A stretch of 56,189 nt of DNA, the filler included, from Sphacelaria rigidula (taxonomy: Eukaryota): assembly GCA_964200075.2 (NCBI GenBank). It is 7 parts of 7 records of this genome, joined end to end, with 100 filler letters (N's around TTAATTAATTAA, not from the genome) between each part and the next. Parts side by side here need not be neighbours in the genome. Positions count along the whole stretch, not along the records: positions 40,208 to 48,148 come from CAXNAA020012903.1; 6 more parts are not named here. The stretch is one strand, 5' to 3'. Positions 1 to 56,189 of this stretch are shown here, piece after piece. The stretch's first letter is position 1; every line of letters starts with the position of its first letter. The notes under the pieces are model-generated. The model worked only from the letters and a program-made list of their open reading frames with translations, was not told the origin of the DNA and did not search any database. The position numbers were made by a program, and so were the translations under genes.

Positions 1-1042
1 CATCACTACACAGTCAACGGTCATCATCCTGCTGATCACTACATAGCACATCATGTAGGCGATATTTCGTCACAGAGACATAATATCGTGGAGCAGCGCA
101 CGGGTGACCGGACGCGGTACGTTAGCCTTCAGGAGCCAATAACCGTTAATATGTCGTCGGCCGTGCAACTCGACGGGATTTTGGTTTTCGATGTCAGGCT
201 CTTGAATGTTGAGGTGCTGGCTCAAGGAGATTCGTCAGCTTGTTGGCACACTAGAAGACTCATTACTTCAAACATCAACAGGCAGGCCCAAGCAGATAAC
301 AGTAAATACCCACGGTCATCGCATCGAAAACACCACTTAGTTCGTTTTAAGGTAACTTGAGGGAGTGGCGAACGGATGTACAAGTACCTCGAGGACACAG
401 CATGTCCACCAAATAGTCAAACGACGCGTGGAATTCCGGGACCAGCTCGTGGACGTCGATGGGGTGATCCTGTGCCAAGGAAGGTTTGACCCGCAGCATG
501 GCGGGGAGTCAATTCGATATCTCCAGACACGATATGTTACTTCCTTCCATACACGCACGTAATGGCAATTGGAGTTGGACATGCTTTTGGCGTTAGCATC
601 TCTTGTCCCTGGCGTGACGATAGGTATTCTCGATGAATGACTGAATGAGCAGCGCCGTATACCGATTGCCCCTGTTCTCTCGTTTTTAGCTGTGCAAGAG
701 TGTTTCTATTTTGCTCAGGTGTTGCTTCCGCCTTATTCCTGTTTTTCCTTCGTTGACCACTTTTGTTGCTCTTTCGAAGCCTCAAAATAAAGATCGGGTG
801 TCGAATGAGTGGCGTGACACTGCTGCATAACAACTGGACACGTAGTGTCTCGCGCGATTTCCTTCCGCAACGAGCGAACTTCTGACTTTGACGCAACCTC
901 ACTGTCTTGACTAATACACATTGAATACTGAGCGCGATTTCGCTGAATCAAAACAAAGGTCGCCATTCACCACGTCTATTCCTTGACACACGAAGCACCG
1001 AAACAAAAATTTAAGAGTTCCACCTTCAGTCGAACATCGTAC

Positions 1043-1296
1043 CTATACCGAAATAAATACGGATATCCTGCACATGTGTCCGTTCACACCAATCTCATCG
1101 TTCCTGCGACAGAGCATCCATGGCTCACCGTCTTCCAAATTATACGCCTTTGAGTGATCGACGAGCGTTTGAGAGAAATAGGCATCGCGGAACAACAGCT
1201 GCAGCACCGTGTGCAAATGGCCCCGGTTCTGACCTTGGTCATGACTCAGTCCCCTGTCATGAAACGGACGAACGGCAGATCGAGTATCAAGGTCAG
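1043..1296 (-). pseudogene. Exon-like remnant encoding a USP/peptidase C19-like Cys box with the catalytic Cys replaced by Gly
   Basis: Minus frame reads RGLSHDQGQNRGHLHTVLQLLFRDAYF (1255-1175). This fits the spacing of the USP Cys box G-L-x-N-x-x-G-x-N-x-C-[FY]-L-N-S-x-x-Q-x-L. A candidate acceptor (GTGCACAG|) lies at 1297. Downstream frames contain stops. Confidence 0.45.
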
Positions 1297-1343
1297 CTGT
1301 GCACGCCGGTAGGTACGGTGTAATGTGGTCAACACTGCACGAA

Positions 1344-1784
1344 ACAGCCGACCATCGAAATGGAGGATGGAGCTTTTCATTGAGGATGAGAACCGGGAGG
1401 ATCCAAATCTTCGTTTTCACACAATTTTTTTTTAATATGGGTCCATTCCTTCACCTACTGGTAGCTTTTGACAACTGCTGCACGCCCTACGAATTTAGTT
1501 TTTGATAGCCGGAATGTTGGGGTTCTAGATAAAGAAGCACTTTTGAGGAATTTAGGTGATCCGATCGGGTCACTGACATTCCTCGAAACTGTTTTTTCCC
1601 CTAGGACCCCAATTATCGGTTATCAAAATTCAAATTTGTACGACATGAGGTAATTGTCAATAGCTACCCGTAGATGAAGGGATGGAGGCATATTTCGAAG
1701 ATTTGTTGTGGATACGAGGATTTTAATTCTACGGGTTCTCATCCTCAATGAAAAGCTCCATCCTCAATTTCGATGATCGGCTGT
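1344..1784. mobile_element. Foldback (whole-length palindromic) MITE
   Basis: Left end ACAGCCGACCATCGAAATGGAGGATGGAGCTTTTCATTGAGGATGAGAACC is almost exactly the reverse complement of the right end. Imperfect arm symmetry continues to a CCGATCGG centre at 1561-1568. No clear TSD. Confidence 0.85.
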
Positions 1785-2041
1785 CACAAGGTCAACGGTA
1801 CACACTAACCCACACGCACTGTACAAGCTATTCGTTGGCTCAGAAACATATCAACCAGCGGTCATTGTCGCTGCTTTTTTGAGCTTGCGAAAACAAACGT
1901 ACGCCAAGGACATTTTCGCTACGAACATTTCGCAACACCAGAACCGCAAGACTGGGCGACGACAACGTTATATAGACGAGAAGCTATTCGTGGACGTCGA
2001 TACCGTCCGGCTCGCGACCGCTACTGTTAGCTGAGACTCAC

Positions 2042-3165
2042 GTCCGACACCCCATGCCTAGTGAGCCGCCTGCCCTCCGTCGAACACTGGGCAACGCAGC
2101 ACTGCCTTTTTCCTGACCTCCTTTTCCCGAATTTCCTCCACCTTGCGCATCGGTTGATACCCCCCCAGACCCACCGCCTTTGGGGCCAGGCGCTTGGCCA
2201 TTACAGGTGCCTTCCGTCTCCGACTCGTTCAGAGCATTACCTACACCGCCGCCGGTGTTATCCGCGGCACCGTTTCCTGGGCTAGGCGTGGCGCCACCGC
2301 CTTTCACGTCCAACCCGGTTTTTCCTCCTTCACTGGCCGTGGCGGCGTCATCCTGCTCCTTGTCGCATGGCAAGGTTGAAGGAAGCGACGGAACCGATGG
2401 AGTTTTGCCTCATGGACTGTACGCTTGGACTACTCTTCAAGGCCAAGTCGCTTGATGGCAACGCTGAAAAAGGTGTTGATAGTATGATACACTACAACCT
2501 TTTCTGGATATTGTTTTCTACCTACTATTGTATGCCCCCCCGTACGACCGATGAGGCCTGCAGTGGCGGCGGGGCTTGAACAAAACGCCATCGACTCCCA
2601 TCACGGCTCACAACATCCCTCATCGTACCCCGCGCTGTCAATTGCGGACATCCTTGAGCTCTAGTCTCGACCGCCACGCCAGTCCTAATTCACATTGCGT
2701 GGTAAGATGCCAACCTCACCTCCATGACCCCGGCCTGCACCGAGACAGTGTTCGGGGTGCCCTCGATTTTCCCCCCCGTGTTCTTCCTGGGTTCAGGTCC
2801 TCCCTTCTCGGCAGCACGACCCCACGTATTCCAAAGGCAATAAAACCTCGCGACACATACTCCGACAAGGAGCGCGACACCACCCGCGCAACACGGTAGC
2901 AAGGCGGTGCCATTCGATCCAAGTTCGGCGACATCGCTTGAATCCATCTCGTTTTCACAACTTTCGGCTACATGAGAGTCCGACACCCCGGCCGCCATGC
3001 CGTTGCTCGTCATCGACGTATGCCAGTCCACACACACGTCGGCAGCGTCTGACTCCGCACCACGCGCTTCGGTGGTAGACGCGGGGGTTTCGGTTGGCAT
3101 CGGCTCAACCGGTCCATGCCACTTCGTCACCTGCAGTTGTCCTGGCGCCCTAGTACTCTTGGCGA
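2042..3165 (-). pseudogene. Two exon-like low-complexity segments (about 3165-2694 and 2463-2042), possibly upstream exons of the same decayed gene
   Basis: Branch-like CTAAC plus GTTTTCAG acceptor before 3165; TTTTTCAG acceptor before 2463; GTGAGT donor at 2041. Gly/Ser/Ala-rich open frames 2690-3352 and 2038-2373. Phases do not join cleanly. Confidence 0.3.
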
Positions 3166-4064
3166 CTGAAAACATGCGTATGCAGTTGTCGGTGGTGTGC
3201 GTTAGAAAACTGAACTTAAGCCGTAGGAGGAACCAGGTGACGTTTTTGCGATGGAGGCCAAACACACAGCGATTCCAGGAGTACACAGTAGGGTTAGGTT
3301 TTACGTTGTAACCACGGAAGTCGAGTCTCCCAGAGCGCTGCTGAAATGGCAACTAGGCACATTGACATGATGTTCTGGTCGGTCTGCCTACGATGTGGTA
3401 TCATGTTGGATGCTATATTATACTAGTCAAGTCGGGGTATGTTGTTGATACACTACATGTTCAGGGAAGGATTGACATGGCCTAAAAATACTAACCGGTG
3501 TCTGACGTGCAGCACTGCCAGCTAAAATTACAAGCTACGCTCGCAGCACTCTTTTCGGTACGCACCAGGGGGGCCAACCAAGATTTCAGAAACACAAAAG
3601 CGTTGCACCTTGTTGCAAAAATCTAGACGATGCAGTCTATATTTGTCATGTTTGAATGAAGTTGTTGCAACAAGAGATAGCGGTACAATCTGTTGCGTTT
3701 CAACGAAACCATGAACCACGTAAGACTGTTTCATAAGTATCCTTTTCACGGAGAGTACCTTTTTTGTGTTGATTTGTAGTCTACCTGTGTGAATGACGTT
3801 TCAGGTAGGATACTGCTACAGTAGGCGTGTTGCCATGATTTGTCAACGAAAGATGCTCCAGCAGAGTATTTAGGCCACGTAAGTTACAGGATATCTTGTG
3901 TGCAACTTTGCAGTTAATCTAAGCTAACAAGGCTACCGCGTCAACAATAGCGAGGTTGAATTGAATGATACTATTGTGTCGAAAAAAGAAGAGGGGGGAT
4001 GAGACCGAAACGTAACAACTTTGAGTAAAAAACTCTCCGAATCCTTGCATTATCGTGCAATCTT

Positions 4065-4310
4065 TATCTGAGATAGCATGAAAACCTAGGACATCTAGTC
4101 TCAGATATCATATCAATCAGGGACGTCAATCTGGGATATCAATGTCCATCTGAGACATGGAGATCCATCGGGGATTTGGACAACCGTCTGAAATATGGAC
4201 GCCCATCTCGGATGTGGATATCCTTCTGGAATGTCCATCTAAAATGCCCTTGTCACAGATGCACATCCCAGATGGATGTCCCAGATGACGATGGTGCCCC
4301 AGATGAAGGT
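4065..4310. repeat. Degenerate short-period repeat of GATGTCCATCT / AGATGGACATC-type motifs
   Basis: Recurrent gtccatct, ggatgtcc and catcccagat motifs in both orientations. Confidence 0.55.
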
Positions 4311-4392
4311 TGGGCCATGATGCAAGACCGTGGGCTTTCCACGAAGTATACAATGAAAGTGAAGCCAGTCGTCGTACGCTACACTAACACCC

Positions 4393-4588
4393 GAGATTTC
4401 GGTGTTCAGTCGACCCCTACTGCAGACAATGGTCTTCATCGCACGTGCGCATTAGTGTGCTCAAATTGATTCATCAGACAAACTAGGAAAGAGATTTCGG
4501 TGTTCAGTCGACCCCTACTGCAGACAATGGTCTTCATCGCACGTGCGCATTAGTGTGCTCAAATTGATTCATCAGACAAACTAGGAAA
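4393..4588 (+). repeat. Perfect tandem duplication, 2 x 98 bp
   Basis: GAGATTTCGG...CTAGGAAA at 4393-4490 is repeated identically at 4491-4588. Confidence 0.95.
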
Positions 4589-5445
4589 GCACGGAGCAAG
4601 GTTACATCAAACATTTGAGCAGTCTATGCGCATGCGGCACTGAGAACGACGCCTTTGTTTGTAGCGCTGATCGAAGGTGGGGGCCCTCGGCTTTCATATG
4701 TGTTACAGAGGGGATCATTTTCCACACATGTCGCGCTCCAGAAGTAGTCCCAAACTTGATACCAGAGGTTCCTCGAACAAGTGCGGATGTACGTCAATTT
4801 GCGTGTTGCGACGCTTTTCGAGAAGGAGGTCTGAACGGCAGTTTGTAAGGCCACAACTACATTCCCGTCGACGTGCGCGTCGATCGATACTCCCGACGAA
4901 CCAGTGCACCGCCCACGAAATAAGGTATAAGCAATGGGGCATCGCGGGTTTTGCTCATGAGACAGAAAAGTATTCGTGCCATGTATCTACTTCGTGGATA
5001 CATCTGCACTCGTTTGGACTGCGACCCACCGCCCTCTCATCCATGCAACCAGCCTTCCCCCGATCATCTTAGCTACCCACGCGCCAGCGATTGCCGACGC
5101 CGCACTGGCAGCTGCCGCCACCGCACCGTCTAACATCCCCGAGAGCAGCATTGTGGTTGCCTGCAGAGATATAGAGGAATACATTCGCCGGCAGGGGATT
5201 AGCCAGAGTAAGATGCCCAAGGCGATGGTTCAAAGGTTGAGCTCGTCCAGTGTACAGTGGGAAGCTGCGTCTCGTATTGTAGGGTAAAAGTCAGTGGCAC
5301 TCGTGTTTCCATCATCACGCAACGAGGGCGTTCGATATGGTACCTGGACACAATATATAAGCGGTGAAGAGTAGTATGATATGTCCCTTGTGTCGTATTT
5401 GTCTGGGAGCGCGAGAAAAAGAACACCACAAGACGACAAAAAATA

Positions 5446-7093
5446 CAGGGCTCTTTACGTTACACGTTAGACGTTACGTCACAAATGTGACGTATAAAAA
5501 CAATTACGTTACGTCACGTCACAGTTTTGTGCGGGTACGTTACGTTATGTCACACTTGTGACGTATTAAATTTTTTTACGTTACGTTACGTCACAGTAAT
5601 GTATTTTGAAACGTTACACGTCACAATAAACGTTACACGTCACACAATTACACGTTAATGACGCGTAACGTAATTTGACACGTTACGTTTGTGACGTGCA
5701 ACGTATTTTGGAACGTTATTGTGACGTGTAACGAAAAAATTACATTATGTTTGTGACGTGTAACGTAAAATAACGCGTTGCACTTCGACCGTGTTGAGGG
5801 CAAATGAACGCTACGTACGAATTGTAAGGTTTCATGTACCGCAACTTGATGTGGGAGGTTCACGGTGGCTGCCTTGTTCGAGCATGAGGCGTGTTCTGCT
5901 CGCTATGTTGACATGTAAGAAAGCGTCGTTTCAGCTCGTGTGTCGCTCATGCGTCCCTGACTCACACGTTATTGAAATTTCGAAGAAATACATGAGTACC
6001 TTACAGTATTGATGCACGATAATTAGATAGTGAGATATCAAGATGTGCGCAGGCCATGATGTACACGTACAAACGCAAGTATGTACAGATTATACCTTAC
6101 TGATACCTGGGAGTCGGTTGACATTTTGTAGGACACCCAACACATAGCAATCCGATTATGTACTGTTAGGATTATTTGCTCTCTCAGCAGGGCGTGTATG
6201 CAGAAGATCTATGTTCTGTATAATATGGAATGCACATGCACTGGTGATCCGGTACGAATCCAGCCGCGTTCGCAGGGCGGACATCATGAAGGTAGAAACA
6301 CATCATGACTCATTGTGCCAAGAATAGAGACAACGACTGACACAAAACCGTTCGAACAAAGACGAGCGGCAGAAAAACAGGGAAACAAAACAACCCCAAC
6401 ATACGAAAACAAAGCAGAATCAACAAAATGAATATCAAAACTACCGAACAGAAGTGAAGCCACCGAATTTGTCCACGAGGTCACAAGCTCGTGGATGTCA
6501 CCCTTCGCACCTCTTCAAAGGCACAAGGTCTCTGATTACTTCGTAGTCCATATTTTGATACTAGTGACACCAATAAGTAAAGCGGCACACGTCAACTCAA
6601 AATAATGCATACTGTGGTTGGGTGTGGAGTGGCGGTGCGAGCTGCCGTGGCGCTGAACTTGCGCTCACATCGCGTGTGTGTCATGATGACGTATGCACAC
6701 TCTTGTTGAACCCATGTATCATACGAGTCGTATTATGCGAGTATCACATATGCTAATCTCACACTAATTGTGGTACAAGTTTAGCGTGTGACGGTCGTGA
6801 CGTTTCATGTGACGTTTAACGTATTTTGTGACGTGTAACGTGAATAATACGTTACACGCTACGGGAAACGTTTCAAAATACGTTACTGCGACGTATAAAA
6901 TAAAACACGTCACGTCACATTTGTGACGTATTGAATTATTGAACGCTACGTCGCGTGACATTTTTTCACCGGTACGTTACGTTACGTCCCACTTGTGACG
7001 TATTCGAAAAACATACGTGACGTTACGTCACACCCTTGTGACGTACGTTTGTAACGTGTAATGTACGTGGAACGTGTAACGTAAAGAGCCCTG
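5446..7093. mobile_element. Non-autonomous hAT-like DNA transposon (1,648 bp)
   Basis: Perfect 23-bp TIR CAGGGCTCTTTACGTTACACGTT. 8-bp TSD AAAAAATA/AAAGAATA (7/8). Dense subterminal GTCAC/GTAAC/ACGT repeats at about 5446-5780 and 6785-7093. Confidence 0.92.
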
Positions 7094-7942
7094 AAAGAAT
7101 ATCACCACAAGGCGGGAAAACAAGCACCATAAAGTGAGAACCTTTGCTTGGCTGGAGGAGGGCCGCGATCAGGGCACAGGCATACATTGTCAAACGGTAC
7201 GTAGTCTTGGAAACGGACTTTTTACCAGAAAGATGATTCAGATACTCTGCACGGACGAAGTTGAATTGGACAAGAAGCGGAACACAACGTCGAGCCGGTG
7301 TCACGCCATTGTTTACCCTGCACTACTTGCTACTGGCACCAGTACGAGCCAACTGACTGGCATCGAAAACGGCATGACCAATTGTAAAATATCTCATACC
7401 GTATAGATATATGAGCCAACTACGCAACCACATTTCCTATAACAGCACAGTTGAAATGGAATAAGGCCGGCAGTGCGAGTTAGCGCATGTAAACTCGTCT
7501 TCACACCAGATTCTCGCTCGGTGTTGGCAGTTGGAGAATGCTGGCAAATTCGATGGTACCGAGCGACAAGCACAGGGTTTGCGGCTGCCGTCCCTTCTAT
7601 GATGTGAGAAGATAAACCTGTCCCACCGAACCGAAAGCCAGTTCGTGAGGACTGCTGCCGCAACATAGAAGCCAATCGAAGTCATCGTGCACACCCTTCC
7701 ACGGAGCCCCTTTAAATGTGTAGAGGGAAATGTACCAATTAAGATACAGAGCCAATTAAGATACAAGTTGTTTTAATCGTTCATATATCCGCGAAGTACT
7801 AACCGTTTTCCGTTCTGTTTTTTCTGCGTGTGCACAAGAGCACGGCGCTTTGTTTGAGCTGCTGTATGTGTCTCAAGCATCCGATTACGTAGTCTTACAG
7901 CACTGCGAGTAAGCGCGTATGTGTCATCCTCCAAAATCAGCT

Positions 7943-8042
7943 NNNNNNNNNNNNNNNNNNNNNNNNNNNNNNNNNNNNNNNNNNNNTTAATTAATTAANN
8001 NNNNNNNNNNNNNNNNNNNNNNNNNNNNNNNNNNNNNNNNNN
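7943..8042. other. Artificial 100-bp linker (N44-TTAATTAATTAA-N44); identical linkers at 15985-16084, 24026-24125, 32067-32166, 40108-40207, 48149-48248
   Basis: Six identical linkers spaced 8,041-8,042 bp apart. TTAATTAATTAA gives stop codons in all six frames. The fragments between them are all 7,941-7,942 bp. Confidence 0.97.
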
Positions 8043-8268
8043 GTTACCAGCAGACACGAAAATGTTTTGATATTATAAATGTGCACAACGTTTGAGTTGC
8101 AGATGAGCACTTACTTTGCCCGCGATTGGGCACATTTATACAACGCGTATACTGTATCTACATATTGTCGCAATTCATTCTGTACTGCGACACACGAGGG
8201 GGAGAGGTTGCAAACGGTAATTTTGTGGACGTGGTGTTGCGAAAAAGAGTATCCAACAAACCCGATCT

Positions 8269-8622
8269 ACCCGGTGACTCAGTTGGTAACCTCGAAACCT
8301 TTTGACGGTTGAGTGGTGACTTCAAATCCCGGAGGGTTCTTGGATTTTTTTCTCACACCATGCCCATAGTGGAGAGCAAATTTGTCGTGGGTACACAAAA
8401 TTTGAATTCACGGTCGACGAGGGAAAGGGACTGCTGTACCCCTCTCGGGAAAAAGATAAAGGCAAGCACCTCGGACGGAAGGTGGAGTACCAAAACAAAA
8501 CAAAACAAGAAAAAAACCCTGTGTTGACCTTCCTTCTGTGTGACCCCGGCTAGTGCGCCCACATGTACCGAAAGGTTGTAGACCGGCGTCCAGAATAGAT
8601 GGGACGACAACGCACACACACA
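8269..8622 (+). mobile_element. tRNA-derived SINE, copy 1
   Basis: A-box-like GGTGACTCAGTTGG, degenerate B box, and a CA-rich tail. Colinear over ~350 bp with 50181-50537. Confidence 0.8.
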
Positions 8623-9547
8623 ACATCGAGGTAGCGGCAGTCATGACATGTAATTGAGGTGATATCAGCACTGTGTTAGAAATGGTCCCCGTTCCCGAAG
8701 TTGTGCCCTGCAAGGGCAGGTCCATGCAAACTTCTGGGTGCCAGGCGCGCGCGCCCAAGCTACGTTAACCCCTTGCAAGACTCCTGGAATCTGCGGCACA
8801 TTTGCAGCGCCGGTACCCTCAGCTCTTTGATCTTTACTTGCTGCTTCTGTGGGTATCTTCTCTACTTGCTTCGACTTACCCCTCCCACCTACCGTTTCGG
8901 TACACCCGGCGCAGGCCGACGTGACTGGCAAACACGTGCGGTGCAGTACAGCAGCTACTTATGCCATCATCCAGCCATCAAAGGGGTACCCCCCCTATGA
9001 AATTGGGTACCCCCCTCCAACCCCAGAATGAGGTTTTGCGGCGAAAGAGGGGGTGGTGCATGGATTTCCAGATATGGGGCCCCTCGAGACAACAAGCAAT
9101 TTGAAAGTTGGAATACACAAGGGAGGAGCAGCAAATATACCCCCCCCGCAAAGCCGAAAAGGCTTTTCGAATTTTGTCAATGTTCATTGATCAACTTCTC
9201 CCAACAAAGTCAACAGACATATATCCAAAAAAACAGCATAATTAAAAAAAAAAGTCCCCTCTGGCATCTGAGGTCATCGAGACAGAGCGGGCAAGGAGCA
9301 GAAGCAGATGTACGAACCCCGCAAAGTCCACCAGACTTTTCGTTTTTATTCAGCGTTTTTTTCAACAATTTCTTGAAACAAAATGAAGGGAAAAACTCAA
9401 ATTCGTGTGCATTGATCAATTTCTTACGGCAAAGATGACAAAAAAAAGTCGAAAACATCATGACAATTTTCCGAAAAACACGCGCTGGGAGAGAGGGGGA
9501 GGGGGGGGGGGGCATTTGGTGTTTGAAAATCTTCTCCGCGCTGCCCC

Positions 9548-9811
9548 CTGGTCCGAGGTGAAAGACCATTCTTGGGAAATTTAGGCGATCCGATCGGACT
9601 ACCCAAACCTCCAAAATTGGTTTTTCACCAAGGGTCCGAACATTCCGGTTCGCGAAACCAAATTTGTAGCGCGTGTAGCAGTTGTCAGTAGCTACTAGTA
9701 GGTCAAGGAATGGAGCCCATGTTTCGAAGATTTGGTATGGATACCAAGATTTTCATCCTCCGAATTCTTACCCTAAATGAAAAGCTCCATCCTCAATTTC
9801 GATGAAAGGCT
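9548..9811. mobile_element. Centre and right arm of the foldback MITE family seen at 1344-1784
   Basis: Shares GATCCGATCGG centre and ATGAAAAGCTCCATCCTCAATTTCGATG end. Confidence 0.8.
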
Positions 9812-11774
9812 ATTTGTACTATAGGCGCGCAACGCCCGCCACGATGTTGGCATTTTTTCGCACCTCAGAGCACTTGCTTCGGACAGGTACAGCGCCTTGC
9901 ACTAAGCCAAAAAAAAGGCGGGCACAGGTAGGTACGTGGCGTAATGTGCATTGAGTTGCTTCACATAACACTCCAGATATGTTTTGAATTACCTTCCGCG
10001 CGTACGAAAATTCCATCCGTACAAACATGAGAACACACGAAAAGGGCAGTGGTCGTGATTCATATGTCAAAAAAATGCTCGCTCGCTCGACTACAGAACA
10101 CGACGGACCGACGGCTCGAGTGGACGAGCCACGTCACACACAGAACATACAGGCGTTCGTCAAGATGAAGCAAAAGGCAGTGGCAGCACGAGCAAAAAAT
10201 AGACGCCAAAGGTCGCAGGACAGCCGCAACGACTTGCGCACGACCCGAGCTGGAGCAAAACCACAACCGATGGGCGGGCAAGATCGGACCGTCGGACCCC
10301 TTTTTCACATTGAGAAAATGAGGTGGTTTTGGGCCCTGCAAGTGCTTGCATAAGAAAGCGATGGTCATGGTTCATCTCGTCCATCTTTTCAGCCTCACGC
10401 GTTTGGCGAGAGTCCGAGCTTCACAACAGTGCGTAGCACCACACCCGTGTCGTCTATTTCTGCCTAGAAGAACACGGAGACAATTCACGGCATGGTGCAA
10501 AAGGCGTTTGTTCGAGCGGGACGAAAACTATATACATATGCACAATACACAACACGACCACTATAACAACATGCACTCTTCCTACTCGTGCAGTATCAAA
10601 ATGTTGGGGGGGAGGGGAAGAGAAAAATGTTGCGGCCGCCAAGCTCACTGGTTGAAGTCAAACGACGCATACCAGGCCAATCCGGCGTCTCTTTTTCGAC
10701 TTCGTGTTACATGCGGACGCCTCGGCAGTCAAGGATTGTCATACGCTCAGTGGTCAAAGAGGCGACACACCGCCAACATCCCCCCCAGGAGGACAGCTCG
10801 AAGTTGGCACTTGGTAGGCTCTTCACCACACCATGCCACGGCCGGTGGGGTAACGATTTCTGCGATCAAATTCATCAACTCAACAGCTTTCGGTTGACAG
10901 TGATGAGAAAAGAGTCGCTACCTGACACAACTCTCGTAGAACAGCCGAAACATGAAACAGCCTCCCTTGCTAGCAACCATCAGTTCATGAATCGCCAGGA
11001 GGAACGAACCGCCAGGTGGAAAAAAGTCGTCCCCGCTGACAGCCCATAGCAGCAATTGCCAGGTCACACGGCTCGCATGTACATAACAGTCGACAGCAAT
11101 TACAACCATTCATTTGACTCCGAGCAGCAACCGTCACGTCGCACACCCCGCAAATTCAAACACTCGTCACCTAACCGCTCTCAGGCAGGGGGCAGCCCTC
11201 ACACACAAAATAGTCCTTGATCAAGCAACGAATGCAGCAGTCAAATAGCAGGCAAGCTTAGTAGCGCCGTCGAGGCACGCCTCCCACGCGCCCCCCGTCA
11301 CCACCGTCCGTCAACGTTTCAGGTTCCTCTTCCTCATCCGCCTCTCGCACCTCCGTAGCAACCAGGCTCGCTCTCCGAGGTTCAACCTCGGGCTCGAGCT
11401 GCCAAGAAATAATAACAGGAACAACACATCGTGGCCAGTTTTGTTGGCGTAAGGACTCGGTGAGGAATTCTCCCACCTGAACAGCAGCGTTTTACACCTA
11501 GCTTCAAAGGGTTACTTCGCGTATCAGTGGAGGAGGGAGTGTGATGAAATTTCAAACAGTGCAGTATGTGAATCCATGTATGATAAATTCTCATACTTCG
11601 CAAGGTGTGGTGCATCTTTGATCGGCTCTATTAAGCCGCAAACTGACACTGATTCAGCATGTATTCGTTTGAATGCAGGGACAAATCTGCATTTGAGGAA
11701 CACGCAAGTGTTGTGTAACCTCGGCTATTCGAATACTTGAGAGCATGGGTCTCGTTTACTTGAATATTCTCACC

Positions 11775-11955
11775 TTGCGGGGGGGGGACGGAATCATTTG
11801 TTGCTTCCCACAATCATAGACCCATTGACCTTGCGTTGCGGGGGGGCGGAAGCATTTGTTGCTTGCCATAGTCACACGACAATTGATCTCGCATTGCAGG
11901 GGGGGTGGGGGGGAGGAATCATTTGTTGCTTGCCTTACTAGCCATTTGACCATCG
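11775..11955 (+). repeat. Diverged tandem repeat, 3 x ~60 bp
   Basis: TTGC-G(n)-GGAA(T)CATTTGTTGCTT...ATTGAC occurs three times. Confidence 0.75.
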
Positions 11956-13057
11956 ACAACGCATCTTTTTCAAAGGGGCAGAATGAGGGATTGCGATCGT
12001 CTTTATATCGAACGAAAAAATCACATCTCGTCATGACACAGTGTTTCGCACGTATGCCGACAGCGGGCAAGGCGCGCCGACATACCCAAGCAGACAAGAA
12101 GTTGGCACTTACTCCTTACGGAACTATACATAAGAGCGAAACACTCGACACAAACAAGAGCAGGCCACAGAACACCAGCGAGACAACCAAGAGAAAATTC
12201 CACGTGCTATGACATCGTACGGGAATAAAAGACGGGAGTGAAGCACCAAGGAAGGTAGCAAGAGCAAGTCGGGTCGGGTAGGGCAGGTACTTTTGAATAC
12301 TCGGGTAAAACACCCGGTTATTTACTCTACCCAAAGTTGAGGTAGATCGGGTTTGGCCTCAAATACTTTACCTAAATATTGGGTAGATTAGGTACGACCT
12401 CAAATATTGTAACCAAATATTGGGTAAGCACTCTCAGCAATACCTGGGTACATAATATCACTTGGGTGTAACCTCAATACTCTGCCCAAGTTTTGGGTAG
12501 ATTGAGTACGACTTCAAATCCTCTACCAGAATTTGGGTAGATTGGGTAAGCACTCTAAGCAATATCTAGATACAAAGTACCACTTGGGTATAACTTCAAC
12601 ACTTCAGCCAAAATTTGGCTATTTTGGGAACGATCTACAATATTTCACCTAAATTTTGAGTAGATCGGGTACGATTTCAGTACTTTGCCCAAATATTGGG
12701 GAAGGCCGTGCCTTGGCACACCCTTTTTCGATCGTGAAAAAAGTGCGGTGGAATTGACTTAAGCGAATTCGTTCATTTCTCGCGAGTTGGGTATATATTT
12801 AGTACAAGATGGGCCGCCCAAGAAACCCATTTTCCTTCAGCCCGTTCTAACTGACGATAAATCGCGAGTTGTGCCTACTTTGACACATCGTGGTAATCTG
12901 CAAATCAGCGCGCGTCTTTCAAACCACGTAGTACTGCGATCCGACGAGCTCTTATCAAACGAGATACCAAACTGTAGACAGCTGCGACGTGTAGATAGTT
13001 GAGGCTGACACGTGCGGCGGAATTACAGGGGGAAACGGCTGAAAAGTGAAGTCACAG

Positions 13058-13225
13058 TAGGGGTACATTTTTCGAGCCAAAACTTGCCGTGACCTTTTTG
13101 GGACCGGACACCCAGAAACATAGTCTTTGAATGCGTAAGGGTACACTTTTTGAGCCAAGACTTGTCATGACCCTTTTGGGACCGGACTCTCAGCAACATG
13201 GTCCTTGCATGCAGGGGTCATTTTT
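13058..13225 (+). repeat. Tandem repeat 2 x ~79 bp inside the P-like element
   Basis: GGGTACA..TTTT.GAGCCAA.ACTTG...TGACC.TTTTGGGACCGGAC repeated twice. A partial inverted copy lies near 13290-13335. Confidence 0.7.
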
Positions 13226-13696
13226 TTAAATCGACATCATTTTTACTTGAACAGGGCGAAAACGATGCCGATTTCACAAAATGGCCCCTGAGTGCAAACA
13301 CCATGTTTCTGAGGGTCCGACCCCCAAAGGGTTCAGGCTCCACAGTAAGCCCCGGATATTTGTCATTAAAAGGCTTCTACGACAAAGTGCAACGAAATAA
13401 AAAAAGGCACCGCTACCGTGGCATTGCTCTATTATCGAATTTTCGGTTACGGTTGGTTGTGCCGCGGCCGCAAGTCGTGGTGCCGCACAAGCTGTGTTTT
13501 GTACAACACTGCATGTCATACTGTTGGCGCGCAGCGTCCAAGATGGCACGCAGACGAGGCCCCCCACGCGCCAAGGCGTCTGGTAGTTGCGTGCGAACCG
13601 ACGAGAGCAGTGGGTGAAGAGAGCTTGTAGAGAACGTCAAAAGTTGCAGCTGAGGTTGTTGTAGTCCGAAAGCAAGTCAATCGATTTTTGACAGAA

Positions 13697-14365
13697 AAAC
13701 GCGGTTGCGCTGCTCAATTTTGAGTCGTTTGCTATGAAATTTTGACGCGATCTAGACAACATATGTGCCAACCCCCTACTATTTCTCCCTTCCACTGTTC
13801 TTCGTTTCTCGTGAGTTATCGGAAATCGAAATTGCGGAATAGTTTGTGTTGGGTACAAGGTCCTCGACAACTTACTGAAAAAAAAAAAATGTCAGGTCGG
13901 AGAATAAGGGCTTTGAACATACCTCATGCACATCGTGTCAAAGTTTCAAGGAAACCCACTAGGAATTTAACAGCGTAACCGCGATTCAGATATCCCTGTT
14001 CGCATCGTGGCTGCTGCACCTCCACACGGGAACCGGTTCGCGTCACGAAAATGCGATTTCACTGCTAAATTTTAGGTCATATACTATTAATATGAAGCTT
14101 TGACACGATGTACAGGACCGAAGACCTCATTTCTCCTCCTTCACATTTTCTTTTTAGTTATTGGCGACGCGACATTTCAGAATAGTTCTCAGAACTATAT
14201 CGCAAAAAGTCACATTATATATATATATATATATACACGTAACGAGGGGGAAAGTAAGAATCTTCGCACATACCTCATGTATCTCGTGTCGAAATTTTAT
14301 AGAAAACGACTCAAAATTGAGCAGTGAAATCGCGCGTCCATTCCTCTGTTCGCATCTTGGGCGGC
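13697..14365. mobile_element. Two adjacent diverged palindromic MITE-like units
   Basis: CTGCTCAATTTTGAGTCGTTT (~13710) is inverted at ~14305-14325. Each unit has inverted arms and is followed by CTGTTCGCATC. Confidence 0.6.
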
Positions 14366-14660
14366 CCCGCTTGTATCACTGGGTGTGACCTCAATACTCA
14401 ACCCAAATCTTGGACACATTGGGTACGACCATAAACATTCTACCCATGTTTCGGGTGGATTGGGTACGACCCCAACTAATCTGCCTAAACATTGGGTAAC
14501 TACTCTTGACAATACCTAGGCATGAAGAATCACTTTGGTATGACCTCAAATAGTGTATCAAAACTTGCGTAATATGTTGGGTACGATCCAAAATACTCCA
14601 CCCAAACTTCAGGTAGATATCGTACAATTTTAATATTTTGCCCAAACGTTTGGGGACTAA

Positions 14661-14833
14661 GGCCAAGGCTTATGGGAGCGTTTGAAATTTTATTCTGCAT
14701 CAATTTCAGAGTTTTTTTTTTCTCCGTCATCATGGTGAACGGGCACAAAATACATAACTACGGTAAAGAAAGGAAAAAAGTCGTTTAAAATTATTGCAAA
14801 ATAAAATTCCAAACGCTCGCATAAGAGTTAGCC
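14661..14833. mobile_element. Tourist-like (PIF/Harbinger) MITE
   Basis: GGC termini. TIR core CTTATGGGAGCGTTTGAAATTTTATTCTGCA matches 28/31. Flanks TAA/GAA. Confidence 0.75.
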
Positions 14834-17258
14834 GAAGAAAATGACTTTTCAAAATACTGAGTGTGAAGTATACCCTACCCGACCTGCTCTCGAAAGGTAG
14901 GCACAGGCGTGTAGTGGGTCGGCGGCCACAAAGCTGCCAATGCCTTCAAAGGCTGTAAAACGTATATATACTGGGTACCCCAGCACATACCCACGGTGTA
15001 CGGCTACCGGGACACCCTGAGAGTTAGAGGATATGAACCTAGGTTGATTGCGAAGAAAATGACGACCATTCAAGAGTAGCCACAGTATGAACATCCCGAC
15101 TTCGACCCCGCGCCCTCACCCCCATCACCTTAAGACGCTGCAAGCGTCGTGTTTCGACCCTTCCAACCCCTTGGGCGCGACGCCGTGAATCGGAGCATTA
15201 TAGCCCGCTGTATTCCAACGCAGGTACCACGATGCTATGACACAGCAACTCTTGTCTGTGTGAGACTATCCCCCACCGCGCGTCTGGGGGTGAACAATCT
15301 GATCAGGATGCACGCTTGGTGACTGATTGCGAGCCTTGTCCGGCGAAAAGCCGGCGTGCTCCGTCTCGGCTTTGTAAGGATGCGAGTTCTTATATAACTA
15401 CGGCATGCAAGATCAAGAGTACACCCCCCCCCCCCCCGCGCGCGGGCGCGCTCACGTCTCTTGCGGCCCCCCCCCGCCCCCCGACACACGCGCACTCTCT
15501 CACCAGAGCATTTGGCATTCACAAATTTCCGATGGTCCACCTACGGTCCATCCGAACGGGTGGCCATCCGACGGGGTGAAAAGCATCGTCACATCTGGCT
15601 CGAAACTTTTCAACACAAAACAAACATTAGCTCACCTCCAGTTGCGGGGTTCCTGGCTCGAAGTCCACGTCTGCGAAAACTTCTCGAAAGGAGAGCACGT
15701 TTATGTCGTCGAATTGTCCAACGCACAAGTCCGCCAGCTGCAGCTGCCACGACGACATCACTCCTTTTGCCGTCGACAATAGAATTCAACGCAAATCGAT
15801 GCGCCCCCCCCCCCGACACACACAAGATCAAAGATATTGTCAGATCTGTGCGTGTCTTGTGTTGATCGTACCTGAAATAACACGCAAATTCTATTTGTGA
15901 CTCAGTGCACGCTAGCCGGTGGCACAAGGAACGACTACAGATTCATCTGCCGAGAGGAACGTTGAAATTTCGTTTCATCTATTTNNNNNNNNNNNNNNNN
16001 NNNNNNNNNNNNNNNNNNNNNNNNNNNNTTAATTAATTAANNNNNNNNNNNNNNNNNNNNNNNNNNNNNNNNNNNNNNNNNNNNATGGTTTTGTTTTTTC
16101 GGCATGCATCACCGTGGGTCCCCCCCCTTTCCCCCCCCCCCCCCGCCGCCCCACCCCCGCTTTCAAGTATGGCAGAGAACTGTCGCACGCCTGCTGGCTA
16201 AAAGTTCTCGTCTTTGGAGGAAGTTTCGCTAGCCACCCATGTCCAAACAGCGTGTATCTACCCCTACGAAAGATCGTCCAAAACCTCGCGCGACTGTTTG
16301 TCGAGGCGACAAAGGTCGAAATAATTGGGATGGGCGGCTCAAAAACCGCCAGTTTGGTCTCAGAACAGTATCGCCGAGCAAACGTCCAGGGCTTCCCAGG
16401 GAAAGACAGAAGGTATCAATTTTGGAGGGCGCGGGGGGGGGGGTGGGGGGGTGTCAGTTCCCAGATCGTCGGAACGAGTTTTCCATATCAATCATACGCA
16501 TCATCAGGAAATACCCAGGTCGGGTAACAAGCTTGAAGAGAGGAGAAATCACTTGATTTCATTGATGGAATGATCCGCGATGTTACCCTTCAAGCAGCCC
16601 AATGTTGCCCACTCGGCGATCGAGGTGTATTCCACCATTTCTGCAGCGGCCTCTCAACTATCGAAGGGCACGAAAAACGGCAGGTGTTGTGTATTACAGA
16701 ATCAGAGGGTTCATGTACGAACAGTCAACGTAGTAGATATCCTGATAGAATTACAGTCGAAGGGTAGGTGTAGCAATGTGAACGTGGTCCGCCTTTTTTT
16801 TTTGCATTTGTTTCTGGTGGTTGTGACGGAGGCTGAGACGGTCGAGTCAGTGAGAGAGATTGGCCGCGATATTAGTGTAGTAGTTGGAGTGTGCTCCAAA
16901 GCAACCGTCGCCATTAATTCATCATCGCCGATATTTGAACCCTCTCGTGAAATCCTCTCACATGCTCACCAGCATTTCTTGAAAGCTCCAACATTAGCCG
17001 CCATGAAAGCAAGCAGACCACGTCATGAGACGAGGAGCACAAGAAGCGGAGCTTCCTCATGACCGTATTTACACATTTTGCCGTATTTCGTGTGCGCGAT
17101 CCAGGATACTCCATCCATTATTCGCCTCCTCCGAGTATTCGTTGGCGCCGCAACGGATGACGGGGATGACGTGCACCCATCCCCTTGCCGAAAACGCCCA
17201 CGTCCGGACAAGAATACTCAAGGTGAGTGCGCATCATGGGAGACCGCTGTGTTTTTTG

Positions 17259-17408
17259 CACACTCTAGATGATGACGAAATAATACACAGTCAAAACGTT
17301 GACTGCGTATAGTATCGACTGTTGCGCCTATTGCAACAGATAATCAATTCCATACTGTACGCAGTGCATTTTTGGACAATATATTCTATTGTCGTTATCC
17401 AGGGTGTG
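17259..17408. mobile_element. CAC-ended mini-MITE, copy 1 (inside a putative GTGAGT...TTGCAG intron, 17223-17433)
   Basis: CACACTCTAGA...TCCAGGGTGTG ends; colinear with 20599-20737 and 23254-23390. Confidence 0.65.
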
Positions 17409-18045
17409 TTTTTTTTGTGTCTTGTCTTTGCAGGGATATATCCAACAAGAAGAGGCAAAGTGATCATCTCAGAGGTTTATATGGAGTACCAAATTCTATC
17501 TTTGCGCAGTTAGACCACAATCGGTTTGACAAAGAGGATCCGTTGTCGTGCTTAGCTTTTACGCGGGTTATCCGTAAAGAGACCCCGCTTTGCTACGAGC
17601 TTGGCGTTGCCGCATGCGCGCTGCTTTTGCTCAATCAGGCAGTACACGGTACCGGCGGTTGAATCATGCGTGCGTCTCTGCGGGAGGATCTGCTGTAAGT
17701 GTTGTCATATTGACGGAGACCACATATTGACGGACAGACCTAAACGCTGTAAGTAGCAACAAATCAGCACGCAGATGGCTGCTCGGTCTCGGCCGAGCCG
17801 TGGGTGCCTAAGTAGGGGGCAAGGGCCAAAGATCTGCGAAGCTTCCATACATCGAAGAGCTCATCTCATGTGTGTCATTTTCGTATAACTCAGTTGCTGA
17901 GTGATGCGGCATAACCCAGCAGTACCTATTTCCACTGGAATAGTTATACAACTTGTACTATGTAGCTCAGCGGTGCCATTTTACACTGGATGAGGTATAT
18001 GGTATAAAACCCAACGGTACTGTGTGCCACTGGATGGGCTATACC

Positions 18046-19276
18046 TGGAGGTAGGTAGGAACCGTTGAAAAAAGAAGCGGTTATGACAGATTGTTGGAAA
18101 CCCTTGTAGGCGTTTATTGGTTCCGGTTCTGAAGAATGACACTGGAGTTTTTTCTTCTCCCAGTTGAGCCGGTGACCGGTTCAACTGGGAAAGGAAGCGT
18201 TATTCCGACGGTTACACAGGTTTAATCCATTAAACCGGTGACACAGGTTCAATTGCAGCCAAGTTTGGCAGCGAAAGAGGGGTGTTTCGCGAAGGTCGGT
18301 CAGGTACTGGTATTTGAGTAACAATGTCACACAAAGTGATGTAAGACTGCGCGTTGTTTTAGGCAAAGCAAGTCGGCGTGAATTGCTGTTCACTCTGAAG
18401 ATTTACTTTAGTTTCCTGATGGAGAGTACCATTATGATGTTCGTGTACACAGGAAGTCTGGCCTAGCCGTCAGTGTTGATTCTTGATAAAAGTTGTTGCG
18501 ATGCCTTGTCGCCGATCGCCCTTGTACGATTATTGCGTCACCGTCCATTCTGTAGGGCGACGTTGCCCAGAGAGAAGGCACGATCGCGTGGTTCGCGTGG
18601 TTTGCAGCGTCTAGTGTAAGTTTTCCGTTGTCCGCTGTTGTCGTTGTCTTTGGTGGGCTGAGGCGCTGCACTTTCTCCATGTAAAGTTGTGGGAGAGCTG
18701 TACCCCTGCTTCTCCCTCCTACTTTCGGTCATTGGGTTGCGGGGGCCGGCAGGGTATGGCGTCCAGACTTTTACCTTGCGGCAGGCACCCTATGTTGGCT
18801 TGCACGGTATAGCTCACGACGGAAATTATTCACATGTACAGAGTATTCTTTCGTGCTAATGCGTCGTCGATTTGTCCGTGCCAGTTTAAAGTTTCGACCG
18901 GCAGCTGTTGAAGTAGTTACCAACACCATTCCCTATCAAGCGTTAACATTGGTGTCGCCAGTCGACAGTGCTGTTCGTTCGACAGATGTTGCAAAAGTGA
19001 GGAAGTGTGAGATTGAATCTCGCCGTCGCCGGCAATGGGTGTGTTCTCCGCGCGCATCAGTCACCCACCACACACCAAACACACGACAACAACGCCTTAT
19101 TTACCCGCGCTTCAATGATTTGGAGGCGTTTTCCCTTGCTCGTCAGGTCAAACCGGGTACCGGTGAACCGGTGTAATCGGCTTAAAAAAACCCGGTTCAG
19201 CCGGTTTTTTTATTCCGAGAATAACGCCTCCTATCCGGTAACCGTTTTTTTCTTGGCTGCCGGTTGCCTACCTCTA
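18046..19276. mobile_element. Old hAT-like element with ACCGG-type subterminal repeats
   Basis: Left TGGAGGTAGG..AACCG versus right-end reverse complement TAGAGGTAGGCAACCG. Many AACCGG/CCGGTT motifs at both ends. TSD only 5/8. Minus-strand remnant GIATT...DFLCT...LSIRKLK*IFRVNSN (~18370-18510) resembles the hAT C-terminal dimerisation region. Confidence 0.6.
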
Positions 19277-20598
19277 GTTTCACCACCTAGCTGAGTAAAC
19301 TCATCAGTTGTCCGACCTGTGGGAATTTCGCAACAAACGATTCAAACCCGGGGTGAATCCAGAGGACAGCTTCAAGGATGTGCGGTAAGATGAGAACCTT
19401 CGGTCTTGATGATTGATGCGATCCTGCAGAGGGGGTATACTGCAATCCTGATACAGGTGTAGGATCCCACGGCAGACGGGGTGCGTGGATGCCACAGACA
19501 CAACAATGGTGAAAGGCGTGTTTCAGTCGTTGCACGCAGTCAGCGTTTGCGACATGAGTGCGTTGCAGAGCTGCGCAGCATCACGGGTCAACCAACGTAT
19601 TCGAGGTGACTCGCGGTCACGTGACATGGGTGCATATGCTGTGATGGTCATTCGATAGCATACAGCGCGCAGTTTCTTGCAATTGGTTTGTGCTGTTTTT
19701 TGCAACCGTGAACACGGATGTATGTATATCCTGTACCTGTAGTAGCCGAGCGTTCAGCGCTTTTGTCTCGAATAATAACATTATGGATAATGTGAATTCC
19801 GGGGACGGCTTGCGATATGTTGGACTTGAATCGAATCTCACCTCGGTTCTAGGGCTCGGCTTTGATTCACTTTATGCTAGGTCAATATGGACGTTTGTAA
19901 CAGTATCATGGACGCATCGAAGTGCCTTCACCACTCGGTGTGCAATCTTGTTCGTGTCTGGGTTGATGGAGGCTTGACTTTGGAATGGATAGATCTAGTC
20001 GACTCGTAGAATACTGCGTATTCGTGAACGGTGGCATGAGCTGCAAGCGATCACGACGAGCACTGCATGCTTTATTAGCATCAGTGCCCAGACCGCTGGG
20101 TATGCGGCACCTCAACTTCGTGTCTCCTGGCATGATAACGGATGACATGCATGGGCTACCCCTTAGCTGCACCTTTTTTCTTTTCAGGGGCACTTTCAAC
20201 CCCACCCCTTCCTCAGGATGAGTCTGTGTTCTCAAGGGATCAATCCATCTCTCCCTTTATCTATCTATCCATCTATCTATCTCTCCCTCTCTCGCGGTAC
20301 GCACCTGGCAGTTTGATATCGCGGGTTGGATCAGTCATACTGTACCGCGTCGACTGTCGTCAAACAGACTTTAATAGCTACTCACCTCCCAGCGCTTTCA
20401 ACGACAAACATCAGTTTTTCATTTCATTTTATCAAGAGAGCATCCAAGCGCGTCTTCAGGATTTCGCACTTGCACCATTTTGACTTACGTAGTTTTTTTT
20501 TTTTATCGTACCAAGTGTATCACCGGGGTGCGGTGATAGTACTATATCAGGAGCATGGAGTATGACTTTGTTGCATGGGCTGCCACTCGGCTTGTTTA

Positions 20599-20737
20599 CA
20601 CACTCTGGACAACGAGTTACACCGTCAAAAAGTGTACTACGTACAGTATGAAAATCTGTTGTCTATCGCAATGGATGCAATAGTAGATTCTGTACGCAGT
20701 GCACTTTTATACAACATAATATTTTGTGCAGGATGTG
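20599..20737. mobile_element. CAC-ended mini-MITE, copy 2
   Basis: CACACTCTGGACAA...TTGTGCAGGATGTG termini. Confidence 0.75.
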
Positions 20738-21164
20738 CTTGCTTAGCAACATGCTTCTCCGCCCTCCTGCAGAACCCCAAGAGACAAGGTACACGGCACT
20801 CGTCATGGTAACCACGACGATGTTCCTGCCCCGAGACGAGCCCGCCGGCACACCCGTAAAAGTAACGATGCAATGCACGTCTCTCTCAGAGTTACATTGT
20901 CAAGTAGTGTGGGTGAGCGTTATGCATCGGTAGCAAGCGCGTTCGAACAACCGTTGCTGCTTTCAAAGGCAATTTGAAGTGGAATTTCGTGGGAGAAATG
21001 ACCCCAAATCCCCTCTCCTCCCTATCGCAACATGACTCCCCATTTAGCTGTTTTCTGGATGTGGAGTCACTCCTTTCTCTTCAGATTACCCGCAAAAAAA
21101 ACCCTCTTACAAAAAAAGAAGCAAAATCATGATTCCTTTTCCAAATCCCGCAATCGTATCGCAG

Positions 21165-21754
21165 GAGAAGATTCTGCATCATGCTTGACATCGCCATGGA
21201 AGGCTCGAGAATCTGCTGGGTGCACTCTGTGGGATCTCTCAGCGTCAGAAACAGACGCGGCCCGTATGTGCTCGGCGGGGTTGCTTCCTGTCGCGTGCGC
21301 CGTGTTACGACAATGCGCTCCGCCCTTTGCCGGCGAAGTGTCAGCGGCGTTGAGTGTCCGGTCAGAGGACCATTCGACAGCGCAAGGGGAGACGTCGTCT
21401 GCGCGAGAGCCAGCGGAGCAACCGGTACAGCAATCGGGTGGAGAAGCGGCGGCGACAACAATGCAATCGCCATCACACAACAGCACGCCGAAACAGCCGG
21501 AAACTGGTCCAGGAAGACCCGCGGTATGCGTGAACACAGCAGTCTCTACCTTGCTCGCGGAACCCGGTGCGGTTCTTGTTGAAGCCGACTCTATTGGTGC
21601 GGGATCCGCTGCTACAGCAGCGAAGGCGGACTTGCATGAAGGCGCACCGCTTCAAGTGCAAAATGAAACCTCATCGGAAGCAGCGTCAAAGCAAGGCTTG
21701 GATCAGCCGACGTGCCAATCGGACACCGGCTCAGCAGCAGCGTCCGAAGTCGGA
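21165..21754 (+). CDS. Possible internal exon of an unknown Ala/Ser/Glu/Pro-rich protein
   Basis: Lies in the 249-codon open frame 21032-21781. Candidate acceptor ATCGCAG| and donor |GTGAGA. No recognisable domain. Confidence 0.3.
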
Positions 21755-22738
21755 GTGAGAAGTAGAACTGAAGGAATTTAATCAATAATTTTTGTCTTTT
21801 TTTCGGGTAGTGATGAGTGTCGGAGGTAGTGAGAATAAGGTTTGGGTTGGCGGTGAGATGATGTGTACACTACTGTGTACATGCAGCGTCTGTACATGCC
21901 GTAGAGATGGCGCACAGCAGGGGGGTCACGCAAAAACACGAGTCTATACCTTTGCTGACATTTGTGTAATCATCCAGAGGCTCGTCCGTGGTGCACGACC
22001 AATAGATCTACAATGAACAACGTTTTCGTGAGATGGAGAGTTGAGCGCTGATTAAGAGTGGCTTTGATCATTCGCTTTAACTTGGCCAGTTTTTCATTCC
22101 ATGCGTGTTTTTTTTTGCCTCCATCGCTGGCGTGTGCTTTTATTTACACGTCGATATCCTACTCAGGGATATCAAGGGCCTCAGTGGTAAGCTACTACAG
22201 AAAGCATATCGGGCCTAGGGGCATTTCAGAACTGAAACGATTCATTCACTAATTGACCGCTTTTCACTCTCGATCGTATCCTCTACTCTCAATCTCACGA
22301 AAACATCGCAAATACTGTGGTCATCGCAGAACGCCTCATCCGAGAGTGAAATATGAAGGTTTTCGCTCTTGTTGTCAAATATCTCAACAGGCAGCAGTCG
22401 ATGGGCATGGAGGAGGGGCTATGGGGCTCGAACCGGACGAAGCGTGCCGGCTGCGCGAGATCACCTGCGGTATGCTGGCGAACACATGCACTCATCGAAG
22501 ACTTCGGTAAGCCTGGGTGATTGATTGTGTCTGTATCAGTGCGCTGGCAAAGGATATGCACATACAACACGTACGTGTGTGTACGTATATGCCGTTTCCT
22601 ACCGGTGAATTTAAGAGCGGTTTGGCGCATCGAATCCGTAGGGTTCGTGCATGAGAGGTGCATACCCCAAATTGTGAGGTCGTAGAAGATGAGCCGCAAT
22701 TGTTCCCACGGATTTTTGTTCTCTATGATTGTGTGTAA

Positions 22739-22931
22739 GACCGTGTCTCAGCACATCAGTTTCCGATCGAAAAAGTGCGGTCGAAAACAAAAATCCTGAT
22801 CTGATAGGTCGGGATTTTGAAAATTTCAAAATCAACGACGATGGTTGAAATTACGACCTATCAGATCGGGATTTTTGTTTTCCACCGCACAACGTCGATC
22901 GAAAACTACTGTAGTGTGCTAAGACACGCCC
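22739..22931. mobile_element. Tourist-like palindromic MITE (193 bp); a related left end occurs at 12704
   Basis: GACCGTGTCTCAGCAC versus right-end reverse complement GGGCGTGTCTTAGCAC. Inner arms AAAACAAAAATCCTGATCTGATAGGTCG are inverted. Flanks TAA/TGA. Confidence 0.85.
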
Positions 22932-23253
22932 TGAGTGTGGCTTCTTCTGCGCAAAACGTTCCTGCCGAAGCCTTGCGGGCAGAGGCCGATCATTTCTAGA
23001 TTATCTTAGTTATGTTTTCTCTCCTTTTCTTAGTCTCCTCTATTTGTCGTACTTTTTTTTTTCTGTTTTGTTGACCTTTTTTCGAGCGAGTACTTCAGTG
23101 TTGTTTTGTCAGAACGGGTACGTTTATCATGTGGAAAATGACCGCGGCTGGATCATGACTACCTGGGAGATCAGTCGAAGTGCGACAATCGATCCATCGA
23201 CGATCAAAATATGGATGAAGACATAATTTTGTGTCAGCTGCCTAATAACGATG

Positions 23254-23390
23254 CACATCCTGGACAATACATCATGTTGTCATACAGTGTACTATGTACA
23301 GTATAGAATATGTTATCCATAGCAATAGACGCAGCGGTTCATACTGAACGAAGTACACTTTTGGCAATGTAATCTTTTGTCCAGGGTGTG
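23254..23390. mobile_element. CAC-ended mini-MITE, copy 3
   Basis: CACATCCTGGACAA...TTGTCCAGGGTGTG; reverse complement aligns to copy 2. Confidence 0.8.
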
Positions 23391-23906
23391 TAGCTATGAA
23401 GTGGGGGGGGTACGTCGACGACAAGGCTATTGTCAGCACTAGAGTACGATGAAGCCACTATCAATACCGGATGTGATTTCAGGGCGACTTTGATGCCTGA
23501 TATACACCCCTCTGGTGCCGTCTCTGGTTACGCCCCACTGTAATGTTCCCGACGAACAAGCTGGAGATAATATTGAAATACATATCCAGAGAGTGACGGC
23601 AAGGCAGGGTGTGTGGAGGAATGAGGATTGGATATATAAAGTACTTGTAGTGCTAGTATTTGGAGTCCCTGGCAATATGACGAGAATATAGTTCGAGAGG
23701 AAATACGATGAAGCAGGGCTTCGCTGTTTGGCGGTGGAGAAAGGAGAAAGGGAGGGGGAATACATCCAAGTCACGCTAACACAGAAAGCGAGCAAAGAGG
23801 GGGAGGTGATACAGATAGGCGAAGTGCTGGGATGGGTTGGGTGGGCAGGGTAGAGAATATGCATAGCCAAGGGAATAGCGAAACTCAGACATAGTCCTCC
23901 GCTTAA

Positions 23907-24004
23907 CCCTTAGACAGCGAGAGCAGGGCATCTGTTGAATGGGCATCAATTCCACTCGAGGAAGTCATGCATGATCCAGGTAGACTACCCTCGCGGTCTA
24001 AGGG
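23907..24004. mobile_element. piggyBac-like MITE (98 bp)
   Basis: TTAA|CCCTTAGACAGCGAGAG...CCCTCGCGGTCTAAGGG|TTCA; TIR 15/17; CCC/GGG termini. Confidence 0.75.
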
Positions 24005-24614
24005 TTCATGGAGGTAGGGAGGGGGNNNNNNNNNNNNNNNNNNNNNNNNNNNNNNNNNNNNNNNNNNNNTTAATTAATTAANNNNNNNNNNNNNNNNNNN
24101 NNNNNNNNNNNNNNNNNNNNNNNNNGGGAGTCCCTCGAACAAGCATATTGACGCTGTCATTCTAGCGCTGGCTAGCGTCACACACCACAGTTCGATTTGA
24201 GTTCGATTATTGTGATTCGCTCTCACTTTTTCAGTATCATCGAGATGCCAGCATAGTCTGAACTTTAATCATGCGTGGGTATGGCGATATGACGATTTAT
24301 ACTATATCAAATGCTATACCATAGTCTGATTTGAGTTCGATCGTGGTGATTCAGTCTCGATTTTTCACATTATCACCGAGATGACTACGTGGTGAACATT
24401 TTCCCATCATCTAAGTTCAATTTTCGACATGAAATTCAAGTGTTTCCAACATGAAATTCAAGTGTTTCCAACCATGTGCTGTGGCCACGAAAAAGGTCGA
24501 GGGGTCGATCGATTTGACAATATTAACTTTTTTATGGATCATAGCATATGACGGATTTCTTTAGTTGATTAAATTTATTGATTTTGGATTTCGGGTCATA
24601 CTTTTATGGAATAT

Positions 24615-24960
24615 TTTCGGAAAAACACGTCCCGAGATTTATTACTTCATGTTCCCGGAAATGGGGAGGTAGTATGAGGTCAGTGGGTCATACAATGTAG
24701 GAGGTGATTTTCCTCGATGATTTTGGTTCCACCCTTGCTGAGTCTTTCATGTGTCCCGGCATTTCCGTGGTGAGAAGAGTATGATTATCTTGGTAGTTTT
24801 TTTTCAAAACACATCCCGAGATGTGATACTTTATTCTCCCGAAAATGGTGATGTGTTATGGAGTCAGGGGGGCATATAATTCAGGGGATGATTTTCCTTC
24901 ATGATTTGGTATTTTTCTTGCTGAGTCTTCCGGGTGTCGCGGGATTTGTGATCCGAGGAT
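24615..24960 (+). repeat. Diverged tandem repeat 2 x ~180 bp
   Basis: AAAACAC.TCCCGAGAT...GATTTTCCT...CTTGCTGAGTCTT occurs twice. Confidence 0.7.
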
Positions 24961-25792
24961 TTGTGGGACCTAATGGGATGGAGTCAAGATTTTCTGGGTG
25001 ATATGACAAGGGTTAAGCCTCGACGAGGGGGGCTAATTGAATATTGCCGACCTAAACACTAGTGCATGTGTACATGGATTAATTCAGGTACCCGCGGGGC
25101 AGATTGATGATACATCATGGGTACCGGAAATCGTGTGCGGTATCGGATTGTCGGATTATGTTATAACTGAATATATGGCATGTAAGGGAACACACCGTGC
25201 CGTCATACCCTCCGAGTTTATTCTTGTTCAGTGTGTTTTTTCGGTACTGGGTGTCGGGGATAGAAGGCAGCTCTGGCGGAGCTTGCACGGTTGATGTTTG
25301 GTGAGTGAAGGGTATACGAGATGAGTTCAAGAAGAAGTTACTACATATTCCCCTGTCCAGAGCAAGTCCTCTGTGAGGCGCTCCCTTGCTTCATCATCTG
25401 CTCTGTGTCCTTTCTTCGGCATTCCATGATCTCACGTTCAGTTTCCCTTCGCTAGCGATTCCGTCGACATTGAGGTGGCTGGTGCGAGGATTTTTAATTT
25501 TTGTTTCATAATATTACGTTTGCTGATTACAACCATCGAAAAACAAAGTTCGGCAGACACAGAAAAAAGATACAAGCCAAAGTCGCAGACAGGAAAGAAG
25601 AAGGAAGCAGCGGGAACAACAACATCCAGCAGTAACAAAGAAACACACATAATTACAAACACGAACACAAACATAAATACAAACACGACGAGGTGATTGA
25701 CTCGCATTACCTCGCTAGTTGCAACAATCCAGCTCGTGATCAGAACAGAGAACAAATTGCAAAAAGATTAAATAAACGAAAAAAGGTAATGT

Positions 25793-26108
25793 TATTTCCA
25801 AGTCGCGACTTGGAAATAGTTATGTCCAACTCCAGCTGAGATTTGCCTACTTGGGCATAAGCTTTTACGCCCAAGACGCGAGTTGGACATAGCTTATGCC
25901 CACCTCTAGCGAGTGGAAAATCTGCCCGCGCTTGCCCCATGTGACTTGTATCGGGACTACAGCAGTTGCAATGCACTCACACAGTTCGTAGCCATCGTTC
26001 AAGCAATCGCACGGTGCAAACGGCGTCGTGGCGGACGAGAAACACGCCTGCTACACACAGTGTGAAGAAAATGGGTGATCCTATTTCCAAGTCGCGACTT
26101 GGAAGTAG
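25793..26108. repeat. Pair of 26-28-bp palindromes ~290 bp apart
   Basis: TATTTCCAAGTCGCGACTTGGAAATA (perfect, 25793-25818) and CTATTTCCAAGTCGCGACTTGGAAGTAG (26081-26108). Confidence 0.9.
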
Positions 26109-26199
26109 TCGTGTCCTACTATATAACCAATGCGAAGCAGCTTGACTTCCTCGATCTTACCGTGATTGTACTACGGTGAATAAGTTCAAGGTCCGAACT

Positions 26200-26700
26200 G
26201 GACTTGATTAAAATTTATATTGGGGCAGTATCAAACACCCGGCTTGTATCAAAAATAACTCTTCCTTGGCTTTGTCAGCGATGTCAATATACTCTGCCTC
26301 CGTGATATACAACACGCATTTCCGTACTCAGAAATATCGGAAGGAACAATCTCTTCACACAATATCGCTCCCCTGACGCTAACTCTACAGTAACTGCCTT
26401 GATCACTTACTCAGTGTGTTGGCAAATATCTCTCAACCCAATCCTCATAGACCATCTGCGGAAATTTCGCACCATGATTCACTCAATTTCTCAAAATAAT
26501 AAAACGATCCTGAAATTCTGCGTCCAACCTTACTATCTGTCCAGATCCATTATCGACGATACTCCGTCCACTTTTCCTATTTCACCGGAAAACAGTCTCA
26601 AAAATAAGCTTCCGACTTTATCATACCTGCGAACAAACATCAACTTCATCGTCGTACCTTAAACAGCAACGGCAATCTTGTCTCCAACTTCACTATCACA
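26200..26700 (-). mobile_element. Highly decayed Ty1/copia RT-RNase H remnant
   Basis: Minus strand reads RKCVLYITEAEYIDIADKAKEELFL (copia RNase H TEAEY motif), preceded by RVSVRGAILC (RSVSGG-like). Confidence 0.75.
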
Positions 26701-28599
26701 TCAAACAAAATACCATACCAGCGCGGTAGTCGACGAATCTCTTGAGGAGTAGTCCCTTGAATCACCCTACACATTGCAAAACTCCATTCCATGTTCAGAG
26801 CCGATAACAAACACATACTCAAAACAATCGAAGCATACGCCTACTACTGTTTTCAATCCATTATTGTACGGTGGACGACTCCCCCGCGCCCCCCAGCTCC
26901 GATGATGACTACAGTGGTGTCAATGGTGTCGGTTGGAAAGGCTTCGAATTTGGCGTTCAGTTGTGGAGGGAATAACGGGGAAAGGTGCAGTCACTGGAAG
27001 ACGGCGGCGCTGTGGAAAATTGTGGAAGGTGACGGCGATGGGGTGTCAACGGTGGACGGCAGCAGCCGTGCTGTGGTGAAGATCTTGGAATGCGGTGTGG
27101 TTCTCTAGACAGCATCATTGTCCGCGTAGCGGGTAGAGGTGATGTTTGTCGCTAGGTAATGAATGATGGCGGCGAACGGCGGTAGCTATCGCACGGTGGG
27201 AATTGTAGAATATAGTAAGCGAAATTGTATTGGTACGGACGGCGGAATGGTTTTGGGGCGGATAGCGTGGTATGGATCGCACACGCCGTCGTAAACGGGA
27301 GCGTCGGCGTGAGGGTGATGGATCCTTGGAAACGGTGGCTATGAGGGGTGACGGTCGGTTTGATCGGCCTCGGTGGATCGTCAGGAGCTGGCGGAGGAGG
27401 GAGTGCTGATTTATTTCAGACATTGTCGGCGTCGTCGGCGGCGGAGTTGATACCTCCCCCCCCCCACCGACAAGCGATATCGACGTCATCACTGGGGCGC
27501 ATCAAAGAGTTGGGGGCATACGGATGTACCTTGCCCATCCTACCCGTAGGGAATGTAGAATACAACAAAACTCTGTACGCACTCAGAATGTAACACTGAA
27601 AGCAGAAATTACTTCGAAAGAACGACCCGCAAAAAAACGATCTACCTGAAAAATCAATTTCACTCACACCCCAAAATCAAAATTCCAACATCAAAGAATC
27701 GAATCCAAAGAATCAAAGATAAAAAAACTCAAGTCCAAAGGCACATCCCAAGTTCAACTCGGGATCCTGAAATCCAATAAAATAAAATACAAAATAAAAA
27801 TCGAAAATGCCCCATGTCACAAAACCAGCAACATGATTTGCCCCAGCGTTTTTGACCGCTGCCCCGGGCACTGCTTTTCCATCCAGTCGTATGTGCTATA
27901 ATAATTGTTTTGGCCCCCATCGCGCAGTCTCGCTCGTCACTTCTTGCGTCGTCGCGGGGTTGGCCTTCGTCATACGTGTATCCGCCTGGGTGGAGAAGGA
28001 GTCACTCGTCTCTCCCGTGAGGGGTTGATTCGTCAGCAACGCAGGGCAGGTCACGCGTTCGAGGAGAAATCAGCAAAAATGAGTAGTCACATCGATCCAC
28101 GAACGTCCAAACAATATCGTACTGTGCTGCGGTATCTCATTCAACAGCGCCTGACAATGATCAATAATTTCTCCTGCATTTGTCCTCGAAATTACATGCG
28201 AGGAAGCCTATTTCTGTGAGATGAAATTTCTGTGTAGCATATATATATATATATATATATGTTGAAGAGTACAGCACGAAAACATTGCGGGGCAATTTGC
28301 TTCAAAGCCAATCAGTCCGTGAAATTAAAATATTGTCGACAGTGATACATTATATACAGCTCTCTGCATTAGGTTGTACACAGAAAATCAACATGCTGCA
28401 TAGTTTGGGCGTCGTTTTCAACATGCACAACACCCTTACATGAGTACACGGCCGTAGAAGATGTACAACTGTACTGTCATATGTGGAAATATGTAAAGTG
28501 CTATATCTCATGAACATGTGTCACCCGGGATGGTGCGGACATATCACCTTCTCAAGTCATCAAACACGCAGGGGAATAATCTACGGGGGCTCTACAGTA

Positions 28600-29860
28600 G
28601 TAACATGCATAATAATAGTCGTATGTACCATCACCCCCCAGACCTCCGTAGGTGTGGTCAACCATACACTCAAACTTCCAACTGCATGTATGTGAACTAG
28701 TGTCCAAAACAAACAGAACGCTTCTCAGTGCCCAATCCTACATGATAAGACGTATGGGGGATTTTCTACTTCAGGTTGGAGGTTTCTGTTGTAAAACAAG
28801 ACGACGCCTTTCTCCTTCAGACGAAACAGTCTGCGCGAAGATGTAGTGGGATAGCAATATCTCGACAAAAAAGTGATCATCTCGACAAGATGGGACGAAA
28901 CCAGCACATCAGCCTTGCTTAATGTGCCGGCCGATCAACATGCAGTATCGATAGCACCGTCGTTACAAAGCATTACAGTGCCGAATGCACCATGCTGTGC
29001 CGGCATTAATTGTGTTATCACTTCATCACTTCGTTCACAAACGGTCAGTAAACAGATCGTTTCAGTACATTGCTGGGAAGCATGTCACGCGCAAAATCAA
29101 AATTCAAGCGCACATCACGGTGTTTGACACCCTCTATTACTTGCTACACTCTGGTAGTTTGCGATATATCCAAAATTACTTGTACAGGGCAGGCACATAT
29201 TACTCTGAAGGTCTAGGCATACAGTATAGTACTGTAGTGATGTATCAATATTATTCGCGAAGAAATGTAGTACAGCAGTACCACGCCAACACTCACAAAG
29301 AAGTAACACATAGTGGAACGAGTTTGCATTATACATCATGAAACAAACCCGACACTCGAACCAAGCAAATCACCCTGTAAGCAACGTCAATCAAAAACTA
29401 TACAAAACCAAATACGTGCCTAGTGCGGCATAACACTGCTGTGCTGTACCGTGGGATTGATTTCGCTCCGAACGAAAATGTCTCCATCCATCCCCCGCGG
29501 AAGCCTCCGTCAGCTTCCCCCGATCGAAGGGGCAGTCTTCCCCGATTTCCGTGGGCTTGGGCCCGCTCTGGTCGGACCATTCCCTCAATCAAAAGGGAAT
29601 GAGAGCATTCCATAGGATATCGCCGAGTCGTTGTTGAGGAAGTCCTCATCGCTGGTGCTCTTCGTGCTTTCGCTGCTGCCGGTGCTGCTGATGTTATCGT
29701 AGCTGCTGGTGCTGCTGCTGTTGTTGTTGTTGCTGCTGATGATGATGATGATAATGATGCTGATGCCGCCGCTCTCACAACCCACTCTTGGATTCTCAAT
29801 TTCTCGCATCCTGGGCAGTAACAGCCTTCTACCGCCCATGTTATTTTCTCCTCTCTCCAG
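28600..29860 (-). pseudogene. Decayed PIF/Harbinger-type (HARBI1-like) transposase
   Basis: In order on the minus strand: Ser/Asp-rich N-terminus (trinucleotide tract 29700-29770), FDRGKL...WRHFR, MITFLSRYCYPT (L.RL.YP-like), then VWG/frameshift/DGT at 28632-28624 (first catalytic Asp motif). Confidence 0.55.
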
Positions 29861-30694
29861 TAACTGTACCTTCTTAACCAACACATGGCTCACCTCATGC
29901 ACGAGACTCGGACCAGTCCACTCTCGCCAGCGTGTGAAATTGCTCGTTGCATCGGTGGCGTTTAGACCTTTTCTCTCGATATCTCTCCATTACTCTTCAC
30001 CATACCACCTCATACCGTACCCCATGTAGACCCACATGAAACCAATATCAAACATGAACTCACATGAACTGAATTCGGGCGGGTGGCATATGCGTGCCAC
30101 AGTACATTCCGGTTATTCCGTCCACATAATATTTCTATCCTAATCACCTAACGCAACATGCACGCAGCATCCTACATGCCATCCTTATCCTCACGACTGA
30201 GTGTAAGCATATTCGATCATAGTACACTACCCACGGATGTACGAAGCACGTTCGTGCCACGGCGCGGCATGCGATGAGCTCCAACATAACAAAAACAGAA
30301 AGGGGGCAAGTTGGGTAGTGGTGAAGAAATAGAGGGGCAGGAATGGCCAAGAGCGAGAGAGATGCGGACGGCTGGAAAGGAGACTCAAGAGGGACTGAAG
30401 ACAAAATGAACAACTTCCCGTGAAGTCCGGAGAGAGAAAACGGAAGCGAAACCTGTAGTGACCACAGAGGACGTAAGAGAGTGAAATACTGCGATCTGGT
30501 GCGTCGCGGTGCGAGGAAGTGCCGAGCTGTTGTGTGTCACACAATGACACCTGTGTGCAAGCAAACCGTTCAAAAATATCATGCTGAGTACTTGAATTTC
30601 AAGGTTTGTGGCGGTTCGCGCCACCGCGCGAGTCGAGCGATTTCAAGACAAAGGATAATGTAGAGCGTCAGGCGCTGAAGATAACAGTTCACGG

Positions 30695-32066
30695 TTAGGA
30701 CAAATCAACTCGTGAGTTAACTCAGAGACGAATAGATCATACGGTTCGCACATAATTTGTAATTCACGCAGCCAACCCTTCTTCATGAATCAAGGCGTGA
30801 TTGGCTTGTACATGTACGTCATGTGTGACAAGTTCGACGTGAGCGCCCGTACATGTTTCTCACCTTCGGATTAATGCGGGACCTACATAAGTCAAGGGCT
30901 CTGAACCACACACACTTTTCTCCAACCTGTGATGCGCGCAAGATGTCTTCACTGCACAATATGTTATATGTTATCCACCTTCGGGTGAATGTGGGACCAA
31001 CACTCGGAAAAAAGATGAATTCTGCCCTTTAATATTCATAGGGCCTGTATCACGCGTATTTTTCTCCCATGGGTAATGCTCTGCATATGTGTTGTCCACC
31101 CTCGACTCAGCGGGGCAATGGTTTATACAGCATGACTGCTGGCGCATCATGACGAGTCAATATAAGACCACACTCGGCAGGTACAAGGGAGGCGCGGCAG
31201 TTCGCCGCGGCTGTTAAGTACCGTGCACGAGCGGTACCTCTGCGTAATGGTCGGAAGATGCGTTCTTCCAATCAAGAACAATCGACGGCGTGGTCGTATG
31301 TTGTTGTGTTGGGACCTCACAGGAAGGAAACACGCAATAATGTACTGAAAGCACCTGTACAGCGGATTGCTCCGTCGTGCTGGGAGTACAACACGGAGCA
31401 CTTTTCACTTTTCTGTGCTTCAAACTAACCGACAGCGAAGGGGATGTGGCCGGTACCATAGTATAGGAAAGAAACGTCGAGGATATTGTAGATTGCACAT
31501 CGTGAACAAGGTTGCGCAGTGGTGTACGGTGGTTCACCGCGGTTGGCAATTGCTGTGTAAAAATAGACCTCGACGGAACCCACTCGGGGTTTCCTTGTCC
31601 GGACCCAACAACACAATTAGGACGGGAAAATAAAATCGATTCAACTCAGAGTCATCATTCGACGAATAGATCATACTATTCGCACATCATTTGTAATTCA
31701 TACAGCTTCTTAGCTTGTGCGTGGTGCAATATAACCCGAAGATACCCGCTTCATGCCTTTCATGAATACGGAGGTAAATGATGGGCACATAGTCAACCCT
31801 GCACTGCAAATTTGGATGCATCGATTGTACATGTCACGCACTTCTGATTATCATGAGTCAGGAACGTCATGTACAACTTGCTTGACCAACTTGTTGGAGG
31901 TAAGCGCCCGTACATGTTTCCCCCTTTCGGGCTACGGCGGGAGCAACAAGTTGTACAGGTTGAATGTTCACTTCCGATGGGCCCTGAACCACGCGTAATT
32001 TTTTCACAGCTGTAATGCGCGCAAGATGACTGCGCTGCATATGTGCTATCCACCCTCGACTCAGCT
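30695..32066 (+). repeat. Two diverged direct copies of a ~420-450-bp repeat (30695-31110, 31615-32066)
   Basis: Shared blocks GACGAATAGATCATAC, TTTGTAATTCA, AGCGCCCGTACATGTTTC, ATGCGCGCAAGATG and TCCACCCTCGACTCAGC in the same order. Confidence 0.8.
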
Positions 32067-33421
32067 NNNNNNNNNNNNNNNNNNNNNNNNNNNNNNNNNN
32101 NNNNNNNNNNTTAATTAATTAANNNNNNNNNNNNNNNNNNNNNNNNNNNNNNNNNNNNNNNNNNNNACCCGAACATCAGGCGTTGTGTGGCCCTTTTTTT
32201 CGTGACACTTTTAGCTGGCGTTGGGGGGGGGGCTATTGTAGAAAGCGGCACGAGTTAGAATAAAAACCTTGTCGAGCACGAGGCCAGTGCTACTGGAGGA
32301 GTCCCTCGTGGACAGTCCTCTTATCCAGATCGTCTGGCAGAGGCTACAGGTCGGTCAATATATGTTGGATATTCATAAGTATGGTGTACGCTTTGAGAAA
32401 GGTCCAGACGCGATGGATGCCGGAGCCCGTGCAGACTAGGAAAGGTTTCAAAGAACACCGCAGAAGTTCGCGTGCATTGTTAAGGAGAGTTGCAATGTGT
32501 ACACTCTCCCCACGACGGAAGCCGGTACGATCAACCACGACTGGCGGAGCGTGAACAAACTACTCCGCCCATAGTGACCCACCGAGTCCCAGCGGCTCCG
32601 TAACAGGCGATCGTCGAACGGTTCCTCGACTGGCACAGTCAGCCACAAAGCCAGAACCACCGAGCTTCTTCCGTAGTCGTAACTATTCATGGAATAAAGA
32701 GTTGAAAAAGCGACGACAGCCGCCACGAACTACGAAGGAATGGTAATTCAGGAGCGATAGACCGTGCCCAACAAAATGCAAAAAAAATCGTGAAGTTTGC
32801 TGTCTATAGGTTCTTTGCTTTACTCTCCCGAAGTATTCGTTGTTGCTTTCATACCGGGGTAAACGTTCTGCAGCACGCCAAGCACAACAGGCCCAAACAT
32901 GGAGAAGCACAGTAACAAGCGCAGAAATCAGAGATATGAGCACGCACAAAACTCAGACATGAACACGCCGCATTCGCAAATAAGCGATGAGCACAACACA
33001 GGTAAGACGGAGGGCGGCACGGGCGAGGTGATCACGTGGCTTGGACGAAAATCAACTAACTAGGTTCTACTATGTTCGGCCAGCGAGACTTCGACATCTT
33101 TTTCATTATCTGAGCATACCGTATTTTTGCGCTTGACAATCCTAGGGAACATTGTTATGCATCGCCGGGCGCGCGCCGAAGTCGTACCTCGCAGCGTTCA
33201 TACCGCTAGCCGCGACGGTCGGGAGACCAAGACCCGGCAGCGTGGAGTCTCCGCAGTGCAGAAGACCCTTGAGCGGTGTTACGCAGCCGGGGAATTCGGC
33301 CTCTCCAGCCCTTCACCCGGATCCGTACGATCCTGGATGGCATATCGTCAGTGATTGTTTACAGCTTTCGCTATGGAGGCAGTCGGATAGTACATCAGAG
33401 TTTTTCGGATAGATGAGTTGC

Positions 33422-36400
33422 ATGCTATAATCTGGAGAGTCATTCGTAACTCAGCTCATCAAAAGTATCGACAAGTTCGACGGTACGAAGTTCGTCGAGT
33501 GGACGCGCTCTACGCGCGCGATTATACATTTAACTCATGTGGGGGTTTCTGATATCTTTAACGGGGTTGAACGCCCCACGGAAAGTTACGATGGAGCTTT
33601 TCCTGAGGTAGACCACCCACAACCAGCTGCTAGATCGACATCAAGAACAGGCCCCATTGCGACCCGTTCCAGAAGACATCAGTAGCCGCCCGCTCGTTCG
33701 CCTTCACCATCGGTGGGGGCAACCGCGAGGAGCGAGGCGACATCAACGGCGGTTGATACAGACACTGCTATGATGTTCACGCCCAACCTCCTGTTCGAGA
33801 ACTGTTTAATCATCTTAGCGTGTCGTCACATGTGAGGCAAATCTTGAACGCGCGTGACGTAGAAAACTGGGACTGGCATAACGAACAGTTGTTCAACGAC
33901 TTGTATTTGTCGACTACTGGTTCAGCGGCAAGTTACCTCCTGCGTTTTCAGCCGAAGGGTTCTGAGAAACCAAACGGCGAATGTGCGTGGGAAGGTCTGG
34001 TAGCAAAATATCAGAATTCATCTAAGTAGAGACGCCGCTTACTCAAGAGACAACTGGACGACACCACCTTGTCTCCAGGGCAATATCCGGATGTCTTCCT
34101 CGCGAAACTATTTCAGGTTCGAGACGAGCTCGTTCACATTGGCAAGCCCATCTCCAATGAAATGTTGACTGATACAGTAATCGAGGGTCTAACCAGCGAC
34201 TACGATCAGATAAAGTACAACGCCGAACGCGACCTGGGCTTCAGCGTTGGAGAGATCGAAAGTACTATGCGCAACATGTATGCAAATAGAATGGCGCGCA
34301 AAGTAACAGCGAGCAGATCCAATGGCCGTCATTCATCCATGCGGGCAACATCGATGTCGAACTCTTTGAATAATTCCGCGAAATTTCGTAGAAAATGCTA
34401 CTCCTGTGGGAAACCACGTTATCGTATGCGCGACAGTCACTCCAGACGACAGTCCAGTAATGGAAACAGGCCTGTAGAATGGTGCAGTTTTCACCAGATA
34501 GACAAACACGACGACCCTGAGTGAAGAAACCAACTCAACAACAGGAACGGGAGCACCAACACCGGCAACAACAATAATCAGCACCGTCACAGCAACCCCC
34601 GTCGTCGCAACATCAACCACAACAACAACAATAATAACAACTGCAACGACAACAACAACATCAGCATCAACAACTTCGATGGACATCAACGCCAAGCTAG
34701 CACTGCCATCGCCGATCCAGCTTCCACGACAGTACCATCGAATGATCAAGTTCAGCATATTTCGACACCCTCGGCTGAAACAGTGATCGATAGATGTCGA
34801 CCACCAAACGGCATGGGAGTTTCCTTTCTTTTATGTCCACGTGTCACTGACAACCACTGTACAGCAGATCAAATCCCCTTCAAGATGGCAGTTGACAGTG
34901 GCTCCGGCAGGACCTTTTTGGATGATCAGGTGTTGCCAAATATCGAACGTGAAGTGGTCGACTACGTGAAGCGTGATCGATCCATGACTATCCTTACTAC
35001 TGGGCGTGATCTACTACATATATGGTACAGGAAGAGGCGTTATCACCACCATATTCACTGATTCTGGAGGGATCGAGCGTACTGTTCGGCTCCCTGCCGT
35101 GTTTGTTCCAGGTCTCGGGAAACATTTGTTCTCGCCTATAGAAGCACTGACGAAGGTTGCTTTGACTATTGTTTCCAGGAACTCTCACGTCGACCTTGGA
35201 ACCTTCAAAGTACCTATAAACAGTGACTTCAGCGAAACACTTCCGTACATCCACTTGAAGATTTCTCAGAGACCAGGGATCACCAGCTTTAGCTGAGCAC
35301 TGACGGCGACAACTATATCAGGGGAATCGGCACTGTTCATGTAACAGAAACAGTTCGAGATATGGCCGACGATTTAACAGCCTTATCTACCACGGTGGGA
35401 GCAGACGTATGGCACAAGCGACTGGGACATCCTACGGAACAGGTCATGCGACGTCTTCAGAGTATCCCCCAATCAGGTGTGAGGTTTGAGGGTCGCTACC
35501 GCCTTGTGAAACCTGCAAAATAAATAGGAGCGTACAGCAGGATCACCCCAAAACTGACTCCACCAATATTTCGGAGCGATTGCACTGGTCAGTGCCGAAC
35601 TGTCAGGACCTTTTTCACCTGCCGCAATGGGATGCTATCGTTGCATGGCGAAACGTACGGGTTACTACACACGGTTCAAGGTGGTTTACTTTATGAAGAC
35701 AAAGGGCCGAACCCTCACCACGCTCTGCCGGTTCATCCAAGATCTGGTTATCCCTTTCACTAATGCCGAGATAGCCCCCCCACAAAATGTGCACGGGAGA
35801 CCGTACGACAAACCGGCTGCGATCCCACTATTGGGCTCGTTTACAGCGATTCCGCCCACATGACCGGGTTGTAGCAGCCCGAAATCAGCTATAGTGCCCA
35901 AATGAGTCGCGTCGTGAAGCACGAAACCAGCTCGAACGGCATTTACGATCATCGCTTCCGTGCACTTTTTTGGCCGGTTCGGGGGGGGGCTATCTCGGCA
36001 GCAGTCCTTCAGGGCTCCGCACACAACGCCTACGGTCAGACCGTGGGGGTGCAAACATTGCGGACTACTTTGGAAGATACTGCAAAACAACGGGTGTTCT
36101 TCGAAAATTTACAGCCCCGTACACACCCCAACAAAATGTCATTTTCGAGCGAGACGGAAGAACTATCCTTAATATTACGCGCTGCCTCCTGAATGAAGCA
36201 AATTTGCAGAAGATCCTTTGGGGGGAAATTGCGGGAACTGCTGGATTTTTTATCAACCGCTCGCCGCACACAAGCATCGGAGGAGACACCCCATACCGTC
36301 GGATGTTTCTCGAGGAACCAAGCTGTCGTTTTTGAGAGCCATCGGTTCGAGGGCGTTCGTGCGCAATGAGCGCCATCAGATAAAATTAGAAGAAAAAGCT

Positions 36401-37842
36401 CAGGAAGCAGTATTATTAGTAGAATATGACTCTGATAGTCCATCTTACCGTTTCTATGACCGCTATTCCGGGAGGATATCGAATTCCCGCAACGTCACCT
36501 TCATCGAGCAAGGGGTTGGGGCTCTTCACAGTAAAGAAGATTATTCTGCACCGGACACACGAGGGACAGACAACTCCGAAGATGACTATCTACAGCACGA
36601 CGATACCAACAACTTCAACCTCAACATCCACGACGGAATCTTACAGCTGGAAGATAACATCATCAACGATACTTCATCATACGAAGGTCCGCTAAGCACC
36701 CCAATGAAGGATTGTTTACCCGGCGGTGTCAAATACCCCACATTTGCACCGATCAACTAATGTCAAAACAAAGAATTGCGGCCACTAGCTCTTACATCTA
36801 CAGAGCATTTGCGTACTACTACGACTCTGGAAACGGTATGCCAGTACATCGGAACTGTAGCCATCGAACAAATTGTGCCACCTGCGTCCATTTCGGTTCC
36901 TGTTATTTATCGCCAAGCATCTTGTTCGCCTTATGCAAAGAAGTGGAGAGCAGCTATGCTGGACGAACTCCAAAGCATAAAAAAAAAACACCAGGGGGCA
37001 GACATCATCCCGGCTAGTTTTGTACCTCCTAACAACAACATCATCGACACGAGATGGGTCTTCAAGGTCAAAGCTGATAGACGAGTCAAAGCTCGGTTGG
37101 TAGTTCAAGGATGGGCTCAGAGGCATGGGCTCGACTACGGAAGTACGTTCGCCCCTTTTTGCCGGCTAGAAAGTCAGCGATTGCTACTGGCAATTGCCAC
37201 TGCTAAAATTTGGCGCGTCTTAGCCCTCGACGTCCAAACAGCATTTTTCAACGGGAAGCTTCAAGAAACGGTGTTTTGCAAACAAGCGCCTGGCTTCGCA
37301 ACTCTAGGTCCCACTACAGGAAACCTGCACGTGCTTCAGCGTAGGAGAGTGCCCTCTGCGCTTCGACAAGCACCGAACGTGTGGAACGCTGCGATCGACA
37401 AAGGGTAAAACAAAATAGTTTTTTCTGCCGCTCAAGCGATCCATGTGTCTTCACGAAAGTGCCCCATGGTGGATATATCATGTTGACACTGTTCGTAGAT
37501 GACGTACTGATGACAGGTCCATCCATCAATCTGCTGCATCAAGTACAAGACTCGCTGTAGACAGAACTCTCTATATCCGAGCTAGGACCGGTATCCCTAA
37601 TCCTTAGAATGGAGGTAATTGGAGATGAAGCACGACGGACTCTGAAGCTATCGCAGCACAATTACGTATAATCTCTACTTGAAACATTTGGGATGGATTC
37701 ATCTAACCCGGTTCACACACCCGGGACCCCAGACCGACTGGTCGAAGACGCACCTGAAGACATCTTCCTGGAGCCGTCAGAGAAAATCAAGTATCAAGCT
37801 GTGGTCGGGAACCTCATCTTCCTGGCGCAGAGCACAACATTC
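33422..37842 (+). mobile_element. Decayed Ty1/copia retrotransposon A (gag-PR-IN-RT), many stops and frameshifts
   Basis: KFDGTKFVEW gag start; CYSCGK knuckle remnant; AVDSG protease (34894); WHKRLGHP pre-integrase (35410); LRSDRGG...PYTPQQN...ERDGRT integrase; RWVFKVK...KARLVVQG, DVQTAF and FVDD (37492) in RT. IN precedes RT (copia order). Confidence 0.95.
35758..36006. mobile_element. CACTA-like MITE inserted in the copia A integrase
   Basis: TIR core TGCCGAGATAGCCCCCCC (35764 and 36000). Left terminus CACTA; approximate CTT TSD. Excision restores DLVIPSGLRTQRLRSDRGG. Confidence 0.85.
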
Positions 37843-38367
37843 TGTTCGGTAGAGTCTAGAGTTATATGGCTTGAGCACTCATTGCTCAACCAAAAACGTA
37901 GAAAGCAATCTCGCACAGCGTCTGATGTCGAAGATGAAGTCACAGAAGCAGAAGCGTATAGTTGTCTTTTATTGTCTTATTCATTTCAGACCGCTCATGG
38001 GCAGGAAAGCGCGCGCGCGCACGCACGCACACAGACACTGAACACGGTGGGGTGAGATATGCGGAGGTGCATCATCGTCGACTCCTTCTCGAGCTACGGC
38101 AAATATTTCCTGTTTCATCCGGAAGAAACATACCGTATACCACAAGATAACTCCCCGTCGTTTCCGGATTAGTTAAGAACGAAAGTGAGAACAACGAACA
38201 CTTTCAAGAATATTCCGAGAATCGATCCGAAGCGTCGTTCTACAGTACCATTCCTGGAAATCCCCGGTACCGTTTCCCATCCGTTAATCCGCCGCATTTC
38301 CCCCCGATAGTCTCGTCAGAGTATCCTGGGTTTTACATCTACCATGAGTGAGATCACACGATTGACA
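37843..38367 (-). mobile_element. Probable 3' LTR of copia B (525 bp)
   Basis: Minus strand starts TGTCAAT immediately after PPT AGGGAGGG (38375-38368) and ends ...CGAACA. Copia A RT homology stops exactly at this boundary. Confidence 0.7.
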
Positions 38368-38685
38368 CCCTCCCTGATTTTGCACACTGGGAAATCAAAC
38401 GCATGTCGAAAATTCGAATCAATACACCAGAAAAAAATTCATACCACTTCGACCAAAAACGGTTTCCTGTTCCCGAACACAAATCACACCTAAGCCATGA
38501 CCGCAATATAGTTTGGCATTGGCTATGACACGAGTCTCGTGAGAATGCGCTTTGCTTCTAATGAGACACACTCAGCTGCAACGTCGCGGCCGCACCTCAC
38601 TCCAAACGTTCATAGCTTAACGTAGAAAAAGCAAGGTCGAAGACTGTAAACCGGTCTCCCTTCAACTTTCAAGATTGTCAAAGTC

Positions 38686-40107
38686 ACTTGATGTTCACTA
38701 GGAGATTCATGTGGTACCTGAAGCTACCAATAGGAAAAGGTTTCGTCAAAACGTCTGCGTTCTGCTGAGAAGACTTGAAATACTCCACTCGAATGATTTG
38801 TTCAGACACCAGTTCCCTCTGAAAATGATGACGCACATCAATGTGCTTGCTCTTGTGGTGGCTTCGCGGATTTTTCGCGAGTTAAATCGCCCCCTGGTTA
38901 TCCTCATACACCGTCAGTGGAATACAAAATTCCTTCCTTTGCGGCTGCATAAATTTCAGCACCGCCTTCACGAACAGAGCATCCTTCACTACGTCGCCCA
39001 TCCCGCGTATTCAGCCTGAGCAAAAGAGAGAGGGTTACATTCTTTTGAGTGCGAGAGAAAAATCCTACAACAGCCCCGCAGAAAAATGTCACCCCTCCCG
39101 ACACTGAACGCCGATCATCGATTTTCGCATAGTCTGCATCCGCATAAGCCACCAATTCGAACCCCTAGCATACGTGATTCTCAAGCCTACTGTTGTCTTG
39201 ATGTACTCAAAAATCCGCAACACCTTGCGCCAGTCCTCAGGCGTCGGGTTTTCGTTGTGGCGGGATGCAGCTCTCACGGCGTCAGCGATGTCCGGGCGGG
39301 TGTTGATGGAGAGCCACATCAAAGATCTAACCGCCTCACGGTACCTCCCCTCGAAATCCTCTCCCTCGTCCACCTCACAATCAGAAGAAACAGACGCAGG
39401 GGTTGCAGCGGTCGTTTTGATAAAAAATCTTCCAAGAATCCGCTGAGTATACGCAGTCTGAGACAAGTTGAGGATCCCTTTCTCGAGATCGTATTTGTAC
39501 TCACATCCTGCGTACCAGATAAGCTCACCAAGGTTCTTCGTTGGAAAAGGTGCGTTGAGATCCTCTGCCGACTTGTTGCACACAGACTCAGCACTCACAA
39601 CGAACATGTCATCGACGTGAACCACAATAAGAACTTTGACCTTCTCGCCGTTCAACAGCCTGAACACACACGGATCTATCAAACTCTGTTCGAAACCCAG
39701 ACCTTCCAGAGTTTTCCCCAGTTTCCCGTACCACTCTCTAGCAGCTTGCTTCAAGCCCCAAAGTGACTTGCGCAAACGCACGACAGTGCCAGATCGTTCA
39801 CCCAAACCTGGCGGTAGCCTCATGTACACGTCACCCTCTAGTCCCGACCGACCGAAAGCTTGCTCAACGTCAAAATGAAAAATCGTCTTTCCCTCTGCGC
39901 AAGCTACCGCTGCAGCTACTCGGTCAGTCGTTGTGGGTGGGGTTGGTGAGAACGTCGGAATGTCACCAATTTCTCGTCGATCACCCCTGAAAACCAATCG
40001 AGCCTTAGCCTTCATCACGTCACCATGTTCATCGGTTTTCCTCTAAAAAACCCGCTTCGAATCGACAGCTTTCTCTCCAAACGGGGGTGAGTCAAATACG
40101 GTCCACG
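38686..40107 (-). mobile_element. Ty1/copia retrotransposon B, RT-RNase H (pseudogenised, cut by the fragment end)
   Basis: KAKARLV, DVEQAF, SLWGLKQAAREW, DPCVF, HVDD, YADADYA..DRRSVSGG, DNQGAI, KHIDVRHHF, ADVLTK. In-frame stop near 40042 and frameshifts. Confidence 0.95.
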
Positions 40108-40281
40108 NNNNNNNNNNNNNNNNNNNNNNNNNNNNNNNNNNNNNNNNNNNNTTAATTAATTAANNNNNNNNNNNNNNNNNNNNNNNNNNNNNNNNNNNNN
40201 NNNNNNNCTGGGGTTTAAGCGTAAACAATCCAGTCGTTCTCGCTTTTATCCCTGAGCTCTGATTTGTGTTTCCGAAACTCT

Positions 40282-41174
40282 CCATTGTCTTTTCAATATA
40301 TATTGTGTTGGGGTGTCCTCGGAAATATCGAAGCAACAACATATATTGCTCGTGTCATGATCATGAAGTAATGTATGTCAATACATATATTGGGCATGCA
40401 GTTGCTCCGAGAATGAAACATTCAATATATATTGTGCATGCCGGCCGTGTATGTATTGAAGTGTCAATATATTTTGAGTCGAGGCGATGCGTAGCATATT
40501 GTTACCGTAACATATGTTGAACGAAAACCATGCAGAAGTATTGTTTTTCCAATATATATTGCGCACGCTGATCGGATAGCTATTGTGCAGCCAGTATATA
40601 TATTGAACACGCTTGCGGAGAAATACATTGAGCATTTTCGGCATGTAAAATACATCTTTGAATGGCGCCCGCGAACAAGAACTGCCCACTATACTAATTC
40701 CAATACACTTTCCAATCTATACGTTGAAAATCAATATATTTTGCTACATCAACATGTATTGTGACCGTCGGTTCCCTCGTGTATTGTCCGCCCAACATAT
40801 ATTGGACGCATTGACGCACGACATATTGCGGCGGCAATATATATTGGCGCTTCGGGTGTCGAGTATATTGAATCGTCAATATGTATCGACCTCGGGTGGC
40901 AGCAAATGTATTACTTGATAAATATATATATATATATATTGGTCCTTCTCGCACCAACATATTACTCGGCCGGTATATATTGAGGTGGCGCGAGTTGTGA
41001 TACATTGTTCGGTCGATATATATTGCATGTCGCGAACCTTGACATATTGATGGCACAATATGTATTCACCCTCTCTCGTGTCATCATATTGCTCGCCCAA
41101 TATATATTGACCACCCGACCCGTCGATATATTGAGCGGGCAATATATATTACATATTGTATTGTCCAGGGTGTG
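40282..41174 (+). repeat. Phased 42-43-bp motif/variable-spacer array ending in TIR TTGTCCAGGGTGTG (probable subterminal region of a CAC-ended DNA transposon)
   Basis: 12-mer starts at 40294, 40337, 40379, 40423, 40465, 40508, 40550, 40592, then 40750, 40793, 40835, 40877, 40920, 40971, 41014, 41056, 41098, 41140. Nearly all are preceded by ATATTG-like + 6 nt. Confidence 0.85.
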
Positions 41175-42611
41175 TACTGATTGTACCATCGTGTGTATTG
41201 TCGTACGACATTATCGTTTACAGTGATGATGGAGTGTACTGCACTGTATTACCCTATGGTACCACGGCACGACACTCTGGTTGAAGGACAATTCACCGCC
41301 TACCCGTTCTTCGGCTTCACTACAGTCAGCGATTACACACCCCTGCAGAAAATGACACCGTGTACAGAACCATTTCAACAAATCTGTGAAACCATACTAA
41401 AAGGTGAGGTTTTGAAAACGGGATTCTCTGAAAAAAGTCGCTGAAAAACGTCGTCCGCCCGAACTTTTTTCAGTGGCTTTTTCAGTCCAAAAAAGGCAGC
41501 CTCACCCATGCGAGGCGCTTCATCCCATCTGAAACGAATTATCATACCCTGCATGGACATTTTTCTCGGTCGCGTGGTTGGGTTGGTTTGAGGGGCGCGG
41601 GCGGGGGGCTATCGCGGCGTCACTCTACTGAGGGCCAATGATGAATAATATATTCCATAGGGCTTTGAACTGGCGGCTCTGGTCAGTTAAATTTAATCAT
41701 TTCGCTACCGATACCGTATCGATCTGATGGCTGGTTCGGTATACAGCGCTATTATTTGCTTATGGTAAGTGGTATACTTAATTGGGCTGTGAACTGGCGG
41801 CTCTCGTCATTCAAGTTTAAACTGACCGCGCCAGCAGCCAGTTTTTCAATGTATTTCAAGTTAATCTGCGGAAGCCGATCAACTGGAAATACATCGGTGG
41901 CGAGAGGCGAGACCGCGAGCTCCAATGGCTGGTGAGGGGGCCCCGCGGGAACGCCGCCGGAGCCAAGAAAAACTGCGGTATTTTGACTTGATTCCTCTTG
42001 AAAAATCGCGGAGAATTGTCAAAAATGTGAGTCCTCACATGGAGGAGCTACGGCCTTTAGGTGATATTAGAATCTTATCCGACGTGGGAACGGATTCAAA
42101 AACCATCTGTTTATAGTAGCCCTAATATTTTAGGAGACGGGACGCTCCACAAGGGAGGGACGTAGGGAAAGAAAGTAAAAGAGAGAAAGTGAGGGATGGT
42201 ACAGTAAAATGGAGAGCGTACTATTTGAGTTGTCGACCCTGAGAGTGGATTGCATCGTTTGTGATATTTGCTCGGGGTGTGCTTCTAGCACCAGGATGGA
42301 GAAATGCTCCGGACGTGGAAAGGTGCAGGCATTTTCCACTGTTCGTGCATGTCTGTTCGCATCCACGCTTTGCTTTGCATATCTGCCTGCCATCGCGGAA
42401 ATTTGTTACTTCGAAAAGTATGAATACTCCATATTCACAAGAGAAGCATAGTGAAGGATCAGAGCGTAGCGGGATCTGAGGGTTGTGAATCGGGACGAAT
42501 CTATACAACATGAAACTTTTAGCCAGCCGTATTGCAGTCAAGTACGAATCCGATCATACATAAACGGATTTACATAATTGTTCCGGTCGACGGGGGGAAG
42601 AAAGAAACAGC

Positions 42612-43185
42612 TGTCACTTGGCTGTCATGATAATTTAGATAGAACCGACAGACAGTACAGTAGTATACAATCGTTCACTGTTCTCAACGAGGCACCTCTG
42701 GCCTCTCCTTTGGGTTTGTAACGGACACTCACAAAGTGGGAGAGTACACTCCGCATACAATACACGCACTTGGCGGTAGACTTAGAAGAGGGAAGCCAGG
42801 AGAGAGAGGAAGGGAGAGACCGCAACACAGTAGCACACACAGTAGCAGCAGCAAGAGTAGACCCTACATACCTCGCCTTGGGTTGCCGGCGTCGAGTATA
42901 TACTGGTATGTTTCTGTTTGTCAGGGATCAATCTCACACAGAGGGAAGGCACCCTCAGTACACATTACACGAACTCTTGACAGTAGACCGAGAAGAGGAG
43001 AGAGGAAACACAGAAAAGAGAGCAACACAGATGGCGGTGACAACAGTAGATGCGAACTCCTTGCGGATTTATCGAACAACAGTCAGGCTTACCTTCTTGT
43101 CGCTCCTCCTTAGGCCGATTTTCTGGTCGGTCCATCCTTGTTATCTGACCTATCCGCTCTCTGGGCAAAATTTCACGACGTGACA
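42612..43185 (+). mobile_element. Probable LTR (3' LTR)
   Basis: TGTCAC...GTGACA termini, preceded by purine tract GGGGGGAAGAAAGAAA. No TSD or partner LTR seen. Confidence 0.45.
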
Positions 43186-43869
43186 ATCCGATTTGAGTTC
43201 GGTCGTAGCGAGGTCGTTAGCGTGGAGTGAACGTCTCTGCCGCCCTCGTGCTCTGCGATGAGGGGAACCCGTACGCTCGCCGTTTGTTGACATAGAAACC
43301 GAGATTAGTTCAGATCAATCGCGTGCGCGATGGCCGGAGCTTGTTCTTGAGATGCCCCGAGAATCATCGGGTCGGTGTAAACGGTGAAAGTCGACCACGT
43401 GCTTCAACACCCCCTTCACCTCAACCACGAACGGCGTCAGCACGCATAAGCGAAGACAATACAGAAAGCAGCAATGAAGGTGAACCTTCTTGAGGGTGTT
43501 TAGAGTGGTGATTCGGAGAGTCGGTTGCTGCGTGTGATGCCTCCCACCTCGAAAATTGCCTCGATTGAAGTTGCGACAGTCATGTCTGAGAAGTCAAGGC
43601 TCGCTCTGCTCGAAGGAGGTCGAATTGGGTGTGTTCTTCCGTGCGCTCAGACACACAAGTGAAACACAACGGCGTGAGCACCAATAAAGCTTCAACATTT
43701 TGAGGGCGTCTCAAATGATGTTAAAAGAGCGATGGGATAGTCTTATGGCGCAGGGCGGCTTTGAATCAACTCGAAAAAAAGAAGTACGTGGTTCGGAACT
43801 TCGTAGTGATATTCGGACGGACGGAAGACGATTTTTGAATTTAGGAGCAGTAGAAGCCTTTTCAAAGGG

Positions 43870-43974
43870 AAAATGTATTGAGGCTAAGCCTTACCTACCC
43901 AAAATTCGAGTAAAGTATACTCGGGCATTTTACCCGAGTACTCAAAAGCACATACTCTGCTCGACCTGCCCTTG
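43870..43974. mobile_element. Terminal fragment of the P-like family
   Basis: Ends ...TACCCGAGTACTCAAAAG...TCGACCTGCCCTTG, homologous to the 12259 and 46939 termini. Confidence 0.7.
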
Positions 43975-44404
43975 CACTGTTTCCGCCGCTGGGTCGTCCA
44001 TGGAGGAATCAGATGTGCAGCCCGTAGAAAATCTTTTCTTGACAATACCTACCCGACTACCCGTCTACTCGATCATCCAATAGTGATGAGTAACACTTTT
44101 TACTGAAACTGATGTCGAAGAGGTTGCGAGATATGAACTATGTACTGCCATATGTGAAGGCAGGTGAGCTGGGGCAGGTAGGTTCATTCACCCGCACGCT
44201 TTTTTTTTCTTTTGATGGCCACCATTCCCTCATGCTTATTGTAGCACGTGACGTAACGTCACTCATCTCCTTGATGGCCATCGTTCGCCAATATATTCAA
44301 CATAGTCTATGAAGTGACGTCATGAGGTCGTCGACGGTCACGGTTACTCATCATACCCAAGTGATACTCCACACCTGAGTATTACTGAGAGTGCTTACTT
44401 TTTA

Positions 44405-44959
44405 CTCCTTCTGTCCGAAAATATAAGTCCGATTTGCACCTCATGACAAATCAAACGCTCTAGAATACAAAAGAGCAGGTGCTGGGTTCGATTTCCTCCT
44501 TGAACACCGTTTTTTTTCGAAAAAATCACTTTTTTTGCATTTGTTCTTCCCTCCATGCCTTTTTTTCGGCTTAAAGGTCTTAAATTTTGGCACCCTGTAG
44601 TTTTGCTCTCGGTCAACGGCAAAGATTTATTCTTTTCAAAGTGCACGCCTACAGGTGGCTACATATAGCCAAGATTCCACCGAAAAAAAACGTTTTCCTC
44701 GCCACGTAACTGAGGGAAAACGTACGGTCTTTTTTCTTAATGAACAGATCTTCGGCAAATCCGTCTGGTGCCAAACAAACCCATGGGAGGGGATGAAAAC
44801 GAACCATCCCCTGTTTTAGGCCATTTTTTTTAACAGTACTACCATTGGGAGCACGACACAAAAAAAATGAGGCAAAAAATACATTGCAACGCTCTGAACG
44901 ACAAACCGACCTTATATTCCGAATTCCCAAATGGGAATTATATTTTCGGACAGAGGGAG
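44405..44959. mobile_element. Stowaway-like Tc1/mariner MITE (555 bp)
   Basis: TA|CTCCTTCTGTCCGAAAATATAA...TTATATTTTCGGACAGAGGGAG|TA; 21/22 TIR match. Confidence 0.92.
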
Positions 44960-45706
44960 TATGTTTTTTTATGGCCACCATTCCCTCACACTTATTGTAG
45001 CACGTGACGTAACGTCACTCATCTCACTGAGGGCCATTGTTCGCCAATATATTCAACATAGTCTGTGAAGTGACGTCATAAGGTCGCCGAGGGTCACGGT
45101 TACTTATCATATCCAAGTGATACCCTGTACTTGAGTATTACTCATGATCATGCATGCCATAGTCATCAGACCATTGACCTCATACTTTTTCTTGTCTTTT
45201 GATGGCCACCATTCCCTCATACTCATTGTAGCACGTGACGTAACGTCACTCATCTCATTGATGGTCATCGTTCACCAATATATATTCTGTGAAGTGACGT
45301 CACGAAGTCGCCGACGGTCATGGGTACTCATTATACCCAAGTGATACTCTATATCTGAGTATTACTGAGAGTGCTCACTTTTTTTTCGTTTTTGATCGTC
45401 ACCATTCCCTCACACTCTTCGTAGCACGTGACGTAACGTCACTCATCTCATTAATGGCCATCGTTCGCGAATATATTCAACATAGTCTGTGAAGTGATGT
45501 CACAAAGTCGCAGACGCTCACGGTTACTCATCATCCCCAAGTGGTATTCTATACCCGAGTATTACTGAGAGTGCTAACCCAACACTTGAGTAGAGTATTG
45601 AAGTTATACCCAAGTGATGCTTTATACTCAAATATTACTGAGAGTTCTGACCCAAAATTTGAGTAGAGTATTTGAGGTCGTACTCAATCTACCCCAAATT
45701 CGAGTA

Positions 45707-46636
45707 CCAGCTGGGCCAGCTGACAGTTATTTTTTAATCAAGAATGGATATCGATTGGTAATTCGGAGAGTTAGGCGTTGAAATTTTGACACGACATTTT
45801 CATCATCAACCCGGGCAACCCTACGACAAGTGCGGAGGGGAAAAAAAAAAAGGAGGTTAGAGCGAGTTGAACTTTCAGCAAAATCAGGAAAAATGCTATA
45901 ACTTCGTGAAAAAATGATAAAAACGGCTGCAATCACCAGTGGGTTGTGGACACTAGCGTCAAAGATACCCTGATGAAGGTTCGGCCAAAAATACCTCAAA
46001 TTGAGCATCGCGTCGCACTTTTCGTGCGACACGGGTGCGCCCCGCTAGTCAAACTGATACGACAGCCTCCAATTACACATTCACGAGTTCGAATCCTGAC
46101 ATGACCACTTTTTTTGTACATAATCTTTCGCACCTCCCAGGTTGCAAAGGGTCTCGATATTTTGGTGACGGTCTTGCTTCTTCTTCTTCTTCTTTTTGGG
46201 GGGGGGGGGTATAGCGCAGTTTCAAGTAGGAATTCTCCCTGGTGCGGTGATATACGATAGTCGGCTCGGAGGTTCTCTCCCATGATGGAGCTGTTGACGA
46301 GTTTATATCATCTTGCAGCATTCCCAGTCTGCTCTCGCCTGGGCATGTCGGGTGTGCGTGTGCGTATGCGGCGCAACTGTCTATAGTAATTTCACCGCAT
46401 TTTGTGAAACGAAACATCTCCAGACACGCTGCCACGCATCGACAAGAGACGTGCCGAATACTAAATGCAGTACAATAAGATCATTTCCAATACTGCGCCA
46501 GTCGACCAGCGGCGGTGCCGTGTGTTACAAGGTTGGTCTACAGTTCACAGCGATATGCCCAAGTGAGGCTGATTTGAGAAACTTGACAAGTTGTGGCGGA
46601 GGGAGCGAATGCGAGATTTGCTGCTGGCCCAGCTCG
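45707..46636. mobile_element. Tc1/mariner-like non-autonomous element (930 bp)
   Basis: TA|CCAGCTGGGCCAGC...GCTGGCCCAGCTCG|TA. Excision restores the host subrepeat GAGTAGAGTATTT.AGGTCGTACTC. Confidence 0.85.
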
Positions 46637-47204
46637 TAGAGTATTTCAGGTCGTACTCAATTTGCTCAATATTTGAGTGGAGTATTTGAGGCCATACTCA
46701 ATTTACCCGATGTTTGAGAAGAGTATTGGGGCCATACCCAAGTGATGCTTTATACCCAAGTATTACTGAAAGTACTCACCCAATTATTTGGTACAGTATC
46801 GGAGGTCGTACTCAATTTACCGAAAATTTGAGTTGAGTATTCAAGGCCGTACCCGATGTACTCAAAATTTGAGTGGAGTAAATACTCGAGTATTCTACCC
46901 GAGTATTCAAAAGTGCATACTCTACTCGACCTACCCTTGGAAAGTTCCAAACACACATGGTTGACTTGGTGAGCGTTTCGGCTGTTTTGCGACCAGGCCT
47001 TCACTCACACTAAAAACCATCCCCCGCACCTGGAAACCCCCGGATGTCCCTGGACTGTCAAGTGGTGAAACTGGTGAGACTGCTCCGAGGCGACGCTCGC
47101 TGTCCAAGGGTTGAGGCATTCGCAGGGCTGTGTTCGGCAGTACGGTATGAGATTCCTCACATAATTCCCGGGCACCGGCATGACATTCTTACAGGAGATA
47201 CAGA

Positions 47205-47497
47205 CACCAATTTTTTAATTAGGGATGGATTTTTTGTTGAGGGTGAGAATTCGGAGAAATGAAATCTTCGTATCCACGCCAAATATTCGAAATACAGTTC
47301 AACTCCTTCACCTACTGGTAGCTTTTGACAACCACTATATGCCATCAAAATTTGTATCCTGATGACCGACCTGTTGGGGTCCTAGGTCGAGAAATATTTT
47401 TGGGGAATTTAGTGATCCGATCACAACACCGATATTCCCCAAAATTGGTCCTTCACCTAGGACCCCTACATTTTGGCTATCGAAATCCAAATTTGTA
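47205..47497. mobile_element. Third copy of the foldback MITE, interrupted at TA 47496-47497 by a CGAGCTGGGCCAGC-ended element
   Basis: Shares CCTTCACCTACTGGTAGCTTTTGACAAC with ~1448-1475 and GATCCGATC centre. Homology stops at TA|CGAGCTGGGCCAGC (47498). Confidence 0.8.
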
Positions 47498-50180
47498 CGA
47501 GCTGGGCCAGCCTAAAAACGGATTTAAGCTCTAAAAGCAATACCTCATCGACGCAGACGAGTNNNNNNNNNNGTCTAATCAAGGGGAAGGTGCCCATCTG
47601 CTCGAAAGTTTGGGCCCATATTCTCTCGTTGATTAAACCCCGTGTCTAGCAATTCCTATACCTAAGGGAGATAGCGCCAATACCTTGCCAATACTAAAAT
47701 CTCTGTGAAACTCCTGATCGATGTATTTAGCGGATGGCGACAAATTCTGGTGTGGAGAAACACAAAAGAGTGCCGAACAAAGAAAAAAGTGGGTCTTCCA
47801 TTTTTTTTTTTTTAATAGAGGTTAGGGCGTTTTTGTGAAAAAATGGTCTTCACCATAGTAGAACGCTCTAAACCTGTGAAAAAAATTGAAAAAAATCAAC
47901 CTGACCCATTCTTTTTTGTTGAATTTACCTTAGAGAGCGCCCATACCAAATTTCAAAACACGAAAACCAAACGTGGGCCCGTGAGTGGCCTGCGAAATAC
48001 TGTTCCGGATCTCTACCGACCCGATTTCTGATAGGCCCCATGCTCTTTTATGCATTAGAGTTGGACCCTGAAATTTGGTATGGACAGTACATAGGGCATA
48101 AATATATATATATATATATATATATACTGGAGTACCAAAAGTGTTTTTNNNNNNNNNNNNNNNNNNNNNNNNNNNNNNNNNNNNNNNNNNNNTTAATTAA
48201 TTAANNNNNNNNNNNNNNNNNNNNNNNNNNNNNNNNNNNNNNNNNNNNTTTGAGAAACTGAGAAATTACGGATTCTGCATACTTCTGACGCTGACGACTG
48301 TATCTCCATAAATGCCCAGTGTTGCGTCAAAATAAGAATAAGAGGAAAACGGAACAGGAATTGACCGCTTTTCCCTCTAGTTCGCACTGCTGCAGCGCAC
48401 AGTCCCAGATATAGCGACGTGGAACTGTTGGCTGTGGTTTGCATAACGTGTGAGCGAAGTTTCAGCGCCTCGCAGCGGCTACTGTACAGCGCGCGTATGG
48501 TCGTGCGTCATGAAGTGCGCAGCTCTACAGACTGTATGCGGATCGGTACACTGCAGATGGTCATAATCCAGAAAGGGTCGCAGTACAGACCGGTGTCAGT
48601 TTGCTACCACATCGGCCGCCCAGCCGCTCAATATGTCGAAGTTTGTGCATCCGCGTGTGCATGTACGCATTCGCCTGTAGTGCACGGAGTCTGGGCAGCG
48701 GATAGCCGATGTGAGGGCGCATAGACGGCATTCCCCGAAATCGCTGTGGCCATGTTGTAGGAATGTCTGGGGCCCGATCGCGCGGATGCTTCGCACATAT
48801 GCTGTCTGTGTTGTGTCCGACTAGTGTGCAACGTTGCACTGGAAATTCGGAGTTTACCGTAGGAAAGTATCCAAATAAATATGAGATGAGGTTACGCCCT
48901 GGTTACGCCGCATATCAGATGCAGTTACGCAGTATTACGGTATGGGTACTGTCTGTGTACAGTGAATTGCATCAGCGTATTATACTGCACTTTATAGTGG
49001 TCATGACAGAATTTTCAAATTTCAAAGCCATCAGCTGCGCCGCTAGACATGCATGTAAACAATCGTGCCGTTCTCATTTTCTTCAACGGCAATTAAGATG
49101 CTTTTTTTTCAGGCGAATTGCACACTTTATATGCTACGCCCCAGGCGTGGTGATGCGCTGGAATGCGAAGCGTGGTCGCCACCTATCGCCGTACCATTGG
49201 GCCCGTAAGGCACCCGTACCGAGCAACACCGTGCACACCACCGAACGCGGGACATAATCACGTTCTCAGCCTGCAACTTGTGCCGACGATCTAGCCATGA
49301 CATAGCTCTTCGGATATGCCGCGTGTTGGGCCGTAGGTTCTCCATCTTGGGCACCTCGTACCTACTTTGCGGATGATCCCAGCTGATAATTTATACAATG
49401 ACTATTGTATGCGAAAATCCACAGACATTTGATTTTTTTTTGTTTTGGCGCAACACTGGCCTGTGTTGGCGATTCGGCGCCATTTGTGCCCCAATACGTG
49501 GCGTGGCGGACTGGGCCACCCAGGAAAGACTTGCGACCCTAGGGTTGTAGCGCACTGTTGCGAGTTTTCGCAATATCCGTTTTCCCGATTTTTCGCCACG
49601 TCCAGGTTACCTGCTCTCAGACCGTTTCTTGCGGTGTTTTTTTGGGGGGCGTGGGAAGCGTATTTCCAGGTTTCGGGTATTTGGCAAGATTTTTGACCCC
49701 CAAAACAGAGAACATCGCCATTACATGTCTTGGACACTTTGCATCACCCCACCGAGAGGAGTCTAGCCCACTTTGCCGATTCACTTGCAAGGTTTCGAGA
49801 ATGGCCTCTGAACAAGAATACATGTGGACAAAAAGATGCGGTGTCTGCAGGTCTTCCGTAAATACGATGGACGAATAGATTCAACACTCCAAGCAGTATT
49901 GTCCACGATATGAAAGAGAATCCCCGGGGGGGTTGCCGGGGTGTTATTCACCATATATATGGCTCAGTTTTTATGAGTCTGGTGCTCCGGACAATTTGGG
50001 GGACGATACAACAACCGCTCCATCACAACTCTCATACACTACTCGTGCCCATGGTCGGTCGCCGTTTTTTTCCCTTACACCTCTGACAATACAGGTAGAC
50101 AGGCAACTTTGGATGCATCATTGCTTTCAATTACGAGGCCCTGTAGAGATATTATTGCGCAGTAGAGAAAGCTGATATCG

Positions 50181-50537
50181 TCCCCGGTGGCTCAGTTGGT
50201 AACCTCGAAACCCTCTGACAGTTGGGACGTCGGTTCGAATCTCGGCGAAATCACACAATCTAGATTTTTTTCTCAAGTCATGCCCACCAGTGGAGTGCGA
50301 TTTTGTCGGAGGTACACAAATCCGATGTCACGTTCGACGAGGGAAAGGGACCGCTGGACCGTTCTCGCGATAAAGAGTAAGGCAAGCACTGCGGAGGGAA
50401 GGTGCGGAACAATCAAGGAAAAAACTCCTGTGTTGACATTCCGCCTGTGTGACCCCGGCTGATTCGCCCCCAAACATCAATTGGTGTAGACTGGCGTCCA
50501 GAACGGATGGGATGACAGTACAACACCTGACACACAA
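50181..50537 (+). mobile_element. tRNA-derived SINE, copy 2
   Basis: A box TGGCTCAGTTGG (50188), B box GGTTCGAATC, CA-rich tail; colinear with 8269-8622. Confidence 0.85.
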
Positions 50538-52168
50538 AGAGCTGTTGATATGCCTTCTTCAACGTGTATGTGCGTGTGCATGTGAGGTGCTTACAGTACT
50601 GGGCGCCTTAACTGTTCGTATTGATAATTTCTTCGTGATTGGCGATTTTGTTAGGTTCCTTCGCTTGCCACCGCTCATCACATTGCGGATCCGAAGATAC
50701 TTGTATCCGCTCAACATTCCAAGAAAAAAATGTCATCTGTACTCAATAGTGAGTTACGGGCTGATCGGTCATCGGAGGTCCTGCCGCGTTTCAGCCCAGA
50801 TTCTGATTCCCCGGTATTTTCGGTCGATCGAGCCTGTCCCGATAGTATTTGTGAAGAAATGCACAGTAATGATTTTTTTATATTCCACCCACTCATTGCA
50901 CTAGAGTCGAATAACTGTAGTTCACGATCACTAACACCCTCCTGATAAACAGGATATCTACTCGTATCGCCCGATAACACCAAGTAACACTTACTTGGGC
51001 ACTCGGGAGGGGGGGGGGGCGATCTTTTTATTTTACCAAAATCTACCGGCGCTAGCACTTTCGAGTTCTATCAAAGAGTAGTCGCGAGAAAAAACCCTTC
51101 TGAACCATTGACAGTCCAGGCGCCCAGTGCTATAGTCGTCCTCGTTGGTATAAAATACAACCCAGGGTAACACGTTTTGCACATGAGCTGGGAAAGTTCG
51201 CTACGGCCTACTGTACTATATCTACTGACCGTACCATACGCTGCACTGTCTGCGGTAACGGAAGATTTTTCGCCACGAGTAATACCCCGCTCAAGGCATT
51301 TTTTTATTTGCCTGCAGTATCGGCCTTTTGCTTCCATGATTCATGACAAACTTTACGCGCGTGTCAGATGACATTGCCGGGGCCCAATCGATGCCACCTT
51401 TTGCAGGAAGCTCTGTGTATGACATGTGTAAAATGAGCTCAGCCCCGTCAGAAGCTCTTATCGCGATCACAGGCTGCGTACAGTAACAGAGTATGACTTT
51501 CACTTGAAATAGCTTCTCATGGGGACAATGGCTGGAACGTTTTCCCATCGACTAGATTTTTCGCAACCTCTCCACGCCTTTTTGTTTCCCCCATGGAGTG
51601 CAGCACCACGTGTAAAATCTGGTCATGTTCCAAAACACTAGCCTGGCTACCAGAGGTCAAATGATCGGAGCAGGACGCCGCGGGCGCTCAAAGAATTGGC
51701 CGTTTGAGCCGCTCGGGACTGTGCCGAGGCTTTACACGCCGACAGTTCCGAGACTTTGTGGAGGATGGTGTTCGTTGGCGTAGATGAACGCCACAAGGAT
51801 TTGGGTGCTTCGCAAAAGTGACCCAAAAGAGAAAGAAAAATAAAGCTAAAAGGCGGGAAGCTATATCTTGCCATGGCTGTACGAGGCGGGTGTAATTATT
51901 TTACCCTCCGTGTAGTTAGCAGGAAGAAGTGTCCTGTGAGGGTTAGTAGTGCCACGACGATGGCTAACCTCACCAGACCTCTGGTGCATACAGGGATCAT
52001 TGTACAAGCATTCAATGGCAAAAACCCGAATGCTTTCGCGGAGCAGTTGCCGACACCGTGGCTTTGCGTGCGGGACAATCTCACCGCTGTGGTTTCGTGC
52101 CTGGTCGTGTGTGTTGTCAACTTGTGCTCACCCTGCTCAACTAGCTGTGGGGGCTGAAGGGAAATTTC

Positions 52169-52322
52169 CAGGGCTCTTTACGTTACACGTCACAAATTTC
52201 GTTACACCTCACACGTCACAAGTTCGTCAAGTCAAGTCAAGTATTACGGTGGGGGACCACGTAGGCCCCCACCGTAGGACCAGCCTGGCTTAACTTGTGA
52301 CGTGTAACGTAAAAGAGCCCTG
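52169..52322. mobile_element. 154-bp hAT-like MITE, same TIR family as 5446-7093
   Basis: CAGGGCTCTTT(T)ACGTTACACGTCACAA TIRs; perfect 8-bp TSD GAAATTTC. Confidence 0.95.
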
Positions 52323-53649
52323 GAAATTTCCGCAAACCCTGGGCAAAATATCAGAGCATCATCCCGTCATACCCCCACGACCCGCGCCTGCATCACGTAC
52401 ACTTTTTACCAAATACGTCACGCAGTGCAGCTGTTGACCGATAGTCGTGTGTTGACCGCACACATGTACTGCTATCGGTGCGATAATTTGTCGTCCTGAG
52501 AAGGCAAAGCGCTTTTGATCATGACCTGTTTTGGTTGATTGACGGATTGATTGTCGCACATTAACTGCTACCCGAGGGACCCAGCCAGTCGTGCTCATTC
52601 CCGACATGATGGACGTATCCGAAGTAAATAGAAACGCTCGTTGAAGGGAAAGAGAAGAAAACAGGAAGATAGACCAGACAAATAGAGTTGATGGAAAAAA
52701 TCGAAAGGCAGAAACAAAACCAAGCGAAAGAAGAGAAGAACAAAATGTAGAAATGGTCGGCCTTTGCAACATGGCTCGAGGTGGAGAAGTTCTTGCGCAA
52801 AAAGCACATTCACTCTTGTCCACACAAAACAAGAATCCTTTAGGAACAGAGTGTGGCTCATCTATCCCGGCCACACTATTTCCAAAGGGTATTAGCGCTC
52901 ACCCATGAACCAACCCTACGGAAGCATGGCACCAAACTGAAACTTGCATCACTTGCTTGAAACTTGCATACACGACACGAGGGGAAAATATATATGAAGA
53001 GAGAGATGGAGAACAAAGAATGGAACCACAGAAGTGATGAAGCCCGAAGACACAGTAGACCAGGTACAGACGCACAACCATGAAACACTGCAAGACCACC
53101 GACCAAGCACAATATCAACAACCGATAGGAGAAGATAGAGGTAGATCCGCTTCCGTCTTCACCCAACTTCCCCCGCCATTCCCTTGTAGGGAACCAAGCC
53201 GGAGAGTTTCGGAAATTCGTCATTTCAGAGTGCAAATATCTGAGGATCAGGGTTCAGAATGAACAAAAAAATACCTCGTCGAAAAAATGTTGACGGGATA
53301 CCACATTTGACGGAGAGGAAAATAATCTTTCGTTACCCTCTCATCCTGAGATATTTGCACTCTGAAATGACAAAAAAAAGCGCTTTCCGAAACTATCTGT
53401 TATTCTCTCGTCTATTTCAGTCTTAATCCAGCTTCCCCTGCCCATTCCTAGTCGGGTAGAAAGTGGGACATATTTTTCTTCTGTCTTGAATTCCTCGTAA
53501 GTTTTTGCTGTTGTTGTATTAGTTAGCGAGGGCACTTCTCTGACGACTAACGGCTCTCGATGCAGCAGGCTCATTCTGTGGGGCAGGTGTTCCTGGTATT
53601 TACCTTCGCGTCACCACGTCTCCTTGAACTCTTCCGCCCAAAAAGGGAA

Positions 53650-53721
53650 TGGAGGTATGGGGATTTGAACCCCAGACATTTCGCATGCGAAGCGAACACT
53701 CTACCCCTGAGCTATACCCCC
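53650..53721 (-). tRNA. trnA: tRNA-Ala(CGC)
   Basis: GGGGGTATAGCTCAGGGGTAGAGTGTTCGCTTCGCATGCGAAATGTCTGGGGTTCAAATCCCCATACCTCCA folds as a full cloverleaf with G3:U70, anticodon CGC and discriminator A. A T5 run follows. Confidence 0.92.
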
Positions 53722-53850
53722 ACTGGTCACCTTCGACCTGAGTGACAGTTACTTCGGCGTGTAGTATATATGTTGCAACGGCTGCAGGTTTTACCGGCGT
53801 TTACCTTCGCGTCACTACGTCTCCTTGAACTCTTTCGCCCAAAAAGGAAG

Positions 53851-53902
53851 TGGAGGTATGGGGATTTGAACCCCAGACACTCTACCGCTGAGCTATACCT
53901 CC
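53851..53902 (-). pseudogene. tRNA-Ala derivative lacking the anticodon arm
   Basis: 20-nt deletion between ACA repeats removes the anticodon stem-loop. G3 changed to A. A/B boxes and T-run retained. Confidence 0.9.
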
Positions 53903-54031
53903 ACAGGTCACCTTCGACCTGAGTGACAGTTACGATGACGTGTAGTATATATGTTGCAACGGCTGTAGGTGCTGCTGGCGTTTACCTTCGCCTCACCACG
54001 TCTCCTTGAACTCTTCCGCCCAAAAAAGGAG

Positions 54032-54103
54032 TGGAGGTATGGGGGTTTGACCCCCAGGCGTTTCGCATGCGAAGCGAACACTCTACCCCTGAGCTATACC
54101 CCC
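54032..54103 (-). tRNA. trnA: tRNA-Ala(CGC) variant or pseudogene with altered T-loop
   Basis: Same body as 53650-53721, but T-loop is GTCAAAC instead of TTCAAAT (B box damaged). Confidence 0.7.
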
Positions 54104-56189
54104 ACAGGTCATCTTCGACCTGAGTGATAGAAGTGATGACGTGTAGTATATATCTCGCAAGGGCTTTTTTGCCCGTTTTGGCGCTGTCTATCGACCGAAA
54201 ACACCGACAATTTGGCTCAGGGTCAACGCTCAGACATTATTCTCCCGCGATTGCTCACGCAAGTTTTGGGAGTTAGACCCTGAAATTTTTGCTCATGTGT
54301 ACTAAGGGATATTGTAAAACTTTCATGATTCTTTTTTTCGCCAGACATCCGGGGTCCCGCCGGTCTCGGAGGTCCCGGGGGCCATATGGTCTCATATGGG
54401 AGGTCAGTTTACCACTTGGGATGAGGAGAAAATTCTCAGAAACTTATAACTTCGAACAAACTATGACACCAACACTAACCCTAACCCTAACCCCAACGAA
54501 GGCACACACCGAGAACCCTCGGGCGAGGGGGTTGAGAGTGTCACATAGGCAAAGGGTGCGTTGGCAGACCTCAAATCGGCGCCCCAGGCGTCGATCTCGA
54601 CCAAAACGCGTTCCGCGCAAGCCAGGAGCACGCTTGGAGCATAGTCCCATTAAAGATCCGGATTTTCGCTGTTCACACTAACATCAAGTCGAACTATCTG
54701 AGAAATTTCTCACCATCCCAAGTAGTAAACTCTACTGTCATAAGGTCTCGTGGGGCGTCGGATATCTGACGGAAGGAAAATATGTGTATATATTCGTAAA
54801 AATATTCGCAACATTCCATAGTACACGTGTACAACATTTGAGGGTTAAACTCCACAAATCCGTGTGAGAAATCGCCCTCATGTGGGGTCAAGCGTAAAAT
54901 AATCTCCTGAATCCCCCAATTACTTGATTTGAGTGTCAAACTGAACTTTTCCTGTGCGTTCAATCTTGTCGAGTTACGCCACGAAACTTTGTACAAACAT
55001 CACGTGGACTATACCTCGGGACGAGAATTTACACTTTCGTTATGAGGCGATCTGTACCGGCTTCTGCGGGTCTTCACGCCGGGACCCCCGGAGGCCGGTA
55101 GAAAGCAACCACATGAACGTTGAAAATAGCATTAAACATTTCTCTTTCCCATTTTGAGCACCGATATCCACCAAACTGCCAAGTCTGAGGATGATCAGAG
55201 CTCCTCTACGAGAGGTGTAACGAACATTGTAACGAGGCTTATCTAGGTCCTTGATGCATTACATCAGTGGAAATCCTACGACGCCAAAACCCCATAATCG
55301 AAATACCACGGTTGGGGGTGTAACTCAATCCCATACAAAACGTTTTCAAAGTCCTTGATTTGCGTTAGATTGATTCCCTAGCTGATGGCGGTTACCAAGG
55401 TTTGATTCATGATGAAATCGGGTAAAACATTTGTCGGGAATTCGTATTTTTTTAATTTCAGAACAACTTGAAGACCCCTGGTTTTCAGAAGAACATTTTC
55501 GCTGCTATTATAGCGCCACGGCAAAGGACGCGAGAAAATTTCTGGCCATGACAAACTGTTCGCTTGCTCGTGAGATATCAAATTTGTATCTGGCGGGTCA
55601 GTTTTGCGTTCTGAATCTAGTGGGGGAATAATTTTTCGGCTTTCACCCTGGATCAGCCCGTATTCAGAATCATCAGAGGCTGTCCTTTTTGCGTTCAACT
55701 AGGGGTACGGGCGCTTTTGGGAATTGATTGCAAGCTTTCACGGTTAGGACGAATTATCACGGCTTCGAATCACCAAATCCGCAATTTCTTCGGCCTGGTT
55801 GCCCAAAAGGGAGAAAAAAGTAGAGCCGCCTTTACAGCAAATACTGTGCCGTTCCGGTCTGTACAAGTATTTACAAGAGTGGTGATAGCTGATAGCTCGT
55901 GCTGTTTGCAATGCCTCGGGCTGTTTGAAGATCCAGACGTGGCGTTCTTGGGCGCGTGCTCGATTTCAAAATGCATCCCACGCTGAAGAGATGAGAACAA
56001 AGATTACGCTGACTGACTTGTGCAGCAGGTACTATCACGATGCTAGAATTGTCAAAACCCAGATATCGTTTGATAAAATTCAAAAGTACAAGCTACACAG
56101 CAAGCCCCCATTTGCAGTTTTTTATCGTACGGTGATGTCAATTAGCGTGGTATCCCCCCGCGGGTTATAACCCCCCCCCCCCCCCCCCC

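Follow-up and report, generated by a model that had tools for sequence, protein, structure and literature searches.

A ~42-bp periodic array of hexamer motifs at the probable end of a high-copy transposon in the alga Sphacelaria rigidula

Repeat-built ends of DNA transposons

Arrays of reiterated motifs at transposon ends are a known kind of feature, found in CACTA, hAT and Mutator-like elements. Subterminal hexamers are carried by Ac, Tag1 and Tol2, and the termini of hAT elements start with 5'-YARNG. CACTA elements are defined by CACTA termini and a 3-bp (2-4 bp) target duplication, and the subterminal motifs of En/Spm, both direct and inverted, are bound by TNPA (PMC2613891). Merlin elements are given a conserved terminal 5'-GG with 8-9-bp duplications (PMC8101967), hAT and P elements duplications of ~8 bp, with 8 bp as the predominant length in hAT (PMC3706591, PMC5499845), and Mutator-like and foldback elements duplications of 8-10 bp, terminal inverted repeats (TIRs) of more than 100 bp and, often, subterminal tandem repeats (PMC5499845). 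In Hermes, the BED domains bind short subterminal repeats, a palindromic pair of which is bound cooperatively, and exact phasing is described as crucial (PMC10368747). Mutation of the interior repeats costs Hermes only ~30% of its activity (PMC10368747), which implies that long arrays need not matter much. In Muta1 of Aedes aegypti, classed as a Mutator-like 'type 2 foldback' element, a 12-bp subterminal repeat is present 9 times, separated by variable linkers of 3-4 bp; its insertions are flanked by duplications of 8-9 bp, and both transposase binding and excision rise with the number of repeats (PMC5499845).

Here we describe an array of ~42-bp units in a window of 56,189 nucleotides from Sphacelaria rigidula, the window being the whole stretch of DNA that was analysed. 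We consider it probable that this array forms the subterminal region just inside one terminus of a high-copy cut-and-paste transposon, where it likely provides a row of sites at which the transposase of the element itself docks. While the kind of feature is familiar, the family itself is apparently undescribed, and it stands out by the length of its array (~0.9 kb, 17-18 units), its tripartite module, the complete divergence of its linkers and its abundance. No new kind of system is indicated.

The array and its terminus

Linkers of the form N50-TTAATTAATTAA-N50 occur at 7937, 15979, 24020, 32061, 40102 and 48143, and their recurrence every ~8,025 bp shows that the window consists of seven separate pieces of ~7.9 kb and is not contiguous. 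The array is found right by the cut left end of the sixth piece (40209-48142). The sequence 5' of 40208, which the initial annotation proposed to recover, is no assembly gap, as the linker periodicity marks the N run at 40088-40208 as an artificial joint between pieces. A Copia-type reverse transcriptase to the left of this run (39092-40042; RVT_2, E 5.6e-31) was ruled out as a neighbour of the array, as it sits in another sampled piece. The protein cluster nearest to this reverse transcriptase has a single member of known phylum, from Rhodophyta, which is too slight a sign to point to a taxon. The features of the array and its surroundings are as follows.

40209..40281, plus strand: non-array interior of the element, cut on its left by the piece joint at 40088-40208
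40282..40635, plus strand: first block of the array (block 1), with 8 units that measure 42-44 bp (autocorrelation at lag 42, z 5.7)
40294, 40337, 40381, 40423, 40465, 40508, 40550 and 40594, plus strand: starts of the block 1 palindromes, from register alignment
40636..40749, plus strand: degenerate stretch between the blocks, 114 bp long (~2.7 units) and retaining traces of the motif, such as CAATATATTTTG at 40732
40750..41139, plus strand: second block of the array (block 2), with 9 units that measure 41-43 bp, one of them lengthened by a (TA)n expansion (lag 42, z 6.4)
40750, 40793, 40835, 40877, 40930, 40971, 41014, 41056 and 41098, plus strand: starts of the block 2 palindromes
41140..41160, plus strand: terminal unit, in which a palindrome-like 12-mer precedes two more (A)TATTG copies that adjoin the terminus, from direct reading
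41161..41174, minus strand: terminal inverted repeat and element end, CACACCCTGGACAA on the minus strand, reading TTGTCCAGGGTGTG on the plus strand
41175..41182, no strand: 8-bp flank, the would-be target-site duplication of the array-bearing element, inferred from the 8-bp duplications of the mini-elements

Allowing at most one mismatch, the window contains 13 matches to the palindrome CAATATATATTG where 0.12 would be expected; no shuffle reached 13, and 11 of these matches fall within 40294-41151. The array (40294-41160) comprises 17 full units and one terminal unit, arranged in two blocks, and each unit is made up, in order, of the 12-bp palindrome, a long spacer of 17-20 bp (roughly the 17-19 bp of the initial annotation), a third ATATTG-like hexamer and a 6-bp spacer. 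The earlier division into two blocks separated by a degenerate stretch of ~110 bp stands, while its counts of 8 and 10 units become 8 and 9 full units, followed by a terminal one that is joined directly to the terminus. Successive anchors lie 43, 44, 42, 42, 43, 42, 44 and 42 bp apart in block 1 (from 40294) and 43, 42, 42, 53, 41, 43, 42, 42 and 42 bp apart in block 2 (from 40750). Units thus measure 41-44 bp with a single exception of 53 bp, this interval being a 43-bp unit with a (TA)n expansion inside its palindrome (40920-40941). The autocorrelation has its maximum at lag 42 in both blocks and in the whole stretch (z 6.7; 200 shuffles in each case), with weaker echoes at lags 84-85 and 127. 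Identity at lag 42 is merely 36-39%, which accounts for the absence of the array from the Tandem Repeats Finder output (0 of 34 rows). Accordingly, the period first described as strictly phased is real, but its strictness was overstated, since indels in the long spacer vary the unit length.

The fixed core of the unit is the 24-bp module ATATTG-N6-CAATATATATTG, indels being confined to the long spacer. This module amounts to three copies of one hexamer, with an inverted pair across a 6-bp gap overlapping the 12-bp palindrome. The 6-bp gap is exact in 9/9 units of block 2, and in block 1 of this copy the third hexamer is degraded or shifted in 4/8 units. The poorly kept third hexamers of block 1 count against an explanation by a binding lattice. 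As 42 equals 14 x 3, the unit could also be read as a protein-coding repeat of 14 residues, to which we give practically no credence: two stop-free frames do run along the minus strand (40381-40716, 112 aa; 40697-41065, 123 aa), but neither matches Pfam, the reading frame changes along the array because some units are 41, 43 or 44 bp long, and such open frames are expected by chance from a palindrome without stops and GC-rich spacers.

The 14-mer of the terminus, with up to two mismatches, occurs 7 times in the window against 0.39 expected. Six of the seven form three inverted pairs in the third piece, which delimit three mini-elements, the left arm of the first being too degraded for the set with at most two mismatches.

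17259..17408, no strand: mini-element M1, a near-palindrome of 150 bp that bears the same termini; flanking 8-mers match at 6/8 positions, within a T run
20599..20737, no strand: mini-element M2, 139 bp, with the same termini; flanking 8-mers match at 7/8 positions
23254..23390, no strand: mini-element M3, 137 bp, with the same termini; flanking 8-mers match at 6/8 positions

The initial claim that the array ends at the TIR of mini-elements of ~140 bp is thereby confirmed, both for the terminus at 41161-41174 and for the three mini-elements. Over its final 24-31 bp, a segment that includes the last hexamer copies, the array aligns with the mini-element ends. The TIRs stand in inverted orientation at both ends of each mini-element, and of the array-bearing element one end lies in the window. 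The mini-elements, which would need mobilisation in trans, appear from their sequence to retain just the terminus and one or two copies of the motif. Their flanks fit an 8-bp target duplication, with 6/8 (M1), 7/8 (M2) and 6/8 (M3) positions matching, of which the M1 value is a reading by eye in a T run that makes it weak evidence. A flank match of at least 6/8 has a chance probability of 0.0064 in this window (200,000 random pairs). Of all lengths from 2 to 11 bp, 8 bp stands out sharply as the best for M2 and M3, and other lengths give at most 3 matches in M2.

All three mini-elements are near-perfect palindromes of 137-150 bp with arms of ~65 bp. Such palindromes would suit a long foldback-type inverted terminal array whose main effect comes from DNA secondary structure, with two inverted arrays or the palindromes pairing within a strand, and not from a row of protein sites, as would the finding that both strands of block 2 fold better than shuffled sequences (z -4.0 and -3.5; 0/100 as good). 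We nevertheless regard this reading as quite improbable, because any collection of self-complementary 12-mers should show such an excess of folding, and the stems formed are weak and AT-only. Moreover, the repeats of the foldback end in Muta1 are described as strengthening transposase binding (PMC5499845), and the foldback reading therefore largely merges with that of docking sites for a transposase. The folding of the strands was likewise set aside as evidence for an RNA, as it follows from the repetition of self-complementary 12-mers.

Conserved motifs and inherited spacers

Across the 18 units, the modal letter of a column is shared by 13-18 units in the palindrome and by 10-16 in the third hexamer, as against 6-8 in the 6-bp spacer and 5-11 in the long spacer, the spacer columns being at chance level. 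This bears out the earlier description of conserved motifs with variable spacers. The suggestion of an ancient duplication of units finds weak support: spacers are slightly more alike than shuffled ones, with a mean pair score of 6.35 against 5.55 +/- 0.15 (over ~18 positions; 0/200 shuffles as high), and adjacent spacers score 6.67 against 5.41 +/- 0.36 (0/200 as high), while the top pair, at 10, does not exceed the mean maximum of the shuffles (10.16). With the motif columns kept and the spacers near the level of shuffled sequence, conservation is restricted to the hexamers and their spacing.

Other copies were sought among contigs from three DNA-like public runs (X1, X2 and X5), placed on 40209-42600 at a likeness of at least 85%. 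Run X5 is labelled 'algae metagenome', X1 and X2 share one organism label, and all three may include the source sample of the window itself. On this 2.4-kb stretch 4,527-5,532 contigs were placed per run, every variant site being covered by 46-120 of them. Across the array bins, summed depth ranges over 8,078-32,318 (X1), 21,972-90,225 (X2) and 26,073-107,006 (X5), and exact single-locus contigs have a depth of 9-10 (X1) and 26 (X2). The array thus stands ~800-3,400-fold above single-locus contigs, summed depth not being a copy number, and the family has roughly hundreds to thousands of copies. The degenerate stretch has about one third of the summed depth of the adjoining array bins. The non-array stretch at 40209..40281, in turn, is as deep as the array (11,162, 35,220 and 50,829 in X1, X2 and X5), which marks it as part of the repeated element.

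Exactly after 41174, 93 (X1), 118 (X2) and 135 (X5) contigs diverge, and among them the sequence beyond this position agrees with its consensus at only 0.39-0.40. Depth in X1 falls about four-fold at the same position, from 32,318 to 7,373. The unlikeness of the contigs past 41174, together with the fall in depth, indicates that one terminus lies in many different flanks. Upstream of it, the same spacers occur in the same order in many genomic copies at 85-99% likeness. As the motif makes up only 43% of a unit and the contigs, of ~200 bp, carry 10-15% mismatches, the spacers must be common to the copies too, although placement at 85% admits this spacer series only, so that arrays with other series would escape the count. 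Joints that skip 40, 42, 44, 48, 72, 74, 78, 91 or 128 bp in some copies show that copies vary in the number of units.

The shared spacer series and the loose ends after 41174 together mark the array as an inherited transposon end, which is the outcome that the initial annotation had tied to finding the same spacers at different loci. They also bear on its speculative alternative, a repeat/dual-spacer array cut into small guide-like RNAs with spacers taken from invaders. Its one point in favour is formal, namely that conserved repeats alternate with unique spacers, but the sharing of one ordered spacer series by many loci, inherited with the element and not acquired locus by locus, defeats it. 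In addition, the array ends in a transposon terminus, the spacer lengths are fixed by the lattice, and hairpin stems would consist of only 6 AT pairs. As in a comparison with CRISPR-like systems, where again the spacers prove common to many copies and no effector or processing gene or RNA family was found alongside, we therefore hold the guide-RNA reading to be an exceedingly remote prospect.

The copies further inform on the history of the motifs. Most copies differ from this one at the motif positions 40329, 40511, 40516, 40887, 41003, 41062 and 41067. Among the 40 of 272 differences listed, 16 well-supported array sites have a copy majority that departs from this copy; 7 of these 16 lie in the motif, and at 7/7 of them the majority restores the consensus letter, as in ATATCG to ATATTG at 40329. 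This indicates that the motifs of the founding element were cleaner and that the deviations of this copy are private decay. Differences between copies by type comprise C>T at 25-28 places, G>A at 25-31, A>G at 21-24 and T>C at 16-21 (X1, X2 and X5).

The dominance of transitions among these differences would be in keeping with a functionless minisatellite inside a transposon, in which the motif survives by mutation bias and not by selection for binding, the AT-only hexamers and (TA)n slippage being stable and the GC- and CpG-rich spacers mutating fast. The expansion of one palindrome into a (TA)n run (40920-40941) would fit as well, as would the common occurrence of tandem repeats in DNA transposons (PMC8101967). 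Against such a minisatellite, the spacers are still GC-rich (0.57 and 0.52), with no simple decay to AT, and yet unrelated between units; slippage does not account for the retention of the C and G that flank the palindrome, nor for that of the exact 6-bp gap; and the motif recurs at the very terminus and at the mini-element ends. We accordingly judge this explanation unlikely. Conservation confined to the hexamers, their presence at the terminus and in the mini-elements, and linkers of random sequence point instead to selection on protein-binding sites.

Superfamily placement and proposed role

Searches for genes and relatives were made within the window and in several external sets. Pfam models found no DNA-transposase domain among the 78 scanned of the 85 ORFs of at least 110 aa in the window; the matches obtained, in 4 ORFs, were to Copia-type retrotransposon families only. 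The 7 unscanned ORFs are overlapping frames of the Copia region (34336-34830, 35689-36108, 36039-36494, 36788-37165 on the minus strand; 36658-37014, 39020-39763, 39108-39443 on the plus strand). Rfam yielded 0 matches at E <=0.1 in 40209-48142. The earlier statement that no effector gene is visible thus holds for the ORFs scanned and for RNA families. A blastn search of 40209-41500 against the window recovered no second copy of the array, only self-matches of 70-75% inside the array and TA microsatellites. The pattern ATATTG-N6-CAATATATATTG-N17-19-ATATTG matched nothing in either viral or metagenome contigs, and the terminal 20-mer matched nothing in metagenome contigs. A literature search with the 12-mer and both strands of the terminus, whose scope excluded Repbase and subscription journals, returned only an unrelated primer and no description of the family.

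The TATA-like AT run at the core of the palindrome could also attract host factors. Origin-binding sites form arrays, which the regular spacing of the palindromes here recalls. The array might then hold sites for TATA-like or AT-palindrome-binding proteins, a replication origin or a scaffold attachment region, serving the host or the expression of the element. We consider this highly unlikely, given that the hexamer adjoins the cleaved terminus and recurs in the mini-element ends, where contact with a transposase is expected, that Rfam gave no match and that nothing gene-like lies alongside.

With regard to superfamily, hAT, P and Mutator-like elements are possible candidates. Membership in CACTA was rejected, as 3-bp flanks match at 1/3 positions in each mini-element, 8 bp is the optimum and the termini read CACAC or CACAT; Merlin was rejected as well, as the termini begin with CA and not GG. 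The comparison with En/Spm drawn in the initial annotation thus survives as an analogy, in that direct and inverted subterminal motifs are present, but not as kinship, since 3-bp duplications and CACTA termini are both lacking. As in En/Spm and CACTA elements, reiterated direct and inverted subterminal motifs would be cis sites for a DNA-binding protein, and the termini start with CAC; unlike in CACTA elements, with their CACTA termini, 3-bp duplications and lack of a fixed motif period, the terminus here is CACAC, the duplication 8 bp and the period ~42 bp.

The 8-bp duplication agrees with that of hAT elements, while the terminus CACAC does not fit the hAT start YARNG. Hermes resembles the present element in its 8-bp duplication, in motifs of 4-6 bp spread over ~200 bp or more of its ends and in the importance of phasing; its sites show no regular spacing and are distributed asymmetrically over the two ends, whereas the array here is ~42-bp periodic. 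Of the Mutator-like features, the 8-bp duplication and a repeat-built end are seen, with mini-element arms of ~65 bp. Muta1 shares a short terminal motif followed by many conserved repeats, differences in the linkers only and duplications of 8 or 9 bp. It differs in having 9 direct repeats, 3-4-bp linkers and a 145-bp TIR, against 17-18 units of ~42 bp over ~0.9 kb here, with tripartite inverted and palindromic sites and linkers of 6 bp and 17-20 bp.

The reading as a binding lattice at the end of a CAC-ended transposon, which the initial annotation had preferred, is supported by the terminus abutting the array, the shared spacers and the 93-135 contigs that diverge at it; we infer protein binding, the identity of the binding protein and a role for helical phase. 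Each ~42-bp unit would offer a 24-bp tripartite site, ATATTG-N6-CAATAT/ATATTG, whose hexamers the DNA-binding domain of the transposase, or that of an accessory protein, would bind as dimers. An inverted pair overlapping a palindrome would suit dimeric binding in two alternative registers. The period of ~42.5 bp being about four helical turns, successive modules would share one face of the DNA, and many phased sites would load several protomers, improving end recognition and synapsis. In an active lineage selection would keep the motifs and their spacing, leaving the linkers to drift to randomness.

A bolder combination of claims can be entertained, in which an algal transposon lineage of no assigned superfamily, with CACAC ends and 8-bp duplications, has a transposase or accessory protein that polymerises along the ~0.9-kb lattice of 17-18 sites into a filament-like or wrapped transpososome. 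To our knowledge, the transpososomes described so far are compact dimers, tetramers or octamers, and we think the combination unlikely. Were it true, a lattice in about a thousand copies could titrate the protein and so set the activity of the family itself.

For the docking-site reading, the locus would be a clean natural case in which selection has kept the hexamers and their geometry while the linkers became random, showing which letters and distances have been retained. It could guide the biochemistry of multi-site recognition of transposon ends once an autonomous copy is found. For the annotation of this algal genome, it flags an abundant family of DNA transposons together with its mini-elements.

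Two minor observations may be added. The array contigs of a further run, X6, taken to be RNA by guess only, show neither transcription nor silence. Units of 41-44 bp make the helical phase approximate, and shifts of 1-2 bp would be incompatible with a rigid lattice.

Composition of the window

Seven separate pieces of ~7.9 kb make up the window, joined by identical copies of an N50-TTAATTAATTAA-N50 linker that recurs with a spacing of ~8,025 bp throughout, and features that flank a linker are therefore not genomic neighbors:
7937-8042, linker
15979-16084, linker
24020-24125, linker
32061-32166, linker
40102-40207, linker
48143-48248, linker

Surroundings of the array-bearing element

The sequence directly outside the terminal inverted repeat of the array-bearing element (41175-41400) is also repeated, with contigs of a DNA-like public run (X1) reaching a summed depth of ~2,000-7,400, which is not a copy number. 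This flank includes stretches similar to the interior of the mini-elements, the short near-palindromic elements with the same type of terminus, as well as a terminus-like sequence:
41272-41291, terminus-like ACACTCTGGTTGAAGGACAA
The array-bearing element appears to have inserted into a related mini-element or next to one. Within the array itself, the AT core of one palindrome has grown out into a microsatellite, and 40910-40948 was skipped as a repeat when contigs were aligned to the array:
40920-40941, (TA)11 microsatellite

Further repeat-built families

A second repeat family consists of 41-bp tandem units that are 65-80% alike and contain short inverted motifs:
12323-12690, 41-bp tandem units
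14380-14634, 41-bp tandem units
45577-45705, 41-bp tandem units
46636-46931, 41-bp tandem units
The copies in piece 2 and piece 6 lie in opposite orientation, forming 255-nt arms that are 76% complementary. This is probably a transposon end made up of repeats with a ~41-bp period, belonging to a DNA transposon family other than that of the array. Piece 6 also carries units that have a palindromic motif of the ACGTGACGTAACGTCAC type at their center, with CAATATAT at the end of every copy; aside from this short AT motif, they are unrelated to the ~42-bp array:
44200-45590, four copies of a palindrome-centered unit of 97-199 nt
Dense arrays of ACGTTACGTCACA-like motifs, in one of which a 33-bp unit is repeated 3.7 times in tandem (5652-5768), have the look of subterminal motif arrays belonging to a further element:
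5439-5768, ACGTTACGTCACA-like motifs
6843-7032, ACGTTACGTCACA-like motifs
52162-52206, ACGTTACGTCACA-like motifs

Retrotransposon fragments and tandem duplications

Piece 5 holds two Copia-type retrotransposon fragments with RVT_2 matches (E 2.7e-29 and 5.6e-31, respectively), together with an SH3-like domain of retroviral type; the match to the Ty capsid is weak:
34030-38055 (+), fragment 1, with broken frames
39089-40042 (-), fragment 2
Two further tandem repeats were recovered, the first of which, given its perfect identity, is a very recent duplication:
4393-4589, 98-bp unit, perfect tandem duplication (100% identity)
53585-54130, 181-bp unit, two copies (89-91% alike)
The latter is adjoined by a short interstitial AACCCT run of 4.5 copies (54471-54497).
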